From Nitrospinaceae bacterium (GTDB lineage: Bacteria > Nitrospinota > Nitrospinia > Nitrospinales > VA-1): 48,627 bases of DNA. Location of the stretch: contig JAJDBA010000047.1 of assembly GCA_029261675.1 (NCBI GenBank), positions 1-48,627 on the forward strand. Reading direction: 5' to 3'. The notes under the pieces are model-generated. The model saw only the letters and a program-made list of their open reading frames with translations. It was not told the DNA's origin and did no database searches. The position numbers and the translations under genes are program-made. Every line of letters starts with the position of its first letter. Position 1 is the first letter of the stretch. Of the stretch, positions 1-48,627 are shown piece after piece.

Positions 1-131
1 GGTAATTCTACGAACACAATGTCTCCCAATTGTTCTTGTGCAAACTGGGTAATACCGACCACTGCTTTTTTGCCATCCACGCGCACCCATTCATGTTCTT
101 GCGTGTAGAGAAGATTTTCAGGGACTTCCAT
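1..131 (-). CDS. gcvH: glycine cleavage system H protein, N-terminal part (runs off the left edge)
   Basis: Reverse translation from the ATG at 131-129 gives [44 protein letters not shown], the conserved GcvH N-terminus. It lies 22 nt downstream of gcvT on the same strand. Confidence 0.88.
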
Positions 132-153
132 GATGCCTCCAGGAAATTAATAG

Positions 154-1269
154 TTAGCTTTTTTTAATGCGACTTGGCAGGAAAGGGGGCTTAACGACCT
201 CAGCAGGAACGTTCAGCTTCCTGATTTCCACATCCAGTTTAGTTCCAAGTTTTGCATATTCTGTGGATACATAACATAAACCGATTCCGGTATTCAAGGA
301 AGGAGAAAATGTTCCGCTGGTCAACTCCCCAACAGGTGCCCCTTCACTTAAAACCCGATAATGCGGACGCGGTACACCGCGATCGAGCAGGCGAATGCCA
401 ACAAGTTTGCGAGAAAGACCTGCATCTTTTTGTTTTTTAAGCGCGGCCTTGCCCAGAAAATCATCTTTTTGCAATTTTATAACCCACCCCAAACCCGCTT
501 CAAGGGGATTGCAATTTTCATTGAGTTCATTGCCATAAAGGGCATAACCCATCTCCATTCTAAGGGTATCTCTTGCACCCAGGCCGATGGGTTGTAAGTT
601 GAAAGGTTTTCCTTCTTCAATTAGGGCTTTGTAAACCGACTCCGCATGCTTTGAATCAAGATATACTTCGAATCCGTCTTCTCCGGTATAACCTGTGCGA
701 GCGAGAATGCACTCAATATTATGGATTTTTCCTTTTCTAAAGTGGTAGTATTCGATTTCGCTCAATGGGACGTCACATAACTTTTGCAAAAGAGCCTCAG
801 AGTGTTTCCCTTGTACCGCCAGTTGCGCCGTCTCCTGACTGGTATTTTTTACCACAGCGTTAAAATCACCGGCATTTTTAAGGATCCATTGAAAATCTTT
901 ATCTGAATTGGAAGCGTTTACGCACAAGAAATAGTGTTCATCTGAAAAACGGTGTACGAGTAAATCATCGACAACACCGCCCGTTTCTAGACACATCAAG
1001 GTATAGAGGGCTTGATTGTTTTGCATGGGTTCAATATCATTGGTTACCAGATATTGAATCAGCTTCTTTGCATCGGGGCCGGTGATTTCAATTTCTCCCA
1101 TATGACTTACATCAAAAATACCCACACCGTCGCGAACGCATTTATGTTCTTCCATAACTCCCTTGAACTGGATGGGCATATGCCAACCCGCAAAAGGAAC
1201 CAACTTGCCGCCAAGTTCCTTATGCATAGAGTGAAGTGGAGTTGTTTTTAGATCAGAATCATTTGGCAT
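154..1269 (-). CDS. gcvT: aminomethyltransferase (glycine cleavage system T protein)
   Basis: The 371-aa ORF has typical GcvT blocks (TPLHSMHKELGGKLVPFAGWHMPIQF, FDVSHMGEIEITG, ARTGYTGEDGFE, GLGARDTLRMEMGY) and is followed by gcvH. Confidence 0.95.
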   Translation of the reverse strand: MPNDSDLKTTPLHSMHKELGGKLVPFAGWHMPIQFKGVMEEHKCVRDGVGIFDVSHMGEIEITGPDAKKLIQYLVTNDIEPMQNNQALYTLMCLETGGVVDDLLVHRFSDEHYFLCVNASNSDKDFQWILKNAGDFNAVVKNTSQETAQLAVQGKHSEALLQKLCDVPLSEIEYYHFRKGKIHNIECILARTGYTGEDGFEVYLDSKHAESVYKALIEEGKPFNLQPIGLGARDTLRMEMGYALYGNELNENCNPLEAGLGWVIKLQKDDFLGKAALKKQKDAGLSRKLVGIRLLDRGVPRPHYRVLSEGAPVGELTSGTFSPSLNTGIGLCYVSTEYAKLGTKLDVEIRKLNVPAEVVKPPFLPSRIKKS

Positions 1270-1377
1270 GGGAAAAATATCTAGTATTTTTGTTGTAGAA
1301 TGCGAATCATTTGTATAACCAATTTTTAAGATGCACGCAAGAAATTATAATGAATAAAAAAGTGCTAAACTAACATT

Positions 1378-2397
1378 ATGAGTTCATCAAACGGCCATAA
1401 AAAATATGATGTGATCTTGGTAGCAGGTGAGGGAAAGTCCAGCTATAAGGTTTACCATCAAAATAAGGCGTTTTTAACCCTTCAGGGGAAATGCGTCATC
1501 CTTTATATTGTCGAAGCGTTGCAGCAGGTACAATCGATTCGAGATATCTATATTGTTGGATCGAAAGACAAACTAGATCAAGTATTACACTCCGGCAGGG
1601 TTGATCGTGAATACCCAAAACGCATTCATGTTGTCGAGCAAAAGGCCAATTTGTATGAAAATGTCTGGCAAACATTTTTGCAGTCTCAGCAAGTTGAGCT
1701 AAAAGACGTAGACACAACTCCTCACCGCGACAAGGCCGTATTGATTGTGCCTTGCGATGCGCCCTTGATCACACCACAGGAAGTCGAACATTTCATTTCC
1801 CACGCTGATATGGATCGTTACGACCATGTGCTTGGTCTGGTGTCGCGTGAAAAACTGCGGCATTTTTATCCTCAGGCGAGTAAGCCCGGAATCAAAATGG
1901 CTTATTTGCATATTCAGGAAGACAGTTTCCGCATCAACAACCTGCATCTGGTCAAACCTCTGCGTATTGAGAACCGGGAATACATCCAAAAAATGTATCA
2001 ATACCGCTACCAAAGAAACTTTAAAAACCTGGTGCTGTTCGGCCTGTCGGTATTCGGCAAAGATAAGGCGAAACATTACAAAAACTACATCGGCTTACAG
2101 TTGTGCTTGTTTTTTGGCGGACTGGGTCTTGAGTTCGTGGTAGATTATTTTAGGAAGTTGAACCCCAAAAAAGAATTAGAAGAATCAATTTCGACTATTA
2201 TGAAGACCCGGTTTTCGGCTCTTGAAGTACCTTTTCCGGGAGCCGCTCTGGATATTGATAATGCAAAAGATTATGAAGCAATGAAAACCCGGTTTGAGGA
2301 ATGGCAGGAATATTTAAAGGCAACTCCCCTTACCAGCATTGAAGAATACAGCGAGGCATTTTCTCCCTCCCGTAAAATGGTGCGCACTTCGCACTAA
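1378..2397 (+). CDS. MobA-like NTP-transferase family protein (nucleotidyltransferase, substrate unknown)
   Basis: The 339-aa ORF has an N-terminal DVILVAGEGKS glycine-rich loop and a PCDAPLI motif, as in NTP_transf_3-type nucleotidyltransferases. The C-terminal half is not recognised. Confidence 0.6.
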   Translation: MSSSNGHKKYDVILVAGEGKSSYKVYHQNKAFLTLQGKCVILYIVEALQQVQSIRDIYIVGSKDKLDQVLHSGRVDREYPKRIHVVEQKANLYENVWQTFLQSQQVELKDVDTTPHRDKAVLIVPCDAPLITPQEVEHFISHADMDRYDHVLGLVSREKLRHFYPQASKPGIKMAYLHIQEDSFRINNLHLVKPLRIENREYIQKMYQYRYQRNFKNLVLFGLSVFGKDKAKHYKNYIGLQLCLFFGGLGLEFVVDYFRKLNPKKELEESISTIMKTRFSALEVPFPGAALDIDNAKDYEAMKTRFEEWQEYLKATPLTSIEEYSEAFSPSRKMVRTSH

Positions 2398-2487
2398 TTG
2401 CATCTGTCATTATAATATCCCCAGGAAAAAATAATTCCAATTTTTGCCGGAAGTTATAACTGGCAATGTTACAAGTTTAAAAAAATT

Positions 2488-4290
2488 ATGGATCAAAAGA
2501 AATTAAGAAATTTTTCTATCATTGCCCATATCGACCATGGCAAATCTACCCTTGCGGACAAACTCATACTTGCCACATCTGCGCTCTCCCAGCGCGAAAT
2601 GAAAGATCAGGTATTGGACAATATGGATCTCGAACGTGAGCGCGGGATAACTATCAAGGCGCAAACGGTTTGTTTGAAATATGCGTCTAAAAATGACGGT
2701 GATTTTGTCTTCAATATGATCGACACACCAGGGCATGTTGATTTCACTTATGAAGTGTCGCGCAGTCTCGCCGCATGTGAAGGCGTGCTGCTGGTAATCG
2801 ATGCAACGCAGGGCATTCAGGCGCAAACCATCGCCAATTTGAATCTCGCCATGCAACACGATTTGGCGGTGATTCCTGTTATCAACAAGATTGATCTTCC
2901 AAGCGCAGATCCGGAATTTATAAAAGAACAACTGGAAGACGTTTTACAGATCGAATCTGACAGTGCTGTGTTGGTGAGCGCAAAGGAAGGAATAGGAATT
3001 GATGAATTAATGGAATCAGTAACAAAGCTTATCCCATCACCTGAAGGCGACGAGTCCGGCGCACTACAAATATTGTTATTCGATGCTTGGTACGATGCTT
3101 TTCGTGGGGTCATTATCCTCATTAAAGTTCAGCATGGAACAATCAAGGTGAATGATGAAATCACCATGATGGCAACGGGTAACCAGTTTGTGGTGGAAGA
3201 GTTGGGGGCATATAATCCTAAGCAGGAACCTAAACCCAAATTGCAAGCCGGAGAAGTCGGATATCTGATAGCGGGGATTAAAGAACTGGATCAAACTAAA
3301 GTAGGCGATACCATCACGCATGCCAAAGCTCCATGCGAAAGCCCCTTGCCAGGATATAAAGAGGTCAAGCCCATGGTGTTCAGTGGGCTCTACCCAATCA
3401 GCGGAGATGATTATGAAGACCTGCGAGACGCGCTGAAAAAATTAACACTGAATGATGCTTCATTTTCCTATGAAGCAGAAACATCGACTGCATTGGGATT
3501 CGGCTTTCGCTGTGGGTTTCTCGGACTGCTGCATATGGAAATCATACGCGAACGAATTGAGCGGGAATATAAAGTGGATCTTCTCACTACCGCCCCCACG
3601 GTTATTTATAAGCTTATCACCACCGATGGTAAAACGATAATGATCGACAACCCTACCAAACTGAAAGAACAAAAAAATATAGACCATCTGGAAGAACCCT
3701 ATGTTATGGGAACTATAATTTTACCCGATGAATATATTGGCGTTGTTATGGGGCTGGTTAGAGATCGGCGCGGCATCCAGAGAAAAATGGAATACCTGAA
3801 TCCAGAAACGGTTCTACTGGAATACGAATTGCCTTTCAACGAAATCGTGCTGGACTTTTATGACAAACTAAAATCTTCCACCAAGGGTTACGCTTCATGT
3901 GATTACGATTTTATAGATTTCAGGACATCCAGTCTGGTAAAGTTGGATATTCTCTTGAATGGAGAATTGGTGGATGCCTTGTCTTTAATAGCTCATAAAG
4001 ATAAAGCATTTTTTCTGGGTCGCGACTTAGCTAAAAAGCTCAAGCAACAGATACCCCGACAAATGTTTGAGGTGGCAATTCAAGCTGCCATTGGCAGTAA
4101 GGTCATTGCGCGTGAAACCGTCAAGGCACTGAGAAAAAATGTTCTGGCAAAATGTTATGGTGGAGACATTACCCGAAAACGAAAGCTGCTTGAAAAGCAA
4201 AAAGAAGGAAAGAAGAAGATGAAGCAGATTGGAAGTGTAGAGATTCCTCAGGAAGCGTTTCTAGCTGTATTGAGGACAGATGACAAATAA
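2488..4290 (+). CDS. lepA: translation elongation factor 4
   Basis: The 600-aa ORF has GTPase motifs [14 protein letters not shown] and NKID, plus the conserved LepA C-terminus ([24 protein letters not shown]). Confidence 0.97.
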
Positions 4291-4951
4291 GACAACTGAA
4301 AATATTGAAGGCGGCACCGCCCCCAAAAAGAGCATTACCCGTGAATATGCCGAAGCAATTTTCATTGCACTTCTTCTTGCTCTTTTCATCCGCACGTTTG
4401 CCGTACAGGCTTTTAAAATTCCTTCCGGTTCGATGGAAACGACTCTGTTGATCGGGGACCATATTCTTGTTTCAAAATTTGCATACGGGACACATATTCC
4501 CAACGAGGTTCCTTTTCTCAATATTAAATTATTTGATGACATTATTTTGTTCCCCAGCGAACCCGAGCGTGGAGACATTATTGTATTCAAGTTTCCTAAA
4601 GACGAGACACGTGATTTCATTAAAAGAGTGATTGGTGTTCCGGGCGATTTACTAGAAGTTCGTCGTCAGAAAATTTTTATCAACGGCAAGCCATACGAAG
4701 ATCTGCACGCGCGACATACAAAACCGCCTTCTGAAAGCCCGCTGGTGCCACGCGATGATTTTGGACCGGTACTGGTTCCCGATGGTCATGTGTTTATGAT
4801 GGGGGACAACCGTGAGAATAGTCAGGATAGTCGCTATTGGGGGTTTCTGGATATTAAGAAAGTGCGCGGAAAAGCTTTGATGATTTACTGGTCTTGGAAT
4901 CAACTGGAAAGCTGGGTTCGGTTTGAACGCTTTGGAAAGATACTAGAGTGA
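4280..4951 (+). CDS. lepB: signal peptidase I
   Basis: The 223-aa ORF has an N-terminal TM segment, the catalytic-Ser box [10 protein letters not shown], the KRVIG Lys box and [14 protein letters not shown]. It overlaps the lepA stop by 11 nt in the classic lepA-lepB arrangement. Confidence 0.93.
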
Positions 4952-5643
4952 AAACTTCTTTCGCAGACCGCAAAACAAAACTTCATACCCTTCTCAAAAA
5001 TTCCAAAGCCGCAATCTTGGACTTTGATGGGTTGCTTGCCGACTCGGAACCATTTCATTACAAAGCTTATAATGAAGTTTTTGAAAGATACGGACATACG
5101 CTTGATAAAAAAGAGTATTGGGTTGAATGGACCTCCAAAGGAAAAGGCATAGCCGGAGAAATTGAACGCCATAAACTCAAGCTGGATGTTGACCCAGTAG
5201 AAATGCGAAAGCAAAAATTTGAAGTGTATACCCAATTTTGTGAAAGTGGAGAAATTAAGCTTTTTCCTGATTCTGTAACTCTGATTGAGCAATTGTCTGT
5301 ACGGCATAAACTGGCGATTGCTTCTGGGTCTTGGGCTACGGATATCCGGCATATTTTGCGGAATGCCGGTGCGTTGGATCTGATTCCTGTTATTCTTGGT
5401 AAAGAATCCGCCAAACGGGAGAAACCGTTCCCAGATATTTTTTTGAACGCGGCCAAGAAACTGGGCTGTTTGCCTGCAGAGTGCTTTGTTCTGGAAGATG
5501 CTTTGAAAGGCATGAATGCGGCAAACGAAGCGGGGATACCTTGTATTATTTTACAAAACGAACTGAACCGGAATATAGATTTTAAAAATGCGGAAATGGT
5601 TTTCCCCAGCCTTGCAGATTTCGTTTCAGCGTTAGAGCTCTAG
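4948..5643 (+). CDS. HAD-superfamily hydrolase (beta-phosphoglucomutase-like subfamily IA)
   Basis: The 231-aa ORF has HAD motif I (ILDFDGLLADSE) and motifs III/IV (REKPFPDIF, VLEDALKGMNAANEAG). Its GTG start overlaps the lepB TGA (GTGA). Confidence 0.8.
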   Translation: MKTSFADRKTKLHTLLKNSKAAILDFDGLLADSEPFHYKAYNEVFERYGHTLDKKEYWVEWTSKGKGIAGEIERHKLKLDVDPVEMRKQKFEVYTQFCESGEIKLFPDSVTLIEQLSVRHKLAIASGSWATDIRHILRNAGALDLIPVILGKESAKREKPFPDIFLNAAKKLGCLPAECFVLEDALKGMNAANEAGIPCIILQNELNRNIDFKNAEMVFPSLADFVSALEL

Positions 5644-5659
5644 TATTAAAGTTTTGAAT

Positions 5660-5680
5660 CCCACAAGTGGGTTTTATTCT
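5660..5680 (+). terminator. weak candidate intrinsic terminator after the HAD gene
   Basis: A short CCCA/TGGG stem (5660-5671) is followed by TTTTATT. A second GC palindrome, CGTGGC-TC-GCCACG, lies at about 5682-5695. Confidence 0.3.
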
Positions 5681-5748
5681 CCGTGGCTCGCCACGCGTTT
5701 TAAATAAAAATCTTTGTAGGGTACCCCGTCCGCTTGCGGCGAGATCGT

Positions 5749-6681
5749 TCATTCCCCAGACACTGCCAGTTCTTTTTCAAATCCATTAAAAATATCTTGT
5801 ATAGGTGGGATGAGTTTCTCTTTTAACTCATCAGGGATCCAGTTAATTTTTTCTACAGGCCAGCTTCCTATCTTGCGTATATCCAGACCCGCTTTTTTAA
5901 ACGGACCTTCCAGACTTTCTTCGAATCCGTAAATCAGAGCATTATTAAAAACCATTTTATATAATTCATCTATCTTTTTGGGTTCGTGGAGTCCTTCCAT
6001 GAAAGCCTGCATCATAGCATCGATAATAGGGGTCGCGTGCTCTCGAAAGTCCTCACTGCATGCATTCTCAAGAGTTCGGTAGATAATGATGATATCTTGC
6101 AAGAGATATTTAATATCTTTGGGATCTTTTTTGACAGGCCCTTTTTTTAAATCAAAATAAGGTTTGTATTCCTTTAAAATTCTTACCGTATCGCTGATGA
6201 TAGATTCTTCCCAAGGAACTTTATTCCAGACAAAAAAAGTTCTCAGCCATCGAATTCTATTCGTCGCATCTTCCATATGCATGGTCAAACTGAGCTTGTC
6301 TTTGTTGCTATGCGGTAATGTGCCGCCCCACATTTTTAATTCAAGTTCGAGTTGGTAGGGAGCAAAGGCTTCCTTATAAACATCAGCATAAATAGCGACG
6401 AGCTTTTCCATATTCTCATGTTTGTCCAGCGGGCTATTTTGCGGCAGGTTTACTATGGAATAGAGCCTCCATATTCGCCGACGCGCCATCCCATTGGGTT
6501 TGGCAATCAAATAGGTTCCTCCCCAGATACCTGAAGTCAAAGAAATAACAACCCCATAAACTTCTTCTAGCCGACGCGTGACCTCTGTACCGATATTTCG
6601 GTAGAGCTCGTTTATGTAATAGAGGTTGATCAGGTGATCGTCAGAGAAAACCGGACCTGAAGCTTTAGGTGTATTTGCCAT
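5749..6681 (-). CDS. hypothetical protein (no signal peptide, no family recognised)
   Basis: A long uninterrupted 310-aa ORF with normal-looking composition. It is separated from the upstream gene by a strong terminator, so it is probably its own transcription unit. Confidence 0.6.
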   Translation of the reverse strand: MANTPKASGPVFSDDHLINLYYINELYRNIGTEVTRRLEEVYGVVISLTSGIWGGTYLIAKPNGMARRRIWRLYSIVNLPQNSPLDKHENMEKLVAIYADVYKEAFAPYQLELELKMWGGTLPHSNKDKLSLTMHMEDATNRIRWLRTFFVWNKVPWEESIISDTVRILKEYKPYFDLKKGPVKKDPKDIKYLLQDIIIIYRTLENACSEDFREHATPIIDAMMQAFMEGLHEPKKIDELYKMVFNNALIYGFEESLEGPFKKAGLDIRKIGSWPVEKINWIPDELKEKLIPPIQDIFNGFEKELAVSGE

Positions 6682-6701
6682 AGAATACCTGAAGAGAGGT
6701 C

Positions 6702-6738
6702 AAAAAAAAATTCCACCCCCATTCTCGGGGATGGAATT
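6702..6738 (-). terminator. rho-independent terminator of the DUF4399 gene
   Basis: On the minus strand, the hairpin AATTCCATCCCC-GAGAAT-GGGGGTGGAATT (about 10 bp, one bulge) is followed by a run of nine T (the A-run at 6702-6710 on plus). Confidence 0.75.
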
Positions 6739-6790
6739 AAATTTTTCCAGTAAAACTATTCCTAATAGAATTGTTTTACCTGTGTAACAG

Positions 6791-7243
6791 TTAGGGTGCT
6801 ACATGTACAACCGTTACGGTCACTGCATCTGATACCGGAGGATTGTAAGGAACGTGATTACCCTGTGCAAAAAGAGCGGTGATCGTGTGTTGTCCCTTGG
6901 ACAAGTTCAATGTTTTACATTTTGAACCATCACCCATATGAACATGATTTCCATCTTTGCCAATAGGCTTGCTCAAGTCAGATGGAATTGGCACATCAAT
7001 CAATAAATGATGATGCCCTTTACCTGGGTTCACACCATTCTTCGCAGGCTCAACAGTGTAACCATTGGTTGCCATGCAAACTTGTAACGGACTGCTCACA
7101 TTAGTGAGAGTCGCTGGTGTTGTGATTGAAAGAGCCTTGCTTGAGCTTGCAACGCTAGCGGTAGATCCGCCGCCAGGTTGCCCTGCACAGCCTACAAATG
7201 CGACCACTGCCATCAACATAAGTACTTTAGAAATGATTTTCAT
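6791..7243 (-). CDS. DUF4399-like exported lipoprotein
   Basis: Signal peptide with lipobox (MKIISKVLMLMAVVAFVGC) and the GKGHHHLLIDVP motif typical of DUF4399. I placed the start at the ATG at 7243, which is preceded by AGGAG; the longer ORF to 7270 adds a non-signal extension. Confidence 0.7.
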   Translation of the reverse strand: MKIISKVLMLMAVVAFVGCAGQPGGGSTASVASSSKALSITTPATLTNVSSPLQVCMATNGYTVEPAKNGVNPGKGHHHLLIDVPIPSDLSKPIGKDGNHVHMGDGSKCKTLNLSKGQHTITALFAQGNHVPYNPPVSDAVTVTVVHVAP

Positions 7244-7566
7244 AAACTCCTCGTAAATAAAGGTGAACAATTAATAAACTGGAAATGCCACCTAAAATTT
7301 AAAAACACTTCGAAAATATTTTTCAAAGGGGAAAAATCACCCTTATCAATTATTATGTATGTTTTTTGCAAATATCACCCCATTGTCGGTTCAAATCAGG
7401 CAACAAAAAAGTGTCTCAAAAAGATAAATTTTTTTATTATTATGTACGAAAACAGAAATAAAATCAATGCTATCATTTAAGAAACTCCTCCCGTAAGCTA
7501 TAAACAGGAAGAAGGAAGGTCTATACTTCTGGAAACTGTTGCTGTGGGATTTTCGATAATAGGGAT

Positions 7567-8460
7567 ATGGAAAAAGAGCAAAAAACCTCTAAAATTTTGA
7601 GATATTTTCCTCCTAAAACCCGAAAATGCGTCATGGGTTTACTTCTGCTTTCTGCATTTGGGATATATCAGCCAGCAGTGAGTTTCGCGGACTCAGTAAA
7701 TTCAACAGCCTGGAAGAATCTCGAGCCAGGTCTGGATTTAGGAGTATTTACGGCTCCGAAAAAATCAGCCTTCGGTGATTCATTGATCCGAGTTTTGCGG
7801 GCTGATACCCGATTTTTCTCCCTGAAGCTGTTAAATTCTTCTGCCTTACCCTCCCCCAAAAGACATTCTGTAAAAAAATGGGCGCAACAAAACGCTCTTG
7901 TGGCCGCTATCAATGCCAGCATGTACCAGAAAAATAAGGTGTCGAGCGTTTCTTATATGAAAACCGGGAAACATGTGAATAGCACCTGGGTGTCTAAGGA
8001 CAAAACTGTTCTGGCCTTTGATCCAACTGAAAAAAATATTTCCACAGTAAGAATAATTGATCGAGAATGTGAAGATTTCGGTGCCCTTCGAAAACAATAT
8101 GCAACCTTGGTCCAAAGTATCCGTATGGTTTCCTGCAAAGGGGAAAACGTATGGGCACCCCAAAAAAAAATGTGGAGTACAGCTGCGATAGGCACAGACC
8201 GTCAAGGGAGAGTTTTGTTCATTCATGTTCGATCTCCTTACCCTACTCACGAATTAATCAATATGCTTTTGCAACTTCCGATAGATTTAAAACGCGCAAT
8301 GTATGTTGAGGGGGGTGCAGATGCCCAGCTATATATAAACACAGGAAAAGAAGAACATGAGTTCATTGGAAGTTATTCCACCGGTTCCAGAGAGCATGAC
8401 GAAAATACTTTTTCCAGACCTGTTCCAAATGTATTGGGACTCGTCCGACTAAATAAATAA
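7567..8460 (+). CDS. phosphodiester glycosidase (NAGPA/DUF2233-like) family protein, exported
   Basis: The 297-aa ORF has an N-terminal hydrophobic signal/anchor. The block TAAIGTDRQGRVLFIHV...THELINMLLQL...AMYVEGGADAQLYI resembles the family signature (TAIG..dG.l.lv...lDGGGS). Confidence 0.6.
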   Translation: MEKEQKTSKILRYFPPKTRKCVMGLLLLSAFGIYQPAVSFADSVNSTAWKNLEPGLDLGVFTAPKKSAFGDSLIRVLRADTRFFSLKLLNSSALPSPKRHSVKKWAQQNALVAAINASMYQKNKVSSVSYMKTGKHVNSTWVSKDKTVLAFDPTEKNISTVRIIDRECEDFGALRKQYATLVQSIRMVSCKGENVWAPQKKMWSTAAIGTDRQGRVLFIHVRSPYPTHELINMLLQLPIDLKRAMYVEGGADAQLYINTGKEEHEFIGSYSTGSREHDENTFSRPVPNVLGLVRLNK

Positions 8461-8472
8461 CAGGATCAAAAA

Positions 8473-8832
8473 TTGTCGAAACCAAAGTCCCTCAATTGTC
8501 GTTCCCGCTACCGAATCATGTCAGGTGATCTCATTGCCTTGGGACCTGGGAAAGTGGACTTACTGGAAGCCATTGACCAAGAGGGGTCCATATCGCAAGC
8601 GGCAAGGCAAAACCACCTCAGCTACCGACGTGCCTGGGATATGGTCGATACCATGAACCGCTGTTTTAAAAAACCATTAGTAATAAGCGCAACAGGGGGG
8701 AAAGGCGGAGGTGGCGCAGAACTGACTCCTTTAGGCAAAAAAGTAATAGCGATCTATCGAGAAATGGAAAACAAAGCCAGCCAAGCCACACAACAAGAAT
8801 GGAAATCTCTTAAAAAACATTTGAACCCCTAA
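8473..8832 (+). CDS. ModE N-terminal-type winged-helix regulator (no Mop domains)
   Basis: The 119-aa ORF carries GSISQAARQNHLSYRRAWDMVDTMN, the ModE/LysR-type HTH signature. It has a TTG start and lacks the C-terminal molybdate-binding domains. Confidence 0.65.
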   Translation: MSKPKSLNCRSRYRIMSGDLIALGPGKVDLLEAIDQEGSISQAARQNHLSYRRAWDMVDTMNRCFKKPLVISATGGKGGGGAELTPLGKKVIAIYREMENKASQATQQEWKSLKKHLNP

Positions 8833-9091
8833 CCATTATCGAAAATTAAGGTTTGTTCGACCTAATTTAAATTGTAAATTCGCTCGGTGCTACTTCCAAA
8901 AAAATCTGCACGAAGTTCAATATTCCATGTATCACATTATGGCTACTGATTGGTTATCAGTTGGCTTTCATTTAGAAGTTAAATTTTAAAATCACATTAA
9001 TAAAGATCATGCGCTAACTCGATCATTGAAGTTTAAGGGTTTGACAAAATTAGGTTGCGAACTAGCAACGTGTTGGAAATTGGTTTTTTAT

Positions 9092-9496
9092 CTAAACCAG
9101 GTTTTTAAAGATGGAATTGAGCTTATTTTTAAATTCAATTATTTCATCCCTTCCACAAGGTTTTATCATGTAATAATCTGCTCCATTTTGTTTGGCAGTT
9201 TCAATATCATTTTTCTGATCCGAACTTGAAAGCATTACAACAATGCTTGCCCTGATTGAGGGGTTGTCCTTTATTTTTTTAACCAGTTCTAACCCGTTAA
9301 TCATGGGTAAATTAATATCCAAAAAAAATAAAGTTTTTTGAGGGATTGTTAGATTAAAATTTTCTATATACTTTTGTGCTTCGAGCCCGTCTTTGAGCCA
9401 TTTCAATTCAAACGGAAAATCAAATTTTTTTAAAGTGCGATTAAACATTTGATAGTCCTGCTCATCGTCTTCAACAATTATAAGGTTCAGACTCAT
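9092..9496 (-). CDS. stand-alone response regulator receiver protein
   Basis: The 134-aa ORF has receiver motifs: EDD acidic pocket (IIVEDDEQD), phospho-acceptor context FLDINLPMINGLEL and MLSSS...K. No output domain is present. It overlaps the kinase stop by 4 nt. Confidence 0.88.
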   Translation of the reverse strand: MSLNLIIVEDDEQDYQMFNRTLKKFDFPFELKWLKDGLEAQKYIENFNLTIPQKTLFFLDINLPMINGLELVKKIKDNPSIRASIVVMLSSSDQKNDIETAKQNGADYYMIKPCGRDEIIEFKNKLNSIFKNLV

Positions 9497-11055
9497 TTCT
9501 GTTTTCTACCTTCCATCAATGAAAATATTAGTTTGAATTTCGCACCGCTATTTATCTCTCCTTCTGCCAAAATATTACCTAAATGACCTAACATTATTTT
9601 TTTGCAAATTGATAGACCCAATCCGCTTCCCAAAGTATTAATGTCCCCGTCAAGTCTTTGAAAAGGATCAAATATTTTTGCTGCAAAAATATTATCAAAA
9701 CCGATTCCGTTATCTTCCACAATAATTTGATAATGATCCCTATTTTTTTTATCTGGATAGATTTTAATAAAAGGAGGAACATCTTTTTTTCTATACTTAA
9801 GGGAATTTGAAATCAAGTTTTCAAATAATTGCTTTATTTGAAATTCATTGCCAAAAATATCTGGAAGATTATTAAATTCTATTTTTCCTTTCGTTTCAGC
9901 TAACTCTAATTCTAGGTTTTTTATGATTTGAGAAACTATTTCATTTAAATTTAATTGTTTATATTCAATTTTATCCTGCCCCAATTTCGAGTATTCCAGT
10001 ATACCTTCTATTAAATTTCTTGCATGATTTGCCGCAAGCTCAATATTATTTAAATATTGCTTAGTAGTTTCAGACAAACTTTCCTCTTCATCCTCAATAA
10101 AGGCGCAATAATTTGTAATCTTGCGGATGGGATTTTTTAAATCATGAGAAGTAATACTTGCAAAACTTGACAGCTCTTTATTTTTAACTTCCAGCTCTAA
10201 AGTGGTTTCTTCAAGTTGTTTGGTTCGCTCTTTTATTTTTAAATTTAAATGATCATTGAAATTTTTTAATTCATCAAGTATTTGCTGATAATTCTTTAAA
10301 GCGAATCCAAATACCGCAATATAGGCAAGTAGCCTCAGAAAATGCCACCACCACCAAGGGCCATCCCATAATTCTGATAACTCAAAAAGAATACCTGCCG
10401 AACCAAATAGCAGACAATGTACAAGCAAAAAATAATCTTCCCATTCCCCTCTCGAACAAACTTCCCTTGCGAGCCAAGCAGATGCAATCAAAAACCCTAT
10501 ACCTCCCAAAATATTCAAAGCTCGAGCGGTAATAGTGAAAGTATCTTGATGGAGCATATCTGGAGCCAGCTCAGGAGAAACTATGAATACTGATGCTGTC
10601 AAAAAAGATATCCCGCCAATGAATGCAAATGCTAATTTAAAATTATTAGGCACCCATTCTTTATTCTCAATCCAAACTAAACCAAGAAATCCCCCTCCAA
10701 GAAATGTGGCCAAACTGTGGAACCATACAAAAGTGTTGCCGACTGGAACACCTGCATGAAAGATATCTAAAATACCCATACTAATAAGTCCGCACCCTAT
10801 CCAGAAGTGATGCTTTCGACCATATTGGGTGTTATTTAATAAAAATAACAAGCCAGCGACAGATATTGCTATGAAGCCCCCCAACGTTTCAATTAAGGCA
10901 TGGAGAGGCTCGTTGCTCCATTTAAATTGTGGGAAAAACAGATAAAATAGAACACTGCCTAGTAAAGGAAGCAATACCCCAAATGATGACGTTTGGGCTA
11001 CCAAAACCCAAAGATTGCTAGTTGGTTTTTTCGTTAAAAGTTTGGTGGACATCAA
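9493..11055 (-). CDS. membrane sensor histidine kinase
   Basis: The 520-aa ORF has about 7 N-terminal TM helices, a coiled coil, an H-box (SFASITSHDLKNPIRKI), an N-box (ENLISNSLKY), a G1 box (DNGIGF) and a G2 box (GSGLGLS). Confidence 0.9.
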   Translation of the reverse strand: MMSTKLLTKKPTSNLWVLVAQTSSFGVLLPLLGSVLFYLFFPQFKWSNEPLHALIETLGGFIAISVAGLLFLLNNTQYGRKHHFWIGCGLISMGILDIFHAGVPVGNTFVWFHSLATFLGGGFLGLVWIENKEWVPNNFKLAFAFIGGISFLTASVFIVSPELAPDMLHQDTFTITARALNILGGIGFLIASAWLAREVCSRGEWEDYFLLVHCLLFGSAGILFELSELWDGPWWWWHFLRLLAYIAVFGFALKNYQQILDELKNFNDHLNLKIKERTKQLEETTLELEVKNKELSSFASITSHDLKNPIRKITNYCAFIEDEEESLSETTKQYLNNIELAANHARNLIEGILEYSKLGQDKIEYKQLNLNEIVSQIIKNLELELAETKGKIEFNNLPDIFGNEFQIKQLFENLISNSLKYRKKDVPPFIKIYPDKKNRDHYQIIVEDNGIGFDNIFAAKIFDPFQRLDGDINTLGSGLGLSICKKIMLGHLGNILAEGEINSGAKFKLIFSLMEGRKQK

Positions 11056-11418
11056 GAAATTAATGGTTTGAATGAATTAGTATTATAAACCCATTTCTTT
11101 TCATTCAAAATTAGATCTGCGAAAAACTTATTATTACTTTCTTAAATTTTTGGACTGCTTGTACTATATTTTTTTAGGGATTACATGGATAAGCAATTGA
11201 TGGGATTAAGATTTTCCAGAAGGTAAGATCATGTGCCAACACGATTATTGTTTTTAAGAGATTTAAAAAGAGGCTCTTTTGACAGGAATTGGCTATCTCC
11301 AGCCTTTTATCACTCTCTTCGTGAATGTCCGCTTTGGGTCGGAAGCAGCTTCTAAAATCCGGCAAGTGGCTAATTAAAGCGTAATGTCTACGCAGGTTTG
11401 AGTGATGTCGCCACCATA

Positions 11419-12534
11419 TCAAACTTTATTCGCCATAATTTCCAAGCCAATAAACTTTATCGATAGATCATCGCCGGGATGTTGACTGTAGGCATCTGTT
11501 TCATCTTCGTATTCATGGAAATCGAAATGCGAAACATCAAACCCCACATGCCTTACATCTTTTATCAAGGTCTCGCAAAAATTTTCTTCGATCTCGACAA
11601 GGGTTTCTTTATACCCATGTATCAGCTTGTCGCCGTATTCTGGATTTCGCGCACGTCTTAATATCTGGCATTCGAGATCGGTATCGAGAATCAATAGTAA
11701 TCCGTCCACCTCCAAGGCCTCTATTGCCCATTGCAGGAATTTTTTTCGGTCACCTCTTTGCAAGTGATGCAAAAACTTGTTGGCGAGAATGCAGCCGCAA
11801 CTCTTCCCGAGGGGCCCGTCAGGAAAATCAATATTTAAAATTTCGATATTGGTTTTCCCAGAAAGTTTTGCGAAATGGGTTAGCCCCATAATGATGAAGG
11901 GTAGATTGTCAGTAAGGATCAATTTCGGATAGTTTTCAGGCCAGTCATGAATCAGACGAAAGCCAGCAAGCCCCGTAGCGACATCCATGATTGAACTTTT
12001 CAAGCCTGGGGGAATCGTCTCCATAGGATTGTCCCACGGAAAATTTTCTGTTTGAAAAAGATAGATGCTGTAGCTCTCACTCAACAATTGGACCATTCGG
12101 GTATCGCTGAACAACAGAGGATTTTCTCTAATTGTTTTCGCCAGCTCTTGAAACAGGATTGAAAACTTTTCATTGATCTGATCTATGGAAGCCGATAGAA
12201 CTATCTCGTTTTTTTTAAGGTTCATATGAATGTGGTCAAGATTCAAATAAACCGCCGGTCGTTCATGTTGCACAAAGATAAGATCGGCAAGGTCAATCAT
12301 GATTTCAGGGTAAATGGTTTGCAACAATAGGTTAAAGGCAGATTGATTTTCTCGGCCCTCATCTGTTTCTGGAAACCCGATATGCTCATTCAAGTAATCA
12401 AAAAAAGCAGTGACCCGCTGGCATAACTCAGGTGACTTGGAATGTTCAAGTCCTGAATATTTTTTTCCGGCATTAGTGAGCAGAGACAACCGGTTTTGAG
12501 ATTTAGTAAATGGAGAAGAGTTCATTATGGCCAA
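11419..12534 (-). CDS. hypothetical protein with a possible class I SAM-methyltransferase-like core
   Basis: In the 371-aa ORF, the middle region IMDVATGLAGF...LTDNLP...ILANKFLHHL...DGLLLILD loosely follows Rossmann methyltransferase motifs I, post-I and IV. Recognition is weak. Confidence 0.5.
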   Translation of the reverse strand: MAIMNSSPFTKSQNRLSLLTNAGKKYSGLEHSKSPELCQRVTAFFDYLNEHIGFPETDEGRENQSAFNLLLQTIYPEIMIDLADLIFVQHERPAVYLNLDHIHMNLKKNEIVLSASIDQINEKFSILFQELAKTIRENPLLFSDTRMVQLLSESYSIYLFQTENFPWDNPMETIPPGLKSSIMDVATGLAGFRLIHDWPENYPKLILTDNLPFIIMGLTHFAKLSGKTNIEILNIDFPDGPLGKSCGCILANKFLHHLQRGDRKKFLQWAIEALEVDGLLLILDTDLECQILRRARNPEYGDKLIHGYKETLVEIEENFCETLIKDVRHVGFDVSHFDFHEYEDETDAYSQHPGDDLSIKFIGLEIMANKV

Positions 12535-12914
12535 TCCCAGCCTGCGCGTCCGAGTAAATAAAATGTGATCAAAAGGCAGGGTAGAAAATAGGGAACAGCA
12601 GGAAAAATATTGTCACCCAATAGCAAATAAATTGCGTTGCCTGACCTTCCCGCAAAAATAACGGTCAGAACTTGAGCCAGAAGTTTTTTCTCCTGCAAAA
12701 GGTAATATGTAAGAAAACCCAGGAGTAAGATATAAGCCAGAAATGAAAGTAAAGCCGACATATCAAAATTAAGTGCCGGGATTAATTTCACCACCACGAC
12801 CAGATAAATCAGGTTCATAATGAGAAACCCATAACCCGCTTGTTTGAACTTTCGCGCGCGACCTGAAGGTTGTGTGGAATCGAGGGGGTTTGAATTTTCA
12901 GAATAATTTTCCAA
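12525..12914 (-). CDS. small integral membrane protein
   Basis: The 129-aa ORF has 3-4 hydrophobic helices and overlaps the downstream gene start by 10 nt, which suggests co-translation. Confidence 0.55.
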   Translation of the reverse strand: MENYSENSNPLDSTQPSGRARKFKQAGYGFLIMNLIYLVVVVKLIPALNFDMSALLSFLAYILLLGFLTYYLLQEKKLLAQVLTVIFAGRSGNAIYLLLGDNIFPAVPYFLPCLLITFYLLGRAGWDWP

Positions 12915-13024
12915 CGGTTTTATTTTCCAGTGAATTGAAGCGGCGGTTGCAGTTAATTTCGGGGTATGTTAGCTTCCATTCCTTATATTAGCATTTAATT
13001 TTTAACCTTCCAATTCATCCGATT

Positions 13025-14224
13025 ATGTTGCCTGTAGAAGAACAGCTGAAAACCCTGCGCCGGGGAACATCTGAAATCATTGATGAAAAAGATCTCGCCA
13101 AATTGTTGGCAAAGGACAAACCCTTGCGCATCAAAGCCGGGTTTGATCCTACGGCACCTGACCTGCATCTGGGGCATACCGTACTCTTACATAAGATGAA
13201 ACAGTTTCAAGATTTGGGACACGAAGTTATTTTCCTCATAGGCGATTTCACAGGGATGATCGGCGATCCTACAGGGCGCTCTGAAACAAGAAAAAACCTC
13301 ACGCCTGAAGAAGTCCAGGAAAATGCCAAAACTTATTTAGAACAAGTATTCAAAATTTTAGATAGCGAAAAAACGACGGTTGCCTACAACAGCGAATGGA
13401 TGGGGAAATTCACATCCGTAAACATGATCGAGCTGGCCGCACACTACACGGTAGCGCGTATGCTGGAGAGAGATGATTTTCAAAAGAGGATGGCAAAGAA
13501 CCTCCCTGTCTCTATCCATGAACTGATGTATCCCCTGATACAGGGGTACGATTCTGTTGCTCTGAAATCCGATGTCGAGTTGGGGGGCACCGATCAGAAA
13601 TTCAATTTGCTGGTAGGTCGTGATCTGCAACGGGCTTATGAGCAGAAACCACAGGTCGTTCTTACTATGCCGCTTTTGGAAGGCACTGATGGCGTGCAAA
13701 AAATGAGTAAGAGCCTAAATAACAGCATTGGAGTTTTTGATCCCCCAAATGAAATGTTTGGCAAAATCATGTCCATCTCCGATGAGTTAATGTGGCGGTA
13801 TTACGAGCTTTTGAGTCAGGTTTCAACAGATGAATTAGACTCCATGCAGGAACAGGCAAAGTCAGGAGCGTTGAACCCCAAAAACGCTAAAATGAAATTG
13901 GCCCGAGAAATTGTCGCCCTCTATCATTCGTCTGAAGCTGCTGAAGCCGCTGCAGGTGAATTTGAAAATGTGTTTAAGAAAAAGAATATACCTGAAGATA
14001 TTCCCGTCGTCGCAGGGTGGGGACAGGAAACGCGTGGCATCTGCACGATACTCAAGGAAAATAAATTGACCGATAGTACCTCGGCAGCCCGCAGACTGAT
14101 TCAGCAAGGATCGGTAACAGTGAACGGAGAAAAAGTCTCAGATGTGAATCAGGAGTTTTCGGGAGATCAGGAATACATGATTAAAGTAGGCAAGAAAAGA
14201 TTTCTCAAAATCGAGCCCGGCTAG
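13025..14224 (+). CDS. tyrS: tyrosine--tRNA ligase
   Basis: The 399-aa ORF has the class I HIGH motif (DLHLGH), KMSKS and a C-terminal S4-like domain ([16 protein letters not shown]). Confidence 0.96.
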
Positions 14225-15216
14225 CGTTTGCTTCTTATCTTGTTGCCCACGTGCATATCGTAATTATTTTGAACAATGACAGCGGTCGCTGTTCTTTTCT
14301 CCGTTTTTACTATCTTTAATTCTCCCAGCACGTCTGGAAGCAAGGGAGTTTTCTCTTGTTTCTTTTTGTACCAGAAGTCTTTTACGATTTCCGGGATATG
14401 GTAGACCTCAAAAATGTCGCCCGCATGAACACCATCCTCCCACCCTTTATCAATGTATACAATGTCTTCGACCCCGACACCAATTTTATCCAGCTTGGTT
14501 GCAACAATGTAACCTTCAAGAAATTTAGCATTGTTATTAGGGGATAAGGGTTCGACAACTTCCTGATAGGGAGTTAGAAATGCACCTAGATTAATTTCAT
14601 CGTAAGTTATTAACACATTTGCATAAGATGCAGTGTCTCCAACCTCGGTAACTTCAAGCACACCGTGTATCACGATTCGAGAACCCAAAGGTTTACCCGT
14701 AGAAGAAAAAAGCTCATTGTGTGGAAAACCAGCACGTGGTCGTTTGTACTTCCATAGTTCTCTTTTTAAGCCATAAACCGGATGATGAATTGTTCGTTCT
14801 TGAGAGTAAACGGTGAACTTATCGCCCACTTCCAGTCCCTGCCGTCTTCCAATATCGATGAACAGTTTTTCTGGTCCGGTTGCCGCGAGCTTATTGTCGA
14901 AAAATTTTAATACCTTGCCAACTGAAACCATGTTATCTGAAATAAAACCCGCACTCGCATAGGGATCTGTATGCAACTTGCTGCGAGATTCTGCAAGAGC
15001 GATATTGCTGACATGAGCGGAGCTTGAACTCCAAGGTTTTCCAGTTTCGGTATCCGGTTGGTCGAGATTTCCCGTTGCGTGAGGAAGTAAGGTCATTTCA
15101 GTTGTGATTCCCGCAACTTCATTCTCAAGTGAGACCTGCAAATCATTGCCGATAGCGGTTTGAACCCAGGTAAAATTAAATAAAACAAAAATAAGTAATA
15201 GGGTAGTAATACGCAT
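14221..15216 (-). CDS. exported hypothetical protein with two similar (I/L)D.G...G...GD.F.VY segments
   Basis: I chose the ATG at 15216 ([23 protein letters not shown] signal peptide, AAGGAAG about 9 nt upstream); the ORF track extends to 15270. The internal similarity is [18 protein letters not shown] versus [18 protein letters not shown]. Confidence 0.6.
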
Positions 15217-15295
15217 AATAGAAGCTTCCTTCTCAACTAAATAATAGGTCGGCATGGAATAACCGTTCACCTACCAAGCCGCTTGGCTAAACCTC

Positions 15296-15313
15296 TTTGT
15301 ATTTGAATACAAA
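15296..15313. promoter_or_regulatory. perfect inverted repeat TTTGTATT-TG-AATACAAA (candidate operator)
   Basis: The two 8-nt arms are exact reverse complements. The repeat lies in the 500-bp divergent intergenic region, about 80 nt upstream of the 15216 start. Confidence 0.25.
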
Positions 15314-15587
15314 CAGTTTACATCATTTAACGGGGTTTTAAAAAAAAATAAACAGTTTTGTAAAAATCCCTCACGCACTATTTTTCTCGTGGTTGGAATT
15401 CCACAAAACCTGTCCAAATTAATCTTGTTAAAACGTATCTCCCAAGCACTATTTTTTCGTAGATTTTGGTGTAACGTAAACCATTCAAAATATCGATAAA
15501 ACAGATTGATTCCAGTAAAAAGCATGTCAATAATTGTCTGGATAAGGGGCGCAAAAACCTATCAACCAAACAGGTTCTTGAATTCAT

Positions 15588-15615
15588 TTGACAACAAATA
15601 TCGTCAACGTATAAT
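15588..15615 (+). promoter_or_regulatory. near-consensus sigma70-type promoter upstream of the NHL-repeat gene
   Basis: TTGACA (15588-15593), a 16-nt spacer, then TATAAT (15610-15615). This implies a leader of about 150 nt before the ATG at 15772. Confidence 0.5.
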
Positions 15616-15771
15616 TATCAACTTCAAACTAATGAAGGTTTTTCTTTGCCAGATAAATTCGATCAATCCCTCGGGTAAGTTCGACCAATCCTGGCATTTT
15701 TTTAATTTAGGAAAGAATTTTAGAATAATAGTTTTTCGATATTTTTGGCTTACAACTGAGGTTTTCTAACT

Positions 15772-17946
15772 ATGTTCAAAAAATATTTATACTTAATGAC
15801 AGGTTTGGTTCTTTTCCTGGGATGTGCTTTCCCAAGAGCCGAGGCCTTGGCTAAGACAGTTTCGGCCACTAAAACAGAAATTTCACTCGTAGATGGCATT
15901 GCCGTGGATAAAAAAGGCAACGTTTATATTGCCATGCGCGATAATAATATTATCAGTCGTATTGACCTTAAAGGGAATATGACCACTTACGTTGGTACTG
16001 GCTCTTCCGGTTTCAGCGGCGATGGTGGCAAGGCTACCGAGGCCAGATTGAATGTGCCTGCCGGACTGGCATTCGACAAAAGCGGGAATTTATATATCGC
16101 TGACCGAAACAATAATCGCATCCGCAAGGTTGACACGCGAGGCACTATCACCACGATCGCGGGAACTGGAACTGCCGGTTTCAGCGGCGATGGCGGCTTG
16201 GCTACGCGGGCACAAATAAGCCTCCCTTCCGGAATAGCTATTGATGGCAAGGGCAACATATTTTTTTCAGATCGATCCAATAACCGGATTCGAGTGATTG
16301 ATTCCAGTGGAAAAATCAGCACCTATGCTGGAAGCGGAAAAGATGGTTTTAAGGGAGATAACGGCCCTGCCCTCAAAGCTTCCATAGACAAGCCATTTGG
16401 GATAGCACTGGATAGAAAGGGAAACCTTTATATAGCTGACCGCAGAAATAACCGAGTCCGCAAGGTCAATACGCAAGGAATCATTACCACCGTGGCAGGT
16501 GATGGTGGCTACTTTATGATGGGTGATAACGGACCTGCTTATAGAGCCAGTGTTGCCGGGCCGACAGGTGTCGTAGTCGATGATCAAGGCACCCTTTATA
16601 TTGCTGACCGGGAAAATAACCGTATCCGTGCAGTGGACTCACAAGGCATGATCTCCACCGTTGTTGGAACCGGGAAACAGGATTACAACGGAGATTCAGA
16701 AGTGGCTCGCGATACAAACCTTCATCTTCCTTTCGGAGTCACATTAGATCCGGATGGCAAGTTACTGGTGATCGACCGCTCGCATTATCGCATTAGAAGC
16801 GTAGACTTGAAACGCGGTACTGTAAAAACCATTGCAGGAAATGGTAGAAAAATGTTCGCCGGAGATGGCGGCCCTGCAACAGGAGCTACACTGAGTTTCC
16901 CACATGGTATCGCAGTAGATAAAGAAGACAATGTGTTGATTTCAGATAAAGGGAATTACCGAATTCGTAAGATTTCCCCAGAGGGCATTATCCACACCAT
17001 TGCTGGCAACGGCATCCGCGGAAATATCGGTGACAATATGCCCGCTATGGAAGCCTCAATTTATGGGGCCACCTCGCTGAAACTGAACAACAAAGGAGAA
17101 ATGTATATTCTCAGCCCAAGCGGATTTGTGAGCCTGATTCGAAAGATTGATGAAAATGGGATCATGAGAAAAACTCTTGATACGGTTACTCCCAGATACC
17201 TTAAATCGATAGCGAATAGTAAGTATAAAGGCAAGGTGCAAACTGGGGAACTGGCTATCATCACTACCTTTTCAGATATCGCTTTCGATCACAAAGGCAA
17301 TATGTTTATCTCTGACCGGCTCAATCACCAGATTCGCAAAATGGACTCAAAAGGCAACATCTCCACCATCGCGGGAACGGGTGAGTCGTCTCATTATGGA
17401 GATGGCAGCCCTGCAAGTGAAGCGGCCTTTCGAGACCCCAGTGCATTAGCCACAGACAAAGAAGGAAATTTGTATATTGGGGATGGCGCCAATAATATGA
17501 TAAGGAAAATTGATACAAAGGGTATCATCTCTACCATCGCAGGCAACGGTAATCACAAAGCCACTGGCGATGGAGGGCCAGCAGTGAAGGCAGGCATTCG
17601 CAATATAGATTACTTGGAAGTCAGCCCAGAGGGGGAAGTTCATATAGTAGGAATGAATTCAAACACTATCCGAAAAATCACTAAGGACGGGAAGATTGTT
17701 ACGGTAGCTGGAACAGGTTATCAGGGTTATTCTGGCGATGGCGGTCCCGCGACCAAGGCCATGCTTAAAAGCCCAGTGGCTATAACATTCGATTCGAAGA
17801 GCAATTTATACATTACCGACATGGGCAATAACCGTATCCGAAAAGTGGATACTAAAGGCATCATTACTACGTTTGCGGGAACGGGTAATTTCGGTTGGGC
17901 TCATGATGGCGAAACAGTTGAGATTATTTTACAGGATTTCCCCTGA
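15772..17946 (+). CDS. exported NHL-repeat beta-propeller protein (about 12 blades)
   Basis: The 724-aa ORF has a signal peptide (LVLFLGCAFPRAEA) followed by a roughly 56-aa unit repeated about 12 times: (I/V)AGTG..G(F/Y)SGDGGPA..A.L..P.G(I/V)A.D..GNLYI(A/S)D..NNRIRK(V/I)D..G.I(T/S)T. Confidence 0.9.
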   Translation: MFKKYLYLMTGLVLFLGCAFPRAEALAKTVSATKTEISLVDGIAVDKKGNVYIAMRDNNIISRIDLKGNMTTYVGTGSSGFSGDGGKATEARLNVPAGLAFDKSGNLYIADRNNNRIRKVDTRGTITTIAGTGTAGFSGDGGLATRAQISLPSGIAIDGKGNIFFSDRSNNRIRVIDSSGKISTYAGSGKDGFKGDNGPALKASIDKPFGIALDRKGNLYIADRRNNRVRKVNTQGIITTVAGDGGYFMMGDNGPAYRASVAGPTGVVVDDQGTLYIADRENNRIRAVDSQGMISTVVGTGKQDYNGDSEVARDTNLHLPFGVTLDPDGKLLVIDRSHYRIRSVDLKRGTVKTIAGNGRKMFAGDGGPATGATLSFPHGIAVDKEDNVLISDKGNYRIRKISPEGIIHTIAGNGIRGNIGDNMPAMEASIYGATSLKLNNKGEMYILSPSGFVSLIRKIDENGIMRKTLDTVTPRYLKSIANSKYKGKVQTGELAIITTFSDIAFDHKGNMFISDRLNHQIRKMDSKGNISTIAGTGESSHYGDGSPASEAAFRDPSALATDKEGNLYIGDGANNMIRKIDTKGIISTIAGNGNHKATGDGGPAVKAGIRNIDYLEVSPEGEVHIVGMNSNTIRKITKDGKIVTVAGTGYQGYSGDGGPATKAMLKSPVAITFDSKSNLYITDMGNNRIRKVDTKGIITTFAGTGNFGWAHDGETVEIILQDFP

Positions 17947-18020
17947 TTGATCTCGTTTTCATGAGGTTTAACAGCAAATCAGGTAGACATTTTAAATTTT
18001 TTATCTGGAGAAATTTCACA

Positions 18021-18524
18021 ATGAATCGTTTTATTCTCACCGGGCTGATTTTTATTTCATCTCTGGTAATCAGCAATAATACTTTTGCGGCAGACACGGA
18101 TGTGTTTGCTGCTATCTTGAAAAAAACTGATAGTCTCGCTTGTACCCAACCCGAAAAACTTCCAAGTCATTATGGTCAAGGTCTGGTCATTATGGAAGAT
18201 GATAAGCGCGCGTTGTTGGCAAATCGGGTAAAAGATTATCGTCAAATGATCGCAGATTTTCGAGATATTAATTGCCGGGTTCAGCGCCAGATTCTCTCAG
18301 GACATGTAGGAAGTAAGGTCGGGTATGTGCTGGCTGACGAAATCAGTAGCATCACCTCCAAATCGAATGATACCGATGAGCGACAGCACAGTGTCTGTAG
18401 TTATAATTTTGTCAAAGAAGGTTCAAATTGGAAAGTAACTCTTGAGCATTGTTCTAGCTTACCCGATTACAGCATTAATCCCGGGGACGATGCCTTATAC
18501 TATTTTCATAATCCAATTTATTGA
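18021..18524 (+). CDS. exported hypothetical protein
   Basis: The start at the ATG at 18021 is preceded by GGAGA and gives a signal peptide (MNRFILTGLIFISSLVISNNTFA). The longer ORF from 17961 adds a basic non-signal extension. No family recognised. Confidence 0.6.
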   Translation: MNRFILTGLIFISSLVISNNTFAADTDVFAAILKKTDSLACTQPEKLPSHYGQGLVIMEDDKRALLANRVKDYRQMIADFRDINCRVQRQILSGHVGSKVGYVLADEISSITSKSNDTDERQHSVCSYNFVKEGSNWKVTLEHCSSLPDYSINPGDDALYYFHNPIY

Positions 18525-18560
18525 TTCCCTCCCTTTTACAGGGTAGGCTATGTCTTGGGG

Positions 18561-18602
18561 AAAGGTTTATGCGGATACACTGTCTACAAACCTTTTCTTT
18601 TT
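18561..18602 (+). terminator. candidate intrinsic terminator between the NHL unit and the Hpt/cytochrome unit
   Basis: AAAGGTTT (18561-18568) pairs with AAACCTTT (18588-18595) and is followed by TCTTTTT. The loop is large (19 nt) and the stem AT-rich, so this is weak. Confidence 0.3.
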
Positions 18603-18652
18603 GAATCTAGCGTCACTCTTGAGAGCGTGATTCGGTAAAATGGGGAATCTCA

Positions 18653-18961
18653 GTGGGAAAAATTATTGCACATGTCGACCCTGATTTACGAGAATTGATT
18701 CCAGGCTACTTGCAAAATCGTCGCAAAGACATCAAAGCCATCGGCGCCGCACTCAAAGATGCAGATTTGTTAAAAATTCGCACCCTCGGTCATTCCATGA
18801 AAGGCTCGGGCGGCGGATATGGATTCATGCCCATCAGTGTGATTGGGGCCGCTATTGAAAAAGCAGCAAAAGAAAAAGCCCCCGACGATATCCAAGCTCA
18901 TCTCGATGAATTACTCAGTTATCTGGACAGCGTTTCCGTTGTATATGATTCGCCCGTCTGA
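18653..18961 (+). CDS. histidine phosphotransfer (Hpt) domain protein
   Basis: The 102-aa ORF has a GTG start and the Hpt signature around the phospho-His (IRTLGHSMKGSGGGYGF), within a four-helix-bundle-sized protein. Confidence 0.75.
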   Translation: MGKIIAHVDPDLRELIPGYLQNRRKDIKAIGAALKDADLLKIRTLGHSMKGSGGGYGFMPISVIGAAIEKAAKEKAPDDIQAHLDELLSYLDSVSVVYDSPV

Positions 18962-19013
18962 TTAGACGACTCAGTTGATTTCTTAACTTCGCTCTTACTC
19001 TTCCAAAAATATT

Positions 19014-21389
19014 GTGTTCACTTTTAAAAAGGGACTGGCAATTTTTCTGATTACCCTGATAGGGGTCTGCTCTGCCTATGCTCAGGAAGAAGATTGGACT
19101 TTTTGGCAGCAAAAACTTTTCCAAGCTAAAGCGGACGATGCCAACGATCACGAAAAAGCGCATTTCTGGAGGACCCAGGAACCTCACATCAAAGAGGTAA
19201 AGGTCACCGCAACTCTGCCCGACTACCCTTGGGTAAAAGTCGCTGGTTACAGAAACCGTTCAGTAGAGCGTTGCATCACCTGTCACGATGGCATTTCTGC
19301 CGTCAGCACATCACATCCACCGGAGTTTGGTTGCACTGTCTGCCATGGCGGCGAACCTGAATCCCTCAACAAAGATCAAGCCCACGCCACATTAATATAT
19401 GATCCCAAAGCTGGGACCGGGAAGCGCAACCCATCCAGCCTAACTGTGGTTGAGCAATCCTGCGGGCAACTTTATTGCCACTCTGGCCATACAGAGGAAG
19501 ATCGTAACCATATTCAACGATTAAACAAATCTATGATGAATACTCTGGCTGGAGTGATTTCAGGCTTGCGTTATCAATGGGCCGGACAAAATAAAAAGAC
19601 CGCACGTTATGCAACAGAAGAAATTGCAGACAAAGACGGCAATACACCACATGAATGGGGTGCTTTAGAAAAGTTGGAAAAACTGCCTTACTTTTCTCCT
19701 TTGGATATCCCAAAATCGAATAAAAAAAACATCCACGCGATTTCAAAAAATCCCGGTGACCGCCTTTTGCGCCAACAGTGTTTTCAATGCCATATAGACT
19801 CCCCACCGCCGCCGGGACAATATCGGTCCCAAGGTTGCGCAGCTTGTCATTTCACTTATTCGAGTACAGGCCTCTATGAGGGCGATGATCCTACTATCTC
19901 CAAAACACAAACAGGTCATGCAAAATTCCACAAGCTTCAGGCTCTACCAAAACGCACCGTGTGCGTGCAATGCCATCGAGGATTTTCTTTGCAGCCTTTG
20001 GGCAATGACCCTTCTCCGGTTAGAGAGAAGGGGGCAACCGAACCCGCTGAAGAAATAAATGACGAGCTAAATATCGATCAGCCACTACAAAAAGAAGTGT
20101 TTATCGAAAAAGGACTAGAAAGAATTGAAATTCCTATAGAAGAAAAAGTGATAGATGATGAAAACGAATTGTTCTTAAAAAACCTTGAAGAGAATCCTGA
20201 AAAAGTTGTCATAACAAGCGAAGAGGAACAATCCGTAATAGAAACTCCTCTATTTGCAGGGCAGGGAAATGTTCAGGTTGATGTCCATACCGCTCGTGGT
20301 ATGGATTGCATCGACTGCCACACGCAACGCGATATCATGGGAGATGGCAACCTGTATTCTAAACAGCATCAAGCTGTAGAAATTCGTTGCGAAACCTGTC
20401 ATGGTGATGACACTAGCTATCCTCTGGTATCTCAAGTTACCGATCCCAAAGACGCGGTAATTCGACTCAGTAACAACTACGAGGGCGAACCCAATTCTGT
20501 TGGAGACTCGATGGCTGTTTCCGAACGAAAAAGACGAATGGCAAATGTAAAAGTTCAAAACGGGAAAATGGTTACCCTTAGCAAACGTAGCGGTCGTGTT
20601 TATAATATTCCTTTGGTTCGAGATACAGATGCCCATTTTATTCCACAGCACCGATCTCGATTGGAATGCACCGCCTGCCATTCTCAATGGGTGGTTCGAT
20701 GTCCAGGTTGCCATGTCTCCATGAAATTAGGACAGGATAAATTAGATTTGAAGATTGCACCACCTATGCAAGTTCAACAACCGACACTTATGATAGGGCC
20801 TCGTGGAAAAGTTGCGCCGATGCTTGCGCAACCCGAAAGGCATTTTTCACTGTTAGATGAAAAGGGAAATCCAATTCCCGTATTGGGGCCTGCAGGACAA
20901 CACCGTGGAGAATATAAGGAATGGCCTTTCACCAATCCTCATAATACATCGGGGGCAAACCTTGCTTATTCGTTAAACCCTCATTCCACAGGAACAAAAG
21001 TTCGTTCCTGCGAAAGTTGCCATTTGTCTCCTAAAACTTTAGGATTAGGAGAAGGCGACTTGAAAATTGGCGCAAATAATACCGGAAAAAATGATTCCTT
21101 GATTCCGTTGAACCATTCCGATGAACGGGTCAAGGCATCAAAATTTGATCCCGAAGCAAAAGTCTCAATGCAAGGAGAAATTCTTGCCGGAAGTCATCAA
21201 CTCATAGCCAGGCCTTTTAACCAAAAAGAGATAATAAGAATTTTGAAAGTGGGGAATTGCATTCCATGCCACGATCAATATGATGACCCCATTTATCAGA
21301 ATATTAATAAAAGCTATGCCTTCGAAGGCACAATGAAACACCGTAAACTGCGTGAAAGAATATTGAACCTAGAGCAAACACAACCGTGA
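19014..21389 (+). CDS. multihaem c-type cytochrome, 11 CxxCH + 1 CX4CH
   Basis: The 791-aa ORF has a GTG start and a signal peptide (LITLIGVCSAYAQ). Haem motifs are CITCH, CTVCH, CGQLYCH, CFQCH, CAACH, CVQCH, CIDCH, CETCH, CTACH, CPGCH, CESCH and CIPCH. Confidence 0.92.
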   Translation: MFTFKKGLAIFLITLIGVCSAYAQEEDWTFWQQKLFQAKADDANDHEKAHFWRTQEPHIKEVKVTATLPDYPWVKVAGYRNRSVERCITCHDGISAVSTSHPPEFGCTVCHGGEPESLNKDQAHATLIYDPKAGTGKRNPSSLTVVEQSCGQLYCHSGHTEEDRNHIQRLNKSMMNTLAGVISGLRYQWAGQNKKTARYATEEIADKDGNTPHEWGALEKLEKLPYFSPLDIPKSNKKNIHAISKNPGDRLLRQQCFQCHIDSPPPPGQYRSQGCAACHFTYSSTGLYEGDDPTISKTQTGHAKFHKLQALPKRTVCVQCHRGFSLQPLGNDPSPVREKGATEPAEEINDELNIDQPLQKEVFIEKGLERIEIPIEEKVIDDENELFLKNLEENPEKVVITSEEEQSVIETPLFAGQGNVQVDVHTARGMDCIDCHTQRDIMGDGNLYSKQHQAVEIRCETCHGDDTSYPLVSQVTDPKDAVIRLSNNYEGEPNSVGDSMAVSERKRRMANVKVQNGKMVTLSKRSGRVYNIPLVRDTDAHFIPQHRSRLECTACHSQWVVRCPGCHVSMKLGQDKLDLKIAPPMQVQQPTLMIGPRGKVAPMLAQPERHFSLLDEKGNPIPVLGPAGQHRGEYKEWPFTNPHNTSGANLAYSLNPHSTGTKVRSCESCHLSPKTLGLGEGDLKIGANNTGKNDSLIPLNHSDERVKASKFDPEAKVSMQGEILAGSHQLIARPFNQKEIIRILKVGNCIPCHDQYDDPIYQNINKSYAFEGTMKHRKLRERILNLEQTQP

Positions 21390-24124
21390 ATAAATTGTTT
21401 CGAATTTTTCTGTCGCTGATCTTTGTATTAGGGCTCTGCCTTGGCAGCTTCCTTACCTATTCTTCGGGCCAGGATACAAACGATTTCTCTGACTTTTTTG
21501 ATGGGAAGCCAACTGACGAATCGATTGATACCCCGCCTGATAAAGATTCGTCTGGGATACTGGACTTCTTTCTAAAACCGGGATCCAAAACGAAAGATAT
21601 TCAAGAAACAGAAATCACTCCCAAGCCTGGAAAAACATTGCACACCAAAGAAATGGTTGAGATGCCAGCATCGTCGCCTAAGACTCAAATTGATGCTTCC
21701 GATTTCGAAGACCCTTTTTATCGAGTCAGAGGATTCCAGGGAAATTCAGAAAAAGTCCTGCAACCGGGTACAACATTGGATGGAGTTCAGTTTCAAACGT
21801 ATGGAGACACTAACAAGTTCATTGAAAAGTTTTATAAAGAATCTAACTTTTCACTCGAAGATGTGTATGGGAAAATTGAATACCTTGAAAGGCGTGGTGG
21901 CTGCTATAACTGCCATCAGGGAATTGAGAGGATCAGCAACAACCATCGTTTTTCCTGCGTTCGTTGCCATGGTGGCAACAGGCGATCCAGTTCATTACCG
22001 AATGCCCATAAAGGGCTTGTACCAAATCCATCCTCGGCAAAAAATGCTCCCCGATTTTGCGGGAAATGTCATGGTGACCATGTCCGCAAAGTAGAGCGAT
22101 CGCTGATGTCGACAGCTAAAAGAATGATCAACATAACCCGCTTCGGGTGGGGCGCGCAACCTGAGGATGAACTTCCATTCTCATTGCAGCCGGATGATAA
22201 CGAACAGGCCCTGCTCAGTGCAGGAGCGGGTCACCCTGTAGACGGATTTCTCAGAGCCAAATGCCTGCGTTGCCATATTGGATCAGAAAGCCCTCATCGT
22301 CCCGGAGATTACCGGGCATCGGGTTGTTCTTCCTGTCATATGATTTACTCGAACGATGGAATCTCATTGTCACATGACCGAGCTATACAAAAGCTGCAAA
22401 ATAAAAGTGGCAAACAAAATCGTTTTGCCAGAAAATTTTCGGAAAACTCTTTGAATAATTCACGCGGCTATCCCTTGCTACATAAGTTCACCGTTGCTGT
22501 TCCGAGTTTGCAGTGCGAGCATTGTCACAACAATAACGGAGTGGGGCAAGAATTCGAAGGCCTATTTGCAAAACCTTCACGCCCAAAGGAAGCACCGGAG
22601 CAGATCAACGCAGAAAAACCCGTTCTATATGGTAAAGAGCATGAATTTCTCGTTCCCGATATTCATCGTGAAAAAGGCATGCATTGCATCGACTGCCATA
22701 TTGGCGCTGAAATGAAACCCGATGTAGAACCAGATCAGCTTCATTCTGGAGTACAGATCCGTTGTGTTGATTGCCATGGTACCCAGGAAAAACTTCCTGA
22801 AGAATTTCTTTTAATCGAATCGGACCCGAACACAAAAAAAATGATCGCGAGTACCAACCTTAATCCCAATCTGAAGAAAAAAATTCGCGCGGGAGATACT
22901 GTTTTAGTTAATTCAAGCGGTTCCCCTATGTTGCATATTAAACGGGTAAAGAATAAATGGGTTTTAATCTCAAAGGTTTCAGGAAAGAAACACAACATTC
23001 CTTTACTTAAAAACCTCAAGCCTTCTATAGCGCACCAGATTCCAAAACATATGCGGGAAATGGAATGTGCCACTTGTCATGCACGTTGGGCAGCTACAGA
23101 ATGGGGCATGCACGTTATACGAGAGGAAAATTTTAACCCTGAAAAATGGAAAAACTGGAACCTCTCTGATCCTTCCCTGCAGTCTTTATTGTCAAATTCT
23201 TCAATTGAAAAAACAGGGATGCTGGATTGGCCGACAGCCAAATCACTGCCACAAAAAATTGAAGCCAGCATGTTAGATGAATACTGGTGGACCGTGTTCT
23301 CTGATGCTGGATGGTCTGATATGGTGATGGGTAAGAATTCGCGTGGGAAATATGCCATTCTGAAACCTCGTTATCAATATTTTATCACCGAGCCAGTAGG
23401 ACCATCAGGTCTCCCTTCGAAACGGGCAGAGCCTCCCTTAACACTTGACGATTCCCCTGGTTTGATTTGGACGGATCACTCACCCCATACGATTCGCAAA
23501 ACGGTACGCTCTTGTGAAAGTTGCCATCAAAACTCTTTATCTGTGGGGCTTGGGGATAGTTTGAAAAAATCTATTCAGAATGCCGGACAATTTTTCTCAG
23601 GATTAAAACAGAACAATCAGGTAAATTCAGACTTCCAACTCAAGCAAGGAATAGATCCAAACGGTCAGGCATTACAGACTTTCTTTCCGGGAGATAAATC
23701 GCGTTTTCTAAACAGCGAAGAGATCACTGCCTTGCAGAAACCCTCAGACCGCTACCGGGCATTTCGCTCTCTGAATTTACGGGAGCTGAATTTTTCAAGA
23801 CTATTGAGTCGCAAAGAATTCCCCTATGATGTTCGGCATCGGCTTCGTGAAAATAATATGGGACAATCGCAGCCTCGCGAAGACCTTTTCTATAACGCTG
23901 AAAAAAATCAGTTTGTTAAAATTGAAAAACCAAAAGAAGCTCCAGAACTTCCCGAAGAATTCGCACCTGAGCAGCCGCAAGAATCAGAGGAAAGCAACGA
24001 AACGATGAAGCCTGATAAAGAAGAAGATGGAATCATTGAATTTCTCTACGACATCTTTCAGGAAAAGGGTAAGCCCCCGGTCAGCGAACCTCTGCCGATA
24101 CCTAGTGAAGCTACTCCACTATGA
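21386..24124 (+). CDS. multihaem c-type cytochrome, 10 CxxCH (paralogue of the preceding gene)
   Basis: The 912-aa ORF has a GTG start overlapping the upstream TGA (GTGA) and an N-terminal signal/anchor (IFLSLIFVLGLCLG). Haem motifs are CYNCH, CVRCH, CGKCH, CLRCH, CSSCH, CEHCH, CIDCH, CVDCH, CATCH and CESCH. Confidence 0.92.
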   Translation: MNKLFRIFLSLIFVLGLCLGSFLTYSSGQDTNDFSDFFDGKPTDESIDTPPDKDSSGILDFFLKPGSKTKDIQETEITPKPGKTLHTKEMVEMPASSPKTQIDASDFEDPFYRVRGFQGNSEKVLQPGTTLDGVQFQTYGDTNKFIEKFYKESNFSLEDVYGKIEYLERRGGCYNCHQGIERISNNHRFSCVRCHGGNRRSSSLPNAHKGLVPNPSSAKNAPRFCGKCHGDHVRKVERSLMSTAKRMINITRFGWGAQPEDELPFSLQPDDNEQALLSAGAGHPVDGFLRAKCLRCHIGSESPHRPGDYRASGCSSCHMIYSNDGISLSHDRAIQKLQNKSGKQNRFARKFSENSLNNSRGYPLLHKFTVAVPSLQCEHCHNNNGVGQEFEGLFAKPSRPKEAPEQINAEKPVLYGKEHEFLVPDIHREKGMHCIDCHIGAEMKPDVEPDQLHSGVQIRCVDCHGTQEKLPEEFLLIESDPNTKKMIASTNLNPNLKKKIRAGDTVLVNSSGSPMLHIKRVKNKWVLISKVSGKKHNIPLLKNLKPSIAHQIPKHMREMECATCHARWAATEWGMHVIREENFNPEKWKNWNLSDPSLQSLLSNSSIEKTGMLDWPTAKSLPQKIEASMLDEYWWTVFSDAGWSDMVMGKNSRGKYAILKPRYQYFITEPVGPSGLPSKRAEPPLTLDDSPGLIWTDHSPHTIRKTVRSCESCHQNSLSVGLGDSLKKSIQNAGQFFSGLKQNNQVNSDFQLKQGIDPNGQALQTFFPGDKSRFLNSEEITALQKPSDRYRAFRSLNLRELNFSRLLSRKEFPYDVRHRLRENNMGQSQPREDLFYNAEKNQFVKIEKPKEAPELPEEFAPEQPQESEESNETMKPDKEEDGIIEFLYDIFQEKGKPPVSEPLPIPSEATPL

Positions 24125-24780
24125 AAAGTTTCCTTTACATTCTGATGGGTGGATGGTTTCTTTGTAGCCCAATTCTTTCCCACGCTTCTTTGATTCAGGA
24201 AAAAGAATGCTCCGAATGTCATCGCGTGTCCAAGGATGATACTGAAAAAAGCGGGCCAGATTTATTTTATTCAGGAAATAAATTTCAGGCCTCCTGGCTG
24301 AAACAATACCTCCAAAACCCTATAACCATCAGAAGTGCAGGGAGCACTGGCGATCCTGATTTCCTGAAAGGGATACAAGCAAACAGTCAGAAGCATCCTG
24401 CGGTTTCTAAAAAGGATGCAGAGCAAATTACTAAGGAGTTGATGGCGTTAACGCTTTATGATCTGCCGGAAGAGGTTAATCTCCTCGAGCCTTTAACAAA
24501 AGGACTAAAAGCGAAAATAAAATACCAGTTCGAGCGTACATTCAGTTGTATCTCCTGTCACCAAAGTTTGAATCTTGCTGGAAAAGTTCGTGGTGGGATT
24601 TCTGGCCCCTCTCTCGTCAATGCGGGAAACCGTTTGCAGGCGCGTTGGGCTGCAAGCTGGCTTAAGAGTCCCAAAACATTTTCAAATAAAAGTCGTATGC
24701 CTGTTTACAAGATGGAAGATGAGGAGCGTTTACAGCTTACCCAGTTCCTAATGACGATGAAAAATGAAAATAAGCGCTGA
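24121..24780 (+). CDS. dihaem class I-type cytochrome c
   Basis: The 219-aa ORF overlaps the upstream gene by ATGA and has a signal peptide. It has two similar halves, each with CxxCH (CSECH, CISCH) followed by GP(D/S)L...W...L..P. Confidence 0.85.
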   Translation: MKSFLYILMGGWFLCSPILSHASLIQEKECSECHRVSKDDTEKSGPDLFYSGNKFQASWLKQYLQNPITIRSAGSTGDPDFLKGIQANSQKHPAVSKKDAEQITKELMALTLYDLPEEVNLLEPLTKGLKAKIKYQFERTFSCISCHQSLNLAGKVRGGISGPSLVNAGNRLQARWAASWLKSPKTFSNKSRMPVYKMEDEERLQLTQFLMTMKNENKR

Positions 24781-24783
24781 CCC

Positions 24784-25251
24784 ATGAAAAAAAGTTCACC
24801 CAAATTTATTTTGAACTATTGTATTTTTCTGATTGCATTAGGCATAACAGGCTGTGGCGAAAAAACCTCCGAAAAAACTCCGGCACCTAAACCTCCGCTG
24901 AAAGCCGAATCACATTCACCTGCCCCTTTAGCAGAGGCGACTCAAGAACCTGTAGTGGTAACAGAAAAAACACGCAAAACCTATCAATGGTATTGTGCGC
25001 AGTGTCACGGCATTCAGGGTAAGGGCGATGGTATCAATGCCAAGTTTTTGACCGTGCCACCTCGAAACCACACCAAAGCCAAATATCTTGAAACCCGAAC
25101 CGATGAACAATTCTTTGAAGCGATCAAGTTTGGCGGTCTATCTGTAGGACGGGCACCCTGCATGCCAGCGTGGGGGAATACCCTGAGCGATTCTACGATC
25201 CATGAACTCGTGCGCTATATTCGAGAACTATGCCAATGCGAAGCTCTATAG
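24784..25251 (+). CDS. monohaem cytochrome c lipoprotein
   Basis: The 155-aa ORF has a lipobox (ALGITGC), CAQCHGIQGKGDG and a distal Met context (CMPAWG), typical of small class I cytochromes. It starts 3 nt after the upstream stop. Confidence 0.85.
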   Translation: MKKSSPKFILNYCIFLIALGITGCGEKTSEKTPAPKPPLKAESHSPAPLAEATQEPVVVTEKTRKTYQWYCAQCHGIQGKGDGINAKFLTVPPRNHTKAKYLETRTDEQFFEAIKFGGLSVGRAPCMPAWGNTLSDSTIHELVRYIRELCQCEAL

Positions 25252-25317
25252 GCAAACGAACGACTTCGATGTAAAGTGGATGAAATATCTGATAAAAATT
25301 TCCTGTGAGATCAAAAT

Positions 25318-26613
25318 ATGATCGAAGTCATTCCTTTCAAAGGTTTGCTGTACAACCTCGAAATTGTAGGCTCCCTCGATGAAGTTACGGCTCCTCCTTA
25401 TGATGTGATTTCTCCAGATCAACAGGAAGAGTTGTATCAAAAAAATCCACATAACGTGGTTCGACTAATACTGGGAAAAGAATCGGATAAAGATTCTGAA
25501 ACGGACAATCGTTACACACGATCCGCGAAGGTTTTTGAGGACTGGATAAATGAAGGTGTTTTGAAGAGAGATAACGAGCCGGGGCTTTATCTGTATAGTC
25601 AGGAATATGAGTTTGAAGGAGAAAATTTCTGCCGCATTGGATTTTTTGCGCGTGTCAAAACGGAGGACTTTAGCGAAGGAAATATTTGCCCACATGAATT
25701 TACCCTTGCTAAGGCCAAAACCGATCGCACGAAACTGCTCAATGCCTGTCATGCCAACTTTAGCCCCATATTCGGTTTGTATTCTGACCCGAAAGGTGAG
25801 GTAGACTCGTTTCTTCAAGAGGGTGTAAAGTCCAAACCATTAGCGGTCGTTGATGACAGCAAAGTAGTTCATAAACTCTGGCGTTTGAGCAATGCTGAAA
25901 GCAATCAAAAAGTCTGCGACTTGATCTGTGATAAAAAAATATATATTGCAGATGGCCACCATCGGTATGAAACAGCACTGGCTTTTGCGAAAGACAATGA
26001 AGATAAAGTGGTCGATAGTGCCCATGTGATGATGTTTCTGACAAACATGGACTCCGATTCGATGTCCATTTTTCCAATTCACCGCGTTGTAAAAAGTCCG
26101 ACGCCGTTTGATCTGGCGAATTTTTTAGAACGGGTGAGCGAGTATTTTGATGTGATTCCATGGAACACAGAAGTGAGTGCGGCTGAAATAAAATCGCGGT
26201 TGCAAGAGTTTGGAAAAGATCGCATCACCTTCTGCGCTTATATGGGTAGAAAACAAGTTTATACATTGATGGCTCATGACCCGAAAAATATTCTACCTTT
26301 GCTGGATAAAGATGAGCCTAAAGATTTGCAGGTTCTGGATGTCATGCAATTGCACGCCATCATTTTCCGGGAAGTTCTGGGTATTGATACACGCAATACG
26401 GCAGAGCAACAATATGTTTCTTATAAGGTAAACTCAGAAGAGGCTATGACTATGGTCGATGAGGGTGATTATGATGTGGCTTTTTTTATGAATCCCACTC
26501 AAATAGATGAGGTGCGGCGTTTAGCAGGGATGGGAATCCGCTTGCCACAAAAGGCAACATTTTTTTATCCTAAGCTATTATCGGGTCTGGTTATAAACAA
26601 GTTTGGAAAGTAA
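25318..26613 (+). CDS. DUF1015 family protein
   Basis: The 431-aa ORF has MIEVIPFKGLLYN...PPYDVIS...IADGHHRYETA, matching the conserved DUF1015 blocks. Confidence 0.8.
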   Translation: MIEVIPFKGLLYNLEIVGSLDEVTAPPYDVISPDQQEELYQKNPHNVVRLILGKESDKDSETDNRYTRSAKVFEDWINEGVLKRDNEPGLYLYSQEYEFEGENFCRIGFFARVKTEDFSEGNICPHEFTLAKAKTDRTKLLNACHANFSPIFGLYSDPKGEVDSFLQEGVKSKPLAVVDDSKVVHKLWRLSNAESNQKVCDLICDKKIYIADGHHRYETALAFAKDNEDKVVDSAHVMMFLTNMDSDSMSIFPIHRVVKSPTPFDLANFLERVSEYFDVIPWNTEVSAAEIKSRLQEFGKDRITFCAYMGRKQVYTLMAHDPKNILPLLDKDEPKDLQVLDVMQLHAIIFREVLGIDTRNTAEQQYVSYKVNSEEAMTMVDEGDYDVAFFMNPTQIDEVRRLAGMGIRLPQKATFFYPKLLSGLVINKFGK

Positions 26614-26623
26614 AACGTAAAAA

Positions 26624-27229
26624 ATGAAAGTAATAACCACGGAGTTTGTAACAGGTGCTGTTTCAGCGAAGCAATACCCCAAAGAACCTTATCCCGAGTT
26701 TGCGTTTGTCGGGCGATCGAATGTTGGCAAGTCGTCGCTGATCCGCTCTCTTTTAAATCGCAAAAAACTAGTTCGCATCAGTTCGACACCTGGAAAAACA
26801 AGAGAGATCAATTTTTTTCGAATTAATGACACATTGATGTTTGCAGATCTTCCCGGCTATGGATTTGCGCGGGTCACCCCGGCCCTGCAAAAAAAGTGGA
26901 AAGTAATGATTGAAGAATATCTGACTAAGCGAGATCCTTTGTTGGCAATCGTGTTCATCGTTGATATTCGCCGTAAACCTACAGAACTCGACTTGACGCT
27001 CAAAGATTGGCTTGAAGATCTGGGCAGGCCTTATATTTTGGTCATTACTAAATCGGATAAATTGTCAGGGACGGAGCGTAGCAAGCAAACCAAAATAATT
27101 AAAGCTGCCTTTATGGGAGATCAGACTCTTGCAACGGTGACCTATTCAAGTAAGAGCCATTTAGGAAGAAAAGAACTATGGAGTGAGATACAAAAACTAA
27201 TCTCAGAAAAAGGAAAGACACAAAAATAA
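26624..27229 (+). CDS. engB: ribosome biogenesis GTP-binding protein YsxC/EngB
   Basis: The 201-aa ORF has G1 (GRSNVGKSS), G3 (DLPGYGFA) and G4 (TKSDK), and the family-typical length. Confidence 0.92.
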   Translation: MKVITTEFVTGAVSAKQYPKEPYPEFAFVGRSNVGKSSLIRSLLNRKKLVRISSTPGKTREINFFRINDTLMFADLPGYGFARVTPALQKKWKVMIEEYLTKRDPLLAIVFIVDIRRKPTELDLTLKDWLEDLGRPYILVITKSDKLSGTERSKQTKIIKAAFMGDQTLATVTYSSKSHLGRKELWSEIQKLISEKGKTQK

Positions 27230-27456
27230 AATACCCTTCCTTAATCAAGGTTTTTATAGAAATGTCAATATATAGAGATAAATTATGAATCAGACGGTTG
27301 TAATGATTAGCGGCGATAGAATATTTTTAGATTTTTTACTACCATTCGAATAGGTGAGGAAACAAAAGCTCTTTCTTAGTTGGAAAGAGAAGATTAGGAT
27401 GAGAGTGGATTAAACAATACCTAATTTGCAAACTACCTCGACTAACTGGAGATAAA

Positions 27457-27576
27457 ATGAGCAAAACCACAAAAATTGTCCTGACTGTTCTTGCCGTTCT
27501 AATGGTCACCCTGTTTTTCCTTATGTGGAAAAGTCTCGGCGGCGGACCCATTATTGCTCCACGATCGGCTCTTTAA
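27457..27576 (+). CDS. candidate 39-aa single-pass membrane peptide
   Basis: The ATG is preceded by GGAG at 27448-27451. The product is MSKTTKIVLTVLAVLMVTLFFLMWKSLGGGPIIAPRSAL, with one clean TM helix. It is not in the ORF track because it is under 60 aa. Confidence 0.35.
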   Translation: MSKTTKIVLTVLAVLMVTLFFLMWKSLGGGPIIAPRSAL

Positions 27577-27688
27577 TTTAAAAATAATATTGTCTTAGCC
27601 CACGCCTTTTCAATAGGTTCTGGCGAGCCTTTTATTTCAGGCATTTTTATCCATCAAGCCTTTTCATTAAATAGCCGTAAAGCTTTAT

Positions 27689-28189
27689 ATGGAAAGCGTT
27701 AACCACATTTGTAGTTGCCAGAATGGATTGAGCGAGGCACAAAAAAAGCAGGCGGATGCCGTAGCCGGAGGGAGCTTTGAAAAGTTACTTGCCGAGTTTC
27801 AAATTTTGCGAACAACCTCTGGCGCAAAAAACCAAACTGCCAATTCCAAAAATCCGTTCGAAAATTCCCGCGCCTCTGACATTCGGGATATCTTTTTTCT
27901 GAATCAGGAAAAAGCAGAAGGTGCTTCTCTTTCTCTGCAGAATTTTTTCTCCTCTATGAAATCCGAGAATCAGTTTGAGAATTCTCGAGCTTCCGACATT
28001 CTGAATATCTTTTTTCTAAACCAAGAAAAACTAAAGGAATCTGATACCGATCCTCAGAAATTTGATAATAATTCCCCGCTGGACATTGAGAAATTAAGAA
28101 AAGATTTTACTAACCCTCGCGAGGTTCCGGGTTTTCTCGAAAAACAGTTTGAATTGTTTGGCCCCACCGTCATCAGCCGATTTATATAA
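27689..28189 (+). CDS. hypothetical protein with a duplicated FENSRASDI..IFFLNQEK motif
   Basis: The 166-aa ORF carries the 19-aa motif at 27857-27913 and 27974-28030, 39 codons apart. The two copies use different synonymous codons. Confidence 0.65.
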   Translation: MESVNHICSCQNGLSEAQKKQADAVAGGSFEKLLAEFQILRTTSGAKNQTANSKNPFENSRASDIRDIFFLNQEKAEGASLSLQNFFSSMKSENQFENSRASDILNIFFLNQEKLKESDTDPQKFDNNSPLDIEKLRKDFTNPREVPGFLEKQFELFGPTVISRFI

Positions 28190-28224
28190 CCATTCGGCGT
28201 CGAGCCTCCCTTAACCGTAGTGAA

Positions 28225-29037
28225 TTAGATGGGAACTTCTATTTCAGATGCGGTCCAGGCCATACACTGGTTTGCGCCACCGGCGAAACCCGTTTTACTG
28301 ACAACAATAATGCCAAAAGCTGTAGTCGGTTCTTTAAACCAATCAATTACGGTGGGAACAATAGCTTTAGGGTCCATGCCCTGTTCGATGAGTTGGTAAG
28401 CACGGAAGGCTGTCATCTTCATTGTAATGGCTTCTCCCTCTCCAGTAGTCGCGACGGCTCCCTCGGGTCCCGCATAAAGTCCACATCCAATTAATGGGAC
28501 ATCGCCAACCCGACCTGAGTGTGCCTGGTTAATACCGCCTGTACTGAGCGCGGCGGCAAATTTATCTCCATCGCGTACAACACAACCTACGGTGTCGGTT
28601 GTTGAAAAATCTGTTCCTGTATTATTGATTTCATCCAGTTCAACCGTTTTGCACTCTTGATTTGATGCGAACTTGGCTGCTCCCGCTCCTGCCAATACCC
28701 GATATTCCGACTGACTCACTATTCGCGCAACTTGCACAGGGTTCCTGAATCCTTCTAACGCGGCAACGGAACCGAACGTGCCAGAACTGTCCATGCACGA
28801 TGCATCCATTTGTACCGAACCATCATCGCGGCGGTGAGATCCCACTCCTGCGTTGAATCGGTTATCGTCTTCCAAAATAGTCACCGCATTGCAAGCGGCA
28901 TCGAGAACGGGCTCGCCTGTTTGTAGGCCCATCATCCCGATTTGCCCCGCAATGGCAGTACCATCAGCATGCGCCGGGTCGGAACCCACACCACCGTGCG
29001 TTAAAACTACAATCTTTTTTTTATCTATCATATTCAT
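28225..29037 (-). CDS. isoaspartyl peptidase / L-asparaginase (Ntn-hydrolase, Asparaginase_2 family)
   Basis: The 270-aa ORF has HGG near the N-terminus, the autoprocessing/nucleophile context DTVGCVV, and GRVGDVPLIGCG and GEGE blocks. Confidence 0.85.
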   Translation of the reverse strand: MNMIDKKKIVVLTHGGVGSDPAHADGTAIAGQIGMMGLQTGEPVLDAACNAVTILEDDNRFNAGVGSHRRDDGSVQMDASCMDSSGTFGSVAALEGFRNPVQVARIVSQSEYRVLAGAGAAKFASNQECKTVELDEINNTGTDFSTTDTVGCVVRDGDKFAAALSTGGINQAHSGRVGDVPLIGCGLYAGPEGAVATTGEGEAITMKMTAFRAYQLIEQGMDPKAIVPTVIDWFKEPTTAFGIIVVSKTGFAGGANQCMAWTASEIEVPI

Positions 29038-29119
29038 TTCTATAAAAAGGGAGCAAAAGTTGTAGGAGTATTATAAATGAGGTATTCTAAAGGCTATTCA
29101 AAAAAACACAAAGTAATCT

Positions 29120-29503
29120 ATGGTCAAGTTTTGTCTACAGTGTAAGAATGCGTTCTGGGGAGGTCAATATTGCCCGAAGTGTGAAGGGGAAATTGAACTG
29201 CTCGACGCCGCTTTACCTGAAAATAAAAAATATCTGCCGGAACTCAATATTGATGTGCGCCCCAAATATTATGCGCGTAGCTCCATGTTGCTTTCCTGTT
29301 TCGGATTCGTCATGGCGCTCCCACTAGGCGCGTTCATCTTTCTCCGGGGTATATCTTCCAGCGATGACCTTTTGCTCTGGGGCGGTTTGGGACTAGGCAC
29401 CGTTGTTGTAGTTTCATGGGGCTGCTGGTATCTCTCGCACCGGTTGTTCGACAAACAAATGGAAGCCGTAGAGTCCGAAGACAAAGAACTTCAACTCGAC
29501 TAG
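29120..29503 (+). CDS. zinc-ribbon membrane protein
   Basis: The 127-aa ORF has an N-terminal CLQC...CPKC zinc ribbon followed by two hydrophobic helices. Confidence 0.55.
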   Translation: MVKFCLQCKNAFWGGQYCPKCEGEIELLDAALPENKKYLPELNIDVRPKYYARSSMLLSCFGFVMALPLGAFIFLRGISSSDDLLLWGGLGLGTVVVVSWGCWYLSHRLFDKQMEAVESEDKELQLD

Positions 29504-29519
29504 CAGAGCCAACCTTTCA

Positions 29520-29902
29520 CTATTGTTCACTCGTTTCTCCATTAGCGCAACGAACCTGAGAAATAAATTTTTCGCGTGCTTGCTGATTTCGTAATTCAGC
29601 TTCTTCAATAATGGGCAATGTCGGCGCGTGTTTCATGAGTGCTTGAGCAAATAAACCCACCACTTCTTCAGGTAACACTTCTCCCTTCCCTGTATTTTTT
29701 GCTCATTTATATCCCCACAAGTTGAACCGGTCACACCCATTCCCACCTCGACTTCAGGACAGACAGGAATAAATTCAAAACATTTACTCAATTCATCCAG
29801 TAAAACAGCTTCTCGCTTATCTTCCGCATTCCAACGCACCTTTTCCCCTAACAGGCAACTGCTACCGCTTACTTTATAAGCATAGAGAATTTTATTAAAA
29901 AT
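29520..29902 (-). pseudogene. decayed DUF523 (YbbK/YbgA N-terminal-type) gene
   Basis: The minus-strand frame reads ...YKVSGSSCLLGEKVRWNAEDKREAVLLDELSKCFEFIPVCPEVEVGMGV, the DUF523 signature (SSCLLGEKVR, CPEVE.G.G). It then loses similarity. A second frame continues GEVLPEEVVGLFAQALMKHAPTLPIIEEAELRNQQAREKFISQVRC, the family C-terminal block. There is no ATG at the 5' end, and the segment between the blocks is far too short. Confidence 0.6.
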
Positions 29903-29944
29903 TTATTTTAGACAAAAACCCTTATATTTCAAATATTTATCAAT

Positions 29945-30023
29945 AAATCTATACAAAAATAGCATTTTTGTCTAATTTAATGTTGACAAATCTAATAATT
30001 TGTATAATATTAAATCTATACAT
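29945..30023 (+). promoter_or_regulatory. promoter region with AAATCTA repeats (candidate operator of the CarH-like regulator)
   Basis: TTGACA lies at 29983-29988. TATAAT at 30003-30008 gives only a 14-nt spacer; TAATAT at 30005-30010 gives a 16-nt spacer. TAAATCTATACA occurs at 29944-29955 and again at 30011-30022, and AAATCTA also occurs at 29988-29994. Confidence 0.4.
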
Positions 30024-30068
30024 AGTTCTAAGTTTTTAATTATAATTATAAATCAGGGGGACAGACCA

Positions 30069-30776
30069 ATGATAGCAAAACAAACCATCTTCAAAACTTT
30101 GGCAATCGCTTCTTTGACCTTAATAACCTCAGGCACCGTGTTCGCCCATTCCAATCATGATCATTCTACAGTTCCATTCAAATGGCAGTTTTCAGAAAAC
30201 CTACATTCAAAAATTGAGAGAAACTTAAATTCTACAAAGCCCACAGGAGTTATTGGCTTAAATCCTTTCGAGCAGAAAAAGTTCAATCACTATGGAATCA
30301 AAGTTGGAAATAAATTCAGTTCTATCGTTCACAATATTGATGTCACATTCGAAAGAACTTCAGCAGGTCTTAAAATTACGAATGCCTCAGTTTTTAATAC
30401 AACAATGAACGGCGATATTCTTCCGTTTAAAAAAGTTTCAGAAGTTTCCAAAGTTTCTATGCAAAAACATTTTCACTCTGGGCATAACCATGACCGTCTA
30501 CAAGTTGAGTGGGTATTTGGAGATACCACCAATGCAAAAATCTTCAAACATATGTTTGAAGGTAAGGGCAGTCTCTCCGTAGGCTTGACCAATCTGGAAC
30601 AAGATTTACTGAATGAATATGGAATTAAACCTGGAAATAAATTCCAACTTTCTATTTCCGGACACAACTTTCTTGCAGAAAGAACTTCTGGTGGACTAGT
30701 CATCCTTAATCACATTGACCAAAAGAATCTCGCCAAGGCAGATTTGAACAAAGATACGGTTAAGGACAATATCTAA
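30069..30776 (+). CDS. exported protein with two tandem ~105-aa domains, each opening with an HS.H.H motif
   Basis: The start at the ATG at 30069 is preceded by GGGGGA and gives a signal peptide (...TSGTVFA/HSNHDHS). Domain 1 starts at 30147 and domain 2 at 30474 (HSGHNHD). The two are collinear (W.F, GL...EQ...YGIK.GNKF, ERTS.GL.I.N). Confidence 0.7.
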   Translation: MIAKQTIFKTLAIASLTLITSGTVFAHSNHDHSTVPFKWQFSENLHSKIERNLNSTKPTGVIGLNPFEQKKFNHYGIKVGNKFSSIVHNIDVTFERTSAGLKITNASVFNTTMNGDILPFKKVSEVSKVSMQKHFHSGHNHDRLQVEWVFGDTTNAKIFKHMFEGKGSLSVGLTNLEQDLLNEYGIKPGNKFQLSISGHNFLAERTSGGLVILNHIDQKNLAKADLNKDTVKDNI

Positions 30777-30808
30777 TCTCGTTTCAAATATAAGGGATCA
30801 CAATTCCT

Positions 30809-31753
30809 ATGATTGACACTGGCAAAATGGAAAATTTGATTTCAATAGGTGAACTGGCACGACTGACCGGAATAACGACTCACACATTGAGAATGTGGGA
30901 AAAGCGATACGGCACCCCCCATTCCCAAAGGTTGCCTTCCGGTCATCGCCGGTATCCCAAAGAAGATGTTCCAAGACTAAGGGCAATTGCCAAAGCTTTG
31001 GAGTCGGGATATAGGGCCAGTAAAGTGGTCTCTGGTACTTTGGAAGAATTGCATGGTTTGATGGGACTAAAACCTTTAATCGATCCTAATCTCAAATCAA
31101 CTAAGGAAAATGAGAACTCGTCTAACGAACTGTTAATTGAGCGTTGGATAAAAGGGATTCATGAATTCGATGACGACTGTCTTATTCAGGGTTTTCATGA
31201 ACAATGGAATAAATCTGGCCCTCTCAAATTCATTATTGAATACATGATCCCTTTAATTGAAAGAGTAGGCAAGGGATGGGAGTCCGGCGAACTCTCTATT
31301 CCACACGAACATTTTGCAACAGAATGCATAGAAAGTTTTCTCACCCCTAAATGGAGACAACTGAATAGTAGAAAAGAAGGTTGGAGTTTATTAATGGCAA
31401 CTTTGCCAGGAGAAACCCATAACCTGGGGCTACTTATGTCTGCTGTTGTTGCAAGTCTTTCTGGTGCGAAGATCATCTATCTGGGTCTGAATACCCCATT
31501 GGAAGATATTATTTCAACTGCTAATAATTTTGATCCCAAACTCCTTTGTCTCAGCATTTCCTGCGGAAAAAAATTATTTGATCCAGAAGATTGCCTTCTA
31601 AAAATAAAAACAGAATTGAACAAGAATGTAACCCTTATTTCAGGGGGAAAAGGAACTCCAGATAATTTACCTGGAATCACAAAGATGGAAGATTTTAATA
31701 TTTTCAACCATTGGTTGGAAAACTTTGAAAAACAATTACTAACAGCAGTCTAA
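30809..31753 (+). CDS. CarH/LitR-like MerR-family regulator with a C-terminal B12-binding domain
   Basis: It has an N-terminal MerR HTH (ISIGELARLTGITTHTLRMWEKRYG). W157-x9-E167-H168 (GKGWESGELSIPHEH) matches Wx9EH. E202-T-H204-N-L-G207 matches (D/E)xHxxG, followed 41 residues later by SIS and 27 residues after that by GG. Confidence 0.8.
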   Translation: MIDTGKMENLISIGELARLTGITTHTLRMWEKRYGTPHSQRLPSGHRRYPKEDVPRLRAIAKALESGYRASKVVSGTLEELHGLMGLKPLIDPNLKSTKENENSSNELLIERWIKGIHEFDDDCLIQGFHEQWNKSGPLKFIIEYMIPLIERVGKGWESGELSIPHEHFATECIESFLTPKWRQLNSRKEGWSLLMATLPGETHNLGLLMSAVVASLSGAKIIYLGLNTPLEDIISTANNFDPKLLCLSISCGKKLFDPEDCLLKIKTELNKNVTLISGGKGTPDNLPGITKMEDFNIFNHWLENFEKQLLTAV

Positions 31754-31789
31754 TTTAATATTTTTTGAATATAGGGGGAATGTATAAAA

Positions 31790-32314
31790 ATGGAAGACCT
31801 CAAGCAAGCAGTGATACTTATAGGACATGGTGGATTGCCCAGCGATATTCCCAAAGGAATCGTGGAAGATTTTATGAAAATCCACAAACAAAGAGTACGG
31901 ATGGGAACTCCAATAACTGAAAAAGAAAAAGATCTGGAATCTACTATTAGAAACTGGGAAAGAACACCCGAATCAGATCCCTATAAAACTGGATTAGAAA
32001 GTCTTGCTTCTCATCTCGCCCCCCGGCTGGAGGGTTATGTATTGAAAACGGCCTACAATGAGTTTTGTTTTCCATCGATAGAACAAGCAGCTGACCAATT
32101 GGCCGAAGAGAATGTTACGGAAGTCATCCTAATAACCACAATGATTACTCCGGGCGGATCGCATTCAGAAAGGGAAATACCTGAGGAAGTTGAGGCTCTT
32201 CGCTTAAAGTACCCCAAAATGAACTTTCAGTATGCCTGGCCCTATGATCTGGATATTTTTTCAAATCTTTTATCAGATCATATTATTAACTTTTCAAAAA
32301 AGTCTTCTGTTTAG
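31790..32314 (+). CDS. CbiX/SirB-like chelatase domain protein
   Basis: The 174-aa ORF has VILIGHGG near the N-terminus and TPGGSHSEREIPEEV near the C-terminus, resembling the single-domain CbiX class II chelatase fold. An insertion of about 40 aa follows the first strand. Confidence 0.55.
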   Translation: MEDLKQAVILIGHGGLPSDIPKGIVEDFMKIHKQRVRMGTPITEKEKDLESTIRNWERTPESDPYKTGLESLASHLAPRLEGYVLKTAYNEFCFPSIEQAADQLAEENVTEVILITTMITPGGSHSEREIPEEVEALRLKYPKMNFQYAWPYDLDIFSNLLSDHIINFSKKSSV

Positions 32315-32329
32315 ACTCATCTTTTTAAA

Positions 32330-32833
32330 ATGGCTAACCCAAAATACCTTTCAAAAAAACGCAATTATTTTTTAGACCTATTCATCACTCTTATTTTTTC
32401 TCTTGTAGGTCTTTTAAGCTTCTTTATTTCTCCCAGCTATTCACTTGCTTGGAACGATGAAGAATGGCTTGAATCGGGTTGTCCAAAAACAGCATCAGGA
32501 AAATGGGCCACTGATAATCCTGAGACTACAGATTTAAGGTTTCTTTCAATAAATAATAGCGAAGTAATATATATTTCAAAAAGTGATGAAGCGCAAAAGT
32601 TTGAAATTGATAAATCTTCATTTATTTCCAATTATCAGTACGTAAAAATTAAACCTGTTAACAACCAAAATGAAACTGTTTTAAAAATCCGCCCGCATCT
32701 AATTCATATGGGTTTACAAAAAGAGACAAACAATCCCAATTGCCTGATTAAGGTATTTACTTATAAAAATGAGAAGTATGCAAAAACGGACCGATATTCT
32801 GGATGGAATATTTTCCGATTAATAAAACAATAA
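32330..32833 (+). CDS. membrane-anchored hypothetical protein
   Basis: The 167-aa ORF has one N-terminal TM helix (FLDLFITLIFSLVGLLSFFI). It starts 15 nt after the cbiX-like stop. Confidence 0.55.
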   Translation: MANPKYLSKKRNYFLDLFITLIFSLVGLLSFFISPSYSLAWNDEEWLESGCPKTASGKWATDNPETTDLRFLSINNSEVIYISKSDEAQKFEIDKSSFISNYQYVKIKPVNNQNETVLKIRPHLIHMGLQKETNNPNCLIKVFTYKNEKYAKTDRYSGWNIFRLIKQ

Positions 32834-32869
32834 GAGGTTTTATAGAGCCTTAGAAATGGTGGCTAGACT

Positions 32870-33172
32870 ATGGCTTATGAATGTAAGGTCTTTGACAAAA
32901 ATGGAAAACTTAAAAAAATATTACGAGGAAATCAGGTAACCAAAGAAAGCAAAGAATTTTTCAATCAGCCTTCAACTAAAAAGATCAGTTCTTTAATAAA
33001 CAATTTTAAAGAACCCGCTATTGAAGAGAATAAGAATACAAAGTTCTACAATAAAATTTGCGTGGTGTGTAAGAGGGAATTTCATCCTCGGCACCCAAAC
33101 TCAAAATACTGTTCGCATGAGTGCCAAAAACATTTGTATCTGGCAAAGAAAAAAAAGGGAAATCCCGGTTAA
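32870..33172 (+). CDS. small basic protein with a C-terminal CxxC...CxxxC zinc-ribbon-like motif
   Basis: The 100-aa ORF carries CVVCKREFHPRHPNSKYCSHECQKH. It is the last gene of the plus-strand run. Confidence 0.5.
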   Translation: MAYECKVFDKNGKLKKILRGNQVTKESKEFFNQPSTKKISSLINNFKEPAIEENKNTKFYNKICVVCKREFHPRHPNSKYCSHECQKHLYLAKKKKGNPG

Positions 33173-33196
33173 AATTTCCGGGCTTGGGAGTTTAGT

Positions 33197-33251
33197 CGAT
33201 TTTCAATGTTCCTCTTTTCAATGTTCTTCACTGTTGAAAATTTGAAAATCG
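33197..33251. repeat. nested direct/inverted TTTTCAA / TTGAAAA repeat cluster
   Basis: TTTTCAATGTTC occurs at 33200-33211 and 33215-33226. TTGAAAA occurs at 33234-33240 and 33242-33248. The outer arms CGATTTTCAA (33197-33206) and TTGAAAATCG (33242-33251) are exact reverse complements. Confidence 0.6.
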
Positions 33252-33290
33252 GTAAGCCGGGGTTTCCCGTAATAATTTACATCAAAAAAA

Positions 33291-34559
33291 TCAACTACTA
33301 GCTCGATGGCCGATGTCTTTTCTATAGTGGATACCATCCCACTTAATTTTTTCTACGGCTTCGTAAGCACGGGAGATGGCAGTGGCCGTATCTTCTCCGA
33401 TAGCGGTCACGCCTAAAACTCTTCCCCCATGAGTTAGCACCTCTCCGTCTTGTTCTTTAGTGCCTGCATGAAACACCGCAACACCGGGAAGAGCGTTGGC
33501 GTCTTTCAATCCTGATATAGGCTTTCCTTTTTCATAAGAATTTGGATAACCCTTTGCAGCCATCACTACGCAAACAGACGATTCGTTTTTCCACTGCAGT
33601 GGGCATTTATCCAACGTTCCATCGATACATGCTTCAAATATTGGAATAATATCGCTATCCATTCGAACAAGTAGGGGTTGAGTTTCAGGATCACCAAAAC
33701 GGGCATTGAACTCAAGAATCTGCGGGCCTGTTTTAGTCAACATTAATCCGGCATAAAGAATTCCTTTATAAGGTCTACCTTCCTGCTGCATGGCTCGAAT
33801 CATAGGTAACATGATTTTGTCGCGAACCTTTTGCCGCATTGTCTCAGTAAAAACCGGTGCCGGAGAATAAGCCCCCATGCCACCTGTGTTTGGACCCTTA
33901 TCACCATCATATGCGGCTTTATGGTCCTGAGCTGAATCCATCAGTAAAACCGTTTGCCCATCACTAAAAGCCAAAAGAGAAACTTCTTCTCCTTCTAAAA
34001 ATTCTTCAATAACGATTTGGTCACCTGCCTCACCAAATGATCTCTCTCCCATTATCGAATCGACAGCAGCCAGAGCTTCATCTGCCGTTTGGCACAACAA
34101 CACTCCTTTACCTGCTGCAAGGCCATCTGCCTTTACAACCAGTGGACAATTTTTACTTTCGATGTAGTTTCTTGCACTATCTGCAGAGTTAAAAGTTTTA
34201 TATTCTGCAGTTGGAAGCCCATATTTTTTCATAATGTCTTTAGAAAAAGATTTGCTACCTTCCAATTCGGCTGCCCGGGCATTGGGACCAAAAATACGCA
34301 AACCTTTTCCTTCGAATTGATCGACGATTCCTTTTACCAAGGGTTGTTCCGGACCCACCACGGTCAATCCAATATCATTTTCCACCGCAAATTTAAGAAG
34401 GCTGTCAATATCATCCGCCGCAATGGGGAGGTTCTCAGCAATTTCTGCTGTTCCCGCATTTCCTGGCGCGCAGAAGATTTTTTGGACCCTTGAGCTTTGT
34501 TTTATCTTCCAAACCAGTGCATGTTCGCGTCCGCCACCACCAATAACCAAAACCTGCAT
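33291..34559 (-). CDS. purD: phosphoribosylamine--glycine ligase
   Basis: The 422-aa ORF has MQVLVIGGGGREHAL, an ATP-grasp core and the GPNTGGMGAYSP and EFNARFGDPE blocks. Confidence 0.96.
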   Translation of the reverse strand: MQVLVIGGGGREHALVWKIKQSSRVQKIFCAPGNAGTAEIAENLPIAADDIDSLLKFAVENDIGLTVVGPEQPLVKGIVDQFEGKGLRIFGPNARAAELEGSKSFSKDIMKKYGLPTAEYKTFNSADSARNYIESKNCPLVVKADGLAAGKGVLLCQTADEALAAVDSIMGERSFGEAGDQIVIEEFLEGEEVSLLAFSDGQTVLLMDSAQDHKAAYDGDKGPNTGGMGAYSPAPVFTETMRQKVRDKIMLPMIRAMQQEGRPYKGILYAGLMLTKTGPQILEFNARFGDPETQPLLVRMDSDIIPIFEACIDGTLDKCPLQWKNESSVCVVMAAKGYPNSYEKGKPISGLKDANALPGVAVFHAGTKEQDGEVLTHGGRVLGVTAIGEDTATAISRAYEAVEKIKWDGIHYRKDIGHRASS

Positions 34560-34649
34560 ATTATCTTCCTCGAATGCTTGTATAATTCCTTAGAGAATTT
34601 ATATAAAATGCATGCGTGTTGCAACTCTGTTTCCTTAAAAAGACCTTAA

Positions 34650-35723
34650 ATGTTAAAGCTGGATTCGATTTCTAAATCGTTTGGTGATAAATCCGTGCTC
34701 CATGATATTTCTATGGAAATTGGAAAAGGCGAGAGGTTCACCCTTTTAGGCCAAAGCGGTTGTGGCAAATCAACCCTTTTGCGTATGATCGCGGGATTTG
34801 AGTCTCCCGATAAAGGAAAGATTTGGATAGAGGGCGATGAAATAAGTTCTCTACCTATTGAAAAAAGACCTGTTGGGATGATCTTTCAAAACTATGCCTT
34901 ATTTCCACATATGACGATTTATGACAACATCGCTGTGGGACCACGGGTGAGAAAACTGGCAGAATCTGAAATCGAAAAACGAATTGATGAGCTTTTGGAA
35001 ATCACACATTTGCGAGATTTAAAAAATTCCTATCCGCAAAATATCAGCGGCGGCGAAGCGCAACGGGTCGCTTTAGCAAGAGCGGTTATCAATCGCCCTA
35101 AAATACTACTACTCGATGAACCTCTTTCTGCTCTTGACCCCAGCTTGAGAAAACATCTGCGGGAAGAACTAGTAGAAATGCAGAGAGCCTTGGGAATCAC
35201 TTTTCTTTTTGTCACTCACGATCAGGAAGAAGCCATGAGTATGGCGACTAAAATGTGCATCATGGAAAAAGGTTCTATCAAGCAATCAGGTACTCCTGCT
35301 GATTTATACGAGCGGCCAACGTCTTCCTTCGTTGCTAACTTTCTTGGGGAGATTAACTGCCTCAATGGAAGCGTCGAACAGAAAACCGGAAGCATGGTTA
35401 CTCTTTCTTTAGGAAAAAATGGAAAGGTTCAATTTATTACTGGGGCCAACGAAAGTAAAGAACAGCGATGCTATGTGCGTCCTGAAAAAATATTTTTCGA
35501 TTCCGACCAAAAACATCAGGAGCCGATGAACACTCTCCAAGGGAGACTCATCAGCATTGATTTTTTTGGAAGCCATACGCGATATCAGGTTGAGCTTGCC
35601 GATGGTTCTATTTTTAAAGTTTCCCTGCATCACAGGAAAACAATGCAGCGTAAAATTTCAACAGGAGATCGAGTCCGCGTAATGTTTGCGGTCTCTGATG
35701 TATTTCAAATCAATGAAAATTAA
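34650..35723 (+). CDS. ABC transporter ATP-binding protein, PotA/MalK-like with a C-terminal TOBE-type domain
   Basis: The 357-aa ORF has Walker A (GQSGCGKST), the signature ISGGEAQRV, Walker B (LLLDEP), an H-loop (VTHD), FLGEIN and a C-terminal extension of about 120 aa. Confidence 0.9.
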   Translation: MLKLDSISKSFGDKSVLHDISMEIGKGERFTLLGQSGCGKSTLLRMIAGFESPDKGKIWIEGDEISSLPIEKRPVGMIFQNYALFPHMTIYDNIAVGPRVRKLAESEIEKRIDELLEITHLRDLKNSYPQNISGGEAQRVALARAVINRPKILLLDEPLSALDPSLRKHLREELVEMQRALGITFLFVTHDQEEAMSMATKMCIMEKGSIKQSGTPADLYERPTSSFVANFLGEINCLNGSVEQKTGSMVTLSLGKNGKVQFITGANESKEQRCYVRPEKIFFDSDQKHQEPMNTLQGRLISIDFFGSHTRYQVELADGSIFKVSLHHRKTMQRKISTGDRVRVMFAVSDVFQINEN

Positions 35724-36489
35724 ATATTTCTGTACTATCATTTTTCTATTTTTTATCGGACTATTTATAGGTTGTGAAAACAACGTTGACCACAAAGGCG
35801 ATACCTATATTGTTGCCACCGATGCAACACTGCCGCCCATGTCGTTTATGAGTGTTGGAAATGATATGATCGGATTCGAACCCGATTTAATACGTGCCAT
35901 AGCGAATAAGGCAAAGTTCAATGTCCACCTTGTTAATGTAGAGTGGGCTGGGCTCTTTGGCGGCTTGATCACTAAAAAGTTTGATATGGTCATAAGTTCT
36001 GTGACGGTTCTAGAAGAAAGAAAGCAACGAATGAGTTTCAGCATGCCCTACCTTAAAAGTGGTCTTACTCTAGTCGTCCACAAAGGCCAAAAAGACATAA
36101 TGTCTTTTGAAGATGCTAAGAAAAGCAACGCGTTGATTGGAGCTCAGGTGGGAACTACCTCTTATTATTTCCTAGAAAAAGAATCTTCGGTACGAACAAA
36201 AGGTTATCAAATGTACGGTCACGCCATAACCGATATGGTCAATGGAAAAATTGACGCAGTTTTAGGTGAAAGTTCGGGAACTCTGTTCTTTAAAAATAAG
36301 CCTATTTTTAAAGAAATAAAAATGGTTGGAGAAATTCTATCCGATGAATTTTATTCAGTAGTTTTTAGAAAAAATAATACCAAACTTATGGCCCAGGTAA
36401 ACTCTGCCTTAAAAGAATTGATTGAAGATGGAACCGTTGCCCAGCTTCATAAAAAATGGGACTTGGGTCAGGCGGCTCAAGTTCCTTAA
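35713..36489 (+). CDS. family 3 (polar amino acid-type) substrate-binding lipoprotein
   Basis: I chose the ATG at 35713 (MKIKYFCTIIFLFFIGLFIGC lipobox). The typical SBP_bac_3 blocks are present (GFEPDLIRAIA, EWAGLFGGLITKKFDMVISSVTV..ER). The ORF track start is 35686. Confidence 0.82.
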   Translation: MKIKYFCTIIFLFFIGLFIGCENNVDHKGDTYIVATDATLPPMSFMSVGNDMIGFEPDLIRAIANKAKFNVHLVNVEWAGLFGGLITKKFDMVISSVTVLEERKQRMSFSMPYLKSGLTLVVHKGQKDIMSFEDAKKSNALIGAQVGTTSYYFLEKESSVRTKGYQMYGHAITDMVNGKIDAVLGESSGTLFFKNKPIFKEIKMVGEILSDEFYSVVFRKNNTKLMAQVNSALKELIEDGTVAQLHKKWDLGQAAQVP

Positions 36490-36515
36490 CAAGGTTGCTC
36501 ATCACATATAGCCTC

Positions 36516-37286
36516 ATGTCAGAAATAGTGCCCAAGCACAAAAAAATAAACACGCAAACCGGAGCGTGGAATATCGCTGTTTTGATCAGTGTCGTATTTT
36601 TAATTTACCTGCCGTCCAAGGAAGCTCTTTCTACCAGCGAGCAATCCGGCGGATATCTGGAGCTATTATCGCTTTTACCTGCCGGAATTTTTTACACATT
36701 ACTGGTTACTTTTCTGGGTAGCGCTGCCGCTATTCTTGTTGGACTCCTGGTCGGACTGGGCAAACTTTCTAAAAATCCAGCTATTCGTCTTCCGGTATCC
36801 TTTTATACAGAGCTGCTTCGCGGTGTACCGCTGCTTGTTCTTTTATTTTATATCTATTACGCATTGGGGGAGTTCATTCACATGCCTGCATTGGTGGCAG
36901 CCGTGGCGGGCTTTGGATTCAGCTACGGGGCCTATATGGCAGATATTTTTCGTGCAGGCATCGAGGCAATACCGAAAGAGCAAGGCGAGGCGGCTCGCAG
37001 TTTGGGCATGAACGAAAAACAGGCTTTGACTCAAATCATCCTTCCACAGTCCATGCGAACCATCATTCCAGCTATTGGCAACCAGACTCTGGGAATGCTG
37101 AAAGATACCAGCTTAGTTTCCGTCTTGGCGATTTCTGATATTTTACGTGTGGGTAATGAATATGCCACTAAACATTTTAACTTTTTTGAAACCTATACTT
37201 ATGTGGCATTGACCTATCTACTGCTCACCCTTTTACTTTCCCGTGTGGTTCATAAATTGGAATCCCATTATCGAGTCGTCGGGTAA
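36516..37286 (+). CDS. amino acid ABC transporter permease (His/Glu/Gln/Arg/opine family)
   Basis: The EAA loop IEAIPKEQGEAARSLGMNEKQALTQIILPQ and 5 TM helices are present. I chose the start at the ATG at 36516 after the SBP stop; the ORF track starts at 36456 inside the SBP gene. Confidence 0.85.
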   Translation: MSEIVPKHKKINTQTGAWNIAVLISVVFLIYLPSKEALSTSEQSGGYLELLSLLPAGIFYTLLVTFLGSAAAILVGLLVGLGKLSKNPAIRLPVSFYTELLRGVPLLVLLFYIYYALGEFIHMPALVAAVAGFGFSYGAYMADIFRAGIEAIPKEQGEAARSLGMNEKQALTQIILPQSMRTIIPAIGNQTLGMLKDTSLVSVLAISDILRVGNEYATKHFNFFETYTYVALTYLLLTLLLSRVVHKLESHYRVVG

Positions 37287-37327
37287 CTATAAGTAATCTT
37301 TCAAAAAGTTAATTTGCGCGGATAGGC

Positions 37328-37376
37328 AAAAAAAAAGTCGCAGTTGGAAAGAATATTTCCAGCTGCGGCTAATTTT
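37328..37376. terminator. bidirectional hairpin terminator between convergent genes
   Basis: A-run at 37328-37336, then the stem GTCGCAGTTGGAAA / TTTCCAGCTGCGGC (37337-37369; the G-U pairs are T38:G68 and T44:G62; the hairpin loop is GAATA), then TAATTTT. On the minus strand it is followed by nine T. Confidence 0.7.
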
Positions 37377-37392
37377 AAAATTTGGAAACTTT

Positions 37393-37893
37393 CTAGTCCA
37401 TTGGTTTTAACTCACACACCTTATTCAGAGTCACAACACGGACGGGGCCTGGAAAATGAGACCATTGTTCTCGACTCATCTGGTTGATTTCCTCCTCGAT
37501 AGCATCAATGCCTTCTTTGTTTACCTGACCACTGTAAAAAAGTTTCGCTGCAACTGAGCAATCAGCGTTCCCCACCCGATCATAATGGTCGTAAATATTA
37601 TCCACTGCTCTTACCAAATGGCCCAATGTGAGATTTGCGCAAACATGACCCACCGCAAAGGCTCTAGCATTTGGAGATAGATCCTTCAACTGCATCGGAT
37701 TGATCCGAATTTGCGGTACACCATAAGTACCCATGTCTGCTTCGGCAATCAGTCTTGCGGAAGAATCTGGAATAATTTGAACTCGATTTCCATGATAATC
37801 ACTGCAATATAAGTTTTCGATAGAATTTTGAGCAGCGGCTGGAATAGAATATCCAACCAGGAAGAGAGCAGTCAATATCAGTTTTTTCATCAT
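37393..37893 (-). CDS. secreted hypothetical protein
   Basis: The 166-aa ORF has a signal peptide (MMKKLILTALFLVGYSIPAAAQ) and four Cys. No family recognised. Confidence 0.6.
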   Translation of the reverse strand: MMKKLILTALFLVGYSIPAAAQNSIENLYCSDYHGNRVQIIPDSSARLIAEADMGTYGVPQIRINPMQLKDLSPNARAFAVGHVCANLTLGHLVRAVDNIYDHYDRVGNADCSVAAKLFYSGQVNKEGIDAIEEEINQMSREQWSHFPGPVRVVTLNKVCELKPMD

Positions 37894-38163
37894 AAGGCAC
37901 CTGTTTAAAATAATTTTGCTTCTAAAATTAATAAGAATCAGAGGCTTAACCCCCTGATTTACATCACCTTCTATCCCTTAAGAGTTTATACGCCTTGGGT
38001 AGAACTAACCTCTTTCTTTAAATAGGCAGCCCTCTATTATTAGACCTCAATTATAGTTATTTTATTCAATTTCTCGAAAAATAATATATCAAAATCGTGA
38101 CTTTAGTTTGTGAAAATATTATATTAAAACCGATCTAGGGATTTAAATTTAAGGAGTATTGAA

Positions 38164-38433
38164 ATGAACGTAGCAGTTGATAACGAAAAAAACGTGGATA
38201 TCGATGATTATTTTTTTCTTGCAGGAAGAGTCTGGAATAGTAAAACAGAGGAGTACTCTGCCATTGACGATTCTGCTACATCCCAAAAATATTTCAATAA
38301 TTACCCGGATGCTGAACAATCATTTCAGGATAGCAACGTATTCCCCGAACTAAAGGGGAAGGACATTAAGTTCGATTTAATCCATGTTCGTTATGGTGTT
38401 AATCGATTTTTATTAAGTAGAATCGTCTTTTAA
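38164..38433 (+). CDS. small acidic hypothetical protein
   Basis: The 89-aa ORF has a strong AAGGAG 7 nt upstream of the ATG. It converges on, and overlaps by 4 nt, the MauE-like gene. Confidence 0.5.
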   Translation: MNVAVDNEKNVDIDDYFFLAGRVWNSKTEEYSAIDDSATSQKYFNNYPDAEQSFQDSNVFPELKGKDIKFDLIHVRYGVNRFLLSRIVF

Positions 38434-38873
38434 ATCTGGCCTTCTTTTATTTGCAAGAGCTTTACCAGAAGAACGCACACCCCCACCATAAAAATATCCT
38501 CCGCCACAGTTATAAAAGTTAAAGGTCTTGCCCAAAAAACGCCGAAGCATCCACAATTGGGTACCTCTATTCCACGCAAGAGTGTCAGAGTTGCTAAAAG
38601 GGTAAAACAGATGTGCAAAGCTGTGGCTGCCAAAGCAGTTATTTTTATATTTATATTGCGAAAAAAGTTTTCTGCAATCTTAAGTTCAACCAGAACCATT
38701 AATACCGCTACAGCTGGTTGTAAAAATGTGGGTATTATTTTGTAGGTATCTATAACTTTTATAAAGCCAGGGACATCCAGCAATTTTCCTATTCCCGTTA
38801 ATAACAAAACCGTGGCAATAAAATATCGCAGGCCTAGCTCTAATTTTTTATTGGCTGTTAACGGTCCAGTCAT
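38430..38873 (-). CDS. MauE/DoxX-like membrane protein
   Basis: The 147-aa ORF has 4 TM helices, LLLTGIGKLLD in helix 1 and a CGCFG motif, as in methylamine-utilisation MauE family proteins. Confidence 0.65.
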   Translation of the reverse strand: MTGPLTANKKLELGLRYFIATVLLLTGIGKLLDVPGFIKVIDTYKIIPTFLQPAVAVLMVLVELKIAENFFRNINIKITALAATALHICFTLLATLTLLRGIEVPNCGCFGVFWARPLTFITVAEDIFMVGVCVLLVKLLQIKEGQI

Positions 38874-39651
38874 ATTTGAAGAACCCTAATCTATAGGAGG
38901 AAGGTATTTTTTCTTTTCTAAAACGGTTTATATATTCTAAAAGAGATGTCGCCTGTTTTGGATTCACAAAGTCTTCTTCATAAAATTTTAGAATTTCGGA
39001 AACTGTCACTTCTTTTTTGGAATGGTCTACAAATACTTTTTTAGGATCATTTAAAAATTCTACAGATGCTTCATTCAATTGAGAATCAAGCATTACAGGG
39101 ACAAAGGGTTTATCAGGTAATCGAGGGCAATCAACTACCATACAATTTAACGCAAAGTGAACACGCGGGTCTCCCAAAGGTCGAATAATTTTGTTTTCGT
39201 AATCATAAAGGGATATATGGTTACCGCCAATATTGTATTCGGTAAATTTGAAAAACCGCGCACGATCTATGAATCTGTTAAAATCCTTTGGAATTTTATG
39301 GTACACAACCCCATACATGGCCAGCGCATTATATGAGTTAATATAGAAAGCCAACTTATGTTTCTTGTCTGGAAAATTTTTTGGATTTAGTTGAGGGCTT
39401 GTTTTCGCTATATAGTCTAAATAAAAAAGTAGGTCTACATGATCTGAATCCAGTTTTTTGAATGCCGTCCTTCCTTCGACGTCTACATATTTCTCAAGAG
39501 TCTTTTTCCAAGAACGCGAACCATAAAAATCTCCCCCTTGGTTTTCATTTGAAATAATAAATTCTGGAGATATTACTTTGGTGGCACAACCAGAAAAAAA
39601 TAAAAGTAGCGCAATAAAATAAGAAAAAGACTTGTACATTGGATTCGCCAT
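38848..39651 (-). CDS. DUF547 domain lipoprotein
   Basis: The 267-aa ORF has a lipobox (LLLFFSGC) and DUF547-type blocks (AFYINSYNALAMYGVV, HFALNCMVVDCPRL). Confidence 0.7.
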   Translation of the reverse strand: MANPMYKSFSYFIALLLFFSGCATKVISPEFIISNENQGGDFYGSRSWKKTLEKYVDVEGRTAFKKLDSDHVDLLFYLDYIAKTSPQLNPKNFPDKKHKLAFYINSYNALAMYGVVYHKIPKDFNRFIDRARFFKFTEYNIGGNHISLYDYENKIIRPLGDPRVHFALNCMVVDCPRLPDKPFVPVMLDSQLNEASVEFLNDPKKVFVDHSKKEVTVSEILKFYEEDFVNPKQATSLLEYINRFRKEKIPSSYRLGFFKYDWTVNSQ

Positions 39652-39653
39652 TT

Positions 39654-40988
39654 TTAATTTGCCAATGTTTCAGATTCCAAGGTAATCAATTCGGGTTCTC
39701 TAGCGGATGGAAGTGGATAAAATGTTTTATCCCCATCTTCAATCTGAATGGGTTGCAAAATATAATCATCGCGTTTTGCATTATGCTTGCACATCGAAAC
39801 TGGCCCTTCATTCGTCATTACCATAAATGAACATGCATCTATCCGTTCCGAGTCTAAATTAGACTTATCCATAAAATTTTGAATGAAAAAAGAAATTTTA
39901 TTTGCTCGTCCCTTGCCTGCAATTATATCTTTTTTTATTTCCCATATTCGAGGCAAAAAGTAGGTCAATGCACGGAGTATCCATTGCGGATGCCTGATGC
40001 ATTTCTTTAAATAAGTCCAAGCAATTTTCTTGGGACCTTCTCGTCGATCATGTGTAACATTACTAAAGTCTCTAAGAAAGTCAGAAAATATGAGCGCGTC
40101 ATCAATAATTCCAAAAGCCTTGCCGTTCACCGCTAGAGTGGGAACATAAGTGTGGCACTTTGGATGCCCTATCAAAATCGTATCCCAAGGCAAAAGATTA
40201 CTCGCTCCTTGGGAGACCTTTTGCTGTACCGTTTCCAAACTAATAGGCTCTGGTCGTTGATGCAATACTCCTCTGCCTGTATCGGCCTGCAATTGAAAAG
40301 ATGCCATGCCCACCACATCAGAGTTTTTGATAAAGAATTCGACGACTGCTGGTATCTCTTTAAAGTTGGATTCGTGAACCGTTGTATTAAAAATCACAAG
40401 AAGAGGAAGGCCGCGAGCTCTTTCAATTAATTCTGATCTCAGCTCATTGAGATCCGCTTCTGTTTTGTAGCCCTTCAAGTTTTGTGTTAAATCAACATGA
40501 AACGCAACATCGCTCAACCCAGCCTCGGAAAGCTCTTCCAATAATTTTCTGGAACATTTTTTTCCATTGGTAAATAGCGCAGGGTGCAAACCTATTTTTC
40601 TTGCATACCTTACAATGGCCAGCAACTCCGCCTTATCTCGGAGCGTGGGATCACCTCCACTGATTTGAACATTTGTACCGGGACCATAGACATTAATAAT
40701 TTCATCTAATCTTCGATATAACTCTTCAATCGGCATATCCTTTACTAATGCAGAAGACTCAGATAAATAGCATAATGAACAATCCAGATTGCAGCGTTGG
40801 GTTATTTCGAGAGAAACACAACCAATTGTTCCTTTCCTTCCCAGAATTTGGTTCCCTTTGAAAAATTGGCCCATACGTTTTCGGGTATTTTCAAGAGCAT
40901 TGTTGATGTTGAAAGACGAGTTGAGCTTTGATGATTGACTTTGCCCAGGTTTCCCCGTAGCAAATACGTTTCTCTTTATATTCATCAT
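39654..40988 (-). CDS. radical SAM protein (function unknown)
   Basis: The 444-aa ORF has the CNLDCSLCY CxxxCxxC cluster motif, an ISGGDPTL SAM-binding motif and a C-terminal region of about 170 aa with only scattered Cys, so not an obvious SPASM domain. It ends 2 nt before the DUF547 start. Confidence 0.8.
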   Translation of the reverse strand: MMNIKRNVFATGKPGQSQSSKLNSSFNINNALENTRKRMGQFFKGNQILGRKGTIGCVSLEITQRCNLDCSLCYLSESSALVKDMPIEELYRRLDEIINVYGPGTNVQISGGDPTLRDKAELLAIVRYARKIGLHPALFTNGKKCSRKLLEELSEAGLSDVAFHVDLTQNLKGYKTEADLNELRSELIERARGLPLLVIFNTTVHESNFKEIPAVVEFFIKNSDVVGMASFQLQADTGRGVLHQRPEPISLETVQQKVSQGASNLLPWDTILIGHPKCHTYVPTLAVNGKAFGIIDDALIFSDFLRDFSNVTHDRREGPKKIAWTYLKKCIRHPQWILRALTYFLPRIWEIKKDIIAGKGRANKISFFIQNFMDKSNLDSERIDACSFMVMTNEGPVSMCKHNAKRDDYILQPIQIEDGDKTFYPLPSAREPELITLESETLAN

Positions 40989-41148
40989 TTCTCCTGAAAT
41001 TTTAATTTTAGCGCCATTGATGCCTATACTTTTGGCACTGTTCTTTGGCTCAACTATAAAAGAGAACCAAAAACGGTTTGCTGATTAGTATATTTTGACT
41101 AGTGAACCTAACAAAATTATTTCTGTCGGATTCTTTTATTGAATGATT

Positions 41149-43224
41149 TTATGCGGGTTGCTTATTTTCCAGCTCGACTATGAGAGATTTAAGCCGTGCG
41201 GCACCTTGCTGACTTGGATCTAGACGAAGAGCTTCTTTCAAATAACCGAGTGCTTTAGAAGCATTATTCATAAATTGGTAGTAAATCATACCCAAACTCA
41301 AATGAATGGCAGGCAAGCCGGGGTTAATTTTTAAAGCCTTTTCATAGTTTTCTATGGCAGCAGAAATATTTTTAGTCTGTATCTGAATATTGGCCATATT
41401 CATATAGGGAAGAGCAAAGGTAGGATCCAGTTTCCCCGAAATACGATATTCAAACATTGCAAGATCCAGCTGACCTTTCATCATCAATGCATTACCCAAT
41501 CCAAAATGAGCTCTGGAATGGTTGGGTTGCATTTTTATGAACTTATTAAAATTTTCTATGGCCTCGTCAAACCCACTCAACTCCATAGATAAATAGGCCA
41601 GATTGTAAAATGCCTGCTCGAAATAAGGATTAAACTGAATCGCTTTTCGGTATGATTCTGCCGCTTCCCGCTTCTTGCCAACGAGATGGTACGCTCGGGC
41701 AATATTATAATGCGCAGGACTATAATCCGATTTTTGATCCAGGGCTTTTTGAAAATAGTTTATCGCCTCAACATACTTTCCTTGCTTTCCATATATATTC
41801 CCAAGATTATTTAATCCAAAAAAATAATTAGGATTGATTTTTAGAGCCCCTTTAAATTCCTCAATTGCTTGATCAAAATTCCCCAACTTATCATGAGCCT
41901 CACCTAGGTTGTTGTAAGGTCTTACAAGGCCCGAAGACTTTTGCTTCGCATCTGCCCACAATGTCAACTCATCTTTCCAGACTTTGTTTCTATCCACAAC
42001 AATAAGAGAGAATAAAACAAAAACCAAAAGAATTCCTGTGTGCACGAGAGATATGAGAAGGTCGTTTGAAGTGTGATTCACCACAGTTCTATAGGCCCAA
42101 CTAAAAATAGAAGTTGCCAGTAGGGCAAACCCGACTAAAGGTAGATAGGTACGATGTTCCATCACCGCGTCTAATAGCGGAATAAAACTGGAAGTCGGTA
42201 AAAGAGTTAAGAATATCCAGGCCAGAGAAAATCCAGCACACCGTTTTTCAATTTCCCAAGGTCCCTTTGTTTTAATACCGATTGATATTCGAACCCACAA
42301 GGTTATTAAAAGACCCATAGAAAATATTCCCAGCCAATTTTTCGGATTTAACCAATTGCTAAGAATAGGAAAGTTGACATCCAGGTTCAAATTAAATGGA
42401 AAAAGAAATTTTCGAAAATATTCAAATGGGACAACAGAAGTTTGCGTCAAAAGCCAGGTGGATGAAGGTAATTTTGCTGAAGACGCAGCTAAAAACCCAC
42501 CACCAAAAAATTGTTTATACGCCACTCCCGTTAACAAAGGGATAAATAGTAATAAAATCCATTTTAGATTTTGGGATATCCACTTTCCTGGATTCTCTCT
42601 CGAAATAAAATAGTAATGAAAAACAAATAATGCCGCTGGGAGTGTAACGATAATTTCTTTGGTTAGTCCCCCCAACAACAGAAAAAAAGTAGCACCAAAA
42701 AAATAGATACGACCTAGATTTTTATTAAATTTTCTCTCACCGAAACCTTTAAAAAATAAAATCAGACCGGAAAGATAAAATATCGTCGCCATAGTTGATG
42801 AGCGGCTCGATATATAAGTTACGGATTGCGTGCTGAGAGGATGAAGCGCAAAAACCAATGCCGTAATATAGGGCCATGAAAAAAGGTATGGATTTTTTTT
42901 AGATGAAATATCTTTCAAAAAAAACATGATCTGCTGAACAAGTTTAAATACCAGTAGACTTGCTAATATATGAAAGCAAATATTAAAAATATGGTAACTC
43001 CATACCGCAAATTCACTGATGGCATAATTCAGATTAAAAGAGAGGATGACCAGAGGTCGCTGAAAAACACTGAAAATAAATTGAGGTATCTTATCCCACC
43101 CGCGGATCCAGGGTTTTTCTAATATGGAAGGGATATCGTCAAAATGGAAAGAGTTTAAAATTGTATTGCCATATATCAATACAATTAATAAAGACAGGAA
43201 TAGTTTTGGAGATTTTAGGTTCAT
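41149..43224 (-). CDS. polytopic membrane GT-C-like (TMTC/PMT_2-like) protein with a C-terminal TPR array
   Basis: The start at the ATG at 43224 forms an ATGA overlap with the upstream GT4 stop. It has about 11 TM helices, an acidic FHFDD motif in the first loop, and then about 8 TPR units (e.g. PYNNLGEAHDKLGNFDQAIEEFKGALKINP). Confidence 0.75.
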   Translation of the reverse strand: MNLKSPKLFLSLLIVLIYGNTILNSFHFDDIPSILEKPWIRGWDKIPQFIFSVFQRPLVILSFNLNYAISEFAVWSYHIFNICFHILASLLVFKLVQQIMFFLKDISSKKNPYLFSWPYITALVFALHPLSTQSVTYISSRSSTMATIFYLSGLILFFKGFGERKFNKNLGRIYFFGATFFLLLGGLTKEIIVTLPAALFVFHYYFISRENPGKWISQNLKWILLLFIPLLTGVAYKQFFGGGFLAASSAKLPSSTWLLTQTSVVPFEYFRKFLFPFNLNLDVNFPILSNWLNPKNWLGIFSMGLLITLWVRISIGIKTKGPWEIEKRCAGFSLAWIFLTLLPTSSFIPLLDAVMEHRTYLPLVGFALLATSIFSWAYRTVVNHTSNDLLISLVHTGILLVFVLFSLIVVDRNKVWKDELTLWADAKQKSSGLVRPYNNLGEAHDKLGNFDQAIEEFKGALKINPNYFFGLNNLGNIYGKQGKYVEAINYFQKALDQKSDYSPAHYNIARAYHLVGKKREAAESYRKAIQFNPYFEQAFYNLAYLSMELSGFDEAIENFNKFIKMQPNHSRAHFGLGNALMMKGQLDLAMFEYRISGKLDPTFALPYMNMANIQIQTKNISAAIENYEKALKINPGLPAIHLSLGMIYYQFMNNASKALGYLKEALRLDPSQQGAARLKSLIVELENKQPA

Positions 43225-44456
43225 AAAGAAGTATTGCCAAAAATACTTTTTATAAATTCTTCTTCTGTTTGATCCACCACCTTCTCCCAAGAATAATTCC
43301 TTTCAGCTGTTTCCCTACACTTCAATTTTAATTTGGAATAGTATTCTGAGTTATTAAGAAAGTGTTCCATGCCTTTTGCCAGGGACTCAGGTGATGTCCC
43401 TTGAAAGATCAGATTTTGATCGACCAGAGCTAAAATTTCTTTCGTTGCCCCAACAGGTGTTCCCATTACCGGCAGGCCACTTGCAAAGGATTCCGCCGTT
43501 ACCAAACCGAACCCTTCAATGGCTGTTGTGGGGAGAACAAACAAATCGGATACTCTAAAATAAAGAGGTAAAGTTTCCCGGGGAACTAAGCCTGTAAGCC
43601 GGATGGTATTTGTTAGTTTTTTTTCCGCTATCAGGTTTTCCAGACGTTGCCGTAAACTTCCTTTTCCCACCATTGCCAGTTGAAAAGTTTTGTCCGGATT
43701 TTTTTTAAGCAGGAGTTCGACAGCTAAGACCAAGTTTTCCAGTCCCATTCTTTCTTCTAACCTTCGTACTGTCAATATTAGCGGCACATCTTTTTTCAGA
43801 TTTAGTTTTTCACGAATCGCATTATTATTTTCTTCAGGCTTTAAGGGATGAAAATGATTCAAATCAACACCCCCTGGAATTATTACGAGGTCTGGGTTGG
43901 ATAGAGAATAATAGTCTTTAAAACGGTTTTTAGAATATTCACTCAGAAAAAGCAGGGTTCTAGAAAATCTGTAACACGCCCATTCCATAATTCGAATCAT
44001 TTCCAGCCGAAATTTTAGCCCCAAGGGTATTTGAGCAGTACCAACAGCGTTGATCCGTTCTTCATCAAACCAGGAACTATGGAAATGATAAATCTTAGGA
44101 ACCTTCCATAAACTGGGTTGCAGCAAAACAAGAAACCCAATGAGCGGATTATGAATATGGATAAGATCAATGGACTTAAGCTTTAAAATGGATTTTACTT
44201 TTTTTCTCATAGCCTTCCAAAGGGGTAGCATGCCTTTACTTTCTCGGAAAGAAACTCGGTAATATTGAATCCCATCTATATCTTCTTGTGATGGTTGGTT
44301 TTCGGAAGATTTACAGGTTATCTGATATACATTATGTCCTCTTGTAACAAGACGCTTATTGATTTCATAAGTCAGTCCCCAGGCACCGCCAACTTCATCG
44401 GGATAGCAGTGGTATTGCAGAGATAGAATTGTAAGTTTTTTTTGGGGTTTGTCCAT
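43221..44456 (-). CDS. family 4 (GT-B) glycosyltransferase
   Basis: The 411-aa ORF has an N-terminal GGAW motif and the C-terminal EGFGLVTAESFASGLPV (E-x7-E region) typical of GT4 enzymes. Confidence 0.85.
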   Translation of the reverse strand: MDKPQKKLTILSLQYHCYPDEVGGAWGLTYEINKRLVTRGHNVYQITCKSSENQPSQEDIDGIQYYRVSFRESKGMLPLWKAMRKKVKSILKLKSIDLIHIHNPLIGFLVLLQPSLWKVPKIYHFHSSWFDEERINAVGTAQIPLGLKFRLEMIRIMEWACYRFSRTLLFLSEYSKNRFKDYYSLSNPDLVIIPGGVDLNHFHPLKPEENNNAIREKLNLKKDVPLILTVRRLEERMGLENLVLAVELLLKKNPDKTFQLAMVGKGSLRQRLENLIAEKKLTNTIRLTGLVPRETLPLYFRVSDLFVLPTTAIEGFGLVTAESFASGLPVMGTPVGATKEILALVDQNLIFQGTSPESLAKGMEHFLNNSEYYSKLKLKCRETAERNYSWEKVVDQTEEEFIKSIFGNTSL

Positions 44457-44550
44457 AATGATAAAACAGAATTCGTTTCAGGATAGAAAATTCAAGATTT
44501 CTGGATCATGATTCAGGCTAGATTTTAACAGAGGCTCCGATTGGGTATCC

Positions 44551-44579
44551 ATTGAAACCTTGTCATTATTACTATATAT
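44551..44579 (+). promoter_or_regulatory. candidate ssrA promoter
   Basis: TTGAAA (44551-44556), a 17-nt spacer, then TATATT (44574-44579). This lies about 30 nt upstream of the mature tmRNA 5' end, which would imply a processed precursor. Confidence 0.35.
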
Positions 44580-44610
44580 TAGAAGTAGAGTACTATTCCA
44601 ATATGTATTG

Positions 44611-44969
44611 GGGGGCGATCCGGTTTCGACGGGAGAGCTGAAGCAAGGGTTGCATGCACGGGGTGCCGTTGGCCCGTTAAAAAACGGCTTTTATATAATC
44701 GCTAACGATTATGATGTAGCTGTAGCCGCTTAATTTAAACGGTTACCGTCCGCCGCGTCCATGTTCGCGGGATACGGGTCGGACGTCACTCAGCGAACTG
44801 GTTCTGTTTACATGTTCCGAGTAAATGGGACGAGATTTTTAGGAACTGGTGTCGACTTAATCCTGCTTCTGGGAGTTCGTCGGGACAAGACTCAAATCAG
44901 AAGATAAGCATGTAGACGCCTTTGTCTAAAACCTTTCGGACGGGGGTTCGATTCCCCCCGCCTCCACCA
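44611..44969 (+). ncRNA. ssrA: transfer-messenger RNA
   Basis: The 5' GGGGGCG pairs with the 3' CGCCTCC-A-CCA, with G3:U as in tRNA-Ala. It has the T-arm GGGGGTTCGATTCCCCC and the 5' GGTTTCGACGGG block. The tag reading frame is GCT AAC GAT TAT GAT GTA GCT GTA GCC GCT TAA (44701-44733), giving ANDYDVAVAA. Confidence 0.95.
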
Positions 44970-44978
44970 ATTTAACAT

Positions 44979-45024
44979 CCCAGGGAATCCAAAAACGAGC
45001 AATTTTTCTGGGGTTTTTGCTTTT
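44979..45024 (+). terminator. candidate ssrA terminator
   Basis: CCCAGGGAA (44979-44987) pairs with TTTTCTGGG (45004-45012) with two G-U pairs, followed by GTTTTTGCTTTT. Confidence 0.5.
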
Positions 45025-45218
45025 AACTATCCAGAGTTACCCCATAGAGTTTATTGACATTCGGGGGCAACTTTTTGGGCATCTCGAAAAACTCGAATCA
45101 CATTAGCTATTTAAACATTTAAAGTTATGAGATTGTTTGGTAGCCCCCGCCCCATTCCTCTGTGCAGCTTGTACGGACTCACCAGAAAAAACCTGAACGA
45201 AACAATGATAAGTTCCTA

Positions 45219-46073
45219 TTATAAGTTTAAGATTTGATATTCTGAATAAAGAAGATCTATGTCCGCACTTTTCAAAGTATCCGATTTGTATACTCTAGGG
45301 TGTGGTAGGCTAAAATAAATTGAAGGGAAAATAGTCTCTCCATGCAATTGCCTTTCATCCACCAATATACCAAATGCTTTCATTCGCCAGCAAATACGTC
45401 CTGATAGTAAATTAATATGAGATGAAAAAAAACGATGGTCACTAATGTAATGAATATGCACCAGTGGGATATTTTTTTTAATAGTTCTGGAGCCAATTAA
45501 ATAACATTCACCTTCGGGACCACAAATCATAACGTGGAAACAATTTAAATTACGATGATCATTGAATAGTTTTAGTGTTTCCCCTTCTAGTTTTTTTTCT
45601 ATTTCCAAGAGGTTAAATATGATTTTTGTTGAAGATTTAAAATTTAAGGAAATGGGTAAGGGAAAAATTATCCTTTGACCAGTTTCAAGATTAACGAATC
45701 CTAATTTTTTCATTATGGCGTGAGTTCCAGAATTACAAGTGAGGACAGTGATGGTATGGTTGCCGAGTTCGAGGACAGGAAAAAAAAGATGAAGGCTTTT
45801 CCCTCGGTATTTCTTTTTTACAACCCAACTTGTTACATTGCAGAACTTGATTAAATTATCATTAAGAGTTCGTTGACTAAACAATAAACCTAAAAATCCA
45901 ACAGCATTTTCGCAATCATACATCACGTAGCCAAAATAATTTTCATTATCATCCCAGTCGGCTTTAAATAAACCTAGCCATTCATCCTGAGTCTGCTTTC
46001 GACTATCTAACTCGAATAAGAGAGGAAGGAGTTTTTCAAAGTCCTTTTCCGTGACTTTTTTTACGGTCACCAT
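45219..46073 (-). CDS. GNAT-like acyltransferase domain protein
   Basis: In the 284-aa ORF, the N-terminal half resembles a GNAT fold (VTSWVVKKKYRGKSLHLFF...IMKKLGF). The C-terminal half is not recognised. Confidence 0.55.
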   Translation of the reverse strand: MVTVKKVTEKDFEKLLPLLFELDSRKQTQDEWLGLFKADWDDNENYFGYVMYDCENAVGFLGLLFSQRTLNDNLIKFCNVTSWVVKKKYRGKSLHLFFPVLELGNHTITVLTCNSGTHAIMKKLGFVNLETGQRIIFPLPISLNFKSSTKIIFNLLEIEKKLEGETLKLFNDHRNLNCFHVMICGPEGECYLIGSRTIKKNIPLVHIHYISDHRFFSSHINLLSGRICWRMKAFGILVDERQLHGETIFPSIYFSLPHPRVYKSDTLKSADIDLLYSEYQILNL

Positions 46074-46180
46074 TAAAAACTGAGAGAAGCCATTAGAGTA
46101 AGATAAAATATCACCTTATTTATAGTAAGGAGGATGATTGTTGAAAGGAAAATTTTCTAGAATAAGGAACAAGGCTCTAG

Positions 46181-46426
46181 TTAAGGATTAATTTTTCTTG
46201 ATATCAACTCGATCATTTCACCAGTATTTTCTAGTTTTCCAATTTCAACCAGGTTTAACTTCAGATCGAATATTTTTTCAATGTTAACGACAAGAGTGAT
46301 CTGATTTAATGAATCCCACTCTTCAATATCAGAGGATGTCATATTGTCAGAAATTTTTATTGAATCATCATCAAACACGTCACAAAAAATACTATTCATT
46401 TTATTAACAATTTCTTGACGTTCCAA
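46181..46426 (-). CDS. acyl carrier protein
   Basis: The 81-aa acidic protein has the phosphopantetheine attachment context EEWDSLNQITLV. Confidence 0.8.
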   Translation of the reverse strand: MERQEIVNKMNSIFCDVFDDDSIKISDNMTSSDIEEWDSLNQITLVVNIEKIFDLKLNLVEIGKLENTGEMIELISRKINP

Positions 46427-46436
46427 AATTTTACCT

Positions 46437-48323
46437 CTAATTCTCTGGGGATAAATTTTTACTTTCGCTTCGTTTAATAGTATGACTAAATTTTGGCAAT
46501 GGTTCCTTCATGTTTAACTCCCAGTATGTCGTGCCACCCGCTTCTGTTTTAGCGAGTTTAAAACCTAGACGTTCATAAAGAGAAGATACAATTTTATTTT
46601 TTTTTGATGGTATGTATTTCCCTATAATAAAATTAGATTTTTCCAATTTAGCCATAGATATGATTTCACTGCAAATAAATTCCTCCATTCCCCTTGAGAA
46701 AACACGACAACTCATAACCCAAGTGTCTACATAAAAAATCTCTGGCTGGAGTTTAATGATTAGAGCCGAAATTAACCCATTATTTCCAAAACGATCTATT
46801 AAACAAAAATAACGTAAGATAGTCATTTTATCATTAATCATCGATCGTACTTGTGCCTCAGTATAACGCGTTGTAGTAAGATGAAATTGGTTACTCTTAT
46901 TGATTAGTTGAGTAAATCTTGACAAATTTTGTTCATTCACTTGCCCAACTTCAGATTCCATTTCCAGATCAATAAGAAATTCATTAAGATTAACAAATTG
47001 CTTCTGATGTTCTGATCTTATAGTATTTTCTTTATAGAATTGGTTCCTATTTGAATCTTCATTGGAAAAAGCGAGAGATTCAAAAAAGCTCCCCCGTTCA
47101 ATTGCGCCAATAAATGATGTCGGGTCTTCTGGGAGGTCAACAACGGTCACTTCAGGTAAAATTTTTCGAACAAGTTGACGCTCAAAAGGGTTGTCATCAA
47201 TAAAAACTATAGAATCAAGACCAATATTAAGCGCCGCTGCAATATCTCGAATATTGTCGGGTTTGTTTTTCCAATTAGCTTTGAACACTGCAATATCATC
47301 CAGTTGTATTAGCATATCTGGATGGTTCAAAAAAACATCGCTAGCAATATTTTCCTCATTTTTACTGCAAATAGAAAGCAGGATACCTCTTTTTTTGAGT
47401 GCCAGTAAATACTTTTGAAACTCTAGGAATGCTTCCCCCTCAGCCCCATGTCCGAGTTGAATACCATTTAGCCCATCATCACCTATAACTCCACCCCATA
47501 AGGTATTATCAAGATCTAAAATTAGGCATTTTTTAGCTCCCACTTTTCCTGCTGCAATTAAAGACGCTGCTTGTGAAGCTACTAAGCCACTTGCATCAAA
47601 GGAGAAGGCATGCTTTGAATAATGCCAGTAGCGGGCATCGTGCCAATCATTTTTTCCAAATAAAGAAGAAAGGTAGTCCATGTCAAAAATAGTAACACCT
47701 GGCCGAGACGATAAAGCTAAAGAAAGATTAAATTTACGTAGAAGGCTGGTTTGAGACCAACCAACTGAGCCTTCAAGGTTACCAAAAATTCTGGAATTAG
47801 GCAGGTCTATGTTATTTTGCAAGATATGACAGGATGATTGTTTTCTTATGACATCCCAAAGTTCAACAAACTCCTTAATGATAATATCAACTGCAGCATC
47901 ACATTCTCTTGGGCTAGCACCAAAGGGGACAGAAAGCTTTACATCACGATAATTATTAAAAATCCAAACAAACTCTGGGGCAAAGCCATATAAGTCACTT
48001 TTTGGATTTAGGACAGTTTGACTAATTGTATTAAAAGGAGAGGAAAATATCTCAACTCTAAAACCTTGTTTAGCTAGCCAGAATTTTAATATATCAATGA
48101 AATGATCAACGGTACTCGTGGCTAACAACGCCAATCTCAAATCTTTAAGCTTCAACTTTTCTGAAGGTATAGAATTAAAAAGTGAAGCATATCTTGATTG
48201 GAGTGTAAAATCATGTTCTTGTTCAGATAGTGTAACTAGGTCCTGAAAAGCGTCTGTGAAGTGGCCTTTTTGGATCTCCTTCTTAATCGATTTGAGCTTA
48301 ATAATTTGTTTTTCTTGCGTCAC
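46437..48323 (-). CDS. FkbH-like HAD-superfamily (subfamily IIIC) protein
   Basis: The 628-aa ORF has the HAD motif I LILDLDNTLWGGVIGDDG, LSICSKN, VFIDDNPFE and a C-terminal GNAT-like tail. It sits immediately upstream of the ACP gene with a 10-nt gap. Confidence 0.8.
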   Translation of the reverse strand: MTQEKQIIKLKSIKKEIQKGHFTDAFQDLVTLSEQEHDFTLQSRYASLFNSIPSEKLKLKDLRLALLATSTVDHFIDILKFWLAKQGFRVEIFSSPFNTISQTVLNPKSDLYGFAPEFVWIFNNYRDVKLSVPFGASPRECDAAVDIIIKEFVELWDVIRKQSSCHILQNNIDLPNSRIFGNLEGSVGWSQTSLLRKFNLSLALSSRPGVTIFDMDYLSSLFGKNDWHDARYWHYSKHAFSFDASGLVASQAASLIAAGKVGAKKCLILDLDNTLWGGVIGDDGLNGIQLGHGAEGEAFLEFQKYLLALKKRGILLSICSKNEENIASDVFLNHPDMLIQLDDIAVFKANWKNKPDNIRDIAAALNIGLDSIVFIDDNPFERQLVRKILPEVTVVDLPEDPTSFIGAIERGSFFESLAFSNEDSNRNQFYKENTIRSEHQKQFVNLNEFLIDLEMESEVGQVNEQNLSRFTQLINKSNQFHLTTTRYTEAQVRSMINDKMTILRYFCLIDRFGNNGLISALIIKLQPEIFYVDTWVMSCRVFSRGMEEFICSEIISMAKLEKSNFIIGKYIPSKKNKIVSSLYERLGFKLAKTEAGGTTYWELNMKEPLPKFSHTIKRSESKNLSPEN

Positions 48324-48428
48324 AAAAAAGTCCCTAAATTTTTAAATATTTTTTACCTCTTCTAGCATTTATTAAAGTGAGAAAATGTTTATAATTTATT
48401 ATTCTTCTAGGAGGGAGTTCTTACTTTT

Positions 48429-48626
48429 TTATGAAGCTACATGATCATAAATAGAGCCCAATAGATTTTGTATTCTATTAAAGGAAGGATGTTTGTCATC
48501 ATACTTCCCTTCAATCTGGTCATAAACGACTGAATTAATTTCTGTTTGAAGGGCAATTATTTCATTAATGGAGTAGCCCTGATCGTAAAGGTATGCGATA
48601 TACCATAGGCTGGTATCAGCATCGAT
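48429..48626 (-). CDS. C-terminal fragment of an unidentified protein (enters from the right edge)
   Basis: The open minus-strand frame reads IDADTSLWYIAYLYDQGYSINEIIALQTEINSVVYDQIEGKYDDKHPSFNRIQNLLGSIYDHVAS*. It is not in the ORF track because it has no in-window start. Confidence 0.4.
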   Translation of the reverse strand: MDADTSLWYIAYLYDQGYSINEIIALQTEINSVVYDQIEGKYDDKHPSFNRIQNLLGSIYDHVAS

Positions 48627-48627
48627 A

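Follow-up and report, generated by a model that had tools for sequence, protein, structure and literature searches.

A conserved set of four c-type cytochromes encoded behind an Hpt gene in Nitrospinota: a candidate periplasmic arm of a Rieske/cytochrome b system

In a 48,627-nucleotide stretch of DNA from a marine, nitrite-oxidizing Nitrospinaceae bacterium (GCA_029261675.1 JAJDBA010000047.1:1-48627; hereafter, the window), four adjacent genes encode exported c-type cytochromes, which we designate CytA to CytD. Our preferred interpretation, to which we assign a probability of roughly 55%, is that they form the periplasmic c-type cytochrome arm of a Rieske/cytochrome b electron-transfer system (b6f-like, of the 'Cbc5'/ExtMNOPS type). 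Among the observations behind it are the following: both large proteins are homologues of ExtM, which is encoded together with Rieske and cytochrome b proteins; sister clusters in other phyla are contiguous with Rieske/cytochrome b genes; and N. gracilis has a CytA orthologue as well as a separate petCBD-octahaem locus. Since no Rieske/cytochrome b genes are linked to the module in Nitrospinota, the proposed partnership rests on synteny in other phyla and on the literature on a single species.

An ORF check of the window placed the four cytochrome genes after a gene for Hpt, all on the plus strand:

18557..18602, + strand: tentative terminator-like hairpin and U-run (RNA fold of 18525-18660), 3′ of a SnoaL-like gene
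18653..18961, + strand: Hpt, stand-alone phosphotransfer protein; 102 aa, cytoplasmic; heads the conserved block
19014..21389, + strand: CytA, ExtM-family 12-haem c-type cytochrome; 791 aa; 11 CxxCH and 1 CX4CH
21386..24124, + strand: CytB, 10-haem paralogue of CytA; 912 aa; 10 CxxCH
24121..24780, + strand: CytC, periplasmic dihaem class I cytochrome c; 219 aa; 2 CxxCH
24784..25251, + strand: CytD, monohaem class I cytochrome c, predicted lipoprotein; 155 aa; 1 CxxCH

Gene positions and the three cytochrome junctions are as they were given in the original prediction. The CytA stop overlaps the CytB start in GTGA (21386-21389), the CytB stop overlaps the CytC start in ATGA (24121-24124), and CytC and CytD are separated by 3 nt (24781-24783). 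Each of the four cytochromes has an N-terminal hydrophobic export signal, as had also been proposed; in CytA it is a signal or anchor helix (aa 1-23, AYA|Q) and in CytB a hydrophobic helix. The Hpt protein scores 33.1 bits against Pfam PF01627 (cut-off 24.6), and its phospho-His motif, GHSMKGSGGGYGF (HxxKG type, H47-S-M-K-G), is kept in orthologues. Its gene ends 52 nt upstream of CytA, with no terminator-like site in the interval. The hairpin at 18557..18602 is weak (z-score only -1.0) and may be the 5′ boundary of the Hpt-cytochrome transcription unit, which agrees with finding, in other genomes, insertions that part Hpt from the SnoaL-like gene.

The block Hpt-CytA-CytB-CytC-CytD is kept in ~45 Nitrospinota genomes, including N. 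gracilis, and is universal among open-ocean planktonic Nitrospinaceae. If each gene is assumed to begin at whichever start codon lies closest to the preceding stop, which biases the gaps towards small values, nearly all junctions throughout Nitrospinota measure about -4 to +12 nt. Many Nitrospinota share the 4-nt overlap of CytA and CytB, as do several loci from other phyla. These tight junctions, kept across the ~45 genomes, support the earlier suggestion that the four genes are a coupled, co-expressed set. The linkage to Hpt was likewise borne out in Nitrospinota, where Hpt lies directly 5′ of CytA at most loci; it is absent from non-Nitrospinota clusters. The window as a whole is devoid of Rieske, cytochrome b, NrfD, molybdopterin and porin-like genes, in line with the earlier observation that local partners are lacking, and the ExtO and ExtP genes that characterize an ExtMNOPS/Cbc5 cluster are missing from this locus. 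Among the ~45 Nitrospinota loci, none has a Rieske or cytochrome b gene within 10 kb.

The module carries 25 haem sites (12+10+2+1), of which 24 are CxxCH and one, in CytA, is CX4CH (C150-C155-H156). The total of 24 given previously was one too low, as it omitted from the sum a site that had been counted in its own title. Shuffled sequences yielded 0.03 CxxCH motifs compared with 11 observed, which excludes a chance origin. All 12 CytA sites are invariant or nearly so in 99 homologues, down to ~27% identity, and all 12, the CX4CH included, are also kept in 33 diverse cluster representatives. For CytB, a comparison of 18 sequences from different phyla showed 10/10 sites in 17; in the sole exception, L075, the first two motifs differ, a difference that we attribute to a putative miscalled start. 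Poor conservation of the motifs, which the original prediction had named as a result that would count against it, was not seen in homologues of either large protein. CytA shows the twelve conserved motifs in shared order that are expected of the ExtM superfamily, judged from these 99 homologues and 33 representatives, and CytB has 10 of the twelve in register.

CytA and CytB align with each other over 660 aa at 26% identity (BLASTP, E 4e-45) with their haem motifs in register and, judged by this alignment, are paralogues. Against the NCBIfam model for ExtM (NF040943), CytA scores 303.6 bits (E 2.3e-90) and CytB 179.4 bits (E 9e-53); neither reaches the curated equivalog cut-off of 800 bits, so that the scores denote homology within the same superfamily and not equivalogs. 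The match of CytB to ExtN is 63 bits. The family is large (>1000 clusters at 50% identity), and the N. gracilis orthologue of CytA, CCQ90476.1, is annotated as 'putative Dodecaheme cytochrome c'. It had been suggested that neither large protein belongs to a recognized multihaem family. This holds for NrfA, HAO and MtrA/MtrC, but not overall, given that both proteins match ExtM. An NrfA-type pentahaem nitrite reductase was rejected (no CxxCK; PF02335, Cytochrom_C552, 14 bits vs 24.1; best Foldseek match E 0.46), as was an MtrA/MtrC-type porin-cytochrome conduit (PF22113 19.1 bits vs 30; no porin-like ORF in the window; no structural match). HAO/octahaem hydroxylamine oxidoreductase gave no match in Pfam, NCBIfam, PDB sequence or Foldseek searches.

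The AlphaFold2 model of CytA has a pLDDT of 85.2 and a pTM of 0.83, and that of CytB a pLDDT of 72.7 and a pTM of 0.73, with disorder at residues 25-138 and 849-912. A PDB fold search with the CytA model returned no match at E < 1, and a Foldseek search of the PDB with the CytB model returned no match. The less ordered segments are as follows:

20007..20267, + strand: acidic insertion, disordered, separating haems 6 and 7 of CytA (aa 332-418)
21458-21799, + strand: disordered linker of CytB, ~110 aa
23930-24121, + strand: acidic disordered C-terminal tail of CytB

The CytA insertion contains 25 D+E among its 87 residues, has a pLDDT below 50, and is lineage-specific, being missing in more distant homologues and in the N. 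gracilis-type orthologue.

The closest described system is that of Geobacter. ExtM is the 12-haem GSU2935 of the extHIJKLMNOPQS/'bc complex' cluster (the 'Cbc5' Rieske-cytochrome b cluster), and is encoded with ExtO (Rieske) and ExtP (cytochrome b) in all Geobacter (PMC5877670, PMC2825233). In G. sulfurreducens it is paired with the 10-haem ExtN, GSU2934 (PMC5877670), and the same 12-haem plus 10-haem pairing is seen for CytA and CytB. However, CytB is an ExtM-like paralogue and not an ExtN orthologue, and the ExtM model, at 599 positions, is 200-300 aa shorter than either window protein. Compared with the Geobacter cluster, the surroundings in the window also lack ExtO/ExtP, the ExtI porin, the ExtH rhodanese and the ExtKL selenoprotein, an Hpt gene is present, and the host is an aerobic nitrite oxidizer rather than a metal or sulfur reducer.

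The two small proteins have the Pfam domain, the CxxCH motif and the downstream Met of class I cytochromes c (SRMPVY in CytC, CMPAW in CytD; the latter is read as a putative Met ligand). CytC matches Cytochrom_C (PF00034) with 41.9 bits vs a threshold of 21.3, and FixO with 36.2 bits, whilst CytD matches Cytochrome_CBB3 (PF13442) with 41.7 bits vs 27. CytD consists of a lipobox (LGITGC), a Pro/Ala-rich tether of ~45 aa, CAQCH, and CMPAW; its ITGC fits the lipobox pattern [LVI][ASTVI][GAS]C, and it is a predicted lipoprotein. The lipobox is kept in Nitrospinota orthologues, but not in those of other phyla.

Support for a Rieske/cytochrome b partner comes from clusters outside Nitrospinota. In nine loci, from Desulfocapsa, Desulfobulbus, Desulfobacteraceae, Thermodesulfovibrionales, and Nitrospirae, counterparts of all four window cytochromes are found in one cluster (in two cases the contig is truncated at one end). 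The complete order runs Rieske, cytochrome b, a subunit IV-like protein, an octahaem cytochrome with a CytC-like C-terminus, CytD-like, CytA, CytB, a monohaem, and a tetrahaem cytochrome. Pfam confirmed the Rieske, Cytochrome_B and Cytochrom_B_C domains. The cytochrome b scores 278 bits against ExtP (cut-off 290) and the octahaem protein 84 bits against ExtS, so that the sister clusters share with the Geobacter ext cluster an ExtP-like cytochrome b, a Rieske protein, and ExtS-like class I domains. We found no description of this nine-gene cluster in the literature consulted. Six more deltaproteobacterial loci carry CytA-CytB followed by Rieske and cytochrome b, and Rieske/cytochrome b genes are thus present in 15 non-Nitrospinota loci. 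The original prediction had conceded that orthologous clusters standing always beside a known partner would speak against it, and this is largely what is seen in other phyla, where Rieske and ExtP-like cytochrome b genes adjoin them.

Identities between the nine-gene clusters and the window are 32-34% for CytA, 34-35% for CytB and 37-47% for CytD, and 26-32% between the octahaem C-terminus and CytC. In a tblastn search, residues 516-689 of the Desulfocapsa octahaem protein matched window positions 24190-24759, within CytC, at 30% identity; on this sequence comparison, CytC is the homologue of the pair of class I domains at the C-terminus of the octahaem protein encoded beside Rieske/cytochrome b. 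The clusters resemble the window in their tight CytA-CytB junction (-4 to +12 nt). They differ from it in that the order is permuted (CytC-like, CytD, CytA, CytB), Hpt is absent, Rieske and cytochrome b are contiguous, the CytC-like part is a domain of a membrane-anchored octahaem protein, and the CytD-like protein is not a lipoprotein.

In N. gracilis, petC-petB-petD and an 'atypical octaheme cytochrome c' are encoded at a separate locus (PMC3578206), with products of 187, 274, 270, and 767 aa. The order and sizes of this complex III operon, of the N. gracilis/Kuenenia/M. oxyfera type, agree with those of genes one to four in the Desulfocapsa cluster (187/249/245/719 aa). Lying at another locus than the cytochrome module, the operon is proposed as the module's unlinked partner. 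Complex III has been reported in all Nitrospinota (PMC10839748). A further point for this reading is that a family profile matches, and only locally, the electron-transfer haem core of NrfA and ActA, a subunit of alternative complex III, which is a quinol:cytochrome c oxidoreductase. We infer that an ancestral cluster may have been split in the class Nitrospinia, leaving petC-petB-petD-octahaem at one locus and the other cytochromes behind Hpt; most likely, the module is separated from its membrane partner only in Nitrospinota. CytA and CytB would be ancient paralogues made in roughly 1:1 amounts, which probably form a heterodimer holding a 22-haem chain, with the dihaem CytC and the lipid-tethered monohaem CytD as its probable high-potential entry and exit ports. 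In nitrite oxidizers, electrons would move between the periplasmic cytochrome c pool fed by nitrite oxidoreductase (NXR), the Rieske/cytochrome b complex, and cytochrome c oxidase, with the step at the Rieske/cytochrome b complex being reverse flow to quinone. The Nitrospinota-specific features (Hpt, a lipoprotein CytD, a separate dihaem CytC, and the acidic insertions) could reflect a changed function.

A rather unlikely alternative is that CytAB, CytC, and CytD are an autonomous periplasmic electron hub, which operates without Rieske/cytochrome b and wires periplasmic NXR, or a different dehydrogenase of the periplasm (SorAB, for instance), to the terminal oxidase (cbb3 or the cytochrome c-dependent bd-like CydAA′), and whose haems could buffer electrons. 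The module is indeed genomically independent of pet genes throughout the class Nitrospinia, and CytC and CytD resemble CcoO/CcoP-type domains. Also in its favour, most Nitrospinia lack cbb3 and have an uncharacterized oxidase thought to use cytochrome c (PMC10839748), and the route from NXR to oxidase is unresolved (PMC3578206). Against it, strict anaerobes without NXR and with a different lifestyle have the same four cytochromes clustered with Rieske/cytochrome b, and in no locus is an nxr or oxidase gene adjacent. A 22-haem chain is also excessive for a simple shuttle.

It is more doubtful still that CytA and/or CytB is an enzyme acting on a small N- or S-compound (e.g., hydroxylamine, NO, sulfite, or polysulfide), for which CytC and CytD would be the redox partners. 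The family profile gave weak but significant matches to NrfA (6v0a, E 3.5e-6) and MccA (E 0.014). The NrfA match is limited to the electron-transfer haem core, CytA haems 5-8, and the resemblance to NrfA, ONR, OTR, MccA, and ActA (E 3.5e-6 to 0.01) is one of local haem packing; the proteins are unlike in haem count and size, their folds do not match globally, and CxxCK and scores above the family thresholds are lacking. In the CytA family K524 is invariant and Y282, Y288, and Y448 nearly so, and CytB has only nine well-conserved candidate distal ligands for its ten haems. Against this, CytA has 11 to 13 such candidates for 12 haems, compatible with full hexacoordination, CxxCK and other atypical active-site motifs are absent, and both Cytochrom_C552 (below cut-off) and Foldseek failed to indicate an enzyme family. 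That members occur in sulfur disproportionators, and in Geobacter adjoin the polysulfide reductase ExtKL/MccSep (bioRxiv 10.1101/2025.11.18.688581), is in keeping with catalysis.

The periplasmic wire of the original prediction, whose electrons would come from an extracellular or mineral source, e.g., Fe(II), Mn(II), or an electrode, is highly improbable. In its favour, the haem count is large, an NHL-repeat lipoprotein is encoded upstream, such proteins are found alongside cytochrome clusters for extracellular electron transfer in Tenderia, D. ferrophilus, and G. metallireducens (bioRxiv 10.1101/2022.05.06.490989), and metal interaction has been speculated for Nitrospinaceae multihaem clusters (PMC11995701). 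Against it, no beta-barrel/porin candidate lies in the window, nor within 10 kb at any of the ~45 syntenic loci, the NHL and SnoaL-like genes can be parted from the Hpt-cytochrome block by insertions, the module is kept in open-ocean planktonic Nitrospinaceae, MtrC-type Pfam matches fall short (19 bits vs 30), and it is Rieske/cytochrome b genes rather than porin genes to which the orthologous clusters are linked. The gene-level observation of that prediction stands; the partner-less mineral wire gives way to ExtM homology and a probable Rieske/cytochrome b partner elsewhere.

With regard to the arm of a Rieske/cytochrome b system that we prefer, the wider family is more varied in its surroundings. 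In Thermosulfurimonas marina, members lie beside an NrfC/NrfD/molybdopterin-like module, and some others have no visible partner, which indicates that the family does not depend on one partner. In favour of such an arm, Desulfomonile and Syntrophaceae have lone CytA-like genes that follow an ORF 27-38% similar, by tblastn, to the subunit IV-like protein of the Desulfocapsa cluster; the one such ORF searched gave no match in Pfam.

Most marine nitrite oxidation is performed by Nitrospinaceae, and the class Nitrospinia comprises the dominant marine nitrite oxidisers. In the window, an Hpt phosphorelay gene is followed by four genes for exported c-type cytochromes, CytA to CytD. Our ORF list reproduced exactly the coordinates originally predicted for all five, and we also found the junctions described (GTGA, ATGA and a 3-nt gap between the cytochrome genes, plus 52 nt between Hpt and CytA):

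18653-18961, plus strand, Hpt
19014-21389, plus strand, CytA (791 aa)
21386-24124, plus strand, CytB (912 aa)
24121-24780, plus strand, CytC (219 aa)
24784-25251, plus strand, CytD (155 aa)

CytA contains 11 CxxCH motifs, where shuffled sequences gave ~0.03, and one CX4CH (C150...C155-H156); CytB, CytC and CytD contain 10, 2 and 1 CxxCH, respectively. The predicted haem motifs are real, but they total 25 rather than 24, as the CX4CH site was counted in the title of the original prediction and then omitted from the sum. All four cytochromes start with a hydrophobic export signal. CytD carries a lipobox (LGITGC), which is kept in Nitrospinota orthologues and is followed by a Pro/Ala-rich tether. 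Hpt scored above the Pfam threshold and retains the HxxKG histidine. Promoter and terminator scans of the locus did no better than shuffles, and the intergenic RNA fold 5′ of Hpt was not significant.

In the original prediction, neither of the two large proteins had been recognised by eye as a member of a named family. Pfam returned only generic multihaem matches for them; in NCBIfam, however, both fall within ExtM (NF040943; CytA 303.6 bits, E 2e-90; CytB 179.4 bits, E 9e-53), for which the equivalog cut-off is 800 bits. Judged by sequence, CytA and CytB are ExtM homologues, not equivalogs. They are also paralogues of each other, aligning at 26% identity across 660 aa (E 4e-45) with ten of the haem motifs in register. 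In Geobacter, ExtM is GSU2935, a 12-haem cytochrome encoded in the extHIJKLMNOPQS cluster. Its gene adjoins those for ExtN (10 haems), ExtO (Rieske protein) and ExtP (cytochrome b); all Geobacter keep this cluster, which was earlier named the "bc complex" cluster (PMC5877670, PMC2825233). The NCBIfam models for ExtN (NF040967) and ExtO (NF040968) have near-identical lengths (415 and 416 positions). On multihaem cytochromes they matched the same residues, and their scores scarcely differed, both at window 21386-24124 and in proteins of two scanned loci, L075 and L077. NF040968 is described as an iron-sulfur subunit, and ExtO is a 14-kDa Rieske protein in the literature; the model seems either to have been made from ExtN-like cytochrome sequences or to carry the wrong name.

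In an exhaustive search, CytA had relatives in 1067 clusters (50% identity level), of which 129 scored below E 1e-30. Nearly all ExtM-like clusters are unnamed or "hypothetical", and the ~10 representatives that we looked up were annotated as "hypothetical protein" only. The nearest relatives of CytA and CytB are in marine Nitrospinaceae and Nitrospinota MAGs, the best genome match being Nitrospinaceae MAG NORP306 (91%). Conservation of the motifs in homologues, named beforehand as a refutation test, held for both proteins: all 12 CytA haem sites, including CX4CH, are invariant or nearly so in 99 sequences down to ~27% identity, and, in a comparison of 18 sequences from across phyla, 17 retain all 10 CytB sites. 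Two further ExtM-family matches, P0344 and P0366, are labelled as a Methanosarcinales archaeon MAG and an Armatimonadota MAG; by these labels, the range of the family is wider than the bacterial phyla that we examined.

Our genome scan, which used a profile from a closer alignment since a broad one of 33 sequences was too divergent, yielded 80 loci. By tblastn of the window proteins, the order Hpt-CytA-CytB-CytC-CytD recurs in ~45 Nitrospinota loci, where CytA is 91% to 38% identical, and the 25-haem module of four cytochromes is present in all Nitrospinia lineages sampled. One of these loci belongs to the isolate Nitrospina sp. 32_T5, and CCQ90476.1 of N. gracilis 3/211, annotated "putative Dodecaheme cytochrome c", belongs to the 90% cluster of the 32_T5 CytA. 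Junctions are ~-4 to +12 nt almost throughout, measured with the start codon nearest the upstream stop for each gene and hence biased to small gaps; the proposed co-expression of the four cytochromes holds. The usual flanks are NHL lipoprotein and SnoaL-like genes directly 5′ and DUF1015 and EngB 3′. In some genomes, a glycogen-debranching-like gene or an unrelated island lies between the SnoaL-like gene and Hpt, so that conservation as a unit is limited to Hpt and the four cytochromes; the NHL and SnoaL-like genes, which these insertions separate from Hpt, were rejected as members. One Nitrospinales genome (L020, 4585-9206) has a 5-kb island at this position, where small ORFs accompany genes for an XRE-type regulator and an 800-aa ATPase-like protein, which shows the gap to be an insertion hotspot.

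The cytochromes had also been regarded as orphans, but orthologous clusters in other phyla adjoin a quinol-interacting partner. Nine loci, from Desulfocapsa, Desulfobulbus, Desulfobacteraceae, Thermodesulfovibrionales and Nitrospirae MAGs, have counterparts of all four window cytochromes in one cluster, in permuted order (two of the nine contigs end inside the cluster and give a partial order only). The full order, which is that of the Desulfocapsa cluster, reads:

genes 1-3, Rieske protein; cytochrome b; subunit IV-like protein
gene 4, membrane-anchored octahaem cytochrome (~720 aa), with CytC matched by the final two of its class I domains
genes 5-7, CytD-like monohaem cytochrome; CytA; CytB
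genes 8-9, monohaem cytochrome; c554-like tetrahaem cytochrome

Pfam confirmed Rieske and Cytochrome_B in this cluster, and Cytochrom_B_C weakly. Its cytochrome b scored 278 bits against the ExtP model (cut-off 290) and its octahaem protein 84 bits against ExtS. On these scores, the nine clusters are related to ExtMNOPS of Geobacter; the module is homologous to the cytochrome arm of such Rieske/cytochrome b clusters in Geobacter and sulfur-cycling bacteria. CytA-CytB also precede Rieske and cytochrome b genes in six more loci of deltaproteobacterial origin, and one ExtM-family member had no visible partner. In Desulfomonile and Syntrophaceae, a lone membrane-anchored CytA-like gene follows an ORF 27-38% similar (tblastn) to the Desulfocapsa subunit IV-like protein (L068, 9606-10004; equivalents in L063-L070, L073-L078, L080 and L082), with no Rieske or haem-binding cytochrome b nearby. 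The L068 ORF encodes 132 aa, overlaps the cytochrome start by 4 nt with its stop and has no Pfam match; the two would form an unusual minimal pairing. Thermosulfurimonas marina (CP042909.1; L083, 1629-9878) encodes a 625-aa ExtM-like cytochrome after an NrfC/NrfD/molybdopterin-like module, which comprises a 4Fe-4S protein, an NrfD-like protein, a molybdopterin Fe4S4-domain protein and two unannotated ~478-aa proteins, one with a faint porin match; the membrane partner of the cytochrome there differs from Rieske/cytochrome b.

The N. gracilis genome has a single complex III-like operon, structured like those of Kuenenia and M. oxyfera, in which petC (187 aa), petB (274 aa) and petD (270 aa) adjoin a gene for an "atypical octaheme cytochrome c" of 767 aa (PMC3578206). 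Compared by order and size, this pet operon has the same order as genes 1-4 of the Desulfocapsa cluster and nearly the same sizes (187/249/245/719 aa). Complex III occurs in all Nitrospinota according to a 2024 comparative study, which does not discuss the module (PMC10839748). We favour, as the simplest reading, a split of an ancestral Rieske/cytochrome b/multihaem cluster in the class Nitrospinia. The membrane core and the octahaem gene would have stayed together, whilst CytD, CytA, CytB and the free dihaem CytC would have relocated behind the Hpt gene. CytA and CytB would form a heterodimeric 22-haem conduit, given their paralogy, their conservation as a pair and their tight junctions, conserved in Nitrospinota and recurring in other phyla. 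As class I cytochromes, CytC and CytD may be its high-potential ports. The conduit would join the cytochrome c pool, fed by periplasmic nitrite oxidoreductase (NXR), with a cytochrome c oxidase and with the Rieske/cytochrome b complex, from which electrons would flow in reverse to quinone; we infer the partnership with that complex and the direction of flow, and rate the explanation as a whole as roughly 55% probable.

No Rieske or cytochrome b gene lay within 10 kb in any Nitrospinota locus, and the module could instead be an autonomous hub between NXR and oxidase; with the same four cytochromes clustered with Rieske/cytochrome b outside Nitrospinota, we regard this as unlikely. An equally tentative thought is that, in Nitrospinia, the ancestral 22-haem pair lost its link to Rieske/cytochrome b, gained two companions (a dihaem cytochrome that is free and a monohaem one that is lipid-tethered) and came to lie behind the Hpt phosphorelay gene. 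The pair could then be the missing periplasmic link that partitions nitrite electrons between terminal oxidase and pmf-driven reverse transport, or else open a second lithotrophic donor or acceptor pathway, hitherto unrecognised.

A catalytic multihaem enzyme is distinctly improbable. As originally claimed, neither large protein belongs with NrfA, HAO or Mtr cytochromes; membership of NrfA, HAO, OTR and MtrA/MtrC was considered and rejected. CxxCK is absent from CytA and CytB, and 11 to 13 candidate distal ligands are conserved for the 12 CytA haems, compatible with all of them being six-coordinate. AlphaFold2 models from diverse alignments reached pLDDT 85.2 and pTM 0.83 for CytA (acidic insert, aa 332-418, disordered) and pLDDT 72.7 and pTM 0.73 for CytB (disordered linker, aa 25-138, and acidic tail, aa 849-912). 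Foldseek found nothing in the PDB at E ≤ 0.001 for either model, the top matches being unrelated folds, which is a weak negative, as there is little secondary structure in multihaem proteins and the models have no haems. The PDB sequence search gave nothing below E 0.2 for either protein. The ExtM-like family profile matched the PDB only locally, around CytA haems 5-8 (NrfA, 6v0a, E 3.5e-6; ActA of alternative complex III, 6lod, E 1e-4; MccA, E 0.014), which is the common electron-transfer haem core and no sign of membership. Long acidic disordered segments interrupt or extend the two proteins (window 20007-20267 in CytA; 21458-21799 and 23930-24121 in CytB). That of CytA is missing in N. gracilis-type and non-Nitrospinota homologues and is thus specific to oceanic clades; it might be a docking or cation-binding element.

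The least probable reading, to which we give little credence, is that of the original prediction, an extracellular or mineral electron-uptake wire, whose sole support is the haem count and an NHL neighbour that is separable from the block. In other bacteria, extracellular electron-transfer clusters come with NHL proteins (bioRxiv 10.1101/2022.05.06.490989), and Nitrospinaceae MAGs have clusters of at least three multihaem cytochromes with up to 12 haems, for which a 2025 metagenome paper mentions possible metal interaction and calls the role unclear (PMC11995701). Overall, the earlier interpretation was partly right: its points on co-expression and on the isolation of the genes in their neighbourhood stand, as does its view that the large proteins are not NrfA, HAO or Mtr cytochromes. 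They are, however, members of the named ExtM family, and their orthologous clusters adjoin a quinol-interacting partner, a finding that the original prediction had itself listed as refuting.

By its conservation and homology, the module is a specific candidate for a section of the route that electrons take from periplasmic NXR to oxidase, and uphill to quinone for CO2 fixation. Being universal in the main marine nitrite oxidisers and bearing on their electron-transport chain, it is of moderate interest. The ExtM family itself, which numbers >1000 clusters at 50% identity and has no solved structure, is linked by the comparison with quinol-interacting membrane modules in most of the loci that we examined. 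This sharpens hypotheses on Geobacter Cbc5, on the electron donor of the ExtKL/MccSep polysulfide reductase and on cable-bacteria relatives.

The predicted absence of partner genes nearby was correct, with no Rieske, cytochrome b, NrfD, molybdopterin or porin-like gene among the other window genes, which are housekeeping ones (GcvT, LepA, signal peptidase, TyrRS, EngB, PurD, an ABC transporter and others). The only Rfam match in the window, far from the cytochrome locus, was a complete tmRNA:

44611-44969, plus strand, tmRNA (RF00023, 191.8 bits)

The lipoprotein-like NHL-repeat protein (724 aa, window 15772-17946) has NHL and Teneurin-NHL repeat matches along its full length, and a sigma-70 consensus (12/12) lies ahead of its gene at 15588-15615; the SnoaL-like protein, at 17961-18524, is secreted. 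A 166-aa ORF at 27689-28189 has no Pfam match and contains an internal repeat (NPFENSRASDIRDIFFLNQEK / NQFENSRASDILNIFFLNQEK). At 30000-32314, a secreted 258-aa protein with an internal duplication and His-rich motifs (HSNHDHS, HFHSGHNHD) adjoins a MerR/B12-binding (CarH-like) regulator and a CbiX-like protein; these genes may be a light- or cobalamin-regulated metal-handling set.

Follow-up and report, generated by a model that had tools for sequence, protein, structure and literature searches.

The CarH proteins, or class I LitR, are the closest described relatives of the regulator reported here. Thermus thermophilus CarH (TtCarH/LitR; PDB entries 5C8A, 5C8D, 5C8E, 5C8F and 3WHP) has a three-part architecture and an operator of three tandem direct repeats. 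The class I LitR proteins of Myxococcus xanthus and Bacillus megaterium are AdoCbl-dependent repressors of carotenogenesis with large operators (~43-55 bp) that overlap the sigma-A promoter and are reported to consist of four 11-bp repeats in tandem; the characterised CarH operators comprise three or four such direct repeats (PMC8156234). M. xanthus, too, is auxotrophic for B12 and imports its chromophore (PMC8156234). Its CarA protein combines MerR-type DNA-binding and B12-binding domains and represses at a promoter-overlapping operator, but lacks the Wx9EH motif and does not depend on B12 for its action (PMC8156234). The class II LitR proteins of Pseudomonas (PplR/PmlR) are also of the MerR type and control mixed light-induced gene sets, including unknowns and short-chain dehydrogenases (PMC9758184) as well as photolyase, cryptochrome, ufaM and folE; they lack a Rossmann B12 domain and work via LOV partners.

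We analysed a 48,627-nucleotide stretch of DNA (the window) from a Nitrospinaceae genome, the host being a marine nitrite oxidiser. Its regulator shares the three-part architecture of TtCarH and, unlike CarA and the class II LitR proteins, has Wx9EH and a Rossmann domain, respectively. In contrast to the Thermus system, the cargo includes no carotenoid genes and the host belongs to a lineage in which multiple genes of B12 synthesis are reported missing and which is reported as B12-auxotrophic (PMC8026999). None of the four named Pseudomonas genes is present in the window cluster, and the literature consulted on M. xanthus and B. megaterium CarH mentions neither a HisPeri nor a CbiX-like partner. 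The literature searched contained no paper linking Nitrospina with CarH. The regulator is of a known kind, while its partner genes, among them an orphan periplasmic His-motif protein (HisPeri) and an unusual small chelatase, are conserved but undescribed.

Gene layout and the CarH-type regulator

Five closely packed plus-strand genes span 30069-33172 in the ORF list (Table 1), with intergenic gaps of 32, 36, 15 and 36 nt in gene order, which agrees with the 15-36 nt given in the original prediction. Scanning of the window sequence revealed no clear terminator after the last gene (33172). The order HisPeri-CarH-CbiX-like(-membrane protein-zinc ribbon) was kept in 15-16 related loci (L001-L010, L012, L014-L018), down to ~50% identity, so the gene set does travel together in other genomes; order and orientation were both preserved at regulator identities of ~50-92%. 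The chelatase gene adjoined carH in 15 of 16 loci, and either HisPeri or CbiX can be missing, as in L009 and L017. Automated JGI annotation has already named orthologues of the regulator 'light-induced transcriptional regulator'.

Table 1. Features of the locus, in window coordinates.
Feature	Position	Strand	Basis or remark
DUF523 (2-thiouracil-desulfurase-like)/DUF1722 (YbgA-like) pseudogene remnant	29714-29875	-	tblastn
Divergent sigma-70-like promoter, TTGAAA-N16-TAAAAT, TGTCTA element over its -10	29905-29932	-	promoter scan
Palindromic half-site pair S1/S2, TCTATACAAAAAT-AGC-ATTTTTGTCTAA	29948-29976	S1 +, S2 -	candidate CarH operator, upstream of -35
Promoter P1, TTGACA-N16-TAATAT	29983-30010	+	10/12 positions; top promoter match within 29400-33400
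Half-site S5 (TCTATACA), also -35 of possible second promoter P2 (TATACA-N18-TATAAT)	30015-30046	+	
HisPeri, secreted, 235 aa	30069-30776	+	ORF call, 63-sequence alignment, AF2
CarH/class I LitR-type regulator, 314 aa	30809-31753	+	Pfam, motifs, TtCarH alignment, NCBIfam
Small class II (CbiX/SirB/CfbA-type) chelatase, 174 aa	31790-32314	+	Pfam, SirB match, AF2, Foldseek
Membrane-anchored or secreted protein, 167 aa	32330-32833	+	10-orthologue alignment
Basic zinc-ribbon protein, 100 aa	32870-33172	+	8 orthologues

The regulator consists of a MerR wHTH (residues 12-69), a four-helix bundle together with a B12-binding Rossmann domain, and its Pfam matches (MerR_1, 1.2e-14; B12-binding_2, 1.4e-11; B12-binding, 1.7e-8) all exceeded the gathering scores. 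The motifs claimed for it were present at exactly the predicted positions and spacings: W157-x9-E167-H168 in the helical bundle and E202-x-H204-x-x-G207 in the Rossmann domain, followed by S249-I-S251, 41 residues past G207, and G279-G280, 27 residues past S251. One small deviation was seen: position three of the SxV/T motif is Ser. A phmmer search against the PDB identified TtCarH (5c8d/3whp, E ~1e-25), with which the DNA-binding domain shares 26 of 61 aa (43% identity). In the alignment with 5C8D, Wx9EH and ExHxxG...SxS...GG were in register, with the window W, EH and Co-ligand His aligned to W131, E141-H142 and H177. The published light-response signature, GxxW, EH, GxxH and GxxxP (PMC11796333), was complete (G154KGW, E167H, G201ETH, G226LNTP), and both motifs that define CarH homologues (PMC8156234) were present. 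With every sequence feature used in the literature in place (PMC8156234, PMC11796333), the protein reads as a CarH-type AdoB12 photoreceptor, as predicted.

In the NCBIfam CarH equivalog model the regulator reached 118 bits, below the cut-off of 400, and is therefore a distant member. Our reading of the alignment points to changes at TtCarH oligomer and photoproduct residues: H132, the upper ligand of the photoproduct, corresponds to E158, and the interface residues R176, D201 and G160 correspond to T203, N228 and S187. Across 115 family members, Wx9EH, G207, SxS and GG were invariant; same-locus orthologues carried Tyr (47/115) or Gln (6/115) in place of the Co-ligand His, and therefore His-on B12 binding may not be essential to the core function of the family.

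Promoter region and candidate operator array

Candidate half-sites of the form TnTA(G/T)ACA flank and overlap the sigma-70 promoter and resemble a CarH operator. The -35 hexamer of P1 doubles as half-site S3, and TGTATA (30001-30006), half-site S4 on the minus strand, abuts its -10; the S1/S2 pair fits the TtCarH half-site nAnnTnnACAn (PMC8156234). A 12-nt direct repeat, TAAATCTATACA, occurs at 29944 and 30011. The segment proposed earlier for EMSA (29940-30030) does contain the conserved promoter with its CarH-like half-sites. These half-sites alternate in orientation with a spacing of ~15-19 bp, whereas the characterised operators are tandem direct repeats, and therefore the binding geometry may differ.

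The pattern AnACAA-N6-14-TTGTnT was found once per orthologous locus, at the same position, in 7 of 8 loci. An alignment of nine orthologous promoters revealed invariant ACAAA and TTGT columns between variable neighbouring columns. In 19 sequences (278 kb), the composite TTGA[CA]A-N11-14-T[GA]T[CA]TA was present on the plus strand at the P1-equivalent promoter in 14 and elsewhere on that strand only at L010:2622; its three minus-strand matches (window 29909, L001 and L012/L013) all lie at the divergent promoter. The form TTGACA-N12/13-TGTCTA persisted down to 51-56% protein identity. The divergent block TTGAAATATAAGG...T(G/A)TCTA was also conserved in L001 and L012, and transcription of the DUF523/DUF1722 gene, since decayed, would have started from this promoter. 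Its high AT content makes the region prone to chance matches to half-sites and promoters: the single half-site pattern was not enriched window-wide (14 found versus 9.8 expected), and 13 promoter-like sites were observed versus 10.5 expected. Four matches to nAnnTnnACAn fall within 78 bp, compared with 0.65 per 300 bp window-wide.

Partner proteins and related clusters

The true start of HisPeri is the ATG at 30069; an upstream TTG (30000) falls within the promoter. The protein is an orphan composed of two repeated alpha/beta domains, each starting with an HxxH(D/N)H motif, and both repeats are seen in the AF2 model (pLDDT 73.7). The predicted mature N-terminus is His27, behind an AxA cleavage site. 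In an alignment of 63 sequences, H27, D31, H136, H139, H141, W39 and W148 were invariant, and the two invariant HxxHxH motifs suggest that HisPeri probably binds or buffers metal in the periplasm. No PDB match by fold or sequence and no Pfam or NCBIfam family was found, and among 1.84 billion proteins there were only 63 representative clusters.

The chelatase matched CbiX (PF01903) at 5.2e-11, which exceeds the cut-off, and SirB at 3e-5, with its GHG, SH..EIPEE and conserved Glu aligned to the SirB catalytic positions. In the confident AF2 model (pLDDT 92.3), it is predicted to adopt the fold of CfbA (6M2E and others), small CbiX and SirB (5ZT7, 6JV6), with target-normalised Foldseek TM scores of 0.70-0.77 to CfbA/CbiX. 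Unlike known small class II chelatases, it has a conserved two-helix insertion of ~50 residues past the first strand (residues ~16-66), and its gene lies beside that of a photoreceptor, in a lineage for which a lack of B12 synthesis has been reported. Invariant residues are H13, E91 and H125 and, in the insertion, W56, R58 and D63-P64-Y65. The enzyme probably serves siroheme/haem-type cofactor supply or removes photosensitising metal-free tetrapyrroles. Such a SirB/CfbA-type protein need not be a cobaltochelatase; with multiple B12-synthesis genes reported missing in Nitrospinae (PMC8026999), the corrinoid-handling flavour suggested originally appears weak.

The 167-aa protein, which had no match in Pfam or the PDB, carries WxDxxW...GCP and KxRPH motifs and an invariant Cys pair (C51, C138) in 10 orthologues, suggesting a disulfide. 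The C-terminal CxxC-x13-CxxxC treble-clef/zinc ribbon of the 100-aa protein was kept in 8/8 orthologues, and its only family matches, to DUF2256, DUF2116 and NinG, were sub-threshold.

Related Nitrospinota clusters are richer, adding peroxiredoxin (AhpC/TSA), lipocalin (Lipocalin_2), SDR/DUF1731(/SRPBCC), DUF4149, Pyr_excise-like (pyrimidine-dimer-glycosylase-like) and DUF523/DUF1722 genes. The window retains only the DUF523 remnant, which is divergent from the operon and matched the intact Ca. Nitrohelix gene in tblastn (54% identity, 54 aa, E 9e-15); a second, linker-like fragment occupies 29520-29678. The DUF523 match is an unbroken 166 aa in L006 and, as in the window, only a 55-aa N-terminal fragment in L001; none was found in L002-L004, L007 or L008. 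The extra genes and the remnant therefore make the window operon look like a reduced light/photo-oxidative-stress cluster rather than one for B12 biosynthesis. An undescribed light- or cobalamin-responsive regulon had been proposed; the cargo is indeed undescribed, but the regulon does not appear to be of a different kind. Nor is cargo without carotenoid or photolyase genes unusual, since known LitR regulons extend well past those genes (PMC9758184). A light-protective role for the cargo is suggested by the cluster relatives rather than by the genes' own record. The lack of catalase in N. gracilis (PMC8115632) fits the light-stress flavour.

Proposed regulation and alternatives

We consider it reasonably probable that a class I LitR/CarH-type photoreceptor repressor controls its own five-gene operon, which would be a pared-down core version of a light/photo-oxidative-stress cluster found across Nitrospinota; most likely, this B12-based light sensor switches on its small operon in the light. 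The sequence itself shows the domain architecture, the in-register motifs, the synteny, the conservation of promoter and half-sites, and the fold and catalytic residues of the chelatase. By homology with the CarH proteins of Thermus, Myxococcus and Bacillus, we infer B12 binding, light response, repression and operon transcription; each cargo function is likewise a proposal. In the dark, the regulator would hold 5'-deoxyadenosylcobalamin, with H204 as the lower ligand and W157, E167 and H168 capping the adenosyl group. AdoCbl could be supplied by btuBCDF and salvage genes including yvqK, which are reported in Nitrospinae (PMC8026999). The loaded protein would oligomerise and bind the conserved half-site array, which overlaps the -35 and -10 of P1, the possible promoter P2 and the mirror-image divergent promoter, and would shut off its own five genes. 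UV, blue or green light would break the Co-C bond, the oligomer would fall apart and the operon would be transcribed; B12 shortage should likewise derepress it, because the lineage is reported to be auxotrophic. The products would be a secreted protein with two putative metal-binding motifs and a small tetrapyrrole chelatase of class II, alongside an envelope protein with a predicted disulfide and a small, basic protein with a zinc ribbon.

It is unlikely, although not negligibly so, that the regulator is mainly a sensor of B12 status, with AdoCbl loading signalling cobalamin sufficiency in an auxotroph often living in the dark ocean and the CbiX-like protein and HisPeri binding or processing corrinoids under B12 limitation. 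Nitrospinae auxotrophy (PMC8026999) fits this, as does the tetrapyrrole-binding fold next to carH in nearly all loci; apo-CarH is a poor DNA binder (PMC8156234), so lack of B12 would derepress in any case, and how the photolysed CarH chromophore is recycled is an acknowledged unknown (PMC8156234). However, the adenosyl-capping Wx9EH and the full light signature are of the photoreceptor type, the chelatase retains SirB/CfbA metal-insertion residues and the relatives' accessory genes are of oxidative- and UV-stress types. Furthermore, btu genes, B12-independent isozymes and an adenosyltransferase are all missing from the cluster, and no cobalamin riboswitch was found in the window.

We regard as improbable a repressor that, like CarA, is independent of B12 and light or answers another signal, its B12 motifs being inherited and unused for regulation. 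The Tyr- and Gln-bearing orthologues of the same synteny retain the DNA-binding domain and the operator, the NCBIfam score is far below its cut-off and the TtCarH dimer-dimer interface residues are not conserved; yet Wx9EH, which CarA lacks (PMC8156234), is present in 115/115 members, G207, SxS and GG are under strong purifying conservation, and the window protein has all its B12 motifs intact. There is a similarly slim chance that the five genes are mere neighbours, that the promoter elements are ordinary AT-rich sequence and that the regulator controls only carH or genes elsewhere. The near-chance numbers of promoter-like sites and half-sites in AT-rich intergenic DNA and the occasional absence of HisPeri or CbiX would fit that reading. 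Against it, gene order and orientation are kept over wide divergence, the gaps are short, the half-site columns are invariant amid variable neighbours, and within each locus the composite motif is almost confined to the P1-type promoter, apart from one plus-strand match elsewhere and the minus-strand matches at the divergent promoter.

Sequence features of the regulator and its family

The regulator is a 314-residue protein containing an N-terminal winged-helix domain (residues 12-69; Pfam MerR_1, 1.2e-14, and MerR, 1e-11), a B12-binding_2 domain (residues 110-176; PF02607, 1.4e-11) and a B12-binding domain (residues 194-281; PF02310, 1.7e-8), and the scores of MerR_1 and of both B12-binding domains were above the Pfam gathering scores. 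A phmmer search of all PDB chains revealed that Thermus thermophilus CarH (TtCarH; 3whp, 5c8d) was the top match, with an E-value of approximately 1e-25; the DNA-binding domains of the two proteins were also aligned (9.6e-11). The original prediction had described a CarH-type B12 photoreceptor on the basis of a Wx9EH motif (W157, E167 and H168) and the B12-binding motif E202-x-H204-x-x-G207, x41, S249-I-S251, x27, G279-G280, and a regular-expression check reproduced these positions and spacings exactly, with E202-T-H204-N-L-G207 as the first element of the B12-binding motif. Upon alignment with TtCarH, W157, E167-H168 and H204 were all in register, sitting opposite W131, E141-H142 and H177, respectively. 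The domain scores, motif spacings and TtCarH alignment thus confirmed the observation, far beyond chance. Wx9EH and ExHx2Gx41SxV/Tx22-27GG have been reviewed as the defining motifs of CarH homologues (PMC8156234); the third residue of the SxV/T motif is Ser in the regulator. We also found all four elements of the light-response signature of cobalamin-binding domains (GxxW, EH, GxxH and GxxxP; 2024 study, PMC11796333), present as G154KGW157, E167H168, G201ETH204 and G226LNTP230.

Some TtCarH-specific residues differ in the regulator. In our reading of the phmmer alignment, the TtCarH His that neighbours the Trp and serves as upper ligand once photolysis has taken place is replaced by Glu158, and the dimer-dimer interface residues R176, D201 and G160 correspond to T203, N228 and S187. 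The best NCBIfam family was the CarH equivalog NF052513 (TransRegCarH), but with 118 bits versus a cut-off of 400, which indicated that the regulator is distant from the sequences behind this model. Judged by sequence, we classify the regulator among the class I LitR/CarH homologues, and it probably acts as a CarH-type photoreceptor repressor.

To describe the family, an alignment was drawn from proteins P0001-P0120 of our collection, and 115 full-length members were counted. Wx9EH, G207, SxS and GG were invariant (115/115). Position 204, which holds the cobalt-ligand His, was occupied by Tyr in 47 members and by Gln in 6 of the 115; the Tyr form was found at three of the related loci (L009, L015 and L017) and the Gln form at L018, and proteins of the Tyr clade contain a His directly after SxS (SISH). 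Because the Tyr and Gln forms occupy the same locus, that of the genes for the His-motif periplasmic protein (HisPeri), CarH and the CbiX-like protein, we regard them as orthologues, and the promoter and candidate operator are kept in these loci. These orthologues may represent a natural His-off CarH variant with another binding mode or photochemistry; alternatively, they may ligate cobalamin through a different residue or no longer depend on B12. The replacement of His204 lowers confidence in a central role of His-on binding in this family. We consider it the most interesting lead of the analysis, and natural His-to-Tyr and His-to-Gln ligand variants of CarH could be of interest to photoreceptor biochemists and for optogenetics.

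Gene order and conservation of the locus

The predicted operon comprises five ORFs on the plus strand (30069-33172), separated by gaps of 32, 36, 15 and 36 nt, which encode HisPeri, the regulator, the CbiX-like protein, the membrane or secreted protein Memb167 and the zinc-ribbon protein Zn100. HisPeri starts at ATG 30069, downstream of a GGGGGA ribosome-binding site, as do its gene call in the protein collection (P0241, 235 aa) and all orthologues; TTG 30000 was rejected as a start, as it lies inside the promoter and the gene call and orthologues begin at ATG 30069. Proteins closely related to the regulator carry the annotations Nitrospina, Nitrospinae or Nitrospinota, and several have already been named 'light-induced transcriptional regulator' by JGI. 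A one-genome-per-species scan revealed 10 Nitrospinaceae/Nitrospinota loci and 1 distant Myxococcales locus.

The original prediction had raised the question of whether the gene set travels together, and this was found to be the case: HisPeri was upstream of carH in 14 of the 15 loci having upstream DNA, and CbiX was downstream of carH in 15 of 16 loci. Searches by tblastn with the window proteins revealed the order asparaginase, Zn-ribbon membrane protein, HisPeri-CarH-CbiX-Memb167-Zn100 and purD in L001-L004, L006 and L008, whose regulators were 74-92% identical to that of the window. Memb167 and Zn100 were both missing from L005, and Memb167 was missing from L007. The more distant L009 and L010 (51-56%) kept the core CarH-CbiX-Memb167-Zn100, and the gene order of L018, a Tara Oceans locus, was identical to that of the window. 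The order in L015 was HisPeri-CarH-CbiX-SDR/DUF1731-DUF4149, while L017 contained HisPeri-CarH and lacked CbiX. In the complete genome of Ca. Nitrohelix vancouverensis (L012), HisPeri is followed by a small secreted protein, CarH, SDR-epimerase/DUF1731/SRPBCC, CbiX, DUF4149, Lipocalin_2 and a 159-aa protein, and then by a convergent, intact DUF523+DUF1722 gene (15833-16801), with MsrA close by. The 159-aa protein (L012:15333-15812) matched Pyr_excise with 22.2 bits versus a Pfam cut-off of 23; although below the cut-off, this pyrimidine-dimer DNA glycosylase-like gene may belong to the regulon of relatives as a UV-repair component. L016 additionally contains an AhpC/TSA peroxiredoxin and a Memb167 homologue.

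A remnant of the DUF523/DUF1722 gene was also present in the window: an N-terminal piece of 54 residues (29714-29875, minus strand) shared 54% identity with its Nitrohelix counterpart (E 9e-15), and a second piece is listed in the table. The match had no internal stops in L006 (166 aa), was only a 55-aa fragment in L001 and was absent from L002-4, L007 and L008. We take the decay of this gene as a sign of genome streamlining, and in our reading the window represents the streamlined core of a Nitrospinota-wide cluster with accessory genes of an oxidative- and UV-stress type. In L001, an H+-translocating pyrophosphatase-like gene (2623-4713, 696 aa) lies between two DUF523/DUF1722 remnants upstream of the operon. 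Genes for ECF-type sigma factors adjoin the cluster in L014 (8932-9561, minus strand) and at the ends of L012 and L017, with none in the window; this arrangement in some Nitrospinota recalls the LitR-LitS pairs of Streptomyces.

The CbiX-like protein and the other operon products

The CbiX-like protein (174 aa) matched Pfam CbiX (PF01903) with 5.2e-11 and 43.2 bits versus a gathering score of 22, and its best PDB sequences were the Bacillus SirB sirohydrochlorin ferrochelatases (3e-5). Its GHG (H13) and SHSEREIPEE (H125) segments were aligned to GHGS and HAKHDIPEE of SirB, and E91 was aligned to a SirB Glu. H13, E91 and H125 were invariant in 58 CbiX-like homologues, and we take H13 and H125, together with E91, to be catalytic or metal-binding residues from what is known of SirB and CfbA. 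The AlphaFold2 model built with the 58-homologue alignment had a pLDDT of 92.3, and a Foldseek search with this model placed CfbA and small CbiX first (TM 0.70-0.77 on target, E 1e-5), ahead of SirB and HemH/CpfC; CfbA, CbiX (3LYH), SirB and HemH all had a probability of 1.00. A structural difference is an insertion of approximately 50 residues (16-66) forming two helices, which contains the invariant W56, R58 and D63-P64-Y65 and is conserved as strongly as the active site; no equivalent was seen in the CfbA, CbiX or SirB matches. On account of the matches in fold, catalytic motifs and invariant residues, the protein appears to be a small class II chelatase, probably active, to which a two-helix element has been added.

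No cobalamin-synthesis genes were found in the window or in the 18 related loci. Nitrospinae have been reported to be without multiple cobalamin-synthesis genes and to depend on btuBCDF and salvage (PMC8026999), so that a role of the CbiX-like protein in de novo B12 synthesis seems unlikely. A conservative guess is that it inserts metal into a tetrapyrrole of the siroheme or haem type. A further possibility, which we consider improbable, is that the protein, possibly together with HisPeri, is a corrinoid-handling partner of the photoreceptor instead of a biosynthetic chelatase; the chelatase fold with its lid insertion might then bind photolysed cobalamin released by CarH, or newly imported cobalamin, for adenosylation. 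If true, a B12 auxotroph could afford a B12 photoreceptor that bleaches irreversibly, since the scarce vitamin would not be lost. No paper linking CbiX to CarH/LitR regulons was found in the literature searched.

HisPeri (235 aa) has a signal peptide ending in AxA, from which the mature protein is predicted to begin at His27, an invariant residue. Two repeats make up the protein, with HxxH(D/N)H at the head of each (H27/H30/H32 and H136/H139/H141); W39 and W148 are also invariant. In the model (pLDDT 73.7), the two alpha/beta domains resemble each other and the His motifs are disordered. HisPeri had no Pfam or NCBIfam match and no PDB match by profile, and Foldseek revealed nothing below E 0.07. 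When 1.84 billion representative proteins were searched in full with a HMMER profile, homologues were found in only 63 clusters; the one large match, P0411, was a giant DUF11-repeat protein and was uninformative on function. HisPeri is therefore an orphan family, so far tied to the HisPeri-CarH locus, and its HxxHxH motifs suggest that it may bind metal.

Memb167 contains an N-terminal anchor or signal, invariant C51 and C138, and the motifs WxDxxW, GCP and KxRPH. The protein is without known relatives, and a profile search of the PDB was empty. A relationship to the Lipocalin_2 proteins in the clusters of relatives was rejected, as tblastn with Memb167 on the loci matched only unannotated ORFs and none of the Lipocalin_2 genes, and L016 has both as separate genes. 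Zn100 is basic and contains a conserved CxxC-x13-CxxxC. Its assignment to DUF2256 (PF10013) was also rejected, since the window protein and 4 orthologues scored 15.9-18.7 bits versus a cut-off of 25, and DUF2116, NinG and PLATZ matched as weakly; Zn100 is classed only as a generic treble-clef zinc ribbon.

Promoter, candidate operator and proposed regulation

The intergenic region 29885-30068 was conserved in blocks across nine orthologous loci and contained the promoter candidates listed in the table. A TATAAT at 30003 (spacer 14) was dropped as the -10 element in favour of TAATAT at 30005-30010 (spacer 16).

Coordinates of promoter elements, ACA/TGT triplets and other features in the window
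Feature	Position	Strand	Source or remark
Best sigma-70 match within 29400-33400	TTGACA(29983)-N16-TAATAT(30010)	+	promoter scan
Second promoter candidate	TATACA(30017)-N18-TATAAT(30046)	+	promoter scan
Divergent promoter candidate	TTGAAA(29932)-N16-TAAAAT(29905)	-	promoter scan
ACA/TGT triplet	29953-55	+	alignment
ACA/TGT triplet	29970-72	-	alignment
ACA/TGT triplet	29986-88	+	equals -35
ACA/TGT triplet	30001-03	-	abuts -10
ACA/TGT triplet	30020-22	+	equals -35 of second promoter
Second piece of decayed DUF523/DUF1722 (YbgA-like) gene	29520-29678	-	divergent from operon
tmRNA gene	44611-44969	+	Rfam RF00023, 191.8 bits

The TtCarH half-site consensus is nAnnTnnACAn (PMC8156234). Four matches to this pattern were found in 29946-30023, over the -35 and -10 elements, versus 0.65 per 300 bp window-wide, in a region that is very AT-rich. 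The single half-site pattern was not enriched across the window (14 versus 9.8 matches), yet 3 of the 14 lay inside 116 bp at the operon promoter, which was also the only cluster of at least three half-sites in the window; two further such clusters among the related loci were the same promoter in L015 and L017. The alignment revealed that the conserved units are TnTA(G/T)ACA with alternating orientation, whereas characterised operators are arrays of tandem 11-bp repeats. A palindrome, AnACAA-N6-14-TTGTnT, was present once per orthologous locus, at the operon promoter, in 7 of 8 loci. Two further copies in the window, at 17454 and 21378, could have marked other regulon members, but they were isolated, lay in coding sequence and were treated as chance. 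Of 19 scanned sequences (278 kb), 14 had the composite TTGA[CA]A-N11-14-T[GA]T[CA]TA on the plus strand at the operon promoter, including the distant L009, L012, L014, L015 and L017, with one other plus-strand match (L010:2622); its minus-strand matches fell at the divergent promoter of the window and of L001 and L012/L013. We regard the half-site array as a likely candidate operator, and consider it probable that the regulator acts there and controls its own operon. No convincing intrinsic terminator was found after Zn100 in the window.

By homology, the AdoCbl-loaded regulator would oligomerise in the dark, cover the half-site array over the promoters and repress the operon, including its own gene. 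Light up to approximately 530 nm would cut the Co-C bond, upon which the oligomer would dissociate and transcription would follow, as described for CarH (PMC8156234). Apo-CarH binds DNA poorly, and imported chromophore suffices in the B12 auxotroph M. xanthus (PMC8156234). As the host also imports B12, scarcity of the vitamin should derepress the operon in addition to light, and the locus would thereby integrate light and B12 supply. We interpret the operon products as a compact response to light and photo-oxidative stress that mainly concerns the envelope and tetrapyrrole cofactors. This interpretation agrees with the accessory genes of the relatives and with a report that N. gracilis has no catalase (PMC8115632). 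These assignments of function are tentative and could well prove wrong, while the explanation as a whole, comprising a light- and B12-responsive CarH-type repressor, its operator and its cargo, appears moderately probable.

An attractive alternative is that the regulator is mainly a sensor of B12 status governing corrinoid handling, as the auxotrophy of the host and the chelatase fold would suggest. Genes for uptake, adenosylation or B12-independent isozymes are not present in the cluster, however, and the accessory genes point to light stress; an Rfam search of the window revealed no cobalamin riboswitch or other element except tmRNA. The His204 variants among the orthologues suggested instead a B12-independent repressor resembling CarA, which does not contain Wx9EH (PMC8156234), but the window protein has every motif and Wx9EH is invariant in the family. 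The conservation of synteny and of the operator likewise argues against the five genes being mere neighbours that share no regulon.

Published surveys put the number of CarH homologues at hundreds to about 1,500 (PMC11796333, PMC8156234). The regulator itself does not represent a novel type of system, and annotation pipelines already label such genes as light-induced regulators. In the literature searched, no paper contained both Nitrospina and CarH, and we found there neither a phylum-wide occurrence of CarH in Nitrospinota nor HisPeri and the CbiX-like protein as its conserved partners, nor half-sites in alternating arrangement or natural cobalt-ligand substitutions. The main nitrite oxidisers in the ocean belong to the Nitrospinaceae. 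A sequence-complete B12 light sensor with its own promoter, candidate operator and small regulon would offer a molecular handle on their light response and, as chromophore loss should mimic light, would tie this response to external B12 supply. The locus puts forward three orphan families as candidates for the light response, namely the periplasmic protein with HxxHxH motifs, the chelatase with the insertion and the envelope protein with the Cys pair. The locus is ecologically relevant and testable, and mechanistically conventional unless the corrinoid-handling or His-off readings are true.

The window otherwise contains housekeeping genes, including multihaem cytochromes, EngB, purD, an amino-acid ABC transporter and tmRNA. 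At 19014-24124 on the plus strand are two large c-type multihaem cytochromes, ExtM-like at scores below the equivalog cut-offs, with small cytochrome c genes after them (24121-25251). The intergenic region between Zn100 and purD (33200-33230) contains a tandem direct repeat, TTTTCAATGTTC(C/T)TC x2. A 166-aa ORF (27689-28189, plus strand) had no family match and contains an internal duplication, NPFENSRASDI..IFFLNQEK, which occurs twice; this ORF is conserved in L001, L002 and L004.
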